A stretch of DNA of 57,552 bases, taken from the IMG/VR virus record IMGVR_UViG_3300023174_000194, positions 1 to 57,552 of that record. The stretch is one strand, 5' to 3'. Below are positions 1 to 57,552 of this stretch, one piece after another (the first letter of the stretch is position 1; the number at the start of each line of letters is the position of its first letter). The translations under genes were made by a program, and so were the position numbers. Below the pieces are notes generated by a model, which saw nothing but the letters and a program-made list of their open reading frames with translations, ran no database searches and was not told the DNA's origin. This DNA is from a virus. Lineage: Duplodnaviria > Caudoviricetes.

Positions 1-541
1 TCGTAGGAGTTGTTGTCATTAAAGGAGTTGCTGTGGCTATAACTGTGGCTGTTGCTGATTCAATTACAGGGACTGCTGCAGTAATTACTGCCTGTGCTGC
101 AACTACTTCTGGTGTTTGTGTTGTAGCACTTACTGGAATTGCTGCTACTGCCTGAGTAACGCCAGTGACTGTTTGAGTAACTGTCTGGGTGACTGCTGTT
201 GCTGTTTCTACTGCTGGGGAAACATTGGATACCTCTGCTACTGCAGATACTGCTGTGGCCACTGCTGTATTGGCTGCTGAGACTGCTGTATTAGATGCAT
301 TGACTGCTTGAACTGCTGTTGCTATCGTGGCTGTTGCAGTATCTGATGCTGAAATGGCTTGAGCAACTTCAGTTGTGGCTGTTGCTAAGGCTGTATTTAC
401 TGCTTGCTGTGCAGGGCTTACGACTACCTGCTCTGCTGGTGCTGGGACTTCGTCAGCATGTGCGTGATCTGCTGGAGAGAATAGCATCCATAAAGTTAAA
501 AGCAAACCTGCTAATCCAGATTTGATTAGAAGTGATTTTAT
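1..541 (-). CDS. Secreted Ala/Thr/Val-rich protein, N-terminal part (runs off the window; not in the ORF track)
   Basis: Open frame with no stop to position 1: IKSLLIKSGLAGLLLTLWMLFSPADHAHA|DEVPAPAEQVVVSPAQQAVNTALATATTEVAQA. It has a basic N-region, a hydrophobic core and an AHA signal-peptidase site. The start is either ATA at 541 (after AAGGGGGAAAGG) or TTG at 562. Confidence 0.75.
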   Translation of the reverse strand, partial: MKSLLIKSGLAGLLLTLWMLFSPADHAHADEVPAPAEQVVVSPAQQAVNTALATATTEVAQAISASDTATATIATAVQAVNASNTAVSAANTAVATAVSAVAEVSNVSPAVETATAVTQTVTQTVTGVTQAVAAIPVSATTQTPEVVAAQAVITAAVPVIESATATVIATATPLMTTTPT

Positions 542-580
542 TTTCCTTTCCCCCTTATGCAAACAATGTCTGCTAGGATG

Positions 581-589
581 ATTATACCA
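581..589 (-). promoter_or_regulatory. Extended -10 promoter TGGTATAAT
   Basis: Exact TGnTATAAT lying between a terminator and the next gene start. Confidence 0.65.
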
Positions 590-600
590 TTTTATTAAAC

Positions 601-633
601 AAAAAAGAGGACTAGCACTTGGCTAATCCCCTT
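601..633 (-). terminator. Rho-independent terminator
   Basis: AAGGGGATTAGC-CAAGT-GCTAGTCCTCTT-TTTT, a 12-bp stem with G-U pairs plus a U tract, just after the 649..1686 stop. Confidence 0.8.
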
Positions 634-648
634 AGTTGTTGGTTTAAG

Positions 649-1686
649 TTACTTCTTTAAAGTAACCTTAGCCTTTGGATTCTTTGCGTTCCACTTCTTT
701 GCAAGAGCATTGTACTCTGCGATGTAAGTAGCCTTTGCAAGATCTGCTGCTGCCTTTTCTGATACGGCTTTAGATGTCGCTGTATCTAGTTGTGCCTTAA
801 GTGCTGTAGCATTTGAATCTGCTGCAACCTTATCTAGTGCACGACCTGCTTTTTCTGCAGCAAGTGCTGCATTAGCAACTGCAAGTTCTGCGTTCTTTGC
901 TGCAAGTTCCCCTGCAAGATCACGAACTACTACTGTTGCAACTACAGAACCAACTGGTGCTGAAAGACCAGTCACTGCTGTTGCTACTGTTGCGTATGCT
1001 GTAACTACAACTGAACCTGAAGCAGGAAGTGTTACTGTCTGCTCCTTAGTTCCAAGTGTTGCTACTGCTGTATCTGTTGTAAGTGCTGTTGCAGTTGCTG
1101 CACCATTATTGCTTACCAAAGTGTTAATTGTTGCGCCACCCTTTAGATTTCCAAATACATCGTATCCTGACACCTTAAGTGTTGCAATTGTTGCTGCTGC
1201 GCCAGATGCTGGGGCAGTCAGAGTGATTGAGTTCAAAGCACCTGCGGTACCCTGTACATAATATGTTGTTGAATTTCCACCAACTGTTACAACAACTGTT
1301 CCAACTGCAGTAGTCTTTGTGTAAACGTAGAAGTCTGCTGTTGTTCCTGTTCCTGTATTAATTGTTAGTGATGATGATCCAGATGACGCTGTCACTGGTG
1401 CGGTTGATGTTGCAAGAGCAGGAACAATTGTTGCATTTACTGCAACTGCTGAAACTGCTGTGCCTGTATCTACAGATGAAACAGCAATCTTCAATGCATC
1501 TGCTGCATCGATACTGTTATCTGCTGGAACTGGAAGTGCTACAGGAGTTGTTGCTACTGTTCCACCTGTTGCTGCAGAACCCGCAACCGTTAGGGTTGTC
1601 GTGGCAGCGCTTGCAGATGTTGCTACAAGCATTGTGCTAGTCAGGGCTGCAGCGATGATTAGCGATACTTTCTTGAATGAATTCAT
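649..1686 (-). CDS. Secreted Ig-like / S-layer-like cell-surface protein with C-terminal coiled coil
   Basis: Signal peptide MNSFKKVSLIIAAALTSTMLVATSASA, then a Thr/Ala/Val beta-rich body (Ig-like DVFGN motif), an Ala-rich coiled coil and a basic tail KKWNAKNPKAKVTLKK. Confidence 0.7.
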   Translation of the reverse strand: MNSFKKVSLIIAAALTSTMLVATSASAATTTLTVAGSAATGGTVATTPVALPVPADNSIDAADALKIAVSSVDTGTAVSAVAVNATIVPALATSTAPVTASSGSSSLTINTGTGTTADFYVYTKTTAVGTVVVTVGGNSTTYYVQGTAGALNSITLTAPASGAAATIATLKVSGYDVFGNLKGGATINTLVSNNGAATATALTTDTAVATLGTKEQTVTLPASGSVVVTAYATVATAVTGLSAPVGSVVATVVVRDLAGELAAKNAELAVANAALAAEKAGRALDKVAADSNATALKAQLDTATSKAVSEKAAADLAKATYIAEYNALAKKWNAKNPKAKVTLKK

Positions 1687-1702
1687 TTTATCTCTTTTCT
1701 TG

Positions 1703-3487
1703 TTATAATAGATTAAATCTATCCAGATAATCTTTTACATCATCTGGCATAGGTTTATATTGTATCACACTACTGTTAGCCATGTCAAATTCCGCCTTAG
1801 ATCTGTCTCTAAATGTGTGGATTTCGACCTCAGCATTATTATTTTTAGGAGTGTGTGATATGGCTCCAAAAATAGCGCCACACACAGCATCAGCCAAGTC
1901 TTTTGACTTTTTGCGTGGGTGGTCAACTCTATCATTTTTCATAATCTTTAACTGTGTTAGTTCATCAAACAAGAGTTCAATTGCTGGCATAACAAGTCTT
2001 TCCTCGTAGACAAGCATAGCCATGTCCTCGTAGTGCTTCTTAGCAACAGAAACAGTATCAGTCTTCATTCCAACCTGCTGAAGTTCATTCTGAATATCAA
2101 AGGATTGCCAACGGTCAAACGAAACCATTCCGATATCAAACCCTAGTCTTCTAAGGTTTTGGATCCATTGCTTTACTTCTGAAAGGTTTACTGGGCCTTC
2201 AGTCTTTGGTTCCCACCATGCTACTGCATCTACTACTACAATTGGTGCTACTTGTTCGTAGTTATTAATTACTTGTATGTTTACCCATTTTTCTACATGT
2301 GCAATTGCAACAGCACACTTATCGTGTTTCTGTGCAAGGTCAGCGTGGACATAATACTTTTTGGTTGGATCTGGTTTAAATGACTCATCAAACCTTCTAA
2401 AGTTATCTATTGGATTACGAAGAGTCATACATGCTCTTACCTTTTGTGATTGCTTAAAGAATGCATCCGATGCAAATGTTGGTACACATGCAAAGCGCAT
2501 CATTGCATCCCCAAGGTCTGTCATAAAGGCAATCTTAAAATCATCAATCTCCCTTGTTGGGTTTACTTCCCATGTAGGTTTCTTTAATGCAAATACTCCT
2601 GGATATTTGTATGAGATTATTTTATCTTCATCCCAGGAAATTTGAAACTTATTGCTTGGGTCTGTGTCTGGAAGTAATGGATTAATTATAAACTCATGAG
2701 TCTTTTCAATAACTTCTTTCTCAGCAATTACTGCATCATACTTTTCTGAAATAAAGTCTCCTGGATAACGGGGAAAGGAAAGAAGAACAACCTTACCAAG
2801 ATCAGGGAAACGAGAGTCTACGGAGCCACGAAATGCTTTGTAAATATTGTCAGCAGTCTTTCCTTGTTCGTTTCCAGTTCCAACCTCAGATGCAAAACCA
2901 GAAATCTCATCAAGAACTGCAAGAAGAAGGTTCAAACCCTCATGCGACTCTCTTTCTGAGTGTCCAGAGTAAACAGTGATTGATTTATCAAACTCCACTG
3001 AGTCTGCTTTAGCATTATACTTTCCAGCAAACCATGGGGACTTTTCAATCTTTGTTTTAAATCCTTTAAAGAAAACATTCTTTGCCTGCTGAGCGTTAAT
3101 AGCAACATTGATTAGGTCAATAGCATCTCCAGAGGGCTTACCAAAATATTTTGCTGGGTCTTTTAAGCATAGAAGTTTGTATACGATGTATGAGCATGCT
3201 ACTGTTGATGTAAAGTCTTTTCCAGATCCTTTACCAAGTTGGAGAATGATTTCATTCTTGGTATACTTCTCGTAATACCTTGATCCCTTTTCTTCTCCCA
3301 ACAGATCTATCAGGTCTTCTTTGCGATAGATCTGGCTCATTGCCTCAACAATGTCATACTGGATATCTGATAGTGGTGGCTGACCTAAATAAGATGCTGA
3401 CTCAACAAATGTCTTTGCATCTACTGGAGTTTCCTCAAAGTTATTATTTTTAAGAACCTCTAAAAACTCATTAAACTTCGTGGACAA
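1703..3487 (-). CDS. terL: Terminase large subunit
   Basis: Walker A LGKGSGKD, Walker B AVLDE, coupling motif LSFP, and RNase H-like nuclease acidic residues (HADLA, SFDRWQS, KDLADA). Confidence 0.93.
   Translation of the reverse strand: MSTKFNEFLEVLKNNNFEETPVDAKTFVESASYLGQPPLSDIQYDIVEAMSQIYRKEDLIDLLGEEKGSRYYEKYTKNEIILQLGKGSGKDFTSTVACSYIVYKLLCLKDPAKYFGKPSGDAIDLINVAINAQQAKNVFFKGFKTKIEKSPWFAGKYNAKADSVEFDKSITVYSGHSERESHEGLNLLLAVLDEISGFASEVGTGNEQGKTADNIYKAFRGSVDSRFPDLGKVVLLSFPRYPGDFISEKYDAVIAEKEVIEKTHEFIINPLLPDTDPSNKFQISWDEDKIISYKYPGVFALKKPTWEVNPTREIDDFKIAFMTDLGDAMMRFACVPTFASDAFFKQSQKVRACMTLRNPIDNFRRFDESFKPDPTKKYYVHADLAQKHDKCAVAIAHVEKWVNIQVINNYEQVAPIVVVDAVAWWEPKTEGPVNLSEVKQWIQNLRRLGFDIGMVSFDRWQSFDIQNELQQVGMKTDTVSVAKKHYEDMAMLVYEERLVMPAIELLFDELTQLKIMKNDRVDHPRKKSKDLADAVCGAIFGAISHTPKNNNAEVEIHTFRDRSKAEFDMANSSVIQYKPMPDDVKDYLDRFNLL
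1759..1767 (-). promoter_or_regulatory. Possible extended -10 promoter TGATACAAT for the surface-protein gene
   Basis: Matches the TGnTAnAnT family seen elsewhere in the window and lies about 70 nt upstream of ATG 1686, inside the terL 3' end. Confidence 0.4.
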
Positions 3488-4004
3488 TTGTTATAACCTC
3501 ATCGTCTTTAGATATCTTAGAAAGCCTACGCATAATTTCATCACGAATTTCTGGGTGCTCTGTTGCTATATCTTTAAGTATATGAATAAGAACTTCTTGT
3601 CTATGCTCAATCTCAATCATTTCTTCTGCAAGTTCTTTGTTCTCAAGTAGTCCAGCCTTTTGAAGCATGTCAATTCTTTTAGACTCAATATCCATTACAA
3701 GTTTAATTCCAGCAGTCTTTGCGCTAAGGTTATTGGTCATGGAAGCCTCATCAATAACTTCGTATGTTCTTGAAACCAACTTACTATAGTGTGTATCAGC
3801 AGCAGCAAGGGCTTCTTTAGCACGAGCACGGATAGCATCATTAGCAGATGCCATTACTTTCCACTCGTTAATAAGAGTTACAACCTTTGTTCTTGGAATG
3901 TCAAGTTGCTTTGATATTACTGTTGGATCATTGCCCTTTAAGTATTCTTCTACAACAAGATTAACTTGATCAAGGTGCTTGACTAGATCTTCTTCAGTTG
4001 ACAT
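3471..4004 (-). CDS. Probable terminase small subunit (N-terminal HTH plus helical oligomerisation region)
   Basis: HTH-like PTVISKQLDIPRTKVVTLI, helical body, and overlap with the terL start. Confidence 0.6.
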   Translation of the reverse strand: MSTEEDLVKHLDQVNLVVEEYLKGNDPTVISKQLDIPRTKVVTLINEWKVMASANDAIRARAKEALAAADTHYSKLVSRTYEVIDEASMTNNLSAKTAGIKLVMDIESKRIDMLQKAGLLENKELAEEMIEIEHRQEVLIHILKDIATEHPEIRDEIMRRLSKISKDDEVITIVHEV

Positions 4005-4269
4005 ACTTTCCCTCTAGTCTATTTATTTCATCCTTGATATAGAAAATTGCCTTTTCTAAATCTTGTATTGTTTTTTCCTCATCTTTAAGTCCCGCTCTCC
4101 ACAAATATTTAAATGCATTACCAACATTAAAGTTGCGATGACGAGTAATCTGGATGCACTCAATACCAGATGGATCTGATGTGTAGTGCATTGGATTGTT
4201 TACTTGGTCTACAGTAATTATAAGACTTTCACTATTAAATGGATTTGGTCTACTACCTTTACTCATCAT
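3994..4269 (-). CDS. DUF3310 / T7 gp1.7-like protein
   Basis: Signature DQVNNPMHY..G.IECI..FNVGNAFKYLWRAGLK..DLEKAIFY. Confidence 0.85.
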   Translation of the reverse strand: MMSKGSRPNPFNSESLIITVDQVNNPMHYTSDPSGIECIQITRHRNFNVGNAFKYLWRAGLKDEEKTIQDLEKAIFYIKDEINRLEGKYVN

Positions 4270-4381
4270 CTTCCTCCCAATCGAACGCTTCTGGAATTCC
4301 TCTTAGTGCAGCAAATGCAAATGCAAAACCAACTGTGCCTGCTACGGCAATTGCTACTAATGCTTTTTCAATTTTACTCAT
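4259..4381 (-). CDS. Small single-pass membrane protein, 40 aa (not in the ORF track)
   Basis: MSKIEKALVAIAVAGTVGFAFAFAALRGIPEAFDWEEDDE*. ATGA overlap with the upstream gene stop, and it fills the gap exactly. Confidence 0.7.
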   Translation of the reverse strand: MSKIEKALVAIAVAGTVGFAFAFAALRGIPEAFDWEEDDE

Positions 4382-4533
4382 CGCTTTGATTTCCTTAATC
4401 CAAATTTGGCAAGGTATACGTAGATAGTCTCAACACTGGCTCCGCACTCCTTTGCAATCTCTTCTGGGGTCTTTTTATCCATAAGATATCTCTTACGCAT
4501 AAAGACTTCTGATGTATATAGTTTAGCAGCCAT
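4378..4533 (-). CDS. Small helix-turn-helix DNA-binding protein, 51 aa (not in the ORF track)
   Basis: MAAKLYTSEVFMRKRYLMDKKTPEEIAKECGASVETIYVYLAKFGLRKSKR*, a classic HTH pattern. Confidence 0.8.
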   Translation of the reverse strand: MAAKLYTSEVFMRKRYLMDKKTPEEIAKECGASVETIYVYLAKFGLRKSKR

Positions 4534-4548
4534 GGCGTTATTTGTCAA
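4520..4548 (-). promoter_or_regulatory. Sigma70/SigA-type promoter TTGACA-N17-TAAACT with extended TG
   Basis: TTGACA AATAACGCCATGGCTGC TAAACT; same architecture as 12512..12541. Confidence 0.65.
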
Positions 4549-5131
4549 GCCCAACTGCTTTGTCCCAGTTTTTTATGGCCCAATGGCCAATACCGCAAGC
4601 ATCAGCAACATCGTTATCTGTGATAGTTCTGTCATAAATAGTATTAATAAACTTTATTGTTCTTTCTTTACGAAGGTTTCTTTCGTAGGTCTTATACCAA
4701 GAAGCAGACTTTGCGGGGTATTGATATCTTATGACAACCTGTTCATCTTTAGATATTTTTTTATTTCCTATGTAGTTCTGCCAAGTAATTGGGGATACTT
4801 TGCCTATAGCCCTAGTTCCAGATTGCCCTGCTGCACCAAGTATTGCACCTTGAACCAATGCTAGATCGGCTGCAGTCTTGGGGCTATTCATAAATACTGT
4901 ATGCTCAATAACTATTGCTTCAAAACCACCGTAGTAATCAAAAAATGCTTTTACTTTTTGTCCTGCATCCATAACCTTTTCGTATGTATTATTACCTTCA
5001 AAGTTAATTTTACCAATTACGCCCAGAGATTGTTGTTGGGTATCAAAAATAGAAAAAGCAAGACTATTTGTACTAGCGTCTATGGCGCATATAGTCTTAG
5101 GCATTATTTCTATTCCCCATTTATTCTTCAT
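4538..5131 (-). CDS. RuvC-like Holliday junction resolvase
   Basis: AIDAS, VIEH, VSPITWQ and DNDVADACGI RuvC/RNase H-fold motifs. Confidence 0.8.
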   Translation of the reverse strand: MKNKWGIEIMPKTICAIDASTNSLAFSIFDTQQQSLGVIGKINFEGNNTYEKVMDAGQKVKAFFDYYGGFEAIVIEHTVFMNSPKTAADLALVQGAILGAAGQSGTRAIGKVSPITWQNYIGNKKISKDEQVVIRYQYPAKSASWYKTYERNLRKERTIKFINTIYDRTITDNDVADACGIGHWAIKNWDKAVGLDK

Positions 5132-5405
5132 TGTTTCCTAAACCCTTAATCTTTTTTAATGTTTTTAAAACAATAACTGGATTAACAAAACACTCTACGC
5201 ATAATGGATCATCATTATATATTGATAAACTTTTCTGACAGCCCTTGCATTTTCTTTCTTTGCCAATTCTTTTTTGACGACGAAGCACCAGATATCGCTC
5301 TGCAATTTTTTCTTTAGTTGCTTGCTCTCTGCATTTAACAGAGCAATATATCTGGTAACTAACTTCTGTATTGAATTCGGAATCACACCATTTACAATGC
5401 TTCAT
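5121..5405 (-). CDS. Zinc-finger protein
   Basis: CKWC, CSVKC, CKGC, CVEC. Confidence 0.7.
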   Translation of the reverse strand: MKHCKWCDSEFNTEVSYQIYCSVKCREQATKEKIAERYLVLRRQKRIGKERKCKGCQKSLSIYNDDPLCVECFVNPVIVLKTLKKIKGLGNNEE

Positions 5406-6186
5406 CTTTCAATGGCTCCATAGACTTTAATTTAAACTCCCCCTTGCCAGCATCTGCACATGCTTTTTTAATTGGGCATGACTTGCAAATCTTTGAATTG
5501 GAACGATAATTTTTTTCAGGAAGAGTTCTATCAACCCAAGCCTTTCTAACAGATCTCATCCATTCAAAAGTCTGGTCTACCCATTTACGGTAGTAGTCGT
5601 TTACTTCTACAGGAAGAATAAGTAGTTCATGATTGTTTTTATTTTCATAAATAAGAACTGCTTTGGGCTTCTTAAGAATTTTCATATAGATAAGTAACTG
5701 GACCAAGTGACCAGTCTTTGGTTTCATGTGTGCCTTGCGGTACTCAAAACCTTCATTCATCATTGTTTTAATTTCACCAAGGAGTTCTTCTCCTTGCCAG
5801 TTAACAATAACATCTCCATACCCAAAGATTGGTGGATCACTGTACGTAATCTTAAATTCTGAATCAACAAGGAAGTCTGGAACATTTGCCATAGCCTCTT
5901 GAATTCTCTCGTGAGACTTTGTTCCAGCAGTCATATTAGCAGCGCTGTAAGGTGTTGCATCATCTTCAAACATCTGACCATCAAATGCTAGGTACCAATA
6001 TCTTGGACACTCTCCATGCCCATAGGCAATTGTAGATGGTGCAAAAGTCTTTTTCTGAGTTTGCTTATCTATTCTATTAACAGTATAGCCAGACTGAATT
6101 TTTTCAGTCAAACCAACAGCATCGATTGGATGGTCTGGTAGCACTTCTTGCTTTACCATAATTTGTTGCAATAAACTTTTTGTCAT
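5392..6186 (-). CDS. Cas4-like PD-(D/E)XK exonuclease with Fe-S cysteines
   Basis: N-terminal CPRY, GTKSH, GYGD..EIKT, QLLIY, and C-terminal CKSCPIKKAC. Confidence 0.85.
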   Translation of the reverse strand: MTKSLLQQIMVKQEVLPDHPIDAVGLTEKIQSGYTVNRIDKQTQKKTFAPSTIAYGHGECPRYWYLAFDGQMFEDDATPYSAANMTAGTKSHERIQEAMANVPDFLVDSEFKITYSDPPIFGYGDVIVNWQGEELLGEIKTMMNEGFEYRKAHMKPKTGHLVQLLIYMKILKKPKAVLIYENKNNHELLILPVEVNDYYRKWVDQTFEWMRSVRKAWVDRTLPEKNYRSNSKICKSCPIKKACADAGKGEFKLKSMEPLKDEAL

Positions 6187-6210
6187 ATTTTTCTCGTTTC
6201 TATTAGTATA

Positions 6211-6219
6211 AGTATAGCA
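6211..6219 (-). promoter_or_regulatory. Extended -10 promoter TGCTATACT
   Basis: Intergenic, 25 nt upstream of ATG 6186; the identical 9-mer occurs at 48629..48637. Confidence 0.6.
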
Positions 6220-6221
6220 GA

Positions 6222-6527
6222 TTAGCGAGTTATATACTTGAGTGCAGAAACAAGATTGTTAATAGACTCTGCTGCGGTATAGTAAAGGTTTTTCTTTCCA
6301 CGATCCGACTTGTCAACATTGGCCATCCATGTTGCTTTAAATGCCATCTTTGCTGCGATAGCCTGAAGCCTTACGATCTCAATCGTAGCAACCTGTGTTG
6401 GAATGTCTGGTTTAACAATGATCTTAGCAATAAAGGTTAGTGCCTGAGTTAGTTCCTCATCTTGCATATAGTCTGCTATTTCTGCAAGACCATTAACCAT
6501 ATCGATAGTAGTATTTTCAGTTTGCAT
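6222..6527 (-). CDS. Hypothetical helical protein
   Basis: 101-aa ORF with a TAATG-coupled start. Confidence 0.75.
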   Translation of the reverse strand: MQTENTTIDMVNGLAEIADYMQDEELTQALTFIAKIIVKPDIPTQVATIEIVRLQAIAAKMAFKATWMANVDKSDRGKKNLYYTAAESINNLVSALKYITR

Positions 6528-7111
6528 TATACTGTTTCCGCATCACGATTTATATCTATTTTTTTAGCCCACTCTTCTTGAAGGACAAACATCTTTTCTT
6601 GATGCTCTTTGCTAACAAACCTATTTGGACCATCTTTTCTTTCTGCATGACAAAACATCATGTCTACAACATCAGTGTCTGATAGATCTGCTGGTGCTCT
6701 CCAGTGAATTTGATCTGTTCCAGAAAACACAACGCCCTCATTATTTTTTAATAGAAACTCTTTGCCCTCTACAACAATTGGCCAGTCTATAGTAGAACTA
6801 ATCTGTACATCAAGGGTAAGTTTGTGAACCTCAAATGCATCGTCAAAATGTGGGTATAGTTTTGGCTTATATCCAAATTTTGTTGAGTATCTGGCAAACT
6901 GAAAATCCGTAAGTATCCACTCTTCTCCGTAATGCTTTTGAATAATTTTTTCAAAGTGCACTCTTAGTGATTCATCAAATCCAACAAAATATGCTTTATG
7001 GCCAAGTCTTGTTTGAATAGTAGTCTTTTCTTCTGGTGCAGCGTCTACTTTACTGTAAATGTGCTCTATCTGATCTTCTGTTAAAATGTCTTTTATAATC
7101 ATGTTTTCCAT
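6527..7111 (-). CDS. 2OG-Fe(II) oxygenase superfamily protein
   Basis: ARY..LYPHFD (HxD), DWPIVVEG, and GTDQIHWR (distal His). Start revised to ATG 7111, 6 nt after TATAAT. Confidence 0.75.
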   Translation of the reverse strand: MENMIIKDILTEDQIEHIYSKVDAAPEEKTTIQTRLGHKAYFVGFDESLRVHFEKIIQKHYGEEWILTDFQFARYSTKFGYKPKLYPHFDDAFEVHKLTLDVQISSTIDWPIVVEGKEFLLKNNEGVVFSGTDQIHWRAPADLSDTDVVDMMFCHAERKDGPNRFVSKEHQEKMFVLQEEWAKKIDINRDAETV

Positions 7112-7118
7112 ATTACTA

Positions 7119-7403
7119 TTATACACCCTCCACTAGTTGTTCAAGTATACTCATCTCAATTATTGCAAGTCTTATTTTTGAATTACCCTCGCCCATTACG
7201 ACTACTATTGCTGGATCTTTACTGTTCTTCATTGCATCCGTTGTTGCTTTGGCCCAGACTTCCTTGTTTAGGGTAAATGATTTGCCAACTTCTTTAAAGT
7301 CTACAACAAAATTTTTCCAGGAAGCATCTCCCTTTTGAGTATTACGGCCAGAGTTTTTGTGCTGCTTAGCACCTATCCTCTTACTCTCACTCTTCTCCGT
7401 CAT
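7119..7403 (-). CDS. Hjc-like / PD-(D/E)XK Holliday junction resolvase-type nuclease
   Basis: MTEKSE..NSGR..KGD..VVDFKE..W..PAIVV pattern. Start revised to ATG 7403. Confidence 0.65.
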   Translation of the reverse strand: MTEKSESKRIGAKQHKNSGRNTQKGDASWKNFVVDFKEVGKSFTLNKEVWAKATTDAMKNSKDPAIVVVMGEGNSKIRLAIIEMSILEQLVEGV

Positions 7404-7566
7404 CAAAATCCTTCTTTTTTCTTCGTCCAAGATAAACTGTTGTTAAATGTTTTTCTTTACACATCCAAGTTAATGTCTTTGTTGCAGCATAACATCTTAG
7501 CGTTGGAACAATTACTTTGCAGGTATGACACACCCATTGCCCATGATAAACTGTATACTTATCCAT
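7387..7566 (-). CDS. Small Cys/His zinc-ribbon protein, 59 aa (not in the ORF track)
   Basis: MDKYTVYHGQWVCHTCKVIVPTLRCYAATKTLTWMCKEKHLTTVYLGRRKKKDFDDGEE*. Overlaps both neighbours and fills the gap. Confidence 0.7.
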   Translation of the reverse strand: MDKYTVYHGQWVCHTCKVIVPTLRCYAATKTLTWMCKEKHLTTVYLGRRKKKDFDDGEE

Positions 7567-8569
7567 TTAATTTATTCTTGATAGACTCTTGCAAGTCAAG
7601 ATCCTCTCTTACACGATTAACAAATGCTTCTTTGCCCTGTACCTTTGATCCGTCAGGTAGTATGTACCAAGCGCCTGTGCGCTCTACAATACCATTTAGT
7701 TCAGCAGTAGTAACCAAGTCACCGATGGTATCAAGACCAATATAGTCACCTCTAAAATAAAAATCATACTCACCAGACTGGAACCCTGGAGAGGTTTTGG
7801 AGAACTGGAGTTCCCACTTAATAGTTCTACCAATTTTTTCTTCAATTAGTTTATCTCCTACCTTAATTTTTCCTTTAATCGCTTGATTGTCGGACTCGGA
7901 ACTAAATAACTTAACAATGCAAGAAGAATAAAACTTAGTAGCCTGACCACCAGAAGGCTGCTGGCTAGTATACATAGCATTAATATTATTGCGAGACTGG
8001 GAAATAAGAACAAGAAGAGTAGGCTTAACCTTGTTGTTAGCATAATTAAGCATTTTCCATGCGTTACTAAAGTCACGGGATTCTGCTCCAATCTGTTTAG
8101 TATTTTCTAATGCCTTCAGTTCACTTGTATCTTTTTCAAAATAGATTGCTGGAAGCATTGATGTAATAGAGTCTACCACAATTAGGTCTACGCCAGCGTT
8201 CATTAACCCAACACCGACATCTACCATGTCACTAATAGTTCTTGCTTGTGAGTAGATTAGTTTTTCTGGATCTACCCCCAAAGTTCTAGCCCAATCTTCT
8301 GAGTATGACATTTCTGAGTCAATCCACGCACATAGTTTACCCTCTGCTTGTGCTAGGGCAATCATCTGAAGGCACATAGAGGACTTTGCAGAGGACTTTG
8401 ATCCCCAGATAAGAACTTGTCTGCCATATGGAAGCCCACCACCCAGAGCACGGTTTAAACCAAAACTAGGGGTAGGTTGATACTCGTAGTTGACTCCGAC
8501 TCCACTACCTAATCTCTTCCTCAACTTAGGGTCAAGTTGTGCTAACGCTTCTTCTATACTAACCGACAT
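7559..8569 (-). CDS. recA: RecA/UvsX-like recombinase
   Basis: LNRALGGGLPYGR, Walker A-like GSKSSAKSS, WIDSE, LIVVDS, GGQATKFYSS, GAWY. SD GGAGG lies 6 nt before ATG 8569. Confidence 0.93.
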   Translation of the reverse strand: MSVSIEEALAQLDPKLRKRLGSGVGVNYEYQPTPSFGLNRALGGGLPYGRQVLIWGSKSSAKSSMCLQMIALAQAEGKLCAWIDSEMSYSEDWARTLGVDPEKLIYSQARTISDMVDVGVGLMNAGVDLIVVDSITSMLPAIYFEKDTSELKALENTKQIGAESRDFSNAWKMLNYANNKVKPTLLVLISQSRNNINAMYTSQQPSGGQATKFYSSCIVKLFSSESDNQAIKGKIKVGDKLIEEKIGRTIKWELQFSKTSPGFQSGEYDFYFRGDYIGLDTIGDLVTTAELNGIVERTGAWYILPDGSKVQGKEAFVNRVREDLDLQESIKNKLNG

Positions 8570-11500
8570 GTACATCCTCCAATGTTACTGTTCCGTCTTT
8601 TGTCTTTCCAAAATCAAACTTGTAAGATTTTCCTTCTTCAATACTCATGTAAGCCTTTGCAAAGGATGTGGGAAATACTGTGATAGAGTGCAAGTCTCTG
8701 CTAGTGTCTGCCAGAGTAAGAGATGCCATCTTCTTTCCAGTCTTGGTAATCCTTGGTTTAAATGAAACTACAAACATCTCATCATCCTTGTATGGAAGTT
8801 GCTTATAACTTAAGAACTTTACAAGAGCATGAGAAGATTCTTTTATTTCATCAGACGGGATGAAAGATACAATCCTGTTATCATTACAAAGAAGCAGGTA
8901 AGAACGACCTATCTCAATAGTTGTATTCTCATCATCAAATATACCGACGCTGCCAGTTTTGTCCAAAACTTCAACTCGTGACCATCCCGTTCCTCGCTTA
9001 ATTGATTTTACCATACCCATAAAAATGTATGATCCTTTTTCTTCAAAGTCAACAATGTCCTGAATAAATGCATAATAGTGAGAAGGTATTGTAATATTAA
9101 ACTCTGGAAGGTTTAAGTATTCATATAGGTTCTCTTTAATCTCCTGATCATTTCTAGGATTATCATTAAAGGTTGCAGCACCAATTACTCTTAGTGCCTG
9201 CAGTGCACGACTGTTTACTCCGTTACCTTTGGTAAATGTAAATTCTTCAAGTTCTTTGTACGAATTGAATGGTCGTGCAGATATGTATCTTTCGCCAATT
9301 TTGTCAGATATGAACTTGATAGCACTGAGTCCAAACCTAATGCCTTTACCCTCAATTTTAAAATCAATATCCGAATCGTTAATGTGAGGTAACTTAACGC
9401 TAATGCCCATTCTTTTTGCTTCAATAAGATATTCAGTTCTCGCATCTTTGTCCTTTTCATTTTTTAGTACTGAGTACATAAACTCAAGTGGGTAATAATA
9501 CTTTAACCATGCTGTCCAGTAGGATAGCGTTGAGTATGCTACTGCGTGTGATTTGTTAAATGAGTACCCTGCGTGAGCCTCAAAGTCATGCCATAGATCA
9601 CGAGCAGCGTTTGGAGTAATAAACTTAGATGCTCCCTCTACGAACTTTTCTTTAAACTGATCAAATTCTTTAGCATCTTTTTTCTTTCCAATGATCTTTC
9701 TAACTTTATCTGCTTCCGACATGGACATACCGCCAAGGTGTACGCATGCTTGCATAACTTGTTCTTGATAAAGAATACAGCCATAGGTGTCCTCCGTAAA
9801 TTCTTTTAGTACTTGGTGTGTATAAGATATGTTTTGACGACCATGCTTACGATCAACATAGTCTTTTCCAATAGTATTCATTGCGCCTGGACGAACAAGA
9901 GCATTAGATGCAGCAAGTTCGTTTAGATTCTTGACACCCATCTTAACAAGAAGGTTTGTGTATGGTGCTGCTTCACACTGGAACACGCCCTTTGTATACC
10001 CGTCCGACAACATCTGATAAACATTTGCATCATCCATCTTGATCTTAAGAAGGTCAATCTTCTTGCCATCTCGTTCTTTAATTATATCAATTGTATTCTT
10101 AAGAACAGATAAAGTTTTAAGCCCTAGAGCATCAATCTTAATTAAACCAATTCTTTCTGCTTCTTCCATATCAACACCAACAACAGGGATTCTTTCATCG
10201 GACCCTGTCGAAGATCTTGTTTCAAGTGGTGCGTACCTAAAGATTGGTTCTTTTGCAGTTACAACACCAGCAGCATGGATTCCTGTACCACGAATACGAC
10301 CACGAAGTTGTTCTCCATAAATCTCTACCTCTGGATACTTTTCACGAAACTCTCTTGTAGATTTAGATGTGCAGAAGTCGTCCCAAGTGTCTACAGTTTT
10401 TAAAACCTTATTAACATCTGATAAAGGAATATTTAGTACTCGTGCAACATCTCTAACGATTCCCTTTCCAGTAAACTGAAGGAATGTAGCAATAGATGCA
10501 ACATGTCGATATTGTCTAACTAGATAATCCTTAACCTCTTCACGACGAGTATCTTGAATATCTGTGTCAATATCTGGGAAGTCATTACGCTCTGGGTTAA
10601 TAAAACGGAAGAACAAAAGGTCGTGCTCAATAGGATCAATGTCTGTAATTTTTAGTGCATAACAAACAAGAGAACCAGCAGATGAACCACGACCTGGACC
10701 AACCATAATCTCTTCCTTCTTTGCCCAGTTAATCATATTGCTCACAACAAGAAAGTATGGTGCAAACTTCTTATCTTTAATAATCTGTAACTCTTCTTCA
10801 AGTCTGTCAAGGTATTCTTGATTCTCTGACAAACCTCGTTCTACCAAACCCTCTAGTGCAGCCTTTGCAAGTTCCTTATCAGGATTCTTGTATTGTACTG
10901 GAAGCAGGTCTAATCCTTCTTGAATACCATAATCTTCTACTGTGTCTGCTAATAGCATTGTGTTTGAGTATATGTCAGGTCGATCAATCCCCTGCGATTC
11001 CATCGCTGCTTTGATCTCTTCATATGAGAGCAGGTGAATATCAAACTTGTTAAATGTAATCTGACGGTCTTCGCCATAGAGATAGTCAAGGCGTTCCATC
11101 ATGTCTGTTTTCTTTTTTGACTTTTCGTATGTTGTATCTTTTACAAACTTACCATGGGTGTTCATAAGCAACTTAAATTCTTGAACTTCTTTTTGTGACG
11201 AGTCTACATGGTGGCAGTCTGGTGTTACAACAACCTTAATTCCAAACTCATCTGCAAGTTCAATTAAATATTTATTAATATGTGCTTCGTTGTGAGGCAT
11301 GACTTCAATATAGTAGTCATCTTCAAAGCGTTCCTTAAACCAAGATATATATTTCTTAGTAAGAGCAAACTCTTCTTCTTCAAGTGCTTTAACTAAAACG
11401 CTACTTGGGCAAGCAGAGGTTACAATAATTCCCTCTTTATACTTTTCTAGAATAGTAAAATCAAAGCGTGGCTTCTTAAAGAAACCATCTGTCCAAGATA

Positions 11501-11834
11501 GTTCGCTAATCTTGTTTAGATTTTCCAAACCAATTTTATTCTTGGCTAGAAGGATAATGTGATTGTAGACAAGATCTTGTTGACCTTCTCTTTCAGACTT
11601 ATCTCTTGTATCAGATATGTCTGCACACATGTATCCTTCTAGACCTAGAATTGGCTTAATGCCCTTTGCTTTTGCAATACGGTGCAGTTCCCTATGCCCA
11701 GATAAAGTACCGTGGTCAGTGATGGCAATTGCTGGCATCCCTAACTCAACTGCACGGTCAACGTATTCTTCTGGAGTAGCAATCCCATCAAATAAACTAA
11801 AATGGGTGTGGACATGTAAGCCTACGTAATTCAT
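8559..11834 (-). CDS. dnaE: DNA polymerase III alpha subunit (family C)
   Basis: PHP motif HVHTHFSLFDG, AITDHG, GPGRGSSAGSLV, catalytic PDIDTD, HAAGVV, KIDALGL, YSFNKSHA, and a C-terminal OB fold. Confidence 0.97.
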   Translation of the reverse strand: MNYVGLHVHTHFSLFDGIATPEEYVDRAVELGMPAIAITDHGTLSGHRELHRIAKAKGIKPILGLEGYMCADISDTRDKSEREGQQDLVYNHIILLAKNKIGLENLNKISELSWTDGFFKKPRFDFTILEKYKEGIIVTSACPSSVLVKALEEEEFALTKKYISWFKERFEDDYYIEVMPHNEAHINKYLIELADEFGIKVVVTPDCHHVDSSQKEVQEFKLLMNTHGKFVKDTTYEKSKKKTDMMERLDYLYGEDRQITFNKFDIHLLSYEEIKAAMESQGIDRPDIYSNTMLLADTVEDYGIQEGLDLLPVQYKNPDKELAKAALEGLVERGLSENQEYLDRLEEELQIIKDKKFAPYFLVVSNMINWAKKEEIMVGPGRGSSAGSLVCYALKITDIDPIEHDLLFFRFINPERNDFPDIDTDIQDTRREEVKDYLVRQYRHVASIATFLQFTGKGIVRDVARVLNIPLSDVNKVLKTVDTWDDFCTSKSTREFREKYPEVEIYGEQLRGRIRGTGIHAAGVVTAKEPIFRYAPLETRSSTGSDERIPVVGVDMEEAERIGLIKIDALGLKTLSVLKNTIDIIKERDGKKIDLLKIKMDDANVYQMLSDGYTKGVFQCEAAPYTNLLVKMGVKNLNELAASNALVRPGAMNTIGKDYVDRKHGRQNISYTHQVLKEFTEDTYGCILYQEQVMQACVHLGGMSMSEADKVRKIIGKKKDAKEFDQFKEKFVEGASKFITPNAARDLWHDFEAHAGYSFNKSHAVAYSTLSYWTAWLKYYYPLEFMYSVLKNEKDKDARTEYLIEAKRMGISVKLPHINDSDIDFKIEGKGIRFGLSAIKFISDKIGERYISARPFNSYKELEEFTFTKGNGVNSRALQALRVIGAATFNDNPRNDQEIKENLYEYLNLPEFNITIPSHYYAFIQDIVDFEEKGSYIFMGMVKSIKRGTGWSRVEVLDKTGSVGIFDDENTTIEIGRSYLLLCNDNRIVSFIPSDEIKESSHALVKFLSYKQLPYKDDEMFVVSFKPRITKTGKKMASLTLADTSRDLHSITVFPTSFAKAYMSIEEGKSYKFDFGKTKDGTVTLEDVHVG

Positions 11835-11837
11835 CTA

Positions 11838-12485
11838 TTACCAGTCAGTATTTGTGCTGGTAACGGATGGGCTGTCAAAGCCAAGGTAGAACGCTTCTTG
11901 TTCTGCATAAGGAACCTTGCGAAGAGCAGACTCTAGTGGATATGGTTCAGTACCAGTCCAATCAAATGGCTCCTTGTCTGGTGCAGATGGGATCAGTGTG
12001 TAATTGGTTTCAGTTCCCTGACCATTACGCTTTAACTTCCAGATAACATTTGAAATGCTTCCAGTCTCCATTGCGTATTCCTTGATTGTGTTAAATGATG
12101 ATTGCTTGCTGATACCCATTGACCAGATAGCAACATATGGTGGCTCTAGGCCATCGTCTACAAGTACATTGCAGTAGAAACGAAGACGGGCTCTCCAGCC
12201 AGCCTTTGGATCTTTACGATGCATCTCTTCTGCCCAGTCACGACCTTCTTCTTCCATTGTGTCTAGAGCCTTACGCTTGTAGTCCTTTGGGTTTGTGTGT
12301 TCTTTAACAACTAGTGCAAGTCCACGGCTTTCGTTATAGTTTGCAGAGTCTTCGTCAAGTTCTTCAATAAAACGAATCTTTGCTGATTGTCCGTCTGCTA
12401 ACTTTAGCCAACGAACCTTTGGTCCATCTGATTTTGGTTTGTCGAGCAGGGCATTGATTGCTTTTAGTCCCTTTACTACGCTCAT
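11838..12485 (-). CDS. Single-stranded DNA-binding protein (gp32-like)
   Basis: KIRF..H..RFYCNVLV..KRNGQGTETNY pattern, acidic/aromatic C-terminus TNTDW, and position between primase and dnaE. Confidence 0.75.
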   Translation of the reverse strand: MSVVKGLKAINALLDKPKSDGPKVRWLKLADGQSAKIRFIEELDEDSANYNESRGLALVVKEHTNPKDYKRKALDTMEEEGRDWAEEMHRKDPKAGWRARLRFYCNVLVDDGLEPPYVAIWSMGISKQSSFNTIKEYAMETGSISNVIWKLKRNGQGTETNYTLIPSAPDKEPFDWTGTEPYPLESALRKVPYAEQEAFYLGFDSPSVTSTNTDW

Positions 12486-12509
12486 ATATTTCTCCTTTGT
12501 GTTGTTATA

Positions 12510-13454
12510 TTAGTTTAGCATAGAGTCTATGGATTTGTCAAATGAGAAGTCAAGTTCCTTAATTGATTTATCATCCATATCGCCTATGTCTTTATATTGT
12601 TTATCTAGTTTAATAACGGATACACGAGATCCTAGTTTTTCAACTATCTTAGATTTCATATTTCCTCCCGCCTCATCATTATCAGCAATAACAATAATGC
12701 TATTGAAGTATTTCTGAAGCAATTCTATTTGTGTGTTTGACACATTGGCCCCCAGTGTAGCCACTGCAGAGATGCCAACTTGGTCAAGTCTAATAGCGTC
12801 AAATGAGGACTCAACCACATATACGCTATCTAACATTTTTACTCTGTTTAAATTAAAAAGGGTTTTTGATTTTGGAAGTCCAGGAGTATTTTTAAACTCT
12901 TTGCCCTCAATAGATCTTCCTACAAAACCAATTGGCATTCCGTCTGGGCTATGTACTGGAACAGTCACCATGTCTTGTTTTTCTGAGTAGCCTAAAGAAA
13001 ATTTTGACCAAGAAGAAAGTTCAATTTTACGATACCTAAAATAATCTTTTGCTCTGTCTGATGAAATAAGATTATTATACAAACGCTTAAGGATCAATTC
13101 GTCAAACAAAACAAACTCTGGTTTTTGATACAGAGCCTTGTTGATATCTTGCTCTAGATTTCCTTCTGATTCTTTGCTCTTAATAAATCTTTCAGACTCA
13201 AAATAAGTTCTTCCAGAAACATGCATTACGAACTCTGTTAAATTTGAAACATGCTGGCAAGAAAAACAAAAGAATGTTCCGCTATATTTATCTACTTCTC
13301 CTGCTGGTGTTCGGGTGTTATTGTGATATGGACAAAAAATTATATAATCGGAATCAATTTCTGACTCAACATCTATACCTGCTCCTGTGAGAACTCTTTT
13401 AATTTGTTCTTTTGTATACCTATTGGTTTGGTTCCGTCTATTCCTGATATCCAT
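12510..13454 (-). CDS. dnaG: DNA primase (zinc finger plus TOPRIM)
   Basis: CPYH..CFSC zinc finger, GFVGR, VVESSFDA, ATLG, ADNDEAG, KDIGD. Confidence 0.92.
   Translation of the reverse strand: MDIRNRRNQTNRYTKEQIKRVLTGAGIDVESEIDSDYIIFCPYHNNTRTPAGEVDKYSGTFFCFSCQHVSNLTEFVMHVSGRTYFESERFIKSKESEGNLEQDINKALYQKPEFVLFDELILKRLYNNLISSDRAKDYFRYRKIELSSWSKFSLGYSEKQDMVTVPVHSPDGMPIGFVGRSIEGKEFKNTPGLPKSKTLFNLNRVKMLDSVYVVESSFDAIRLDQVGISAVATLGANVSNTQIELLQKYFNSIIVIADNDEAGGNMKSKIVEKLGSRVSVIKLDKQYKDIGDMDDKSIKELDFSFDKSIDSMLN
12512..12541 (-). promoter_or_regulatory. Sigma70/SigA-type promoter TTGACA-N18-TAAACT with extended TG
   Basis: TTGACA AATCCATAGACTCTATGC TAAACT upstream of the SSB gene, whose SD is AAAGGAG. 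Confidence 0.7.
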
Positions 13455-13699
13455 TCGCTTTTCCTTTTCCCTACATATATTCCGTATATTGTTAATTCGA
13501 ACTCAAAGTATTTCTTCTTTTCATTATAGTCTATCGTAAAATCTGGTTCTATGTCAAATCTTGGAACACACCCACTGATTTTCATTTCTGATACAACCAG
13601 TCTGATATATTCAGTCTTTAGCCTGCCTATGGCTGATTCATCGTGGATAACCCCATTTAAATTGAACTTCTTTATCTGCTTGTGATGATAACGAACCAT
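13373..13699 (-). CDS. Hypothetical protein
   Basis: 108-aa ORF whose ATG lies 7 nt after TATAAT. Confidence 0.7.
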   Translation of the reverse strand: MVRYHHKQIKKFNLNGVIHDESAIGRLKTEYIRLVVSEMKISGCVPRFDIEPDFTIDYNEKKKYFEFELTIYGIYVGKRKSEWISGIDGTKPIGIQKNKLKEFSQEQV

Positions 13700-13713
13700 A
13701 ATTCATATTATAC

Positions 13714-14934
13714 CTACTTATCTTCAAAATCTTTATATCTATAGTATCCCTTGTCAAAATCACACTGGACTAAGAAGTCTCCCATAAAACCATTACGGTT
13801 CTTTCTAAAAGCGCATTCAATGATATCACTATTTGTAGCACGGCCAAGTGCTAAAACCCAGTCTGCATCATATGCAATCTGTCTAGACCAAGCAGTTTGA
13901 CCCAGGGTAGGAACTCCACTAAGATCATTAACATCGTCTGGTGTTGCAGATGAGATAGCAATGATTGGAACTTCTTCACCAATAGCCATAAGTTTAAGTT
14001 CTCTTGAAAGGTTCTTCATTCGTACCGTTTCATTATCTGACTTCTGATTAGGAGCCATCAACTGTAGATAGTCGACAATTACAAAGTCTGGCTTATACTG
14101 ATCAATCTTTCCACGAAGTACTGATGGATTAATTTCTCCACCTTGGTCATTTGAAATAATGTGAAACTCTGGCTTACCTTGCAGATGCTTTGCATGCCAC
14201 ATCTTTAGGGTTTCCATTTCAACTTCACCATTACTGAGTTTTCTATGAGACCAAAGTCCTTCACCCATAATTGTGAAAACACGATTACGAACTTCTGTTT
14301 CGGACATCTCAAGGGATATTACAAGGGGGCTCTTACCCTGTTTCCAGGCCTGTACAGCGAAGTAGAGAGCCATCCATGACTTTCCTATACCTGGGTATGC
14401 TAGAAAGACTCCTAGGTGCCCTGGCATAATTCCAGAAGGAAGATAGTTATCAAACCCTGGCAGATTAGTTTTAATTCCAACATGACCTGCTGCTTGTTGA
14501 ATCTTTAAATTTTCAAAGTATGCAACTGCTGATTCAAGATCAGTAACATCGATGTCACGAATTGCTGAAGTGTTTTTCTTTAACTCTGAAGTCTGAGCAA
14601 TTAAATTATCTAGGGCTTTGTTACCCTCACCTTGCTGAACATTTCCAGCAGCAGATCTAAGAATATCTTTTAGACTATCGTTTAGATATTCTGTCTGCAA
14701 CTCTCCAAGATGATGCTTTGTTGACCCAACGCCTGGAACAGGTTCAAAGTCACGAAACTTTTCAACAACAAGGTTTACTGGTGGAACAGAACTGTTGTGC
14801 TCAAAATAATTTCTAATAAACTCCCACAGGTCTGTATGGGTTCTAAGAAGATTATCAATATTGGCTTGTAGTAAAACATGTACCTGCTTATCTTGTAAGA
14901 CTGCAGATATTACCTTTGCCTCAGTGTTATTCAC
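13714..14934 (-). CDS. dnaB: Replicative DnaB-like helicase
   Basis: AYPGIGKS Walker A, SLEM, IVDYLQLM, YDADWVL, KNRNG. Confidence 0.95.
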   Translation of the reverse strand: MNNTEAKVISAVLQDKQVHVLLQANIDNLLRTHTDLWEFIRNYFEHNSSVPPVNLVVEKFRDFEPVPGVGSTKHHLGELQTEYLNDSLKDILRSAAGNVQQGEGNKALDNLIAQTSELKKNTSAIRDIDVTDLESAVAYFENLKIQQAAGHVGIKTNLPGFDNYLPSGIMPGHLGVFLAYPGIGKSWMALYFAVQAWKQGKSPLVISLEMSETEVRNRVFTIMGEGLWSHRKLSNGEVEMETLKMWHAKHLQGKPEFHIISNDQGGEINPSVLRGKIDQYKPDFVIVDYLQLMAPNQKSDNETVRMKNLSRELKLMAIGEEVPIIAISSATPDDVNDLSGVPTLGQTAWSRQIAYDADWVLALGRATNSDIIECAFRKNRNGFMGDFLVQCDFDKGYYRYKDFEDK

Positions 14935-15235
14935 TCAACCACTCCTTAGCCATTTGTCTGCGCTCTGCTCTTTCTTTGTCATCTTTAATCTTATCTCTTT
15001 GTGCCTGAAGAATTTTTTCTGCGTTGTATGCAAAGTGATTCCAAGAAGGACTCTCTGCAACTGAAAAGTAATACTCAAGTATATCGTAACACCCAGACAA
15101 AGTATATGATTCAACAAGAGCATCGGATGCCCACTGTTCCACATTCAGATTAAGGGATGGCTTTGACTCGTACTTTGCAGTATGATACTTGCTGTATCTT
15201 GAAAGCAAAGCCATTCGGTCTTTGCGTTCGGCCAT
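14927..15235 (-). CDS. Hypothetical protein (possible helicase loader)
   Basis: 102-aa helical ORF coupled to dnaB. Function is inferred from position only. Confidence 0.65.
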   Translation of the reverse strand: MAERKDRMALLSRYSKYHTAKYESKPSLNLNVEQWASDALVESYTLSGCYDILEYYFSVAESPSWNHFAYNAEKILQAQRDKIKDDKERAERRQMAKEWLSE

Positions 15236-15435
15236 TATTCGTTAATCTCGGACTTTGCTTCGTTAATCTTCTGTGCAAGTTTATCTTCAACAAACTTATA
15301 AACTCTTTCAAAAGCCTGATCTGTATTTTCTCCGTCACGCTTAGAATCAACAACGCCTAAGTCTAGTCTAAGAGATTGAAAATTTCCTAGGTTAAGCGTA
15401 TACCCTAGAGTTACTGATACCTTTGTTTCTTCCAT
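15235..15435 (-). CDS. Hypothetical phage protein
   Basis: MEETKVSVTLGYTLNLGNFQSLRLDLG; SD GAAAGG precedes ATG 15435. Confidence 0.7.
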   Translation of the reverse strand: MEETKVSVTLGYTLNLGNFQSLRLDLGVVDSKRDGENTDQAFERVYKFVEDKLAQKINEAKSEINE

Positions 15436-15449
15436 TTTAATGCCTTTCG

Positions 15450-15992
15450 CTAAATAGATTCGCTCCAAACTGGAACAAATCTCCCATCTTCAGTCTTTAC
15501 ATATGTAAGTATACCGTCTCCCATTCGTCTTGTCAACTCTTGGGTACTTGGTGTAATATCATTTGTTATTAAATTATCTTTTCTTGGTCTTCCAATATGG
15601 TATGTAGCAAGTATATCACGGATCTCTCTTACCTGCAATTCTGAGTAATATGATCTTACTTGGAATCCTCTTGCTCCACCTTTTTGAGATCCCGTTGGAA
15701 ATGGAATGACTCCTCGTTTCATTAATGATGGCATATATTTTTTATGACGATTAACTAAATCAGCAGTCTCTCTGACAGTGTATGCTCTAAGCCTTTTCTT
15801 TTTAAAGTCACCAATAAGACAACTTTCTATTCTGTCTTGAGTTATATTATATACAGACATAATTCCATTAGATTTGTTTAGGTGATGAACCCTTACAAGA
15901 TCACCATTTAAAAACCAAACTTTTTTATTTCCAGGAATTACAGGGGAGAGATTGTAGCCTTCGCTTTCAATGCTTCCTTTTTTAAAAGCCAT
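15450..15992 (-). CDS. MerR-like HTH DNA-binding protein
   Basis: YTVRETADLVNRH..RGVIP..RSYYSELQVREI winged-HTH pattern. Confidence 0.65.
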   Translation of the reverse strand: MAFKKGSIESEGYNLSPVIPGNKKVWFLNGDLVRVHHLNKSNGIMSVYNITQDRIESCLIGDFKKKRLRAYTVRETADLVNRHKKYMPSLMKRGVIPFPTGSQKGGARGFQVRSYYSELQVREIRDILATYHIGRPRKDNLITNDITPSTQELTRRMGDGILTYVKTEDGRFVPVWSESI

Positions 15993-16129
15993 TTCCCCTC
16001 CAATGAATTGTTTGGTGGATTAAAAAATTTTCTATTTCCGCAAAGCATGCAATATGTTTCTAGGTGCATAGGAGAACTATACTGTCTATCAACAAACATT
16101 CTTCCTTTACATCTTGAACACCTAAGCAT
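15938..16129 (-). CDS. Small zinc-ribbon protein
   Basis: CSRCKGRMF..CMLCG, with TGATG coupling to the upstream gene. Confidence 0.7.
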   Translation of the reverse strand: MLRCSRCKGRMFVDRQYSSPMHLETYCMLCGNRKFFNPPNNSLEGKWLLKKEALKAKATISPL

Positions 16130-16572
16130 CAATTGGGAATACCAACTACTATAATATTCAATCCAACCGTTACATCTCCAGTTTCATTAAAAACTACTAC
16201 ACCTTCAATTTTTGAAGTAGTAACACTTTTTAAAACAACTGAAACATTTTTTCCAGCAGAAGTATTTGCAACATTTATAGGTGTGACAGTTGCAACAGGT
16301 GTATACTTAAAAGGATTTGCAAAGTCATAAAAGAAAGGAACAGAGTCTCCTTTTGTCTTGCTTGCACTATTTACAACCTCTTTATATCCACCAATAATTT
16401 TTGCATCTGATGTTAAGCAGTGCTCTGCTCGGTTGGTACCAGCAATATCTATACTAACATATTTTGATATACTGATTGACTGGGCTGCAATCAACTTATT
16501 AAGAGATTCTACAATGTTGTATAGATATCCAACATCTAGTGGTTGGCCACGCTCAGGCAATGGAATAGTCAT
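16129..16572 (-). CDS. Putative virion / tail-tip protein
   Basis: Beta-rich (F..PF..P.AT.T pattern); last gene of the tail block; leaderless-type start. Confidence 0.55.
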   Translation of the reverse strand: MTIPLPERGQPLDVGYLYNIVESLNKLIAAQSISISKYVSIDIAGTNRAEHCLTSDAKIIGGYKEVVNSASKTKGDSVPFFYDFANPFKYTPVATVTPINVANTSAGKNVSVVLKSVTTSKIEGVVVFNETGDVTVGLNIIVVGIPN

Positions 16573-16578
16573 ACTACT

Positions 16579-16587
16579 ATTATACCA
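16579..16587 (-). promoter_or_regulatory. Extended -10 TGGTATAAT, 6 nt before ATG (leaderless)
   Basis: TGGTATAAT AGTAGT ATG. Confidence 0.65.
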
Positions 16588-17092
16588 CTAGGCTGATCGA
16601 ATTAGATTCAAAAATTTTGGCATGTTCAAACTTCTTTGTAGGAAATGTTGGAATCTGAACACAAACCTTGACAGATGTTGCACCTTGTTTTGCCAATACG
16701 GTATATGCTGGAGCAAGAACTCTTTTTTCATACACCCAGTCAGCACTGTCCCATTTCAAATATACATCAAACTCATTATTTATATCTGCTGTTGGAGTCC
16801 ATGCTATAGATATAATTTTTTTAGTTGCGTCTAATCCTATTGCAAAATTAACTGGTGGAGTAATAGGAATACCATTTTCATCAAGTTTTATGTAAGGATC
16901 TAGTGGAAGTTTATACTGAGGAGACCAGTGGGAGTTTCTGTTTCTATCTTCTGAGACAATTCTGTATCTAACAATGTATTGCCCAGTTTCAATATTCTGG
17001 CCTAGTGGATTTTGGTTTGGCTTTGATGTGGCACTATAGGCTGGTAGTTTGGCCTTTGGAATAATTACCCTTTTTATTTTTTCTGTTGCCAT
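16580..17092 (-). CDS. Putative minor tail protein (FN3-like fragments)
   Basis: YIVRYRIVSEDRNRNSHWSP; position in the tail block. Confidence 0.55.
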   Translation of the reverse strand: MATEKIKRVIIPKAKLPAYSATSKPNQNPLGQNIETGQYIVRYRIVSEDRNRNSHWSPQYKLPLDPYIKLDENGIPITPPVNFAIGLDATKKIISIAWTPTADINNEFDVYLKWDSADWVYEKRVLAPAYTVLAKQGATSVKVCVQIPTFPTKKFEHAKIFESNSISLVV

Positions 17093-18258
17093 TACAAAAC
17101 ACCAATGTTAAACCTAAACTCAACGAAGTTTGTGCTGTTAGCAAGTTTAGTAATTGGTCTTGCTTGTACATTTTTTATAACAGAGTATCCAACCAAACCA
17201 TAAAGAACATTAAGTGAATCTGTGTTTTCAATTCTTAAAGCATCTAGTGCTACATAAAAATCAGAAGATGGGTTGTCACTTTGGTCAAGTATACAAACAC
17301 TAAATTTTACTGTATTAACAGCGCTCCAAGAAAATGATGCGGACTTAGTGAGTTCCTCAAGTTTTTTCTTAATAACAAAGTATCTGTTAGTAGTAAAATC
17401 GTTAGAAGCATGCCCCGTTTCGTGTGTTATATCCACTTCAAACCTTGCATACTGACCAGTATTGTGAGCATCTGCAGAGTCAAACTCTAAAAGAAGCATA
17501 ACTCTATCTGGATTTACTGCAGAGTCTCCGTTCTTATTTATTACTGAGAACGCTAACCTTAACTCATCAAGTGGTGATTGCCTATTTAAATCAATATTGT
17601 TTCCATTTAAGTGTATGTGCTCAGAAGTGTAGACTGTACCCGATGTTGTCCAGGTTGGAACAATTGATAATTTGCCAAGTTGATTTGACTGAATTTTTGA
17701 AGAATTTCCAGACATAAGAATAATGTTATTTAAAAATCGACATCTTTCATTTCTGTCAAGTCGTGTGTCATCAGTAAATAATCTGTTGTCTGCGTTTGTT
17801 TGAAAAACCTTTTCTGTCTCATTTATAACATTGTCTTCATCTGTTCCATCTAAAGGGTCATAAACAATCTTAATTGATGTTGAGAGTGTTGGTGTGTGAT
17901 ATTCCCAGTTTTCGCTCTGCGTAAAAGAAAACAATGTTCTACTATCTAAAGCACCTGCAAAAGAGTTAGATCCTGCTGAGTATACTCCAACTTCTGTAAT
18001 TTCATATCTTTCATCTGATGGTAGTTCTGCTGTTAGAACAATCTTGTCATCGCCATCTTCATTTACAAATCCCCTGGAAGTAATAGGGACCCTTAGCATT
18101 TCAAAATCAAGGGATTTTTGATCTGAGTAATCCCCAAAAACTCCAGTTGAACTGTCAAGTGGCTTTGCTCCGCAGCCTATTGCAATATAAGAAGCGTACG
18201 CAGGAGACTGGCCAATAAGATATTTGGCTATAATAGACTTTCCTTTTTCTGTAATCAT
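17092..18258 (-). CDS. Minor tail / baseplate-type protein
   Basis: MITEKGKSIIAKYL..YIAIGCG..ITEVGVYS N-terminal motif typical of fibre-attachment/baseplate proteins. Confidence 0.65.
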   Translation of the reverse strand: MITEKGKSIIAKYLIGQSPAYASYIAIGCGAKPLDSSTGVFGDYSDQKSLDFEMLRVPITSRGFVNEDGDDKIVLTAELPSDERYEITEVGVYSAGSNSFAGALDSRTLFSFTQSENWEYHTPTLSTSIKIVYDPLDGTDEDNVINETEKVFQTNADNRLFTDDTRLDRNERCRFLNNIILMSGNSSKIQSNQLGKLSIVPTWTTSGTVYTSEHIHLNGNNIDLNRQSPLDELRLAFSVINKNGDSAVNPDRVMLLLEFDSADAHNTGQYARFEVDITHETGHASNDFTTNRYFVIKKKLEELTKSASFSWSAVNTVKFSVCILDQSDNPSSDFYVALDALRIENTDSLNVLYGLVGYSVIKNVQARPITKLANSTNFVEFRFNIGVL

Positions 18259-18752
18259 TATATTGTCCCCTCATATATTGTACCACTAAGTCGTTCCCCA
18301 GAAATCAAAATCTGAACATCTATTTGTTCATCTGGCTCAAGATTTACTACCTCTATAACAAGATCTCCGCCAGAGTTTAAGTACACAGTCTTTTTGCCTG
18401 GCCCAGTTCCTTCTAATGGCAAAGACTTTTCAATCTTAATAGGAAAATTCTTAAATATAGTAACAGAAGTATCTTGAAGATTAAGGATGTTCTGTGGGTT
18501 GTATTGCAAATAAAGGCTGCTTATGTTTTTAATTGGTTGATAGGAAATTGTCTGGCCAGATACTAAGTCATTTCTAGACAGAGTTATTAGTTCATGTCCA
18601 CCTATGTCTTCAAATATTAAATCTACCATTAATTGTTCTGGAAGAACATCGTCCTTAAAAACAAACAATTCTGGTGTGGCTACCTTGACTGCTGGATACG
18701 CTGCAGAAGTACTATTATTAGATGGCTGTGGAGAGGTTGCGTCTGTTGACAT
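18258..18752 (-). CDS. Putative minor tail protein
   Basis: Translationally coupled within the tail block. Confidence 0.55.
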   Translation of the reverse strand: MSTDATSPQPSNNSTSAAYPAVKVATPELFVFKDDVLPEQLMVDLIFEDIGGHELITLSRNDLVSGQTISYQPIKNISSLYLQYNPQNILNLQDTSVTIFKNFPIKIEKSLPLEGTGPGKKTVYLNSGGDLVIEVVNLEPDEQIDVQILISGERLSGTIYEGTI

Positions 18753-21700
18753 TAGACTACCTCACTCAAGTATAGTGTCATGTCTGGGCCCTGGCCTGAT
18801 TTAGAATACTGGATACTGTAAACAATAAACCTATCATTTCCACCCTTATTAATTCCATTTTCAAAATAATCAACCTTTACGATATCTCCAAGTTGCACTG
18901 TTGGTAATGCAAAAACTTTTACGCCAATGCTTCTTCTTGGTTTCATAATTTTTGATATTGTCCACTTCATCAAATCATTTGCGTCGTCCTGAGTCTGGAC
19001 ATACGGAACATTTAGGTTAAAGTCTTTTGTACCATAGGTAAGTCTGCTAACCTTTATATCTTCATAATCTTTTTTTGCTTTAAGTGGTGATTCTATCACT
19101 ACCCCATTGCTAATGTTTGGATCTGCTAAGTTAGAAAGTTTAGAAAAATATTCGTCAACCTTTAAAGAGTTTTGAGATGCCTGAGTAAATGTTACCCCTT
19201 GAATTCTTAGATAATTGCCAGAAGTTGAGTCTAGGCTTAAGAATGTGTCAGTTGCATTAAATACCATAAACTCTGCCCCATACGATCCCGCTCTAAATCC
19301 AGATATAGTATAACCCTTTAGGCTGTTAAATGTTGGAGACATCTTTGCATGAAGTGCAGGCCAAGCCTTGTCATATCTTACATTAAACAAAGATGCTTCA
19401 CGCATGATGGTTCCGAATTCTTCAAAATATATATTGTGTGAAGGAGAGTCTGAAGACTCAATACCAGATAAATATGTTGATTGAACAATACCACTCATTG
19501 AGTATTTTCTAAAAGACTCATTTACGGTTAAGTCTCCATCATCAAAGATTGAGTTTACTGGTGTGCTTAATGCATAAGCAGTATTTTTTGAATAGTTATG
19601 AGAAATAGCAAATACATTTTCAAACATCATCCTTGATCCACCTCTTACGAAAAGAGCCATATTATTATATATTGGAAGAGGAGATATATCATCTACAGTT
19701 TTTATCAGGTTATTGTTTATGTAAAGAAAAAATCTTCTAATAGAACCAATGTCCTGATACTCTACAGACAAATCGTAGACTGTTGGGTTCTCTTCTGCTG
19801 CTATTCTGTACTGACCAACAAAGTTTCCATCGTCCACTGTTATGCTTGTTAGTCCTTCCCAAAGTTTTACTGGAACTGCGTTGTCTCTAGCATCTTTTAA
19901 TATTTTATAAAAGAAAACATTGTTTACATTTGAATTTTCTTTATTGGTTAGTCCAGAGGATCCAAGGGCTGCAATTTCAAAATAGTATCCATTATTTGTT
20001 TCTGGATTTATTAGTACGGCCATGCCACCACCACCGCCAGATATGCTTATGCTTTTTGATGGATCGTCTCCTGGTATGACATAGTATGTTGAGTTTCCAG
20101 TAGAAGTTTGACTAGAGTCAAGATTGTTTTCTATTTTTCCAACTATTCTTACTCTTGTACCAAAATGTGTAAACTTGTTTGAAAGTTTTTTATATACATA
20201 TGAAACAAACTGGTTTGGAGTTGGATATGTTGTAAGTCCTGGGCCTGTAATTACCAACGCAGAAGATTGCACAGAGCCACTCTGTGTACTCTGTAGTGTA
20301 TTCACAACAGACTGATCTATGTATGTAGAAGATAGGAAATTTTTAATAACTCCATTTCTTGTTGTTTTTTTGGCAAGTTCATTACTTGTTAATGGCGTTC
20401 CAACAGCGGGTGTACCAAGATCAACAAAAGCAGTAAGCCCTGCAGCGCCTTGAGATAATCCTTCTGCACTTGTTGGAAGTTCTGAGGCAGATGAATTAAA
20501 AAGAACATCGGACTTCATAGTAACTCCACGAAGATTTGCGTTGTCATACCAGTAAGGGTTTAGCCCAGCACTATGAGAAACAATTGGCGTTCCAAATTGA
20601 CCTCTACCATGCTTAGCAACCTCTCCATTTCTTAATTTTAAGACTCCTCCAACTTCTTCATAGTTTGGCTCGGCATATATTCTTACAGATCCAGTTGGGT
20701 ACAACTTTCCATTGAATGGAACTTTTGAAAGATAAGAGGAGTATTCCTGAACATCTGTAATCCAAACATTTCCAACTCCAGCAACATTGTACTCTACTGC
20801 ATCATACTTAATAATTTCTCCATTTGCATAAAAGTATCCGTTATATCTTGACATCATGTATACGGCTTCGCCAAAATTCATTGTGTTATTTTGTAGCACA
20901 CGATTTACAACTACTGGCTTTTGATCTGAAAGGTTTGAGTTAAGGGGTATTGCTGCTAACATGTATGTTGACTGGCTTCCTACCTGGCCATTTGAGGATT
21001 TAAGATTTTGTTCCCCAGTTATTTCCCACAACAAAACTGGCTTATATGTGTAAGTTCTGTCATAATCAATTAGCATTGACTGACGAATAGAAGATATGGA
21101 TCTTTGAATAGATCTTGCTGTGTATGTAATTACGCCATCGTTATATGGCTGCGTTTCTTTTGTTGTAAACTCAATAATGTTAGCAAGTTTGTTATTGCTA
21201 TGAAAATTATTTACAATACCATTTTTCGTCTGATCCTTTGTTCCATACAAAGTAATGTCTGTTTCTCTTTCAGTTAAAGATGGCATTATGTAGTTCTTGC
21301 TCATTGTTATAAAGTTATTATACTCATCAAAAAACATTGCTGTCTGTGTAGAAATTGCTATATCCTCCAAGACTTGTGCAACGCTTGTATCTGGCGGAAC
21401 AAAGAAATATGGAATAATCATTTCTTTTTCTCCAGCAACTCTTCGGAATGTGTAATTTGAAAAGCCCGTTGAGTCTAACAATAATGATATTGCAGAACTT
21501 GTTGAAACATTTGTTAACAACATTTGTGGAGCAATAGAAGACTCTAGATGAAAGAACATATCTCTTAGAGTAATATCTGCCATCTTGTCTGAGTTTGAAA
21601 CCTCTGGAAATGACTCTGAATACATTGTCTTTATTGGAATGTAGTAATCATATCCCCCCAGATCAACAACTATGTCATAAAATTTAAACTGTATGTTTCT

Positions 21701-23089
21701 AGAAAGGTAATTTCTAATAATACTGTTTGGGTTTATTTCAGAAAAAGAATCATCAAAATCAAAAATCTTTAATTTACCTGTAGAAGCCAAGAGTTGCCCA
21801 ACAGGTAGACCACTAATACCCAAATCTGAAGCACTCTTTGTTACAGAAAAATCAACAACCATGTTGGTAATATTTGCTGAAAGTCTTGGAGATATTTCAA
21901 TAAGGTCAAATGTAGAATCTACTTTTGTCATGGTGTCTACAACAATTCTTATGCCACGAACATTTTCAAATTCACGGTATTTTTTTGCACTTTCTGAGGC
22001 AGATATATAATAACTTGGGCTTGTAAAGTCTGTAACAAAGTTTGTTAGTCTTGAAGTTTCTTCTTCTGCAAGTTGCCATCCATATGTTGGAACAAATGTT
22101 TCATAAATTCCATCGTTCCAAATATAGAATCTTCCAATTTGATTTGGATTTTCAATAAGTAAATAAGCATACCCATCAATATTTTTATCTGGAAGAACAG
22201 TAGTTGAAGATATTGTTTCGGCAAATGAGAATATTTTCTTATACTTATCTGGTACTTTTAAACCATACATAAGTTCTACATATCCATCGGAACCAATAAT
22301 TGGAGTTCCATCAGGCCTGGTTGTAGTTGCATTAAAAGACATTATGTCTACCCAGTTATTGTTTTTTAGTGTTTGAATCTTCCATTTTTTTGGAGTTGCT
22401 TTATTTGAATCACCGTAGAATGGATCTAAAAATGTTTTTCCATCCCATGTAAATGAGCCAAAATTTATGTCTCCTATATGCGTTTGCATCTTTACAACAA
22501 TCCTGTTTGTTGGAATGTCATTTTTGTAAACTACAAACGGAGCCGTGTCTTCTATAGAGTCTTGTCCATTGACTATCTTATTCGCAACACCGTATTCAAT
22601 GCTGTCTTCTTTTCGGTATGATGTCCAGTACTTAAATAAATCTTCTCTATCTGGCATATAGTATCTTGGTCTATTAGCCATACTGACATTTGAATTATGG
22701 ATATAAGATTTTCTCATAAACCTTGCTTTGTTGATTCCAGACCTTGGCCTAAACTGATTAAAACAATCTTCTAAAGAATAGATCATATTAAATTTTTCTT
22801 TTTTTGTTAATATTGTTGTTGGAATATTTTGATTTTCTTCATCTAGTCCACCATCAATTTTTATATCTGAGTCGGTTGCATTTGTGTAATATCCCCCATC
22901 ATCATTCATATCAAAGGTGTTTGGCAATAAAGAAAACTTTGATTCTGCCTGTGTTGGTCTATATCTATAGTTTCCAATTTTTTCTATATTAGATGCAATG
23001 TTCATGTTCCATTCAGCAATAATTGCAGAACGGCTTCTAATCGTTTGAGACTCTTCTAGGTGTTTCTGAAGTTCTTCATTTTTAAACAT
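18752..23089 (-). CDS. Large minor tail protein (tail tip / hub), 1445 aa
   Basis: Second gene after the tape measure; C-terminal PTVQLGDIVKV hub-type motif. Confidence 0.7.
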   Translation of the reverse strand: MFKNEELQKHLEESQTIRSRSAIIAEWNMNIASNIEKIGNYRYRPTQAESKFSLLPNTFDMNDDGGYYTNATDSDIKIDGGLDEENQNIPTTILTKKEKFNMIYSLEDCFNQFRPRSGINKARFMRKSYIHNSNVSMANRPRYYMPDREDLFKYWTSYRKEDSIEYGVANKIVNGQDSIEDTAPFVVYKNDIPTNRIVVKMQTHIGDINFGSFTWDGKTFLDPFYGDSNKATPKKWKIQTLKNNNWVDIMSFNATTTRPDGTPIIGSDGYVELMYGLKVPDKYKKIFSFAETISSTTVLPDKNIDGYAYLLIENPNQIGRFYIWNDGIYETFVPTYGWQLAEEETSRLTNFVTDFTSPSYYISASESAKKYREFENVRGIRIVVDTMTKVDSTFDLIEISPRLSANITNMVVDFSVTKSASDLGISGLPVGQLLASTGKLKIFDFDDSFSEINPNSIIRNYLSRNIQFKFYDIVVDLGGYDYYIPIKTMYSESFPEVSNSDKMADITLRDMFFHLESSIAPQMLLTNVSTSSAISLLLDSTGFSNYTFRRVAGEKEMIIPYFFVPPDTSVAQVLEDIAISTQTAMFFDEYNNFITMSKNYIMPSLTERETDITLYGTKDQTKNGIVNNFHSNNKLANIIEFTTKETQPYNDGVITYTARSIQRSISSIRQSMLIDYDRTYTYKPVLLWEITGEQNLKSSNGQVGSQSTYMLAAIPLNSNLSDQKPVVVNRVLQNNTMNFGEAVYMMSRYNGYFYANGEIIKYDAVEYNVAGVGNVWITDVQEYSSYLSKVPFNGKLYPTGSVRIYAEPNYEEVGGVLKLRNGEVAKHGRGQFGTPIVSHSAGLNPYWYDNANLRGVTMKSDVLFNSSASELPTSAEGLSQGAAGLTAFVDLGTPAVGTPLTSNELAKKTTRNGVIKNFLSSTYIDQSVVNTLQSTQSGSVQSSALVITGPGLTTYPTPNQFVSYVYKKLSNKFTHFGTRVRIVGKIENNLDSSQTSTGNSTYYVIPGDDPSKSISISGGGGGMAVLINPETNNGYYFEIAALGSSGLTNKENSNVNNVFFYKILKDARDNAVPVKLWEGLTSITVDDGNFVGQYRIAAEENPTVYDLSVEYQDIGSIRRFFLYINNNLIKTVDDISPLPIYNNMALFVRGGSRMMFENVFAISHNYSKNTAYALSTPVNSIFDDGDLTVNESFRKYSMSGIVQSTYLSGIESSDSPSHNIYFEEFGTIMREASLFNVRYDKAWPALHAKMSPTFNSLKGYTISGFRAGSYGAEFMVFNATDTFLSLDSTSGNYLRIQGVTFTQASQNSLKVDEYFSKLSNLADPNISNGVVIESPLKAKKDYEDIKVSRLTYGTKDFNLNVPYVQTQDDANDLMKWTISKIMKPRRSIGVKVFALPTVQLGDIVKVDYFENGINKGGNDRFIVYSIQYSKSGQGPDMTLYLSEVV

Positions 23090-23745
23090 TATGCTTCTTC
23101 CAAAGAAAAAGAAACATTCCAGAAATCATGCTTCTGTCCTCTTTTTGCAATTGTATAGTCAAACTTTGAAATGTATACCTCTACTATTTCATTGTATTGG
23201 TTTAGGTGTCCATAGGCTGCATTATCGTCCCCAAAATTATTATACTTATCGTAGGCTAAAAACATCCAGAAAGATCCAGTGTGATTTTCATACCAGTCAA
23301 GAAGTTCTGCTCCTCCTGCTCCACCATCTACAGTGTACTGCTGAGGTGCTGCTGTAGGCGTCCCTGAAGCCCCTATAAGAGTGCTTTTTCCTGTTGTGGT
23401 GTTAAAGTCTGGCCTTAATGCAAAAGCCCTTGAGGGGAGTTCAGTCCATGAAAAATCAAAGTTCATCTTATCAGCAATATGGTATGAACGCATATGGCCG
23501 TTAATCATTCTTTCTCTTTTTTCTATTCGGTTTGGGCTAACCCTAATCTCAGACCTATTATGGTCTGATAGAATTAAAAATTCATCTATTGTTGCTGGGT
23601 CAGTAACAGAACCTGGATCTTGTCCAATTTCAAAACCATTTGGAACATATAGTCCATTAACAAGAGTGCCAGGATTGTTAGAAAACAAAACAGCCTGTGG
23701 ACGACCATACTTGCGTCTACCTGTCATGTATGTTGAAGTAGCCAT
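23089..23745 (-). CDS. Distal tail (Dit-like) protein
   Basis: Directly after the tape measure; RMINGHMR..FSWTELP..WNVSFSLEEA. Confidence 0.65.
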   Translation of the reverse strand: MATSTYMTGRRKYGRPQAVLFSNNPGTLVNGLYVPNGFEIGQDPGSVTDPATIDEFLILSDHNRSEIRVSPNRIEKRERMINGHMRSYHIADKMNFDFSWTELPSRAFALRPDFNTTTGKSTLIGASGTPTAAPQQYTVDGGAGGAELLDWYENHTGSFWMFLAYDKYNNFGDDNAAYGHLNQYNEIVEVYISKFDYTIAKRGQKHDFWNVSFSLEEA

Positions 23746-26700
23746 TATATTCTAGTCCCCCTCATTCTTTGTGAATCTATCTGCTGAATTTGTGCAATAA
23801 CAGTCTTAGCAATTTGATCTGGATTTGCATCAGATTTAACATTAACACTTAGGTTATAATTATACACTGAATCTCCCACACTTGAACCTGAATTAATTGC
23901 CTTCATCTTATCTGTACCGTGACTATTTACAGCATACTTGCTCATCACAAACTCTCCTGGAGTTAACATTGCTGGAATTGTGTCTGTTCCTTGTGCATAT
24001 CCACCTACCGCAAAATATTTAGGAACAAGTCCTCCTGAAGAAAAACCTCCATACCTTCTTGCAAGTCCTTCTGCTTTTGCAGCGTACTGAGCATTTTGTT
24101 TTTCTAGCGCTAAAAGACGGGCTGCTTCTGCTGCATCTGCTGCTGCTTTGGCTGCTGCTGCTGCTCTTCTTGCAATGCTATCATCGCCTGAAGTACGTTC
24201 AGCAATGTCAGCAAGTCGTTTGTCTTCTGCAGCCTTTGCTGCTGCTGCTGCAGCAGCGCCTGCATCATCTCCGCCATATCCCTTCATCCATCCAACATCA
24301 TCGCCACCCCAACCATAATCTCCTTGAGGTTTATCTGGCTTTTTCCATCCACCTTTACCATCTGAAATCCATGCTGAGCCAGGTGCCTTCGTTGGAGTAG
24401 GTGTTGGAGTAGGTGTTGGTAAACCAAGTGCAGCACCATATGTAGTAACTATGTGCTGTGTTATAGTTACAGACTTATCTTTAATTGCATCATAGGCTTC
24501 TCTTATCTTTTCCCATGAGCCTTTAATACCAGTAGATTTTGCGTCCATCGCTGCAAGTGCTAATGCAAGTTTTCCTTCTGCAAGTTTTTGGGTTGCCTCT
24601 GCTTCTATCTTTATTGCTTCCCAATCTTTTCTAGTTCTTTCATTAATAATTCTATTTGCATCATTAATTGCGATCTGTTTAAATAGTAGGTCACTTTGTG
24701 TTTGCAGTGGAAGAATCTTATCTTGAATTGCCTTAAGATCGTTTTGTTGAGTTAACAGAGTGCCAAATGTGATTGCAGCAATTGCATCTGTTTTAACTTG
24801 AATTGCATCAAGTGCTATTTGTTTATTTTGTTCTAGAGTATATATGGAGTCTTGTATTGCAAGAATTTGTTTATCTACTGCAGCCTTTTGAAGTTCTAGG
24901 TTGTAAGTTTTTTGACTAATATCATATTGCTCTGCTGCAATATCTTTCTGAGATAAACCGCTGACTCCTCCACGAAGACTACCAACCTCATTCTCTCTTG
25001 CTTTTTGTAAAGCATCTTGTGCGCTGGTTGCATAGTTTGCTGCATTTGAGGCTCGCATATCTTGAATTGCTTTTGCTGCTCCTGAAATATCTCCTTGTGA
25101 AAGGGCATCTGCCAAGCCAAGTTGCTGTTGCTGTTGGCTAATAATCTGCTGATTAATTTCAGAAACTTTTGTTAATGCTTCTTGTTGCTTATCATATTTT
25201 TCATTGATTGCTTCTGCAGCCTTGTTCATGACATCTAAGTCATGAGAGAGTACTGCAGATCTTTCTTGTAGCGCTTGGATTGGTCTAGTAAAGTTAAGTT
25301 CAGCACTTCTTGTTAACTTATCTATATCTCTTTGTTTCTTTTCAATTGGTCTAGTAAAGTCTTGCTCAATTTTTCTTTGATCTGCCTCAACTGATTTTTG
25401 CATATCATCAATTTTGGATTGAGTTGCATTAATAGCATCTTGTGCAATCTTGGAGTCATTATTTAGACTTTCTATCATAACCTGAAGACCAGCAAAAGTA
25501 TTTCCCTGTTCGTTCTTTAAAGAGTTTTCTTCAATTTGTTTGTAGGCATCGAACATTTCTGCTGCAGCATTTGCTGCGTTAATTGCTATCTCTTCTTTTG
25601 ATTGAGTAAACATAATCTCAATAATTTTTCTTTCTGGTATTTCATCAATTTGTGAAAGCAAATGGTTAAATTCATCTTGAGCGTCTTTTGCAAGAGTAGC
25701 AAAATTATCCATACCATTAATTAATGTATCTAGCATTGCTGGATCTGATATTGCTTCTCTAATACCTTGTGCATCCATTCCTGCCTGTTGCATCATTGCA
25801 ACAACTTCTGGAATTCTCTTTTGATTAGCCGTTACTTTTTGCAAATCCTTTTGACCAGCAACTGCCCCATTTATTTGATTTCTAATTCTTACTTGCTTTG
25901 TGAGTGAAGCATTAACTTCTAATTCTGCTTTTGCCACCTTGCCTGTAGCAATAAGTGTCTTATAATTTTCATCTGCAAGCATTGTCTGAATATCTAGTTC
26001 ATCATATCCTAGTGCTAAAAGTTTTCCTCTTGCTGCAATCTCCTGCTGTGCTAGTGTTACAGACTTAAGTTGTTCCTTATTGTAGTCTCCAATAATAGCC
26101 TTCTTGTATCCCTGCTCCATATCTCTACCCGCTTGAGTAAGAACAGTATCTCCTGCTTTAAACTCCTGGTACTTTGTAACCATCTTTCCAGTTTCAGGAT
26201 CTACCTGAGTATATTTTTGCTTACCCTTTTTCTTTTTTACATCAGCAGCAGTTGCTGTATAGGCAAATTTCTTTAAGTCTTTTGTATCAAGGCCAGCAAG
26301 GTAGTCTGTAAACTGGCTAGTCTGACCCATCTTAATTAACTGTTGCTCAAGACCCTTAAACTTATTTCCAACAGCCTTGCTTCCTGTTGCTGCAATGGCT
26401 CTTTGAAGTTCCTTAAATCCAAGGGAGGCATCGATTGCGGCGTTACGTACGTTTCTAAGACGCTTTAGGATATCGTCGTAAGTTGTGTCTCTATCTTTTG
26501 TGATGGTGGTGTCCGTCTTCATATTTTTAGGATCATTTTTTGGATCAGCATAAAGAATATTTAAATCTAGTGCTCTTTCTCCTGGTCCCTTTTTATCATA
26601 TAGTTCACGTAATTTGTCTGCTGCTTTAACGTAAGCAGCGGATCCATCAACTAGTAATCTTGTGTCATCTCCAATTTGCATTTGCTGAAGGACCCAAGCC

Positions 26701-29700
26701 TCTTTTTGGGCTTTAATCTGATCTGCTGTTAGACTGTTTTGTTGTGCATATGTAATTGCTAAAGATTGAATCCACTCTATTTGTCTTTCTCGTGACATTT
26801 TTTGAAATATTGCCATTTTTTCACCGTCTGCTTGCAGGGCCTCAATTGCTGGTGCTGATGCAATATCGCTACTCTTTGCTTTTTCTAATATGTCTTTTGA
26901 TTCTTCTTCTTTACTCTTTGGTTTCTTTTTATCTTGTTTATCTTGTTTATCTTGTTTTTCTAGGTCTGTCTTTATTTTTTCAACAGCCTCAACTCTTTTC
27001 TTTATTTCTTCTAATACTGGTCCTCCACCCTTTAACAAAAGTTCCATGTCAATAGTTATTCCGTCTAAACCTTTTATTTTGGCTAAGGCTTCCATTGTAG
27101 CGTCAAATTGTGCTGGATCTTTTTTATTTAAAACAATATACTGAACAAGAGATGAGCCTAATTTTTTATTTTTAAACTCTGTAAACATATTAAATAATTC
27201 TTTTGTTTTTCCAGTTCCATGTTCTAAAATTGACAGATTTAGTACTTGTGACAACTCTCCAAGATTTGATCCAAAAAGATCAATCATTGAGTTTGCGTCT
27301 TCTGGTGAAAGAATTTTTCCTCCAACAAGAAGTTCCATTTTTGCCTGAAGTTGCTGTGCTTGGAATTGTCCAGTAAGACCATTTGACTTAAAGACACCGT
27401 TTTTATCTGTCTTTCCAAGATCAGTAAATGCTTCTGTTTTATTTAAAAATTTCTCTGAAGCCTTTTCTTGATTAGTGCCCTTGTATGTATTTTGAACAAC
27501 TGCTCTTGATGAATCAAAAAATGCATCTTCTTTTTGAGATCCAGAACCAATTGAGAGGCTACTATAGTTTTTCTTAAAATCTGCTTCCCCTGCTATTATT
27601 TGATTTAATATGGCAGTGTTCATTGCCTGTTCATTGGCTGGTGCTGCTTTGACTAATATATCAAGTTCTTTTTGTAAATCTAATTTTTTCTGCAAGTTTG
27701 CAGTAGATGCTATTTCTGTTTCTAGTTTTTTCTTTTGTGTTTCATATTCAAGTGCTACTTGATCTGCCAGCATAGATGCCATTTCAAGATTATTCATATT
27801 ATATGCTGCAGCAGCAGCAATATCTTTTCTTTGTTGTGTAAAAGATGTATCTTTCTTTTCGGAGTTGGCTAGGGCTTTGTTGCTTCTTGCTCTTGCATTT
27901 GCTAATAACATAAGTCTTGCTTTAACTGGTTCCTTCTTAAGGTTTTCTCCGTTTGGACCAATAAGAGTTTTCATTTCTCCAATCACTTGTAGTGAAATAC
28001 TTTGTTTTCCTAATGATATTCCCAGGGCTTGAGCAATGCTATCTGCTTGATCTCCAGTTAATACACCATCGGCTACTTGTGTTGCTAACTTTAATGCAAG
28101 ATCATCTACTGCTTTTGTTTCTCCAAACTTTGCCATATTTTCTTTAAATATTTTCTTTGTATCTTTTCCAAGATCTGAACCCAGAAACTTTTTGCCAAAT
28201 GGATCTTGACTTTTAAAGTCTTCATTATACTTTTTATACTGAGAACCCTGTCGTCTTCTATCCATAATTTGAGAGGCACCAACTTTACCAGTCATCTCTC
28301 CCATCTTCTTCATGCTTTCTCTAGTAGCAGATGTTTGAATTGCAAATTTTCCTGCTGCTGCAGCCATGTCATTAAAGTGCTTGTTAAGCATATATGCTCC
28401 AGCACCAACTGCCATAATTCCTGCTGCAGCCCAACCTACTGGACCCATGCCTGCAAGCATAGGTGCAAACTGTGCAACAGTAGTTGCTGCTCCTAGTGCT
28501 GCTGTAACTTGTGGTGGTGCTCCTACCATGCCTGCAACCATTGTGGCTGCTCCTAGTGCTCCAGTTGCTTTACCAGAATACTTGCCAACCTTTTCTCTAC
28601 GCATGCCACGCTTCTTCTTTTTAATCTGTCTTTCAGTCATAGTTGTTGGTTGTTTTTTGCCATTTGCATCTAACTCTGGATCAAATAGTATGTGTCCATT
28701 TTTGTCTTGTGTGTACCCTGGGTTTTCTGGAGTTCCATCACCATAGGCTTCAAGTAGGGCTTGATCTTTAGTGTATCTCTTTTTACCTGTTTGGCTAAAA
28801 TCACTGCCTGCTGCAAGAGCAGCATTTTGCTGCGCCAGTTGTCCATTCATTTGCTCTCTTAAAAACTTTTCTTGTTCTTGTAGTTTAACTATTTCTTCTT
28901 GAGACATTGCTGTATCTATTGTAGAATCATGAATGTCTCCAGTAGTTCCTACAATTGCATCATTTAGAGTTGCTGTTGTAACTACATTATCTAAGTTGTC
29001 TGTTTGTGCTGGAATAATATCCCCAGTGACTGTTGCAAGTTCATCTGTCTGATCTGCAACCAATAGTGTTGAGTCTGCTGTATCATTTGTTCCATCAACA
29101 ATTCTTCTTAGTCCGTCACCTTGCTCTACAGTTCCATTTGCAATAAGTTCTTGCTCTTTTTTAATTTTTGCTGGAGTCTTTACTGGATCTTGAATTATTT
29201 GTTCTTGTGTCTTGCCTGGTTGTGCTGCAGTAATTCCTTGCTCTGCCAATTGTTGTCTTACTTTTGCATACTCTAATTCTGCAGCATTAGCCTTTTCTTT
29301 AGCAGCAAGAACTTGTTCATCTGTAATAGTAGTTGGTGATCCAGTACGTTTTTGTTTTGCTTGTTCATTTTCAAGTGCTGCTGCTCGTGCTCTAGTGATT
29401 GCTGCTTCGTTTTCAGCCTTGTCTGCTTCTTCACGAGCCTTACCAATATTTACTGTATTACCTTTTATTGTAACCCTAGACTTACTCTCATCTCTAATTT
29501 GCTGAACTACTTGAGTTTCTGCTGCAACTGCTTCTTCAGTTTTAACTGCTAACTGGTCTGCTGCTGTTTCAGTTCTTTTTGTTGAAGCAATTATTAATGA
29601 TGAGGTTTGAGATGTGACTGGAGTTTCTGACACAGAGTCTACTGTTGTTGTAGCCCCAAGTTTTCTTCTTTGTCTATCTTGAGACTTAAGCACTTGTCTT

Positions 29701-32700
29701 TGGTCACGCATTTCTGGAGTATTGATGTCATCGTAGAATGCTTTATTTGTAAGATCCATCTTGTCAACTTTTGCTTGTGTTTCTGCTGCTGTTGGGAGTG
29801 CTGCATCGGTAAGTTGTGATGACTGAGCCTTAACTCCATCCTTGCCGTCTGCTAAGCCAAGAGCAAGACCATCAGCAATATCTTTACCAAGTCTTTGAGT
29901 TCTTTTTGATGGTGACTTTGTTTCTGCTTTTAGTTCGGCTGCAGTGAGGTCTGCATCAACCTGATTTGCAATACCTTCTGGAGCCATTGTTCCTAGCAAT
30001 TTAGGATCTTCTGGTCTTGCTTCATGATTAAGTATCTTTGCATTGTTTGGATTTGTTCCAAGGCTTCCAGCGCCATTTGCCTTAAGCATTGCATTTATTT
30101 CATCAAAGTCTTGTCCAAGGCTTATTCTTATTGCTGTAATACTTTGTTTTGCTTGATCCACTATTCCCGCAAATTCTGGCGCAAGTCTTTGCATATCTGC
30201 TGTTACTTGAGATTCAAGTGATTTAAATGTAGCATCATTAAAAATTTCTGGTACTTTTTTATTAGCATTATCTGCATTCCATTGTTTTAGTTTTTCTAAT
30301 AATAAATTATCATAGGTCTCTGCTTGTCCTTTTAGTTTATCAAAATCTCCACCCATCATTTCAGTCATGGCTCGCCATTTTCCTGCGCCAGTCTTTTCAA
30401 AATCTGCCTGGAAATCTCTTCCTAAACTTCCTGCTCCATTCTTAGCCTCATAAGACTGAGACTTTCCTCTAGTTGACATTGCATTATTTAATTTTCCTTG
30501 TAGCATAAATCCATGAGCATCTGCAACTTTAAGTTCTGGCATAGTACCATCCCCACTGCCACCACCATCGCCATAGAATTTTTTAATAAGTTCTACTTGA
30601 TTTCTAGCCTCTGGACTTAACCTTAATCCATCACCTTCACTTGCATCAACCTTCTTGGTTTGTCCAACATGCGAAAACTCTTGTCTTTGTAGTTGATCAA
30701 ACTTTGGATGGTAGGCTCCCATTCTACTTGAACCTTTTGCTGGATCAAACTTCTTTCCAATTTCTGCAATCGTTTCTTCAGTTACTTTGCCAGTCGCTGT
30801 TTTAACTTCTGTAATAATTGTTTTAAAGTCAGAAATAATTGAGTCACGAATTTCTTCTAAGGCTTTAGATGAAGTATCTGATACATCTTTTCCAGTTGCA
30901 TCAGCATATTTTATTAAAGCATTCTTGCTTAACTGTCTAATTCTTCCAAGTTCGTTTTCTATATAGTCTTGAGTAGTCGAATCTCCAGCAGCCTGTCCAG
31001 CGCTATAAGTTTTGTCTGCTTGACTTGCGCTTTCTCTATACCTGCCCGTTTTAAAACCTGGAAGAGCATCTCCCATTATTGCCTTTAGTAACGGTCCATA
31101 TTTCTTTGACTGTGCTGATGGAACAATAGTTTCTCCTGGTGCAACTAGTGCAAGAATACTATCTCCTGCAGATTCATTACCTGGAACTTTTCCATCTGCA
31201 AACTTTGGTAAACCAGATACTGCACCCTTTGGTCCTGGCACAGTATTAAATAATCCTGGTGAACCAGATGCAAGGGCTCTAGCCTGTGATGCTGCATTCT
31301 GATATGCTGCTGCTAGAAGTTCTACAGATGTTTTTTCAACATTAAATGTTGATATTAAATCAGTGTGTGATACATGGAGTGCTTGAGTTTGCGCTAGGTT
31401 TTCTGTTTCTGCCTGAGTTAAATAATCAAACCCTCCACCCAAAACATTATTTTGACCATTAAGTTTTGCAACTCCGCCACGAAGCATAGCAAAGAATTTG
31501 ATAAGGTTTGCAACACCGTTAGCAACAAGACCAACAGTCATCAAAAGAATTGGTGCAATTCCACCAATAACTCCAATAAATCCAACAACAAATTTCTTTG
31601 TTCCATCACTAAGATTATTAAACCTTTCTAAAATTTTAGTAGCAAATTGAACAACTGGGGTTATTGCTTGTAAAAAGGCTTTTCCAATTGGCATAAGTTG
31701 TATCTTTAAGTTTTCAAGTTGTTTCTGGAATTTTACTCCAACAGCATTTTCTACTTTACCAAGTTCTCGCTCAGAAAGAATTGCTAGTTCTTCAACAGAT
31801 GCTCCTGCAAGTGCAAGTGCTTTTCCTGCTTGACCAGCATCTTTTGTAACATTTTGAAATAGTGTTGACAAACGGGCAAACTGGAATTTGCCAAACATTT
31901 GTTCAATTGCTCTTGCACGGTTAAGAGGATCAAGTGTATCTAGCGCTCTTGCAAAACCAATAACAGTATTTTTTAAGTTTCCAGCATTTGCTTCTACAAT
32001 TCCTTTAACATTAATGCCAAATCCTGCAAGCATTTCACTTGCTTTTTTAGATGGATTAATTAAAGATGCAAGACCAGACTTAAGTGCATTAGCACCTTCT
32101 GAAGCGTTGATTCCACCTTCTTTCATTGCAGTCATAAAGAATGCAAGATCTTCTACAGATCCACCAAGTTGCTTTACAACTGGACCAGCCTTTGGAATTG
32201 CTGTTGTTAAATCTTCAATAGATAAAACGGTTTGGTTTTCTACGGCGTTAAGATAGTTAATCTTTTTTGCTAATTCATCTGCAGATATACCAAAAACATT
32301 TTGAAGAGAAATAGTTGTCAAAAGTGCTTGCTGTTGATCTACTTGGCCAAGCACAGAAAGTCTTGTTGCCTGTGTAACTTGTGCAACTAGATCTCCGCCT
32401 GTAAGACCCATTGCTGCAGCCTTGGCTGCCATATCCATGGTATCTTTAACAGCAATTCCAAATTTTGTAAACTCTTTTCCAAGCAACTTAATATCTTCAA
32501 TAGCCTTATCAGTATCTCCAATGCTTGTTGTCATATCTCCATAAACTCTTGAGAATGCAACTGTTGCTTGTTCCATTTCTCTAAATACCTTGGCTGCTGT
32601 GGAACCAAGAATTGATAGAGGAATGGTCAAACCAACCATTAACTGACGGCCTGCCCACTGAGTATTCTTACCAAAGTTTAAGAGTTGAGTTGAGCCTTGC

Positions 32701-33245
32701 TTAAGAAGTTGATTAAGGAACTGCTGTCTCTGGGCAGCCATCTGTGTTCTTGTTGCATAGTCAGCATACTGACCATTGACCATCTGTAGGTGTTTTGGAA
32801 CAACTTGAAGAACCTTTACAAGTTCTCCATTAGCATTTGTTAGTTGAACATATTGAGTTTGTAGAGTTTTAACTCTATCTTTCATTGCTCTATTTAAAAC
32901 ATCTTTTTCTTGTGCAAAAAGTCCTTTTAAAGTTTTGCTATTTATAGTAGCAGCAGCAGCAGTATATCTAAGGTACTGCCCCATACTTAATTTATTTTTT
33001 TCTAGGGCATCGGTAAATGCTGTAGTGCTCGTAGCAATTGTCTTTTGTGATGCCACAAACTTTCCAGTAGCATTAATAGACTGAATAAGTTGTGAGTTTA
33101 AACCCTTTTGTGCATTTGCAGCAGCAACATTGCCTTCTGTTAAGGCTTGATTGAATTTGCTAAGTCCAGCCTGAAGCCTTCTTAGTTGAGCGAGAGCATC
33201 ACTAGTGTCAAAATGTATACCAATATTAGCATTTACATCAGACAC
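23745..33245 (-). CDS. Tail tape measure protein, 3166 aa
   Basis: TP901-type core (EDLTTAIPKAG..MKEGGINASEGANALKS), hydrophobic segments, long coiled coils, C-terminal DTIPAMLTPGEFV; follows the chaperone genes. Confidence 0.93.
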   Translation of the reverse strand: MSDVNANIGIHFDTSDALAQLRRLQAGLSKFNQALTEGNVAAANAQKGLNSQLIQSINATGKFVASQKTIATSTTAFTDALEKNKLSMGQYLRYTAAAATINSKTLKGLFAQEKDVLNRAMKDRVKTLQTQYVQLTNANGELVKVLQVVPKHLQMVNGQYADYATRTQMAAQRQQFLNQLLKQGSTQLLNFGKNTQWAGRQLMVGLTIPLSILGSTAAKVFREMEQATVAFSRVYGDMTTSIGDTDKAIEDIKLLGKEFTKFGIAVKDTMDMAAKAAAMGLTGGDLVAQVTQATRLSVLGQVDQQQALLTTISLQNVFGISADELAKKINYLNAVENQTVLSIEDLTTAIPKAGPVVKQLGGSVEDLAFFMTAMKEGGINASEGANALKSGLASLINPSKKASEMLAGFGINVKGIVEANAGNLKNTVIGFARALDTLDPLNRARAIEQMFGKFQFARLSTLFQNVTKDAGQAGKALALAGASVEELAILSERELGKVENAVGVKFQKQLENLKIQLMPIGKAFLQAITPVVQFATKILERFNNLSDGTKKFVVGFIGVIGGIAPILLMTVGLVANGVANLIKFFAMLRGGVAKLNGQNNVLGGGFDYLTQAETENLAQTQALHVSHTDLISTFNVEKTSVELLAAAYQNAASQARALASGSPGLFNTVPGPKGAVSGLPKFADGKVPGNESAGDSILALVAPGETIVPSAQSKKYGPLLKAIMGDALPGFKTGRYRESASQADKTYSAGQAAGDSTTQDYIENELGRIRQLSKNALIKYADATGKDVSDTSSKALEEIRDSIISDFKTIITEVKTATGKVTEETIAEIGKKFDPAKGSSRMGAYHPKFDQLQRQEFSHVGQTKKVDASEGDGLRLSPEARNQVELIKKFYGDGGGSGDGTMPELKVADAHGFMLQGKLNNAMSTRGKSQSYEAKNGAGSLGRDFQADFEKTGAGKWRAMTEMMGGDFDKLKGQAETYDNLLLEKLKQWNADNANKKVPEIFNDATFKSLESQVTADMQRLAPEFAGIVDQAKQSITAIRISLGQDFDEINAMLKANGAGSLGTNPNNAKILNHEARPEDPKLLGTMAPEGIANQVDADLTAAELKAETKSPSKRTQRLGKDIADGLALGLADGKDGVKAQSSQLTDAALPTAAETQAKVDKMDLTNKAFYDDINTPEMRDQRQVLKSQDRQRRKLGATTTVDSVSETPVTSQTSSLIIASTKRTETAADQLAVKTEEAVAAETQVVQQIRDESKSRVTIKGNTVNIGKAREEADKAENEAAITRARAAALENEQAKQKRTGSPTTITDEQVLAAKEKANAAELEYAKVRQQLAEQGITAAQPGKTQEQIIQDPVKTPAKIKKEQELIANGTVEQGDGLRRIVDGTNDTADSTLLVADQTDELATVTGDIIPAQTDNLDNVVTTATLNDAIVGTTGDIHDSTIDTAMSQEEIVKLQEQEKFLREQMNGQLAQQNAALAAGSDFSQTGKKRYTKDQALLEAYGDGTPENPGYTQDKNGHILFDPELDANGKKQPTTMTERQIKKKKRGMRREKVGKYSGKATGALGAATMVAGMVGAPPQVTAALGAATTVAQFAPMLAGMGPVGWAAAGIMAVGAGAYMLNKHFNDMAAAAGKFAIQTSATRESMKKMGEMTGKVGASQIMDRRRQGSQYKKYNEDFKSQDPFGKKFLGSDLGKDTKKIFKENMAKFGETKAVDDLALKLATQVADGVLTGDQADSIAQALGISLGKQSISLQVIGEMKTLIGPNGENLKKEPVKARLMLLANARARSNKALANSEKKDTSFTQQRKDIAAAAAYNMNNLEMASMLADQVALEYETQKKKLETEIASTANLQKKLDLQKELDILVKAAPANEQAMNTAILNQIIAGEADFKKNYSSLSIGSGSQKEDAFFDSSRAVVQNTYKGTNQEKASEKFLNKTEAFTDLGKTDKNGVFKSNGLTGQFQAQQLQAKMELLVGGKILSPEDANSMIDLFGSNLGELSQVLNLSILEHGTGKTKELFNMFTEFKNKKLGSSLVQYIVLNKKDPAQFDATMEALAKIKGLDGITIDMELLLKGGGPVLEEIKKRVEAVEKIKTDLEKQDKQDKQDKKKPKSKEEESKDILEKAKSSDIASAPAIEALQADGEKMAIFQKMSRERQIEWIQSLAITYAQQNSLTADQIKAQKEAWVLQQMQIGDDTRLLVDGSAAYVKAADKLRELYDKKGPGERALDLNILYADPKNDPKNMKTDTTITKDRDTTYDDILKRLRNVRNAAIDASLGFKELQRAIAATGSKAVGNKFKGLEQQLIKMGQTSQFTDYLAGLDTKDLKKFAYTATAADVKKKKGKQKYTQVDPETGKMVTKYQEFKAGDTVLTQAGRDMEQGYKKAIIGDYNKEQLKSVTLAQQEIAARGKLLALGYDELDIQTMLADENYKTLIATGKVAKAELEVNASLTKQVRIRNQINGAVAGQKDLQKVTANQKRIPEVVAMMQQAGMDAQGIREAISDPAMLDTLINGMDNFATLAKDAQDEFNHLLSQIDEIPERKIIEIMFTQSKEEIAINAANAAAEMFDAYKQIEENSLKNEQGNTFAGLQVMIESLNNDSKIAQDAINATQSKIDDMQKSVEADQRKIEQDFTRPIEKKQRDIDKLTRSAELNFTRPIQALQERSAVLSHDLDVMNKAAEAINEKYDKQQEALTKVSEINQQIISQQQQQLGLADALSQGDISGAAKAIQDMRASNAANYATSAQDALQKARENEVGSLRGGVSGLSQKDIAAEQYDISQKTYNLELQKAAVDKQILAIQDSIYTLEQNKQIALDAIQVKTDAIAAITFGTLLTQQNDLKAIQDKILPLQTQSDLLFKQIAINDANRIINERTRKDWEAIKIEAEATQKLAEGKLALALAAMDAKSTGIKGSWEKIREAYDAIKDKSVTITQHIVTTYGAALGLPTPTPTPTPTKAPGSAWISDGKGGWKKPDKPQGDYGWGGDDVGWMKGYGGDDAGAAAAAAAKAAEDKRLADIAERTSGDDSIARRAAAAAKAAADAAEAARLLALEKQNAQYAAKAEGLARRYGGFSSGGLVPKYFAVGGYAQGTDTIPAMLTPGEFVMSKYAVNSHGTDKMKAINSGSSVGDSVYNYNLSVNVKSDANPDQIAKTVIAQIQQIDSQRMRGTRI

Positions 33246-33274
33246 TATTCATGACACCCCTATTCATTTTTTTA

Positions 33275-33586
33275 TTATTTTGATGTAAGCAATGCTGTAG
33301 GATCTGTAAGTTGAATACCAGATGCTGCATCGATTACTGCGTATACTGTTGGCAAGTCGATATTATCTTCTAGCGCCTCACGAGTAACTTCTTCCTTTAC
33401 ATACTGCTTAAATGCAATTTCTACACAATCTAAAAGAACATTCATTGACTCATCGTTGTTGTCTGATACGTCTGAAAGTTCTTGGAATCTCTTCATAAAA
33501 GGCTTAAGCAAAGAAATCTTTAGCGGTCTAACATCAATGGTTGTACCATCAATGAGAGTTATCTTCTTGGTTGTTGATTCTGACAT
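33275..33586 (-). CDS. Tail assembly chaperone, short G-like form
   Basis: SD GGAGG before ATG 33586; lies between major tail and tape measure; paralogous to the N-terminal half of 33639..34322. Confidence 0.75.
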   Translation of the reverse strand: MSESTTKKITLIDGTTIDVRPLKISLLKPFMKRFQELSDVSDNNDESMNVLLDCVEIAFKQYVKEEVTREALEDNIDLPTVYAVIDAASGIQLTDPTALLTSK

Positions 33587-33613
33587 TCTTTCCTCCAATA
33601 GGTTTGTTAATTA

Positions 33614-33622
33614 ATTATACCA
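33614..33622 (-). promoter_or_regulatory. Extended -10 TGGTATAAT
   Basis: Intergenic, upstream of the SD of the short chaperone gene. Confidence 0.65.
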
Positions 33623-33638
33623 TAACGATGGGCTTATT

Positions 33639-34322
33639 TTAATCTATTTTTTCGTAATCTAGGCCCATTCCAATACCAAATCCAGCACTTTCTGCATTCT
33701 GACCTTGAAGGGCAAGAATATCTTTTGCATCAGTTGCTTGTCCACGACTAAAAACTCTAGCCTTCATATCTTCCCAAGCATTACTTTTATTAGCATTTTT
33801 ATCTAAATCTACACCTTGCATTGCTGCCATAAATCTTTTTGTAGCATAGTCTTCATCTCTTTTTATATTTAAGATTGCAGTTATTTCTTGCATTGATAAA
33901 GATCTTTCTAGTTCATCAAAGTCTTTCCAAATACCCAGCAAAAAAACTTCCGATTCCAGTTTTGCCAAATCAAGGTCTTCCCATGTTGCTCCAGATTTAA
34001 CTGCTTGATCCTTTACTCCCTCGTCAGACTTTTCATCTACTTTGATTCCTGCAGCATAGTCTAGCAATCTATATATGTTTTTTAAATCTATTGCATCTTC
34101 AAAGTCTTCAATTGATTTTGAAATCTTTGGCATATATTGCTTCATACAGTTCATTCCACAAATGGCAAGAGCAGATATAGCCTCGATGTCACCTTTTGCT
34201 GATCGGACACCTTCAAAGTCATCCATAAACTTTCTTAGATATTTAATCTTAAGAGGAGATATTTCTAACTCAGTTCCGTCAATCAAATAAATAATTCCAG
34301 TATTGTATATTTCTGTAGCCAT
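33639..34322 (-). CDS. Tail assembly chaperone, long GT-like form in one frame
   Basis: N-half LIDGTELEISPLKI..IDLKNIY..AAGI plus a C-terminal extension LESEVFLLGIWKDFDELERSLS. ATG 34322 lies 6 nt after TGGTATACT. Confidence 0.75.
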   Translation of the reverse strand: MATEIYNTGIIYLIDGTELEISPLKIKYLRKFMDDFEGVRSAKGDIEAISALAICGMNCMKQYMPKISKSIEDFEDAIDLKNIYRLLDYAAGIKVDEKSDEGVKDQAVKSGATWEDLDLAKLESEVFLLGIWKDFDELERSLSMQEITAILNIKRDEDYATKRFMAAMQGVDLDKNANKSNAWEDMKARVFSRGQATDAKDILALQGQNAESAGFGIGMGLDYEKID

Positions 34323-34328
34323 TATATA

Positions 34329-34337
34329 AGTATACCA
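34329..34337 (-). promoter_or_regulatory. Extended -10 TGGTATACT, 6 nt before ATG (leaderless)
   Basis: TGGTATACT TATATA ATG. Confidence 0.65.
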
Positions 34338-34341
34338 AACA

Positions 34342-34373
34342 GAAAGGCCCAACCCCGAAGGATTGAGCCTCTC
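34342..34373 (-). terminator. Terminator hairpin with cUUCGg tetraloop after the major tail gene
   Basis: GAGAGGCTCAATCC-TTCG-GGGTTGGGCCTTTC followed by TGTTT. Confidence 0.8.
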
Positions 34374-34388
34374 ATATATTTAGTTGTA

Positions 34389-35003
34389 TTATGCGCTGAC
34401 TGTGCGGTCTACGATCTTACCGTATGACCCATTGTCGTTTGGAAGAAGACGGAATGATACTTCGAACATTGTCGCTTCGTCACGCTTTGCTGATACTGAT
34501 ACGCTCTCAATTGAAAGTGCACGGTATGCAACGTAGACACGCTCGATATTCTCGTTTGCGTCTCCAGTTCCTGGTCCAACTGCAATCAAGCCACGCTCTA
34601 CTGGCACATCGCCAATATCGCCTGCCGACATGTTTAGTGTTGGATTTGATGCAACTGTTGCTAGGTCTGAATCCTTACCTGCTAGTGCAAATAAAAGATT
34701 TTCTAGTGTTGATTCTGCGAATGTAGTCTTTAATGAAACCTGCATGCCTTGTTTAAATAACTTAGCAACGTCAAGAATCTGATCAACCTTTACTTCACCG
34801 AAATCTGGCTGGAATTGAATTTCCAAACCATTCATTGTATATCCAACGTTACGGAAGTCTGCATCACCTTGGAGAGTATCCTTGTATGATGTTCCTGCCA
34901 CGAACGCTGGTCGATCTGCGTCTGCAAGTGCGCCTGCTTCGTATGTGAAGAGTGCTGCTGCTCCAACGATAATATCGTTAGAACTACCACGTGTATATGC
35001 CAT
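34389..35003 (-). CDS. Major tail (tube) protein
   Basis: IIVGAA..VGYTMNG..VDQ..FAESTLENL..FRLLP siphovirus tube pattern; SD GAGGTG; followed by a terminator. Confidence 0.85.
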   Translation of the reverse strand: MAYTRGSSNDIIVGAAALFTYEAGALADADRPAFVAGTSYKDTLQGDADFRNVGYTMNGLEIQFQPDFGEVKVDQILDVAKLFKQGMQVSLKTTFAESTLENLLFALAGKDSDLATVASNPTLNMSAGDIGDVPVERGLIAVGPGTGDANENIERVYVAYRALSIESVSVSAKRDEATMFEVSFRLLPNDNGSYGKIVDRTVSA

Positions 35004-35055
35004 GTATTTCACCTCTTTTTTCTTTATAGATTAAAGGGCTTGTTTCCTCATGATA

Positions 35056-35064
35056 ATTATATCA
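35056..35064 (-). promoter_or_regulatory. Extended -10 TGATATAAT
   Basis: Intergenic, upstream of the major tail gene. Confidence 0.6.
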
Positions 35065-35071
35065 TCCCTTT

Positions 35072-35620
35072 TTAGGGGACTATAGAATCAATGACATCTT
35101 GCATCTGGTGATAGTCGTAGTCAATGATTATCTTGTTACCGCCAAAGGTTCGGGCTGTTCCAAAGTCAATAATGTCTCTGACTTCCTCTAGTTGGTATAT
35201 CTTAAAGTTATGGAAGTAGAACTTACAGGTCATGCCATTAAACGACTTGCCTTTTGCCCAGGCATTTATATCTTGGGCTGATTCGTCACCACGGTCCATG
35301 AGCCTTAAAACAGCCTCTTGTATCTGAATCATGCTCTCTGTAACACCATTCTGAGTTGCATAAAAGTAATATAAAAGTTGTTCACATTTGATGTGTGGGA
35401 AAGGAGATCTTCTCATTCTTATTAGTCGGTCATAGACGGCTACAACTCCTTGATAGGGCAGTTTTTCATCATTTATAACTACCCACTGCTCTGTTAAGTC
35501 ATCGATTGTGTTTGGTGCTGTTGGAAAAAATGGCATTGCCATTTTTGTGCCTCCATATATCTTTTCTTGAAGATACTTATTCACCCATAGCCCTGGTGTG
35601 TTTAGTGTTGATGTTGACAT
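35072..35620 (-). CDS. Probable tail terminator protein
   Basis: Immediately upstream of major tail; TAATG-coupled start at 35620. Confidence 0.55.
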   Translation of the reverse strand: MSTSTLNTPGLWVNKYLQEKIYGGTKMAMPFFPTAPNTIDDLTEQWVVINDEKLPYQGVVAVYDRLIRMRRSPFPHIKCEQLLYYFYATQNGVTESMIQIQEAVLRLMDRGDESAQDINAWAKGKSFNGMTCKFYFHNFKIYQLEEVRDIIDFGTARTFGGNKIIIDYDYHQMQDVIDSIVP

Positions 35621-36291
35621 TATGCTGTACCTCCATTTGCTACCCATCGAGATCCAACAGACATTCCCGTTGATCTACCACCCCTTTTACCAGCAGCCAA
35701 GTTTCTCTTGTAAACAGTTGGGTTAGAAAAATGTTCAGAAATTCCACTTGATCTTAAAAATGCTTGAGTAAAATATTTGCTAAAAAACATGTCCCAAACA
35801 TTTTCAAATTGTCCTTTTGTATTACCCCCAGGGTTTTCTACAAGTACTGGTTTCTTAGTATATACAACTTGCCCACCTACTTCAAACCTTAAGGTTTCTC
35901 CATGAACTGGCTGGATGATAACTGGTTGACCAAGTTCCATAATCTTTGCTTTATTCTCAAAAGGAACCTTTGATCCATTTTGAATAGTTTTTGATTGTTT
36001 AAACTCTGAAATAAAAGATAGGCCAAGGTTGCTAACAGCAAACTTAATATCAAATAACCTTGCTGAAGAACTTCCTGATTGACCCCATTCATAAACATGA
36101 TGCAATGTTTGATAACTTACTCTTGCGTTTGCATCAATAAACTGTGATGCTTCTTCTTCAACAAGTGGGCCAAGATTTCTAAAAAAGGCATGTTTTCCAA
36201 CTTGAACTCCATCAACAAATCCTAGAGAGTATTCCATAATGTTATCCATCTCTTTGCGAAACTGTTGGCTATCCATTCTTATTTTAATCAT
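35620..36291 (-). CDS. Probable neck / tail-completion protein
   Basis: Position in the head-tail joining block; LHHVYEW..KAKIMELG motif. Confidence 0.55.
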   Translation of the reverse strand: MIKIRMDSQQFRKEMDNIMEYSLGFVDGVQVGKHAFFRNLGPLVEEEASQFIDANARVSYQTLHHVYEWGQSGSSSARLFDIKFAVSNLGLSFISEFKQSKTIQNGSKVPFENKAKIMELGQPVIIQPVHGETLRFEVGGQVVYTKKPVLVENPGGNTKGQFENVWDMFFSKYFTQAFLRSSGISEHFSNPTVYKRNLAAGKRGGRSTGMSVGSRWVANGGTA

Positions 36292-36734
36292 ACATCTACC
36301 GCCTGGTTTTCAGATCTGCGTATAACAAGATTATAATATTCAATACCGCCAAATGGTCCTACAAATGGTTCCTGTGTTGCAATTTCAAAAATTGTAGACT
36401 TTCCTGCTCTTGGTCCTGCTGTTTCTGTGTATATATAATTACAGTTTTTATCACGAATATTAGTTATAAGAATATTTGTTACTGAGTTTTGTGCATCTAA
36501 ACTTGATATTCTTATGTCTGTTTTTACTCTACCAATTAAATTACTTTTTTGTGTAATATTTACATTAGGTGTAAATTCTTCTACACCCTTACGGCCAACA
36601 GCATTAAAGTTAGCAGCAATAGTCTTATCTAGAACCCAACTCTTTTTAACATTTCCATAAACACCTTGATCAACAATTGGATAATATACATCCGCCTGCA
36701 TTGGAAAGATAAAGTCTGGCTCTTCGCATATCAT
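36288..36734 (-). CDS. Probable head-tail stopper
   Basis: 148 aa, beta-rich, directly after the adaptor. Confidence 0.55.
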   Translation of the reverse strand: MICEEPDFIFPMQADVYYPIVDQGVYGNVKKSWVLDKTIAANFNAVGRKGVEEFTPNVNITQKSNLIGRVKTDIRISSLDAQNSVTNILITNIRDKNCNYIYTETAGPRAGKSTIFEIATQEPFVGPFGGIEYYNLVIRRSENQAVDV

Positions 36735-37651
36735 TAAATTATCCCTGGCCTGGTAATATTCTTAACATACTTCTTCAGTATCTTATCTACCAAGAAGTTG
36801 CCAGTACCATTAAACATTGTTTTGTCAAACTGAATCCTAAACTGATCTGTATTGTATGCAGTTACATATCTTTTGTAATAGTCTAACTTGCCACACTTTA
36901 AATCTTCAATTAAAAGTTTTGAAGCGTATTTGATGTCTGCAGGAACGGTTAAGTATCCCTGATCAAGAACGATTGTGTAGTCATAGTTTGTAGGAAATCC
37001 AGATGCACTGTATCCATAGTATCCAAGATCTCCTCTTCCAGAAATAAGGTTTGGTCCTGTTGACTCATACCTATTTAGTTGTCCGTCATAAACCTTTTGT
37101 ATTGCAGTCTTGTCTGATGTTATTAAGTAATTGTATTTGTTTGTATCTGGAGTCGATCTGTCATAGACAAGTTCGTTATTCTCATACACTTTAAATATCT
37201 TGTAGGCCCTGTTCCACAAAGGAAAATAGTCTGATCCATTACCTGTGCCAACGACTGTTATCTTTTTGTTATAAAATCCTTCGACTACAAATGTGTCAAT
37301 AATTGATCTTGCAACTAACTCTAATGTTGTGTATTCAGCAATTTCCGATGCTGTTGTTCCCAATATATTTGGATCTACGTATGGCCTGATTAATTCATAA
37401 AACTCTTCGTAAATTAAAACTTCTGTCTCGCTAACAATTTTAAAAAGTTCTACTCTGTAATTATTGTCATATCTGCCAGGAAGAGAAATCTCTAAATCAT
37501 CTCCTGTAGATGAATCTAAAAATTCTACTTCTTGTATTGAAAGATCCGCCATATCCGTAACTCTTGCATAAATGTCTACATCGTTGTAACCTGAAGGAAC
37601 AACAAAGTTTACTGCAATTGTTTCGTATGGCGGAACTCTCAATATCTCCAT
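36734..37651 (-). CDS. Head-to-tail adaptor
   Basis: ARSIID..GYLTVPADIKYA..TGNFLVDKILKKY adaptor-type motifs. Confidence 0.7.
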   Translation of the reverse strand: MEILRVPPYETIAVNFVVPSGYNDVDIYARVTDMADLSIQEVEFLDSSTGDDLEISLPGRYDNNYRVELFKIVSETEVLIYEEFYELIRPYVDPNILGTTASEIAEYTTLELVARSIIDTFVVEGFYNKKITVVGTGNGSDYFPLWNRAYKIFKVYENNELVYDRSTPDTNKYNYLITSDKTAIQKVYDGQLNRYESTGPNLISGRGDLGYYGYSASGFPTNYDYTIVLDQGYLTVPADIKYASKLLIEDLKCGKLDYYKRYVTAYNTDQFRIQFDKTMFNGTGNFLVDKILKKYVKNITRPGII

Positions 37652-37654
37652 GAA

Positions 37655-38104
37655 TTACTTACCGAATTCCTTGGCAACTTCTTCTGGGGTTGCTATGCGA
37701 ATGTGCGAACGAGTTAGCCACTTTTCTGCTGCATCCTTATCAACAATATTATAGCCACGGTAAACCTTGCCTACCTCTGACCATGTAACATTCTTTGTTG
37801 AGTAAAGAGCAACTGTTTCTTTCTTTTCTTCTGGCTTTGCGCTTTTCTTTCTTGGGGTAGCCTTGACTGCTGTAGTAGCACCAATGACTCCGTCTGCTAC
37901 TGATCCAAGTGCCTGAACTTCTTCAGGTGCCTGATATGCAGGTGCTTCAACGACTGCTTGAACAGCCTCTTCAACAACTGAATTCTCTACAACATGCTCG
38001 ACAACTGGTGCCTCTACAACAGAATGCTCAACAACTGGTGTCTCAAAAACTGGTGCTTCATGTGCTGCTTCTTCTTCAATTGGATTATTATTCATATTTT
38101 CCAT
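37655..38104 (-). CDS. Hypothetical protein with acidic (P/S)VVE repeats and a compact C-terminal domain
   Basis: SD AAGGAGG; own promoter TGATATAAT at 38122..38130. Confidence 0.75.
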   Translation of the reverse strand: MENMNNNPIEEEAAHEAPVFETPVVEHSVVEAPVVEHVVENSVVEEAVQAVVEAPAYQAPEEVQALGSVADGVIGATTAVKATPRKKSAKPEEKKETVALYSTKNVTWSEVGKVYRGYNIVDKDAAEKWLTRSHIRIATPEEVAKEFGK

Positions 38105-38121
38105 GATTCCTCCTTGTTAGT

Positions 38122-38130
38122 ATTATATCA
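38122..38130 (-). promoter_or_regulatory. Extended -10 TGATATAAT
   Basis: Directly after the capsid terminator. Confidence 0.6.
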
Positions 38131-38141
38131 TTATAAATTAT

Positions 38142-38177
38142 AAAGGGGAGTAAGAGCGTTAACTCCTACTCCCCCTA
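38142..38177 (-). terminator. Terminator hairpin after the major capsid gene
   Basis: AGGGGGAGTAGGAG-TTAACG-CTCTTACTCCCCTTT. Confidence 0.8.
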
Positions 38178-38195
38178 ATTTTTACTGTTTACACA

Positions 38196-39347
38196 TTATG
38201 CATCTGCTGCAGCGTCAGCCCATGCGATTGCATCCTGCTCTTCCCATTGAATACCGAAGCGAACGAAGACTGTATATTCTACAGTGTCCTTCTTTGGCTT
38301 GTATTCACGGTTTACAGTGATGTCACGCTGGAATCCCCATACACGGTTCTGTGGGAATGTCAAATCGACATATCCTGCAGGGTAGTATGGAACTTCTTGT
38401 ACGTCAATTCCTAGAACACGTGTTGTACGTGCTCCACCGAATGTCTGATCATTACCGTCTAGGTATGATTGGCGCATTGCTGGAGTTCCAGCAGCACCTG
38501 CGTGTGAACCAAATGCTTCTGCAATTGCATCAGCAAGTGTACCGTTATTCTTAACGATACCTTGGAAAACATCTGTACCAGCGTAGAACTTTAGGTTGTT
38601 CTTGAGTGCACGATACTTTCGTGGCATTGCAAGAATAACCTTCTGCATAACTTCTGGAGTCCATCCTCCGTTAGCAACTGTAACAACTGCTTCGTGAGCA
38701 TCTCCTTCTGTCTTTACACGGTTTACGAATCCATCCATAATTGAAAGGAATGAACCAGTTGCTCCATCGCCGTTGATTGCAAGGTCTTCGATATCATTAC
38801 CGAAAGCGTTTGTCATCAAGCGTACAATGTGATCTTCTAGTGCTGCACCTTCGATATTATCTTCTAGTGATTCTGAAGATACTTCCCAGTCAAGACGAAT
38901 CTTCTTTGTAGTCAATTCAACCTTTGAGAATGTTGCACCTGCGTTTGTGTAATCGCCAACTGCTTGCGCTGCTGCACGAATTACACGCTCTCCGACGTTT
39001 ACCTTTTCGAGTTCCATTGTATTGGCTCTCATAGTAACGCGACGGCCATCTTTGGCGAGGATTGTAGCATCCCACACGTAGTCGATAAAACGACGTGCTT
39101 GCTCTGGGCGGAGAATTCCGCTGCCAGCCTCACCTGAAGGATTTACTGCGTTTGGTCCAGTGTTAACTCCTGATAGTGCTGCTGGGATATTACCCAAAAC
39201 TCCACCATCGGTATAGTTACCTGGTACGTTTGAACCTGCATCTGATCCAGATGCGAATGCGCCCTGACCCTGATAGAGTCCTGGTGCAGTTCCGCCTAGG
39301 TTACCTGAAGTACCTGGCTGGTTCTTTTCTATATTTTGTTCCGACAT
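38196..39347 (-). CDS. Major capsid protein (HK97 fold)
   Basis: GILRPEQARRFID, EVSSESLEDNIEG, DIEDLAINGDG; perfect SD AGGAGGTG; after protease/scaffold and followed by a terminator. Confidence 0.92.
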   Translation of the reverse strand: MSEQNIEKNQPGTSGNLGGTAPGLYQGQGAFASGSDAGSNVPGNYTDGGVLGNIPAALSGVNTGPNAVNPSGEAGSGILRPEQARRFIDYVWDATILAKDGRRVTMRANTMELEKVNVGERVIRAAAQAVGDYTNAGATFSKVELTTKKIRLDWEVSSESLEDNIEGAALEDHIVRLMTNAFGNDIEDLAINGDGATGSFLSIMDGFVNRVKTEGDAHEAVVTVANGGWTPEVMQKVILAMPRKYRALKNNLKFYAGTDVFQGIVKNNGTLADAIAEAFGSHAGAAGTPAMRQSYLDGNDQTFGGARTTRVLGIDVQEVPYYPAGYVDLTFPQNRVWGFQRDITVNREYKPKKDTVEYTVFVRFGIQWEEQDAIAWADAAADA

Positions 39348-39368
39348 ATTGTCACCTCCTGTGATTTT

Positions 39369-40013
39369 CTAACTTAATAGATCGGCTGTTTTGAGGAAAC
39401 TACCGCCCCATAGGGATTTTTCAACCATTTCAGGTTGATCCTGTACAATCTCGCCGAGATCGCCAGACTTTCGGAAAGCAGTATCGGCTTCCACCGCTTC
39501 AACTCTCTTTCCAAATCTATCAAATTCATTCTTTGCTGCAGCAATATCTTTTGCTACCTCTGTGAATGATTCTTTTACTACTTCAACGTCAACTTTTGAA
39601 GACTTAAGCATTTCTACTTCTGCCTGCAAAGATTTAACTGTTAATACTAGATCGCTAAAGGCTTTTTCAAGATCGTCATTTGTTTTTGTGACTGATCCTT
39701 CAATTACTTCATCTGACTTAGGGAGCATAGGCTTTTTCTTAGCCTCTGCTTCTTCATCTGCTGGAGTTTCAGCAGCAGCCTCTGCTGCGGATTCTGCTTC
39801 GTCAGGTTTTGGCTTTGCAGCCTTTTCTGTTTCTGCATCAGACTTTGAATCGCACTTACATGCGTCCATAGACATTCCGCAATCTGGACATGTTGAAGCC
39901 TTTACAACTTCTTCTGTCTTTGCATCTGCCTTTAGAGCGACCTCTGACTTTGCTACTTCTACTGGTGCTTCTGTTGTAATAACTTCTGCAACGATTTCTG
40001 TATTTTCTGTCAT
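39369..40013 (-). CDS. Nested in-frame scaffolding protein (internal start)
   Basis: AAGGAGGT-AAAACCT-ATG at the protease/scaffold boundary, giving MTENTEIVAEV, 214 aa. Confidence 0.6.
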   Translation of the reverse strand: MTENTEIVAEVITTEAPVEVAKSEVALKADAKTEEVVKASTCPDCGMSMDACKCDSKSDAETEKAAKPKPDEAESAAEAAAETPADEEAEAKKKPMLPKSDEVIEGSVTKTNDDLEKAFSDLVLTVKSLQAEVEMLKSSKVDVEVVKESFTEVAKDIAAAKNEFDRFGKRVEAVEADTAFRKSGDLGEIVQDQPEMVEKSLWGGSFLKTADLLS

Positions 40014-40766
40014 AGGTTTTACCTCCTTGTTAATCTTAGAAGTATTAATGCCTTTAGCACTATCAACTAAGAATTTTATCATTGTTGTTTTTTCATTATC
40101 CGTTTTTTCAACGAACCCTATATTTTTCATTGGTTCACCAGAGATTGGGCTATTCTCTGATTCATTTTCTGAAACTGTTACAATTCCAGATTCTGTATCC
40201 CAAAAAACATTTTCAATTATTGTGTTGTCGCCTTTAACCATATTTACACCATCAACCTTTTCTACGGACATAATATTTGCAAACTGATTTGCTGGGGAAT
40301 CTACAAGACTCAACTCAACTAAATCATATTCTTTAATAATTCTAATTGGTGTATCTGACTTTTCGTCATAACCGTCGTCCCATTTGTTCATTCTTCCGCC
40401 AATTGAAAAACCAGTAAGAGTTCCATCTAGAACTTTTTCCCAAGTATCTTGTGCGCCTTTTGAAACATATGCAGATACATACACACCACTAAAAAACTTT
40501 TTTGATTCTGGATCAAAGTATTTTTCTGCTTTAAAATTAACCATTTTACCAACTGCTAAGGGTTGGTGCATTTCTCTAATATTTCCACGAAACTTTGCAA
40601 ATGCTTCCATTGATGCTTCTGCTGTAACGATATCCATCTGCTTGTCTAGGTTGTCAAGGGATGCAAAACCTGATACGGTTCTACGTTCTTTATCCACCTT
40701 ACTGAAAGGCAGAGAAAACCTTAGATTGTCACCTTCGGAATTCCAGTTGGCTTTAGAGATAGTCAT
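39369..40766 (-). CDS. Prohead protease fused to scaffold region
   Basis: VSGFAS..IREMH..GFSIGG..ELSLVDSPAN (HK97 protease His/Ser motifs), followed by an acidic low-complexity and coiled-coil C-terminal half. Confidence 0.9.
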   Translation of the reverse strand: MTISKANWNSEGDNLRFSLPFSKVDKERRTVSGFASLDNLDKQMDIVTAEASMEAFAKFRGNIREMHQPLAVGKMVNFKAEKYFDPESKKFFSGVYVSAYVSKGAQDTWEKVLDGTLTGFSIGGRMNKWDDGYDEKSDTPIRIIKEYDLVELSLVDSPANQFANIMSVEKVDGVNMVKGDNTIIENVFWDTESGIVTVSENESENSPISGEPMKNIGFVEKTDNEKTTMIKFLVDSAKGINTSKINKEVKPMTENTEIVAEVITTEAPVEVAKSEVALKADAKTEEVVKASTCPDCGMSMDACKCDSKSDAETEKAAKPKPDEAESAAEAAAETPADEEAEAKKKPMLPKSDEVIEGSVTKTNDDLEKAFSDLVLTVKSLQAEVEMLKSSKVDVEVVKESFTEVAKDIAAAKNEFDRFGKRVEAVEADTAFRKSGDLGEIVQDQPEMVEKSLWGGSFLKTADLLS

Positions 40767-40806
40767 GGTAGTATATATTATATGCCCCTTTTTGAGCATA
40801 TCTCAA

Positions 40807-42393
40807 TTATTGAGATGATCGCCCTTCGCCTTTTGGATTTCTTCCAGCAATAGTAGCAGAACCATCTGACTGATTGTTGGTTCTTTCGGCGTCTCTTTGA
40901 CGATCTGCTGGATTATTTGCAGCCTCTGGCTTTGCAACAACTGGATCATCGCCACCATCTCTTTGTGGCATTCCAAGAATAGTTCTTGCTTCATTAGGAA
41001 CCATAATTTGATTCTTAACATAGCGCTCAAGGATCTGAGACTGAGCAATTTCATCAGTAAGTGTAAGTTCGTTGAACTTGAAATCTAGAATATCTGTCTT
41101 TTCACGAATGATCTTATTGATCATCTTGCTTAACTTATCCTGTGCTGGTCTTGAAACCTGCTCCTTAAATGTTCTATCCTGTGCTAATGCTGCTGCAATG
41201 TTTGATGAATCTCCCCCGCCAAGTTTAGACAATGGAACCTGGTGAGCAACAAGAATGTCATCACGGTTCTGCTTACGATATTCTTTAAATGATCCTTCTT
41301 GAATTCCGTTTTCAATCGGTTCCATCTTGAACTCAACCTTATTGCCATCTGAATCTCCTGGCAATGGGATGTATAGAGTTCTATGATTTTGACCTTTAAG
41401 TCCTGTCTGCAAGAATCTAAACATCTTGTCCTCTGCCTCTGAAGATAACTTTGCACCCTTAAGAGTTACAACGTATCTAGGGACAGCCTTATTACTAAAG
41501 AAATCAATGTTGTATTGTGATGCAAGTGAGTCACCATACAAAGAGTTTATTGCTGCTAAGATATCAGGAACTCCGTAGAATGTGTTTAGTGGAGAGTATG
41601 ACTTAAAGTGAATAATCTCGTTTGGTCTTGGATCTGTTCCAAGAGGGTTTGGGTTCGTTGCTGCAAAATTACGGAAATAAATAACCTTGTTTCCAATAAC
41701 CTGAACAAAACCATCACGCAATCTTCTAATTCTAATTGTTGTTGATGGAATGTGACCGACATATCCAATTTCGCCCTTAATGGTTCTACCAACTTCTAGG
41801 TATGCGTTTCCAGTAGACTGAAGATCTGTAAAGATTTTTTCCATTGTAGATGTAAATGAATCTTCTGTGTTTAAAGATTCTAACCAATCTCTAACTTCAA
41901 TCTTTGCTCTTTCAATTCTTTTTCTTGCTCTGCCAACTGCATCGTTATCTGAAGATGACTCTAACTTTAACATTGTTCTTGCTGAAATCTCAAAGTCATA
42001 ACCAAGTCCAACAATGTTTTCTACCTTGGCATCAATGGCTGCGTGATTGGCAAATGATGTATCGTAATAACTTGCTAACTCATAAAGGTTCCATGGTGGT
42101 GTAATAACATCGAACAAACCATAACCATTTCTGTAGATAGTTCCTGGATTAATTTCTTTTGATCTTGCACCATTAATTCCAGTGCTTTCTGCTCTAGATG
42201 AGTCAATGTATGCTTGTGTTACTTCTGTCTTTGATATTCTGCTTGCTCTGCGTTTAAAGTTATTTTCTAGTCCCTCAAAAACTTTTAGATCATCCCACGA
42301 CTTATTGAATGGATCTTGCTTAATAAAAGTATCATCTGCTGGTGCAAGTTCATCGATTCTTGCTGGGATTCTATATTCTGAATTATCTGACAT
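40807..42393 (-). CDS. Portal protein
   Basis: TGNAYLEV, EIIHF..FYGVP, FFSNKAVP, AHQVP..LG, PNEARTILG. Confidence 0.92.
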   Translation of the reverse strand: MSDNSEYRIPARIDELAPADDTFIKQDPFNKSWDDLKVFEGLENNFKRRASRISKTEVTQAYIDSSRAESTGINGARSKEINPGTIYRNGYGLFDVITPPWNLYELASYYDTSFANHAAIDAKVENIVGLGYDFEISARTMLKLESSSDNDAVGRARKRIERAKIEVRDWLESLNTEDSFTSTMEKIFTDLQSTGNAYLEVGRTIKGEIGYVGHIPSTTIRIRRLRDGFVQVIGNKVIYFRNFAATNPNPLGTDPRPNEIIHFKSYSPLNTFYGVPDILAAINSLYGDSLASQYNIDFFSNKAVPRYVVTLKGAKLSSEAEDKMFRFLQTGLKGQNHRTLYIPLPGDSDGNKVEFKMEPIENGIQEGSFKEYRKQNRDDILVAHQVPLSKLGGGDSSNIAAALAQDRTFKEQVSRPAQDKLSKMINKIIREKTDILDFKFNELTLTDEIAQSQILERYVKNQIMVPNEARTILGMPQRDGGDDPVVAKPEAANNPADRQRDAERTNNQSDGSATIAGRNPKGEGRSSQ

Positions 42394-42797
42394 TAGTCAT
42401 CACTTCCATACTTTGCAATAGTGTCCTTGGCTGCTTGTACTGCTCCAAGGTCGTTCATTGAAGGAATTAGTCCTTCTGCTAGTCTTTGCTTCTGCTCAGA
42501 GTATTCTTCTTCTGAGATTCTAGTTAATCCTGGTACGAAGATGCATTCTCCATCTCCTTCGTCCCCGAAATGTTTTGCTGCTTCTTTTAGTTTTGAGATC
42601 TGCATAATGTCTCCACGCATTGACTCAATGTTTAAAACAGAGCCAGTTCCGTCTGTAAACCATTTTCCATTAGACTTTTTGTAAACATACAAACCCCACT
42701 CATAGTGCTTTTCAATAATTTTTGCACGGGACTCGCCAATCTGCCCCTTCATTTTAGGTAATGGCTTACGCTTTTTCTTTGGATTTTCTGGATTCAT
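42393..42797 (-). CDS. Hypothetical protein upstream of portal
   Basis: ATG 42797 lies 7 nt after TGGTATACT (42805..42813); TAATG-coupled to portal. Confidence 0.75.
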   Translation of the reverse strand: MNPENPKKKRKPLPKMKGQIGESRAKIIEKHYEWGLYVYKKSNGKWFTDGTGSVLNIESMRGDIMQISKLKEAAKHFGDEGDGECIFVPGLTRISEEEYSEQKQRLAEGLIPSMNDLGAVQAAKDTIAKYGSDD

Positions 42798-42815
42798 AAC
42801 CATAAGTATACCATA

Positions 42816-45800
42816 TTATACTGGTGTAGAGGTGCTTTGTTGCCATGATATTTCCTGATAAAAATTATATTCGTAGCCTTTTAGGGTAACCTTTTTGTCA
42901 GTATCAATGATTATCTTATTAGTTCCAGTATAACTCTTATAGATTATGTCAGGATCTACGCCATAGAAACTCTTGGTCGCAAGAACTAACATTCCTCCCC
43001 AGCGATATGCGGGTGTCCAAAAATCCCAATCTAGCGTCTCGGCGCCTGCATACTTAACTCTAAACCACTTTCTAAATGATGTCTGTTGAATCTCCTGGAG
43101 AGTTGTTGGCTGGTAATACGAAATCACATTAAATGTTAACGGTCCAGTTATTCTTATTGCTCCAGCAGTACTGTCAAAATTTAATATTCTTGAAAAAGAT
43201 ATTCCTAAGAATGCCCATTCCTTAACTGTAAGTACTGGATCTTTAACTACCTTGCCATTAAGATAGAACAAGATACCATTTTCATATTGTCCAGTTTTAG
43301 AGTTAATGGCATAAACTGTTCCTCTTTTTCCATCGGAACTATTTGCAACAATAAAGAATTTTAGATGTTGGTCTTTTGATTCTACCTCAAATATTGGTGT
43401 CGGGCTATATGGGAAAAAATCTTGGTCAAAACGAACCGCTGCTTGCATTGCTATAACACTATACTTATTTGAAAGACCTTGATTTATTGGAATTGAAAGT
43501 CCACGACTTACTGCTGAATTAAAATCACCACGAAGAGTTATTCCACTATTTCTAGTTAAGAACAAATAAGGACTACTCTTTTTATATATTGTAAATGGGT
43601 TCTTAGACTTGTAGTTGTAATAATAACCTGATTTTCTATAAGGATATATCTGTGTTCCAAATCTTGTTCCAACTGGATTTGGAGATGACTCATTAAATGC
43701 TTGTGAAGAATACTCTAAAGTTTTTATTTTAATGTCGTGAGTTAAGATTCCATCAATTTCAAAGTCTAACCTTGTTACCATTGCAATTTTTGAAGTGTCT
43801 TCTGCTGGTGGATAGATAACCATATTATCTACAACTTCATATTTTGTTCTTATCCAATCAGACTCTGGGGAGACAACTCCATCAGTTGATGCTGGTACAA
43901 ATTTTGTAAAATATGAATCTGAAGTATTTATACCAGAAGAAATATACTCAAAGTTAATGTAAGACTTTACGTATGAAGCAGATGTATCAAATTTGTAAGT
44001 TTTAGATACTTTATTTTTTAAATCTTCATAGTCGTTATATCCAGTAAAAAGTTCATTTCCTAATGCATCATAGTTTCTCTGTATAGGGAAAGAGTATTCT
44101 CCAGAAAGAGAAGGAATAGTTTCTTCGTTACTCTGTCCAGGATTGACTACAGTTGGAACACCATACTTCCAAGAAACTGGAGTTGCTGGAACTTCTAGAT
44201 ATCTAGACGGTGCTGGATAGTCAATGTTAAACTGAATAAAGTCTAAGTCATAATAATCTTCATTATTTATATCTTTTACATATTCTGACAAATAGGACAA
44301 AGGAAGATAATCTTTCCAGGATGATCTAACGGCAATATCAAAGTAATAGTTATTAAAATATTCTTTAACAATGAGAGTATAACTTGCGATATGATTTATC
44401 ATTCTATAAACTGGGTATCCGTTTGGGGCACCGCCATCTAGAAAGTATTGCCAAAAATTTGGATCAGTCCCAGTATATTCTCCAGCGTCAATGTCCAGAT
44501 TAGAATAATATAAGTCAAAGACATCTTCGTATTCTAAAAAGCAACCTTTTGCATTAAATAATGTTTTGATTAGTTCTAAGTTTGTTGCATTGCAAAGTCC
44601 AACTTTGTATATTTTTCCATGAAAACTTTTTGCAAAATCTTTTGTTCCACCTATATACAGTTTTAAAGAAGACCTATTTCCAAAAAATGACAACACGTTT
44701 CTTCCAAAGAAATCTGCAAACTTTTCAATATCTAATCCAACGGGAAATAATTCTCCAACCTGGACCTGTTGCATTGTGTACACAGTCTCAAGTTCTCCAT
44801 TGTAAAAAATATTGTATTTTATATTTGATCCATTCATAACTATTGAAAAATAGTTTGATGTATTTTCTTGCTCAATGTGGACAATGGTTTCGTCTAAAGA
44901 TGGAAGCACTGTTGGTTTTATAATAACGTAAAGGGCTTTTAAGTCTTCTTGTAATATATTAAAACCATCAAACTTTAAATAACCATTGTGTGACCAATAG
45001 TCTGCTGGCTTAAAAGTAAAAAAATTATCTGCTTCTGTTTGAAATGCAGAAGAAAATACAAAATTAGTTAGACCAACTGCCTCTACACCGTTTACAACAA
45101 GTTCTGGAACTTTGTAATCAGGAACAGATAGTTTGTTATTTTTAATAATTAGATTATTTAAAACACCTTGGTTCCATTTACCTAGGTCTGGATAAATATA
45201 ATTGTTTGTGTAGTCTGCATATTGATAATCAATAAACACAGAAGATCCACTATAGGCCGTATTTATATTTTCTGGAAAGTCTACTCCCTGACCATAAACA
45301 AATCTTCTTTTTGCAACCACGGGTGGAACTTTGTATGAATATATTGCTACCGCATCTATTTCTACTGGAGACACATCTTCATAAGAATAAAAACACAGCG
45401 TTTCATCGTCTTCTGATTCTGGAAAAATTAAATCGTATGCGTCAAATGTCATTGAGCAAACCTCATCGCCATTGAGCAGCAGGCTTGCTCCTTTTGATCC
45501 ATACACGATATCTATTAGCATAGGTTTTCCCCACTCACCTACATAGTGTGTTGCAATGTTGTTATTAATTTTTAATATAAGTGAGGTTCCGTCAACCCAA
45601 AGACCATCATCTGATGTATCCTTGCCAAATATTTTTCTTGGGACAATCGAGTCACTAGTAACCCTTAGCCACATTTCAAATGTATAGTCTTTATACTTTC
45701 CGCTTTCATGTAAAAAGCCTTTTGCTGGTATTACCAAACATGGATCTCCGCCATTATCAACAAGTTTTGTTATTCCACTTGCTCCGTAGACTAAAGGTAT

Positions 45801-46532
45801 TCCTGTATTCTTTGCAACAAGAGATCCGTTGCTTACAATGTAGTATCCGTAATCACTTGATAGTCCATAAGAGTCTGCTGCTACTCCATATTTACCTGGC
45901 AAAAGTGGTACGGGAACTTTAGTAACACCCAAAGATGTAGAGTTAAACTCTTCTGACCATTGTCCAAGGCTTAGACCATTTAAACTAAAGTTATATTCAT
46001 TTTCAAAATCATCTGTAAAGAAGTAGTTTATTTTAATAACAATTCTCATAGTTGTATTTTGATCTGGTACATCAAAGGTTTCTGATATAAATGCCCACTC
46101 CTTGCTTACTGGAGATAGAAAAGATTTTAGGTGCTGGATTATTTTTCCAGAAGAAGTGTCATAATATTCATAGCCAATCTGAATTCCAGAAATTGCTGCT
46201 GTGTCTGAGTAAAAATATGTTCCAATAGAAAATGTTTTTAGATCCTTATTCATGTCAGAAAAATTAATAATATCATCGGTTACGCATACGATTTCGCTGA
46301 ATGACTCATTGCCAATTCTAGCATTAAGAGTGTTTGTTATACTGGTTGGGAATGGAGAGGTTTTTAGAAATGCTCTTTCTACTAAAGCGCCATCTGTTTT
46401 CTGCCAGTTAGCAGAAGATCTTTGACTCTCTGTAATTAAAGAAAGATAGTCTGCTTTATCATCTAATGCCCACAAAGCAATTGGGTGTTCTGAAAACACC
46501 TTTTCTGCATATAGGTTTGATGAGGTAGACAT
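42816..46532 (-). CDS. Large virion protein with LamG/ConA-like beta-sandwich domains
   Basis: HPIALWALDD and YTFEMWLRV..LLLNG..IDAVAIY LamG patterns; 1238 aa; promoter-like TGGTAAAAT at 46542..46550. Confidence 0.65.
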   Translation of the reverse strand: MSTSSNLYAEKVFSEHPIALWALDDKADYLSLITESQRSSANWQKTDGALVERAFLKTSPFPTSITNTLNARIGNESFSEIVCVTDDIINFSDMNKDLKTFSIGTYFYSDTAAISGIQIGYEYYDTSSGKIIQHLKSFLSPVSKEWAFISETFDVPDQNTTMRIVIKINYFFTDDFENEYNFSLNGLSLGQWSEEFNSTSLGVTKVPVPLLPGKYGVAADSYGLSSDYGYYIVSNGSLVAKNTGIPLVYGASGITKLVDNGGDPCLVIPAKGFLHESGKYKDYTFEMWLRVTSDSIVPRKIFGKDTSDDGLWVDGTSLILKINNNIATHYVGEWGKPMLIDIVYGSKGASLLLNGDEVCSMTFDAYDLIFPESEDDETLCFYSYEDVSPVEIDAVAIYSYKVPPVVAKRRFVYGQGVDFPENINTAYSGSSVFIDYQYADYTNNYIYPDLGKWNQGVLNNLIIKNNKLSVPDYKVPELVVNGVEAVGLTNFVFSSAFQTEADNFFTFKPADYWSHNGYLKFDGFNILQEDLKALYVIIKPTVLPSLDETIVHIEQENTSNYFSIVMNGSNIKYNIFYNGELETVYTMQQVQVGELFPVGLDIEKFADFFGRNVLSFFGNRSSLKLYIGGTKDFAKSFHGKIYKVGLCNATNLELIKTLFNAKGCFLEYEDVFDLYYSNLDIDAGEYTGTDPNFWQYFLDGGAPNGYPVYRMINHIASYTLIVKEYFNNYYFDIAVRSSWKDYLPLSYLSEYVKDINNEDYYDLDFIQFNIDYPAPSRYLEVPATPVSWKYGVPTVVNPGQSNEETIPSLSGEYSFPIQRNYDALGNELFTGYNDYEDLKNKVSKTYKFDTSASYVKSYINFEYISSGINTSDSYFTKFVPASTDGVVSPESDWIRTKYEVVDNMVIYPPAEDTSKIAMVTRLDFEIDGILTHDIKIKTLEYSSQAFNESSPNPVGTRFGTQIYPYRKSGYYYNYKSKNPFTIYKKSSPYLFLTRNSGITLRGDFNSAVSRGLSIPINQGLSNKYSVIAMQAAVRFDQDFFPYSPTPIFEVESKDQHLKFFIVANSSDGKRGTVYAINSKTGQYENGILFYLNGKVVKDPVLTVKEWAFLGISFSRILNFDSTAGAIRITGPLTFNVISYYQPTTLQEIQQTSFRKWFRVKYAGAETLDWDFWTPAYRWGGMLVLATKSFYGVDPDIIYKSYTGTNKIIIDTDKKVTLKGYEYNFYQEISWQQSTSTPV

Positions 46533-46557
46533 TGTAAGTCTATTTTACCACAGAACG

Positions 46558-48591
46558 CTACTTGTTTATTTTAATTTCACAGTAGTCTGTAGTGCAATAT
46601 GATTCACCTTGAGCCTCAAGATTATCTACACCGTCGTAAATTGCAGAAAAGTCAATATGTTTTAATTTGCCAATATAGGACTCGTATTGCTCTTCAGTAA
46701 TACCTGTGTATGGCTGTTGTGGATAAACTGTGTTTCCCATTGGTAAGAATGAGACAGCCTTTAATTGTCCCTCGTACATATTAAGTGCTGGAACAATATG
46801 CTTTGACTCTGTTTCTTTGTCAAATGAAAGTGTCACAGAAACTCCATTGTCAGACCAATACTTTTGAGCAGTTGCTGCAAGAGCAATCTTTTCAAATAAT
46901 GTTACATCTTTTTCAGATCGTGGATGACCTGATTTAATTGGGAAGTAAACTACTGATGTGTTTGCTGATACTACGTCATCCTCAATTGTGTACCCTGCTG
47001 CTTTGAATAAATGAATCATTGGATCTGTGTTTCCAAAACGAACGGCACGAAGGAAGAACTCTCCTCCAGGTCCCCAGTGAACTCCAGGAGTTGCACCAGA
47101 AAGAATTGAAACTGATCCTGATGGCTTAACTGTTGTTACACGAATTGATTCACGAACACATAGCCACTCAGAGTACTGATGATCATAGTGACGAATCTTA
47201 TTGTATCCTTCATCCATCCACTCACGAACAATTGGCAAACCTTTTTGATCTGCAAATGATGCAATACCAGTAAGTGATGTACCAATACGACGGTTGCGTT
47301 GCATGATACCGTTTGTTTGTGGCCAGTGTGTTGGAACAAGTGTTACAGTTTTTCCATATAGGTATGCAAACTTCAGGGTACGCAGGAAGTCCTCCTTAGA
47401 TTCATGACGATTCAAGTGCACTTCTACAAGTGTACATAATTCATATGATTCTAATGGCTGCTCCGCACATGGATTAAAGCCCATCACACGATAGTCTTTT
47501 CCATCTGGCGCATCCTTTAGTCTGCCATAATTACGAGCAACATCAAGCCATATAAAACCTGGCTCTCCGTTCTCTGTAACTAAATCTACATAGTCTTCGT
47601 ACTTTGTTCCTACTTCTGCTGAAATAGAATTATTAGACATCCATGCCCACCCTGGATTTTCTGGATCAAATGAGTTGCGCTCTGGGAACATTTCTGAATT
47701 CTTTAGGTTCATAAATGTCTCATCCCCCGCATTACCCAAAGCAAGAGTTGCAGACCTGCGAACATTGCCTGATACCACACAGGTACCAATGAGGTTTACA
47801 AGGTCTACGATAGCACGAGAGTCTAGTGTTTCACCTGCTCTGGAGCCGATTACACGGTCTATATGGTCGTGCAACTTAATAAGAGGTGCAGGCCCTGATG
47901 CAACGCCTCCAAAGCCCTTTATGGGCGCCCCAAGGGGTCTGATCAAATCATAGTTAAATTTCTGAATACTTTGGTTTGCTCTGAGGTAAGAGTTGATTAG
48001 AATTCTAACTGACTCTACCCATCCCTCACGAGTGTCTGGGATTTCGAACACCTGTTCGGGTTCTGTCGGAGCATAGATTGAGAAATGCTTATCCTGTCCT
48101 ACTGTATCAAACCCTACACCAATACCAAGCATCAATGCATCCATAACCCAAGCAAACAATGCTCCTGGATCATTCTTGTCAAGGTCTTTGGTAGATACCA
48201 TTGCACAGTTTTGTAGTGCTGCTGAGTTTTTCTTCTCCATAGTCATAGGAGTTCCAAATGCCCACATACCTCGTCCTGGTGGTGTCCACTTCAATTCAAA
48301 CATTCTTTGAAATGCTTCTTGTGCAGACTTCTGAGCCTTGTAGTCATTCCAAGGTAAACGATTTTCTTTAGCATGATTTTTTTGAACTGAATACATACCC
48401 TCGATTACACGACGACAAACCTCATGCCATCTTTCTTTAGTTCCATCTTCTTTCATGCGAGAATATGTACGAATAAAAGTAATTTCTCCAAGTGAATTTT
48501 CTGCTGCATCCTTAAACCCAAATGGGCTTTCTTGGTTCTTGTATTTTTCTACGAAATCCTCTGGAAGTTTAAAACTAAAAAAATCTGACAT
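46558..48591 (-). CDS. nrdJ: Class II adenosylcobalamin-dependent ribonucleotide reductase (monomeric RTPR-like)
   Basis: PPGRGMW, LQNC, VVSGNVRRSA, NPCAEQ, TTVKPSGS, and C-terminal CTTDYC redox pair. Confidence 0.93.
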   Translation of the reverse strand: MSDFFSFKLPEDFVEKYKNQESPFGFKDAAENSLGEITFIRTYSRMKEDGTKERWHEVCRRVIEGMYSVQKNHAKENRLPWNDYKAQKSAQEAFQRMFELKWTPPGRGMWAFGTPMTMEKKNSAALQNCAMVSTKDLDKNDPGALFAWVMDALMLGIGVGFDTVGQDKHFSIYAPTEPEQVFEIPDTREGWVESVRILINSYLRANQSIQKFNYDLIRPLGAPIKGFGGVASGPAPLIKLHDHIDRVIGSRAGETLDSRAIVDLVNLIGTCVVSGNVRRSATLALGNAGDETFMNLKNSEMFPERNSFDPENPGWAWMSNNSISAEVGTKYEDYVDLVTENGEPGFIWLDVARNYGRLKDAPDGKDYRVMGFNPCAEQPLESYELCTLVEVHLNRHESKEDFLRTLKFAYLYGKTVTLVPTHWPQTNGIMQRNRRIGTSLTGIASFADQKGLPIVREWMDEGYNKIRHYDHQYSEWLCVRESIRVTTVKPSGSVSILSGATPGVHWGPGGEFFLRAVRFGNTDPMIHLFKAAGYTIEDDVVSANTSVVYFPIKSGHPRSEKDVTLFEKIALAATAQKYWSDNGVSVTLSFDKETESKHIVPALNMYEGQLKAVSFLPMGNTVYPQQPYTGITEEQYESYIGKLKHIDFSAIYDGVDNLEAQGESYCTTDYCEIKINK

Positions 48592-48628
48592 AATGTGTAT
48601 CGTCCTTTCAAAAACGGAATAAGTTATA

Positions 48629-48661
48629 AGTATAGCAGAGTTTTATGAAAAGCAAAACTCT
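48629..48661 (-). promoter_or_regulatory. Extended -10 TGCTATACT with abutting inverted repeat
   Basis: AGAGTTTTG-CTTTTCA-TAAAACTCT (48637..48661) runs directly into TGCTATACT. It could be a terminator for the upstream gene or an operator. Confidence 0.55.
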
Positions 48662-48704
48662 ACCTAAAGTGTTAGTTGATAGTTATTGTTTTTTGTAAAT
48701 AGTC

Positions 48705-49448
48705 TTACTTAAAGACTTTTCTGTGCCAGTGTTTTACTCTATATCCATTTTGAAACATTGATCTTACAACTCTGCGCTGTAGATTTGTTTTTTCTGGATC
48801 CCATTCCTTGTCTAATTCCATGGACCAATCTTCACGCTTAAATGGAAACACCTGTGCTAATGGAGTTCCTTGCTTTATAACTCCCTTGAAATTTTTCTTA
48901 ACAAAGAATGATAGATGTCCATCTGAAAAGAATTCATCGGTATCAATAATTGCTTCTACTGCTTGTAATGGTGATGGAGGTTGGTGCATAGGTTGCATAA
49001 ATAGTGTGCTATATCCTGGTGGAGTCTTTACCATCCATGTAGGGTGAATTCTAAAAACTTGATTAACATAAATCCCTGCATCCATTGGGAACCTTGATAT
49101 TTGCTCTGAAGAATGATGTGCAATTAATTCTTGTTGGAATCTTTGCATTTCCCCTGGCAATTGTACCTCAAATTTACCATCCGTTGTATCTACATAAATG
49201 TCTACTGGCACTTTTAATATATATCCTACAGACATGGCATCAAAAAATGCTTGACACTTTTTTACCGTTAACTTAAATGATCCATTTTGAGGTGTGTCTT
49301 CGTTTGGTCCAGAAATACTTGGCTGATCTTTATACCATTGTGGAACATTTTTTGTACCTGGTTCTGGCAATGGAAAAACATCAACTAGATGTGGATAGGC
49401 TTGAAGAAAAGTGATTTTGTTGGTATTATTAGTATTATGTTTTTTCAT
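48705..49448 (-). CDS. Uncharacterised enzyme-like protein (DUF6065 / dUTPase-fold-like)
   Basis: KKCQAFFDAM..GY, W..KTPPGYSTLF..P, IIDTD, GTPLAQVFPFKREDW. Family name from recall, unverified. ATG lies 6 nt after TGGTATACT. Confidence 0.55.
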   Translation of the reverse strand: MKKHNTNNTNKITFLQAYPHLVDVFPLPEPGTKNVPQWYKDQPSISGPNEDTPQNGSFKLTVKKCQAFFDAMSVGYILKVPVDIYVDTTDGKFEVQLPGEMQRFQQELIAHHSSEQISRFPMDAGIYVNQVFRIHPTWMVKTPPGYSTLFMQPMHQPPSPLQAVEAIIDTDEFFSDGHLSFFVKKNFKGVIKQGTPLAQVFPFKREDWSMELDKEWDPEKTNLQRRVVRSMFQNGYRVKHWHRKVFK

Positions 49449-49454
49449 AATACA

Positions 49455-49470
49455 AGTATACCACTAGTGG
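49455..49470 (-). promoter_or_regulatory. Extended -10 TGGTATACT (leaderless) overlapped by palindrome CCACTAGTGG
   Basis: CCACTAGTGGTATACT TGTATT ATG. Confidence 0.6.
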
Positions 49471-49486
49471 ATAATCCTTGCAATTC

Positions 49487-50896
49487 TTAGACCTTGGAGT
49501 TGTGGACAACCATGTTACCAGCGATGATTGTATCTACAGGGAATGCATTAAACTTAAATACATTTCTTGTTTCTGTGATATATTCTACGCTTGTTACAGG
49601 TGTTTCTGTCATGCCATTGTCTGTTGCTTCAAAGATAAAGTCTGTTGTCAATACCTTTTCTGCTTCAAGGAAGATGTGAGTGTTGTCTCTCTTAATGAGA
49701 ACCTTTTCTCCCTCAGTAAATCTCTTACCCTTGTCACCGTTAAAGAATAGTGTCTTCTCTTTAACTGATGGTTCGATGGCAATAATTTCTGAAGTAACTC
49801 TTTCAATTCCGTCTAGAATTTCTGGATATACTGTTGATGCTGATGGATCAACTGATTCGTCTAGTAGACCATTCCAGTTAATAGACCAGATCTTATCTCC
49901 GACAACAATATCTTTTGCTGCCTTAGATTCTACAGAATCTGTAACTCCAATAACTTGAATCTGTGTATCTTCATCAATACAGTATCTAAGAGGTACGAAT
50001 GAGTAAGATGGTGTAAACGCATATGGTGTAAATGAATATGGTGAAAATGCGTACGGAGTAAATGAATAAGGTGCAAATGAATATGGTACGAATGAGTACA
50101 CTGGTGTAAATGAATACGGTGCAAATGAGTATGGCACGAATGAATAAACTGGTGTGAATGAATACACTGGAGTAAACGCATATGGTGTAAACGCATAAGG
50201 TGTAAATGAGTAAACTGGTGTGAATGCATACGGAGTAAACGCATAAGGCGTAAATGAGTATGGTGTAAATGAGAATGTTGTAACTGATCCAGATGATGCT
50301 GAAACCACAGAGTTGCCGTTAGCATTAGTTGCATAGACTGTGTATGTTTGAGATGTTCCGCCTTCTTGGTTTACAGAAACAGATAATCCAGCAGTTGATC
50401 CACCCTTAGCATCTGAAGACGCCCAAGTATAAGAGGTAATTGCAGAACCACCATTATCTGGTGCTGTCCAAGAAACGCTGTCAGTGGTTGTACCTGCTAC
50501 GTTAGCACCAGCAGATGGAGTAGGTGATGATACAGATGGAGCACTAGGTGTTGCTGGAACTGTTGTAACAGTTACTGCAGCAGATGCTGAAGATGCTACA
50601 GAATTTCCTGCAGCATTTGATGCTACTACTGTGAATGTTGGGGTTGCATTTGATGCAATTCCAGTTACAATAATTGGAGAGGCTGAGCCTGTTCCTGTTT
50701 GTCCTGTACTTGCAGTTACTGTATAGGATGTAGCAGCAGGTGAAAGTGCTGGTAAGGAAAACGCTACAGATACAGCACCATTATTAAATGCTCTTCCTGT
50801 TCCTACGTTTGTTCCTGTAACACCTGTTGGTGCCATTGGCTCCAAGAAGTCATTTGACGCTTGTGCCTTTCTTCCGATCTTTTTACCTGCTGCCAT
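49487..50896 (-). CDS. Two FN3-like domains + aromatic/proline pentapeptide repeats + C-terminal Hint (intein-like) domain
   Basis: FN3: VSWTAPDNGGSAITSY..YTVYATNANG. Repeat tract. Hint: CIDEDTQI..DIVVGD..VTSVE..IIAGNMVVHN-SKV. Confidence 0.85.
   Translation of the reverse strand: MAAGKKIGRKAQASNDFLEPMAPTGVTGTNVGTGRAFNNGAVSVAFSLPALSPAATSYTVTASTGQTGTGSASPIIVTGIASNATPTFTVVASNAAGNSVASSASAAVTVTTVPATPSAPSVSSPTPSAGANVAGTTTDSVSWTAPDNGGSAITSYTWASSDAKGGSTAGLSVSVNQEGGTSQTYTVYATNANGNSVVSASSGSVTTFSFTPYSFTPYAFTPYAFTPVYSFTPYAFTPYAFTPVYSFTPVYSFVPYSFAPYSFTPVYSFVPYSFAPYSFTPYAFSPYSFTPYAFTPSYSFVPLRYCIDEDTQIQVIGVTDSVESKAAKDIVVGDKIWSINWNGLLDESVDPSASTVYPEILDGIERVTSEIIAIEPSVKEKTLFFNGDKGKRFTEGEKVLIKRDNTHIFLEAEKVLTTDFIFEATDNGMTETPVTSVEYITETRNVFKFNAFPVDTIIAGNMVVHNSKV
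49991..50275 (-). repeat. 18 tandem copies of (Y/F)-(S/A)-F-(T/V/A/S)-P with five single-residue spacers
   Basis: Counted from the translation: 285 nt = 95 aa; 15-nt units with synonymous variation. Confidence 0.95.
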
Positions 50897-50929
50897 GATT
50901 AATCTCCTATTTTCTTATTGAATTTTGTA

Positions 50930-53413
50930 TTACGCTGTCAAGTCGCCAAAGACAACCCATGTATTTGCTGCTCTCTTAAAGAGAGTTGCAGATGACCACT
51001 GTGTACGAAGTTTTAAACCTGGTGTTGAGTTAACTGTAACTGTTCCATCTACTGGGGCAATAGTTACTTGTCCTGCTCCAGTTTGAAGAATATCAATAGA
51101 TGTTCCTATTGGATACGCTACTGCTGTATTTGTTGGGATTGTAATTGTTGTACCAGATGCAGAAGAAACTTCAATTAATGAATCTCTTTCTGTAAGTGCT
51201 GAAAGTGTATAGGATGCTGTCTTTTGAACAATTGGTGTCCGTGATGCTACACCTTCTTTTGTCTGTGTACCGTCTGTAAATGCTACTCCTGCTGCTGCAA
51301 CTGTTACTGTTCCAGTAAATGTAGGTGAAGCAAGTGGAGCCTTTAGAGCAAGTGAGTTTGTTACTGTTGTTGAGAATGATGCGTCATTTCCAAGCGCAGT
51401 TGCTAACTCATTAAGAGTATCAAGTGCTGCTGGTGCTGACGCTACAAGTGCTGCAACCTCTCCACGAACATAGGCTGTTGTTGCAACCTGTGTAGTGTTA
51501 GTTGCTACTGCTGCTGTAGGTGCTGTTGGAACACCAGTAAGTGCTGGTGAGGCAAGCGGTGCGTATGTTGACGCTGCTGTTGCTGAAGCAAGTTTTAGAT
51601 CAAGTGCTGTTTGTGTAGCAGTTGAAACTGGCTTTGCACTATCTGCTGTATTATCAACATTTGCAAGTCCTACCATAGACTTTGTAATACCTGAGACAGT
51701 TCCTGTAAATGTAGGGCCTGCAAGTGGTGCGTATGTTGATGCTGCAGTTGCAGAAGCAAGTTTAAGATCAAGTGCTGTTTGTGTAGCAGTTGAAATTGGC
51801 TTTGCTGTGTCCGCAGTATTATCTACAGAATCCAAGCCAACCATTGACTTAGTAATTCCTGAAACTGTTCCTGTGAAGGTTGGTGATGCTAGTGGTGCTT
51901 TTGCAGCGAGAGAATTTGTAATTGTTGTTGAGAATGAAGCATCGTTACCAAGTGCTGATGCCAACTCATTAAGAGTGTCAAGCGCTGCTGGTGCTGATGC
52001 AACTAATGCTGATGCTGCATTTGATGCTGCTCGATCTGCGTATGCTGTAGTAGCAATTTTAGTGCTATTATCTGCAGCAGATGCTGTTGGAGCAGTTGGT
52101 GTACCAGTTAGTGCTGGTGAAGCAAGAGGTGCCTTGGCATCAAGTGCTGTTTGCTGTGCTGTAGAAACTGGCTTTGCTGAATCTGCAGTGTTATCAACTG
52201 ATCCTAAACCAACCATGCTCTTTGTAATACCTGATACAGTTCCTGTAAATGTTGGTGAAGCAATTGGTGCTTTAGTTCCAACTAAAGTAGCAAGAGTTGC
52301 TGCTGTTCCTTCATCTGCTGTTAAAGCAATTGCAATTTCGTTAAGAGTATCTAGTGTTGCAGGTGCTGATGCTACTACTGCTGCAACTGCTGTTGATGCT
52401 GCATTATCAGCATATGTCTTAGTTGCAAGAAGCGCTGTATCTGCAATACCATGAACATTTGTTGTTGCTGAATTGTGTGTTGAAAGTGCTGATCCTGCTG
52501 CAGTCGCTGCTGCAGAAGTTGCTGCAGACTGGGCATCTGAAGCCTTTCCATCAGCATAAACCTTAGTTGCTAGAAGTGCTGTGTCAGCAATTCCATGAAC
52601 ATTTGTTGTGTCTGCTTCGTGTGCTGCTACTGCTGTTGAAATTGCTGTTGTAGTTGCTGCAGTTGTAGCAAGAAGTGATGTGTCTGCAATACCATGAACA
52701 GCAGTAGTGTCATTGTTATGTGTTGTAATAGAAGCATCTGAGTAAGACTCTGAGGCTGTTGCTGCTGCTGCTATTGCTTGTGATTTACCAGTTGCAACCT
52801 TGTTTGTTGCATCTGTTGCTGCTGCTGCGATTGCTTCTGACTTGGCAGTTGCTACTGTTGTTGCAGTTGCAAGAACTGCTGTATCTGCAATACCATGAAC
52901 ATTTGTTGTATCTGAATTGTGTACTCCAATTTTTGTATCTGCTGTACCTGCTGCAGATGCAATTGCTGCGGATTGAGCAGTTGATGCTTCAAGAGTTGCT
53001 GCTGCTGCAACATCTGAAACTTCTGACTTAAGTGCTAGAAGTGCTGTATTAGCAATTCCATGAATATTTGTTGTGTCTATAGCATGTGTATTAATTGCTG
53101 CTGTAGCAAAAGCAGTTGATTCGTCTACCGATGTGTTGATTGATGCTTCAATTGCAGTACCAAAGTTGGCGTCATCGCCGATGGCTGCTGCTAGTTCATT
53201 AAGAGTGTTGAGTAGATCTGGGGCACCGTCTACAAGAGCAGCAATTTCGGCTGCAGAAGCATAATATGTCAGAGCAGACCAAGTGTTTACTCCATCACCA
53301 ATCTTAAACTTATTTGTTCCGCTTTCGAATCCAATTTCTCCTGCTGCTAGAATTGGATTTGCAGTAGTCCACTGCGTTGCAGTTCCTCTGCGCTGTTGCA
53401 TTCTTGTTGCCAT
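50930..53413 (-). CDS. Tail fibre protein with Mtd-N-like N-terminus and repetitive shaft
   Basis: MQQRRGT..W..NPILAAGEIGFE..KFKIGDG, 5x HGIA(D/N)T, 4x (D/N)TLNE(L/I)A, repeated APLASPTFTG, and C-terminal WVVFGDLTA domain. Confidence 0.8.
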   Translation of the reverse strand: MATRMQQRRGTATQWTTANPILAAGEIGFESGTNKFKIGDGVNTWSALTYYASAAEIAALVDGAPDLLNTLNELAAAIGDDANFGTAIEASINTSVDESTAFATAAINTHAIDTTNIHGIANTALLALKSEVSDVAAAATLEASTAQSAAIASAAGTADTKIGVHNSDTTNVHGIADTAVLATATTVATAKSEAIAAAATDATNKVATGKSQAIAAAATASESYSDASITTHNNDTTAVHGIADTSLLATTAATTTAISTAVAAHEADTTNVHGIADTALLATKVYADGKASDAQSAATSAAATAAGSALSTHNSATTNVHGIADTALLATKTYADNAASTAVAAVVASAPATLDTLNEIAIALTADEGTAATLATLVGTKAPIASPTFTGTVSGITKSMVGLGSVDNTADSAKPVSTAQQTALDAKAPLASPALTGTPTAPTASAADNSTKIATTAYADRAASNAASALVASAPAALDTLNELASALGNDASFSTTITNSLAAKAPLASPTFTGTVSGITKSMVGLDSVDNTADTAKPISTATQTALDLKLASATAASTYAPLAGPTFTGTVSGITKSMVGLANVDNTADSAKPVSTATQTALDLKLASATAASTYAPLASPALTGVPTAPTAAVATNTTQVATTAYVRGEVAALVASAPAALDTLNELATALGNDASFSTTVTNSLALKAPLASPTFTGTVTVAAAGVAFTDGTQTKEGVASRTPIVQKTASYTLSALTERDSLIEVSSASGTTITIPTNTAVAYPIGTSIDILQTGAGQVTIAPVDGTVTVNSTPGLKLRTQWSSATLFKRAANTWVVFGDLTA

Positions 53414-53455
53414 ATTTTATTTCTCCTTATGGGTGCTGCCCAATTACTTAACCTT

Positions 53456-53464
53456 ATTATAACA
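53456..53464 (-). promoter_or_regulatory. Extended -10 TGTTATAAT
   Basis: Intergenic, upstream of the SD AAGGAG of the fibre gene. Confidence 0.6.
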
Positions 53465-53472
53465 TCAATTTT

Positions 53473-53922
53473 TTAATTGAAATTATCTACTACACTACCG
53501 CCATCAAATACAACTGTCCAAACTGATGTGTCTGGGCCACCTGCATCTAAACCTACACCCAATGGGCTATTAAATGATCCGCCTTCATAAAACTGGGATA
53601 CTATGAAACCAGTTCCATCAATTGCAGTATCGTGAATATGCTGTGGAAGATTATTTGTATCATCAATAGTTGCCTGGGTATACCATGCTCCATTGTAATA
53701 GAAATTAACTCTGTTTGTTCCTGTGTCTAGCCATTGCGTTCCATTTGTTGGTGAAGAGGGAGCAGTACTGCCAACAGACATTGATACTGAGTCAACATAC
53801 TCCTTGGTTGCTGCATGAGTAGAAAGAGTTGGTGTTCCTACTGTTACTGCACTTCCGAATGTACCGCCGTTTGCTACGACTAAGCCATTCTTGACCTTGA
53901 AGTCTTTATTCTCTGTTGTCAT
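53473..53922 (-). CDS. Short fibre / adaptor protein
   Basis: KDFKVKNGLVV N-terminus, HAATKEYVD, APSSPTNGTQWLD, and C-terminal EGG/DAGG/DGG motifs. Confidence 0.65.
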   Translation of the reverse strand: MTTENKDFKVKNGLVVANGGTFGSAVTVGTPTLSTHAATKEYVDSVSMSVGSTAPSSPTNGTQWLDTGTNRVNFYYNGAWYTQATIDDTNNLPQHIHDTAIDGTGFIVSQFYEGGSFNSPLGVGLDAGGPDTSVWTVVFDGGSVVDNFN

Positions 53923-53952
53923 TTATTGCTCCCTTTTCCCCACAAATTTTTA

Positions 53953-56769
53953 TTACTTAATAAGTGTTCCAGATACTTTAACTGTTGAGTTGTTTGTTGG
54001 TGTAACTCGAACTCTAACATTTGCACCTGAAATATCTGCTGTGATTGTTCCTCTTGATCCATTAGTTCCAACAATTGCATATTCTGTAATTGCAATGTTG
54101 TCTGTTGAGTCTAGAGTTACTAGAATTTCTGACATTTCATTATCTGTTCCGTTGTCAATCTTAACAAGGAGTTTGGCTGAACGATAGTCTGCCTTTGCCC
54201 ACTGATAAGCAGTTCCAACAACGGTTGCTGTTCCTGAAGAAGATGCTGCAATTTGCTTGGCCTCAGAATTTACATTTATTTCTGTAAATGCTGTTGTTCC
54301 ATCAAGTACATCATCAAGTGCTGCTTGGGCTGTAGCCTCTGCTGCAGCCTTTGCTGCATTTGCCTTAGATGTTGCATCTGCTGAAGCAGTTGCTTCTGCA
54401 CCTGACTTAGCATTGTTAGCCTTAGTTGTGGCATCTGCTGCTGCGGTTGATATTGCATTTGTAACTGCTGTTGCTCTTAGTCCTGCCTCTGATGCTACCT
54501 TAGAAGTTGCATCTGCTGAAGCGGTTGCCTCTGCTGCAGCCTGTGCTGCGTTAGCCTTTGTAGTAGCGTCTGATGCTGCTGCTGTAGTTGCTGCAGTCTG
54601 TGCAGCATCTGCTGCTGCCTTTGCGTATGCAGTTGTTGCGACCTGAGTTGTATTTGTACCTGCTGCAGCAGTTGGTGCTGTAGGTGTACCAGTTAATGCT
54701 GGTGAAGCAAGTGGGGCTTTTGTTCCCAATGCAGTTGTAATAGTTGTTGTGTAATTAGCATCATCATTGATTGCTGCTGCCAATTCATTTAATGTATCAA
54801 GAAGTGCTGGTGCACCATCTACTAATGAATCTACTGCAGTTGAAATTGCTGTATTACGGTTTGTAACCTCTGTTGAGATTGCAGATGAAAGTGCTGATGC
54901 TGCAGTTGATTCTGCTGCAGTACGTGCAGCGTTAGCCTTTGAAGTAGCGTCTGCTGATGCAGTTGCAATTGCTGCAGTTACAGCAGTTGCTCTTGCAGTT
55001 GCTTCTGCTGCAACCTTGTCGGTTGCATCTGTTGCTGCAGTTGCTTCCGCACCTGACTTAGCATTATTTGCTTTTGTAGTAGCGTCTGCTGATGCTGTTG
55101 CTTCTGCTGCTGCTCGTGCAGCATTTGCTTTGCTTGTAGCATCTGCTGATGCTGTAGCCTCTGCTGCAGCCTTTGCAGCGTTTGCCTTTGAAGTAGCGTC
55201 TGCTGAAGCAGTTGCTTCTGCACCTGACTTAGCATTGTTAGCCTTAGTTGTGGCGTCTGTCGCTGCTGCTGCTACTGCATCTGAATATGCTGTGTTTGCT
55301 GATCCTGCTGCGTCATAGTTGACTGCAAGGCTATCTGCATATCCTCTTGCTGAAGTGTTTGCTGCTGCTGCTGCACCTGCTACATCGTATGCTGCTGAAG
55401 TTGCAGATAGTGCACGAGAGTTTGTGAAGTAAAGGTTGTTGCTGCCCTCTTCAATATCGTCTGTGTTAAGAAGATCAATTTGATCTCCAATTGTTCCACC
55501 TACAGCGTCAATTGCTCGCTGGTTTGTGAAGTAAAGGTTTGTACCTTCTGCTACATCAGATGTAGTTTGGTTGTCAACATAAGCCTGAGTTGCAAGAACA
55601 TCTGCACCCCACTTAACTGAAGAACCTGCTGCTGGAGTAAGAACGATATGAGAATCAGAATTGATTGTCATTGCTCCTGCGCCTGCGAAGTTTAATGTAT
55701 CTCCAATAGTCTTATTTGTTAATGTTTGTGTGTCTGTTGTTCCAACTACCGCACCAGTTACACCGTGTGCTGATGTGTCTGCTTCGTGAGTTGTAAGATT
55801 TCCTGCTACTGCATTAGCCTTAGATGTTGCGTCTGCTGATGCTGTAGCCTCTGCTGCAGCCTGTGCAGCGTTAGCCTTTGAGGTAGCGTCTGATGCAGCG
55901 TTTGATTCTGCTGTATCTACATAACCCTTAGTTGCTGCATGCAATGATGATGTTGGTGCACCTGAAAGTGTCAAAGCACCTGTCATTGTGTCGCCAGCCT
56001 TGGCAACCTTTTGTCCTACTGATGTAGCAAGATCTGTTGCATAGTTTGGATTATCTGAAATTGCTGCTGCTAATTCATTAAGTGTATCAAGAAGTGCTGG
56101 TGCTGAATCAACAAGTGCTGCAACTTCTGCATCTGTGTAAGCAATTGCTGCTGCTTCTGCTGCATCTGCTTTTGCAGTAGCGTCTGCAGATGCTGTGGCT
56201 TCTGCTGCTGCTCGTGCAGCATTTGCTTTGCTTGTTGCGTCTGCTGAGGCAGTTGCTTCTGCTGCAGTACGTGCAGCGTTAGCCTTTGAGGTAGCGTCTG
56301 CTGATGCTGTGGCTTCTGCTCCGCTCTTTGCATTGTTTGCCTTTGTAGTAGCATCTGTTGCTGCAGTTGAAATTGCAGCGTTAGCCTTGGATGTTGCATC
56401 TGATGCAGCGGTTGCTTCTGCTGCTGCTCGTGCAGCATTTGCTTTGCTTGTTGCATCTGCTGAGGCTGTAGCCTCTGCACCACTCTTGGCAGCATTTGCC
56501 TTTGTGGTTGCATCTGTTGCTGCTGCAGCCTGTGCTGCTGCTGCTGCGCCTGACGCATCAAATACGCCTGACTTAATATTTAGTTCACCAGCAACAACTT
56601 CCATCTGTGTTGATTCAACAGATGTTACGAGTGTTTGTCCACCAATTAAATCAATGATGTATTGGTCTGATGCTGTTTCTGAAAGAACTTGATTACCATT
56701 AACGGTTGCTGTTGTTCCTTCGACTACTAGGCCATTTTTGACCTTAAAGTTTTTATTTACTGTTGCCAT
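53953..56769 (-). CDS. Long Ala-rich coiled-coil tail fibre protein
   Basis: Many AEATASADATSKANAA repeats, 2x APALLDTLNELAAAI, 2x EG..NLYFTN.RA, and a C-terminal beta domain. Confidence 0.8.
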   Translation of the reverse strand: MATVNKNFKVKNGLVVEGTTATVNGNQVLSETASDQYIIDLIGGQTLVTSVESTQMEVVAGELNIKSGVFDASGAAAAAQAAAATDATTKANAAKSGAEATASADATSKANAARAAAEATAASDATSKANAAISTAATDATTKANNAKSGAEATASADATSKANAARTAAEATASADATSKANAARAAAEATASADATAKADAAEAAAIAYTDAEVAALVDSAPALLDTLNELAAAISDNPNYATDLATSVGQKVAKAGDTMTGALTLSGAPTSSLHAATKGYVDTAESNAASDATSKANAAQAAAEATASADATSKANAVAGNLTTHEADTSAHGVTGAVVGTTDTQTLTNKTIGDTLNFAGAGAMTINSDSHIVLTPAAGSSVKWGADVLATQAYVDNQTTSDVAEGTNLYFTNQRAIDAVGGTIGDQIDLLNTDDIEEGSNNLYFTNSRALSATSAAYDVAGAAAAANTSARGYADSLAVNYDAAGSANTAYSDAVAAAATDATTKANNAKSGAEATASADATSKANAAKAAAEATASADATSKANAARAAAEATASADATTKANNAKSGAEATAATDATDKVAAEATARATAVTAAIATASADATSKANAARTAAESTAASALSSAISTEVTNRNTAISTAVDSLVDGAPALLDTLNELAAAINDDANYTTTITTALGTKAPLASPALTGTPTAPTAAAGTNTTQVATTAYAKAAADAAQTAATTAAASDATTKANAAQAAAEATASADATSKVASEAGLRATAVTNAISTAAADATTKANNAKSGAEATASADATSKANAAKAAAEATAQAALDDVLDGTTAFTEINVNSEAKQIAASSSGTATVVGTAYQWAKADYRSAKLLVKIDNGTDNEMSEILVTLDSTDNIAITEYAIVGTNGSRGTITADISGANVRVRVTPTNNSTVKVSGTLIK
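54330..56530 (-). repeat. Degenerate coding repeats of about 19 aa / 57 nt (A[KR]xxAEATASADATSKAN[AN])
   Basis: Recurrent gctgatgc..gcagcgttagcctttg type units in three clusters; boundaries approximate. Confidence 0.85.
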
Positions 56770-56782
56770 TTTTTATATCTCC

Positions 56783-57229
56783 TTAAGCCTTTAATCCAAT
56801 TCGTGCGAAACGAACTGTTATAGGTGTTTGACCGCTTACTGGAGTGACTGATAAAGCCACGGTATTTCCAGTGCGTGAGACATTAATGGTGCCAATATTC
56901 CCATCATTGTCGATTGTTCCGTATTCGGTTACATTTACTCCTGTACCGTCAACAAGAACAGTTAGTTCTGTTGCATAAAATTTGTTATCCCCTTGTGAGA
57001 CCTTTGAGATTGACACAAGGTATTTGACCATTCGAAACACAGTTGCATCAAAGTTGTCAACAACCGTTGTGTTTTCAATTCCATTGATTGTAACTTCGTT
57101 ATTACCTGATGTACCCAAATCTGTTGCTTGGGATGAAAGGGTATCGATTAGATCTACGTAATCCTCCTGGGTAGGACGATCACCAGTTTGAAACTTTAAC
57201 TTAACATTCGGAATTGTGAGTTTGGCCAT
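56783..57229 (-). CDS. Virion structural protein
   Basis: FQTGDRPTQEDYVDLIDT N-terminus; its C-domain resembles the C-domain of 53953..56769. ATG lies 6 nt after TGTTATAAT (57236..57244). Confidence 0.7.
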   Translation of the reverse strand: MAKLTIPNVKLKFQTGDRPTQEDYVDLIDTLSSQATDLGTSGNNEVTINGIENTTVVDNFDATVFRMVKYLVSISKVSQGDNKFYATELTVLVDGTGVNVTEYGTIDNDGNIGTINVSRTGNTVALSVTPVSGQTPITVRFARIGLKA

Positions 57230-57262
57230 GCTGTAATTATAACATACATTTTAATAGGATAA

Positions 57263-57487
57263 TTAGAGAATGTAGTTGCTATAGCCAATAACTTGTAGTG
57301 GAATTCCTGGGGTATTTCCTAAGCCAATAGCCTGTATTTGAATGGCTGTAAACTTAACTCTAAATGGCAGGATTTCAGTTATTAAAGTGTTTATTGTAAA
57401 ATCTTCTACCTGAATTAATGGATAGTCAATAGGAAAAATTCGTTTTGTTTTATTGTTTAGTTCATCTGAGATTACTGCTGTTGCCAT
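57263..57487 (-). CDS. Hypothetical protein
   Basis: 74 aa, TAATG-coupled, ending PGIPLQVIGYSNYIL. Confidence 0.65.
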   Translation of the reverse strand: MATAVISDELNNKTKRIFPIDYPLIQVEDFTINTLITEILPFRVKFTAIQIQAIGLGNTPGIPLQVIGYSNYIL

Positions 57488-57552
57488 TAATCTGTTACAT
57501 CTTCAAGAATCTTCATGCTACCCTGACAAACTGTCCAAACTCTTGTAGGGTC
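57487..57552 (-). CDS. 3' end of an upstream gene (partial)
   Basis: DPTRVWTVCQGSMKILEDVTD*, with its stop overlapping the next ATG. Confidence 0.6.
   Translation of the reverse strand, partial: DPTRVWTVCQGSMKILEDVTD

Follow-up and report, generated by a model that had tools for sequence, protein, structure and literature searches.

Introduction

To our knowledge, Hint domains beyond those of inteins and Hedgehog proteins, such as the BIL domains, have no clear biological role yet. In Hedgehog, a terminal Hint domain processes the N-terminal part of the protein through a cysteine thioester; the junction has a motif of its own, and the product is transferred to cholesterol. Self-cleavage of another kind occurs in phage fibers and tailspikes, whose C-terminal intramolecular chaperone domains of the Peptidase_S74 type cleave themselves. 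A-type BIL domains, as defined by Amitai (2003) and Dassa (2004) and summarized in the available part of a general review of inteins (PMC7765530), lie in variable regions of non-conserved proteins, end in His-Asn, lack a conserved nucleophile at position +1 and undergo autocleavage. The available portions of five phage-genome papers either place true phage inteins in terminase, helicase or ribonucleotide reductase (RNR) genes or make no mention of phage inteins (PMC3556154, PMC5259590, PMC5526547, PMC8790156, PMC7760394). No terminal Hint domain on a phage fiber protein was found in the full-text literature as far as it was accessible, that is, outside subscription journals and supplements.

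The locus described here lies in a stretch of viral DNA of 57,552 nt (the window). A preliminary description of it proposed that a protein with FN3-like domains, an aromatic/Pro repeat and a Hint domain forms a new system with a neighboring modifying enzyme. The Hint protein proved to be real, while the two-gene system with a dedicated modifier was not borne out. Judging from sequence conservation and structural models, we favor, with a probability of roughly 0.6, the reading that this protein is a fiber-module adhesin with a repeat stalk and a BIL-like autoprocessing Hint cap that would be removed at Tyr305/Cys306.

Results

Architecture of the Repeat and Hint Gene

The features of the locus, all on the minus strand, are listed below in window coordinates.

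50930..53413 (-), upstream fiber gene, 827 aa, ending ...NTWVVFGDLTA; Mtd_N at the N-terminus, several PHROG tail-fiber families
49487..50896 (-), whole repeat and Hint gene, 469 aa; from the ORF list and translation
50834..50896 (-), basic N-terminal peptide of about 21 aa with NDFLEP as its last residues; conserved in FN3-type relatives
50276..50833 (-), two putative FN3/Ig-like domains, about aa 22-112 and about aa 113-207 (boundaries inferred); from fn3 matches
49991..50275 (-), 18 tandem [YF][SA]FxP units, aa 208-302, interrupted here and there by single-residue inserts; from a regex count
49979..49990 (-), junction L303-R304-Y305/C306, predicted scissile bond Tyr305-Cys306; from conservation of residue 1
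49499..49981 (-), Hint (Hedgehog/intein) domain, aa 306-466, opening with Cys1 and closing with His-Asn; from AF2, Foldseek and profiles
49490..49498 (-), tail S467-K468-V469, the C-extein equivalent; from the translation, with the stop at 49487..49489
49455..49483 (-), promoter-like hexamer pair TTGCAA-17-TATACT, 9/12 consensus positions, located in the 38 nt that precede the 247-aa gene
48705..49448 (-), neighboring 247-aa gene, predicted dUTPase-like fold, DUF6065-related; phrog_7084 at 5.4e-43

The frame at 49487..50896 is open throughout, and its product runs from the N-terminal peptide through the FN3-like region, the repeat tract, LRY and the Hint domain to a 3-aa tail. In an alignment of 54 sequences (A4), K5, G8, F17 and L18 of the N-terminal peptide hardly vary and P20 never does, which makes the peptide a candidate for virion docking. 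With the whole protein as query, neither Pfam nor PHROGs gave a match, and tblastn against 50,697 phage records returned nothing at 1e-5. A Pfam search with the N-terminal 199 aa placed an fn3 match at aa 133-172 that, at E 0.0023 and 18.5 bits, stays below the cut-off of 25. Among the 70 members of a family alignment (A1), 27 match PF00041, the best at 6e-14, and the best ESM Atlas clusters bear fn3 and are 100% viral. The FN3/Ig-like domains are likely the binding part of the protein.

A regex count bore out exactly the 18 tandem units of the preliminary description, which end with LRY just before the cysteine. The tract is not a product of chance, since Tandem Repeats Finder detects a period-15 array at the DNA level (50008..50287; 17.9 copies, 71% matches). 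In relatives, the units number from 5 to 49 and their type differs by lineage (YSFTP, FGFSP or PFFP); such free variation in number and type would be expected of a linker rather than of core peptides, and no RiPP-like features were found. The residues leading up to the Hint domain are Phe/Pro-rich in all 164 aligned proteins, with F at 21% and P at 20% over the last 12 positions, Pro at -4 in 84 and a basic residue within -1 to -3 in 68. A pentapeptide-repeat β-helix was considered for the tract and set aside, given its irregular one-residue inserts and the lack of a Pfam pentapeptide match at E<=0.1. A complex prediction for three cassette copies (aa 196-469) gave no verdict (score 0.00) and speaks neither for nor against such a complex.

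A C-Terminal Hint Domain

The C-terminal part comprises 164 aa from Cys306 and ends VVHN-SKV-stop; the Hint domain itself accounts for 161 of them and has no homing endonuclease. It had been called a Hint domain from its letters, and structure modeling agrees. An AF2 model built with 69 homologs reached a pLDDT of 96.1 and a pTM of 0.90, and Foldseek returned 48 PDB matches for it at E<=1e-3, every one of them an intein, a Hedgehog HhC or a BIL domain, including HhC 1at0 (TM 0.70/0.79, rmsd 2.9) and the BIL domains 2lwy and 6y75. A profile built from 21 domains likewise has the BIL domain 2lwy as its top match in the PDB (E 1.3e-6), with mini-inteins next. The C-terminal 165 aa alone matched no Hint model in Pfam, and a phmmer search of PDB sequences with the domain gave chance-level matches only (interferon-activable protein 202, E 0.028). 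Across the family, PF14890 matches 35 of 70 homologs and PF07591 matches 3. By predicted fold and family profile, then, the C-terminal 164 aa are a genuine Hint domain.

The catalytic positions are well kept. Of the 164 aligned members, 155 begin the domain with Cys and 9 with Ser; the penultimate His (H465) is present in 69 of 70 relatives and the terminal Asn (N466) in 65. Block B is the weak point, because the TxxH motif reads T-E-G-E here: its Ser/Thr is held in 70/70 members, and its His position is occupied by E in 25, Q in 23 and H in 22, the complete motif being retained in distant family members. Competence for the N-S acyl shift is consequently not assured. Residue +1 varies (K17, S10, G8, A6, L6, R5 and others), Lys stands at +2 in 48 of 56, and in 143 of 164 proteins the domain ends no more than 8 residues from the C-terminus.

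A Portable Cassette in Fiber Modules

Of 8000 scored candidates, 918 are homologs of the 469-aa protein at E<=1e-3; the family is metagenomic as well as large, and 210 relatives come from IMG/VR. The gene had been placed at the end of a fiber block, behind a fiber gene with a WVVFGDL terminus, and both points stand: the 827-aa product bears that ending together with its tail-fiber families, the fiber gene at 50930..53413 (-) is syntenic in related loci, and the repeat and Hint gene follows a fiber gene in 80 of 80 of these, in the order fiber, 149-aa gene, fiber, repeat and Hint gene. The fiber genes lie upstream of the portal, apart from the tape-measure and minor-tail module. The protein belongs to the fiber module of an uncultured long-tailed phage and probably serves as an accessory adhesin; its gene position, together with fusions in which one protein joins a fiber part bearing a W[LV]V.GD motif to repeats and, behind them, a Hint domain, suggests association with the virion.

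The 80 syntenic genes end in different ways: 41 in a Hint domain, 22 in a Cys-rich tail and 14 directly after the repeats (uncapped), with 3 cut. Some of the uncapped genes close with ...PPFR or ...FGFR, like positions -1 to -3 before Cys1 in the capped forms. Among the 41 Hint-bearing genes, about a third (~14) have a degenerate His-Asn end; in six of these HN is gone although Cys1 is kept, and in seven or eight Ser1 is paired with HD, YD or FD.

Five near-complete relatives each carry two or three Hint ORFs, on FN3, PASTA or long fiber proteins, and their cassettes are 51-84% identical between copies of one genome and 20-39% identical across genomes. By these comparisons, the Pro/aromatic repeat with its terminal Hint domain is a portable C-terminal cassette, which one and the same phage lineage adds to these different proteins and which is homogenized within each genome. 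No second Hint ORF was found in the window; the record is 53% complete, and relatives carry their second Hint ORF at a site ~7 kb upstream that would fall past the end of this record. A pattern search for the single protein in cellular genome contigs gave 39 loci with the N-terminal FN3 part only, reaching residue 249 at most; since the patterns are specific to close relatives, this lends weak support to the view that cellular genomes are without the cassette.

The Neighboring Gene and the Candidate Oxygenase

The gene next to the cassette had been proposed as a modifying enzyme with a promoter of its own. Its 247-aa product was modeled with a pLDDT of 78.7 (AF2), and in a wide VIA-align search the best 22 rows all belonged to the dUTPase and dCTP deaminase family (Z 8.8-4.5), the next row standing at Z 3.5; Foldseek gave weak matches to the same family. 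Within the protein's own family, PF00692 is found in 1 of 24 members (E 0.049) and DUF6065 in 7 (best 1e-5), and the family profile has no match in the PDB. On the strength of the model, the protein has a jelly-roll fold like that of dUTPases and dCTP deaminases. Among the phage records, 49 from haloarchaeal viruses and one from a cyanophage contain a homolog; the former include haloarchaeal myoviruses, and in phage HF2 the gene adjoins an RNR gene.

The surveyed loci do not bear out a co-occurrence of this gene with repeat and Hint: of the 38 usable Hint-bearing loci 25 contain it and 13 do not, and it is found in 29 of 35 usable Hint-less ones, independent of the Hint domain. It occurs in all 45 usable loci with YSFTP- or FFP-type repeats compared with 9 of 28 with the FG type, counts that are not independent because the loci represent closely related lineages. 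The gap to the repeat gene is 38 nt in the window and 31-58 nt in the closest relatives (L002-L005, L067 and L079), and in most relatives the two genes are 0.7-3 kb apart. From fold and distribution we judge the protein to be unrelated to the Hint feature and not a dedicated modifying enzyme. The two-gene idea is thereby corrected: the neighbor appears to be an independent protein of dUTPase-like fold that haloarchaeal viruses have as well.

As for the promoter, a hexamer pair is indeed present, with no statistical weight, because such sites are not above shuffled expectation in the region (6 observed; 9.4 +/- 3.1 in shuffles). The 2OG-Fe(II) oxygenase that had been read at 6527 could not be demonstrated either. 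The ORF 6527..7126 has no Pfam match at E<=1e-3, a sub-threshold WelO5 match (E 0.012) and a match to phrog_2954, labeled ferrochelatase, at 1.3e-6; it lies in the replication module, 43 kb from the repeat and Hint gene.

Comparison With Described Hint Systems

The A-type BIL domains are among the closest comparisons. Architectural features shared with them are the Hint fold, Cys1, the conserved His-Asn, the variable, non-conserved hosts and a family +1 residue that is not a nucleophile, and autocleavage rather than true splicing would be expected of both. The phage domain differs in being viral, in sitting at the extreme C-terminus (0-8 residues after it) always behind a Pro/aromatic repeat, and in a block-B His that is often Glu or Gln. 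Hedgehog (1at0), whose terminal domain acts on the part before it and is among the best structural matches, possesses a sterol-recognition region, whereas the phage Hint is followed by S-K-V only; the phage junction is Tyr/Cys, and nothing points to a lipid acceptor. The class 1 mini-inteins (such as Npu and Ssp DnaB, gp41-1) have the same fold, Cys1 and terminal His-Asn, to which the 469-aa protein adds a Ser at +1. However, the phage domain is terminal rather than inserted and has no real C-extein to ligate, its family has +1 Ser in only 10 of 70 members (mostly K, G, A, L or R instead), and the 469-aa protein lacks the His of TxxH.

Pretoxin-HINT domains (PF07591; ESM Atlas leads at 0.82) resemble the phage domain as release modules in surface or secreted multidomain proteins, but they precede the C-terminal toxin that they release, and no cargo follows the phage Hint. 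By analogy, the Peptidase_S74 chaperones would be comparable as C-terminal fiber domains that remove themselves after their job; their fold and chemistry (a Ser/Lys dyad rather than a Hint thioester) are unrelated, and no Pfam family of that type matches the 469-aa protein.

Phage counterparts came from a tblastn search of 50,697 phage records with the Hint domain alone (E<=1). The putative tail fiber protein QQO90250.1 of the cultured Erwinia phage pEa_SNUABM_5 has a C-terminal Hint homolog (residues 328-468/477; hhalign probability 98.6%, E 1e-15), and BN7874_136 of phage NCTB gave a weak match (tblastn, 27% identical across 99% of the query, E 2e-2). Both are annotated in GenBank as tail proteins whose terminus holds an 'intein domain'; we found these database labels and no paper on the proteins. 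In both, as here, a homologous Hint stands at the extreme C-terminus of a tail-fiber-module protein behind a linker. They differ in belonging to jumbo myoviruses, in their collagen-like Gly-X-Y N-terminal parts, in having no aromatic/Pro pentapeptide tract and in an intact TxxH block B. A second Hint domain type, searched by tblastn in the same way against phage records, gave only chance matches to helicase inteins.

Discussion

On the reading that we favor, the 469-aa protein would comprise, from N- to C-terminus, a conserved peptide, an FN3/Ig-like binding part, a stalk or linker of variable length and a BIL-type Hint domain. Once the protein has folded, Cys306 would attack the carbonyl of Tyr305 in an N-to-S acyl shift, water or a cellular thiol would resolve the thioester, and the Hint domain of ~18 kDa would be released, with the repeat tract as the mature C-terminus. 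Alternatively, the SKV tripeptide could be spliced back on, as is possible in this protein because Asn466 and Ser467 are both present, and the product would be practically the same. The Hint domain could in this way act as a removable cap, allowing a tail that is strongly hydrophobic and prone to aggregate to be produced and assembled. We infer this chemistry from the conserved residues. That the tract could form the new C-terminus is plausible because some relatives stop where the Hint would begin, and the likeness of their last residues to those before Cys1 is suggestive of, and in line with, removal of the cap.

The same residues have to be weighed against two other fates of the domain. If the Hint had become catalytically silent and were kept as a folded tip or cap, a binding or oligomerization module that is never removed, this would account for the change of the block-B His to Glu here and to Glu or Gln in 48 of 70 relatives, for the degenerate His-Asn ends and for the alternation of the domain with Cys-rich knots that resemble structural tips. 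Yet residue 1, the penultimate His and the terminal Asn are held at the frequencies given above in cassettes with as little as 20-39% identity between genomes, which is hard to explain without catalysis, and the uncapped natural variants indicate that a tip is dispensable; we regard a silent domain as unlikely. A somewhat fainter prospect is that the thioester is put to use in ligation, the Hint transferring the repeat-tailed adhesin to a nucleophile (a virion Lys or amine, a lipid, or an amine or thiol of the host envelope) and so anchoring it covalently, by Hedgehog- or sortase-like chemistry that would need no additional enzyme. Ligation is established Hint chemistry, as the Hedgehog transfer illustrates, and the BUBL BIL domain of Tetrahymena (6y75) is among the structural matches. 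The survival of Cys1 in the six loci that have lost the C-terminal Asn would mark the N-terminal thioester as the selected function, the Lys at +2 is frequent, and sister cassette proteins bear PASTA domains (10 of 70 A1 members), which bind peptidoglycan. What tells against ligation is that the few residues after the Hint leave no acceptor-recognition region comparable to the sterol-recognition region of Hedgehog, that no partner gene co-varies with the domain and that uncapped or Cys-rich-tailed forms fill the same slot, so that ligation cannot be essential to the role of the protein. The cassette as a self-contained anchoring device of phage fibers, with a C-terminal thioester on the aromatic/Pro tail resolved by a specific nucleophile, is accordingly a long shot; if it were true, the homogenization of cassettes within a genome would reflect a shared acceptor, either a virion protein or the host envelope.

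The original proposal, in which the aromatic/Pro tract is a substrate hydroxylated or modified in a RiPP-like manner by the 247-aa protein or the distant 2OG oxygenase in addition to Hint processing, draws on the short gap between the two genes and on the presence of the neighbor in all usable YSFTP- and FFP-type loci, with the dependence among loci noted above. It would demand much of a protein whose predicted fold is no known protein-modifying fold, which is absent from many Hint-bearing loci and present in most Hint-less ones, and which occurs in haloarchaeal viruses, with one homolog adjoining an RNR gene, in a phage collection in which the 469-aa protein found no relative. The distant ORF has no significant oxygenase match, and the repeat units vary freely in number and type. 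We consider modification of the tract very improbable.

Under the preferred reading of a removable cap, as under its rivals, the value of the locus lies in a large, purely viral family that fixes a Hint domain at one spot, the end of fiber-module proteins behind a Pro/aromatic repeat. The family comes with natural controls in its uncapped forms, Cys-rich caps, degenerate His-Asn ends and two or three co-evolving copies per genome, and it offers a tractable setting for the role of a terminal Hint domain, be it as a cap for maturation, as a way of keeping a hydrophobic tail soluble or as a means of covalent anchoring. A 161-residue domain predicted to cleave after residues of the Tyr, Phe or Val type could also interest protein engineering. 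The small Cys-rich tails that replace the Hint domain in 22 relatives would also fit a structural or binding tip.

Architecture of the Hint gene and identity of its C-terminal domain

The Hint gene proved to be as the preliminary description had it, since its open reading frame, a regular-expression count of repeats on the translation, a DNA-level tandem array and the flanking genes all agreed:

48705..49448, minus strand: ORF of the 247-aa gene, downstream of the Hint gene
49487..50896, minus strand: Hint gene, an open ORF of 469 residues
50008..50287: period-15 tandem array at the DNA level, 17.9 copies
50930..53413, minus strand: fibre gene upstream of the Hint gene, with Mtd_N at its N-terminus, ending WVVFGDLTA

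Exactly 18 [YF][SA]FxP units span residues 208 to 302 and are followed by L-R-Y, Cys306 and the 164-residue C-terminal part, which ends V-V-H-N-S-K-V. The FN3 assignment of the N-terminal part is weaker than first stated, as the query match is sub-threshold (E 0.0023) and PF00041 matches occur in 27 of the 70 members of an alignment of the query C-terminal domain with 69 homologues. The separate promoter ascribed to the 247-aa gene amounts to a 9/12 consensus match, of which the region holds six, fewer than in shuffled sequence (9.4 +/- 3.1).

The C-terminal 164 residues are a Hint domain, as had been proposed. This identity was settled by homologues, because the query alone matched no Pfam Hint model and a single-sequence phmmer search of the domain against PDB sequences returned only noise. 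At E<=1e-3, a full HMMER scan of the 164 residues against 1.84 billion representatives matched 114 clusters, of which 46 passed E<=1e-10; the matching proteins are 150-1757 residues long, and the match almost always occupies their very C-terminus. Within the 70-member alignment, PF14890 (Intein_splicing) is matched by 35 members (best 8e-8), PT-HINT by three, Hint by two and Hint_2 by one. The AlphaFold2 model built on that alignment is all-beta (pLDDT 96.1, pTM 0.90), and its 48 Foldseek matches in the PDB at E<=1e-3 are all inteins, the Hedgehog autoprocessing domain (1at0; TM 0.70/0.79, rmsd 2.9) or bacterial intein-like (BIL) domains (2lwy, 6y75). For a profile of 21 domain sequences from related loci, the best match was likewise a BIL domain, 2lwy of Clostridium (E 1.3e-6), with mini-inteins next.

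Catalytic residues

Of 164 family members with an aligned domain start, 155 have Cys and nine have Ser at position 1. The penultimate His is present in 69 and the terminal Asn in 65 of the 70 aligned domains; the residue after Asn varies (K17, S10, G8, A6, L6, R5 and others), and the next is Lys in 48/56. The combination of a conserved N-terminal nucleophile, a conserved His-Asn, no conserved +1 nucleophile and placement in variable proteins agrees with the account of A-type BIL domains in the review PMC7765530. Block B keeps its Ser/Thr in 70/70, and the position of the intein/Hedgehog T-x-x-H His is occupied by E in 25, Q in 23 and H in 22. The query has T-E-G-E; T-x-x-H is retained in distant members. 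Judged from these residues, the chief reason for caution about the predicted activity of the domain is that it lacks the block-B His.

Repeat and Hint cassette among relatives

Of 8000 candidates scored against the whole protein, 918 are homologues at E<=1e-3. They derive from assemblies of metagenomes and sequencing runs, save for a few that NCBI has too; they bear the sole name 'hypothetical protein' and in some cases sit on contigs of 98-120 kb. There are 210 IMG/VR relatives, and 80 loci were examined. The 80 syntenic genes share a conserved N-terminal FN3 part but differ in how the protein ends: 41 carry the Hint domain, 22 a short Cys-rich tail, 14 end directly after the repeats or with another short tail, and three are cut by the contig end. 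The 41 Hint domains comprise 27 with Cys1 and His-Asn, six with Cys1 without His-Asn, and seven or eight with Ser1, HD, YD or FD and longer tails. The repeat type depends on lineage (YSFTP, FGFSP/FSVFGF or PFFP), with 5 to 49 units.

Other proteins that end in a domain of this Hint family include PASTA-domain proteins, fibre proteins of 700-980 residues whose W[LV]V.GD motif resembles the one in the window's fibre, and proteins larger than these. The sequence in front of the domain is in every case of low complexity, of Pro/aromatic or Pro/Thr type; the 12 residues before the domain are 21% F and 20% P, and position -4 is Pro in 84/164. Two or three Hint ORFs each occur in five relatives whose genomes are nearly complete (98-113 kb; terminal repeats in two). 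Hint domains are 51-84% identical within a genome and 20-39% between genomes, the exception being the window's close relative G001; therefore repeat and Hint form one cassette that moves as a unit and undergoes homogenisation within genomes. A search of the 57,552-nt window gave one copy and no second Hint ORF; the second copy of G001 lies about 7 kb further upstream, a position whose equivalent would fall beyond the end of the window record.

Two variants were seen besides. The Cys-rich tails (22/80; L006, L019, L024, L027, L028, L034 and others) take the place of Hint after the repeats as an alternative cap and contain at least three Cys, e.g. in ...CWQAC...CGC types. The Ser1 sub-family (L008, L009, L015, L022 and L055, two genes each) has an intact block-B His, His-Asp in place of His-Asn and a conserved tail of about 45 residues ending ...NPPA, and occurs on the FN3 protein and a fibre protein of about 940 aa in the same genome.

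Genome context

The record is a linear 57.5-kb viral contig, estimated 53% complete, that encodes a portal, prohead protease and major capsid protein, a 3166-residue tape measure with minor tail proteins, and DnaB, primase, Pol III alpha and RecA.

17092..36291, minus strand: tape-measure and minor-tail module, apart from the fibre block
23745..33245, minus strand: tape measure protein, 3166 residues (phrog_10030, E 3.6e-98)
40807..42393, minus strand: portal gene, its product sharing 48% identity with the portals of Streptomyces phages of ~130 kb
42816..46532, minus strand: 1238-aa protein, conserved at 34-90% identity in relatives, close upstream of the portal
50930..56769, minus strand: two fibre genes, upstream of portal, protease and capsid together with the Hint gene, ribonucleotide reductase (RNR) and 1238-aa protein

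The order common to the loci is fibre (938 aa), a 149-aa gene, fibre (827 aa), Hint gene, a variable 0-3 kb, 247-aa gene, class II RNR, 1238-aa protein, 136-aa protein and portal, and this conservation places the Hint gene in the fibre block. The products of the block could be head or neck fibres instead of tail-tip fibres. The length of the tape measure implies an unusually long tail. The 1238-aa protein had no Pfam match and a weak PHROG match only (phrog_11584, E 1.5e-7). The portal identity, the cellular relatives of the FN3 part (L096-L125), many of them from Actinomycetota MAGs, chiefly Acidimicrobiaceae, and the PASTA domains on sister cassette proteins are weak sequence pointers to what may be an actinobacterial host.

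Proposed processing of the terminal domain

The fibre-module protein closes, behind its repeat tract, with a Hint fold in which Cys1 and His-Asn are conserved. An N-to-S acyl shift at Tyr305-Cys306 would form a thioester whose resolution would release the Hint domain; given the Ser at +1 in the window protein, splicing of SKV may occur instead, with an almost identical product. The natural variants that end at the point where Hint would start suggest a functional processed form. Our preferred reading, at a probability of about 60%, is that Hint serves as a cap that can be removed from a hydrophobic tail of variable length. The absent block-B His and the degenerate domain ends would also suit a silent structural tip, in which Hint persists without processing, and this we regard as unlikely. 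A reading in which the tail is transferred covalently to an acceptor fits with Cys1 being kept in proteins that have lost Asn, but the domain has no acceptor-recognition region, and the idea ranks lower, as improbable.

A two-gene modification system, with the 247-aa neighbour as modifying enzyme, is highly improbable. The 247-aa gene is present in 25 and absent from 13 Hint-bearing loci, and present in 29 and absent from six Hint-less loci (73 usable loci), counts that are not independent because the loci are closely related lineages. By repeat type it accompanies FFP in 38/38, YSFTP in 7/7 and FG in 9/28. It abuts the repeat gene in the closest relatives only and elsewhere lies 0.7-3 kb (once 7 kb) away. 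We conclude that it is an independent gene and no partner of the Hint gene. Its product belongs to phrog_7084 (E 5.4e-43; DUF6065 weakly), with homologues in 50 phage records, of which 49 are haloarchaeal viruses (27-31% identity; HF1, HF2, HRTV and others) and one a cyanophage; that of HF2 (4881..5765) adjoins the RNR gene, between it and the baseplate/fibre genes. The model of this product, for which 23 locus relatives supplied the alignment (pLDDT 78.7), gave weak Foldseek matches only (8e-3 to 7e-2), nearly all dUTPases or dCTP deaminases, and in a wide VIA-align search the top 22 proteins all belonged to that superfamily (Z 8.8 to 4.5; next row 3.5). The modelled protein has a dUTPase/dCTP-deaminase-like fold; at sequence level the link is no more than putative. 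The other suggested modifier, a 2OG-Fe(II) oxygenase, finds no support either: ORF 6527..7126 (minus strand) had no significant match of that kind, only a sub-threshold one to WelO5 (E 0.012, residues 2-48), and matches phrog_2954, labelled ferrochelatase (E 1.3e-6). The terminal Hint gene is real and more widespread than the preliminary description could know, and its novelty lies in the architecture around an autoprocessing domain of known kind, not in a new system of several genes.

Terminal Hint domains in cultured phages

A tblastn search of the phage collection with the domain, at a relaxed threshold, gave two weak matches: a protein of Phage NCTB labelled 'putative phage tail protein, contains intein domain' and a 'putative tail fiber protein' of Erwinia phage pEa_SNUABM_5, to which the 21-sequence profile aligned by hhalign with 98.6% probability (E 1e-15, residues 328-468 of 477). 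Phage fibre proteins outside the window's lineage thus carry terminal Hint domains too. Like the window protein, both carry the domain at the extreme C-terminus after a linker, whereas their N-terminal parts are collagen-like and T-x-x-H is intact in place of T-E-G-E. We found no study of such domains in the parts of the literature covered by our search, and one such domain, that of Phage NCTB, is noted in a database label. In NCTB, a jumbo phage, intein domains are annotated on three neighbouring genes of the tail-fibre region (2960..8459), which encode a tail protein of 506 aa, an 'intein domain protein' of 153 aa ending in His-Asn plus three residues, and a 'large intein domain protein'.
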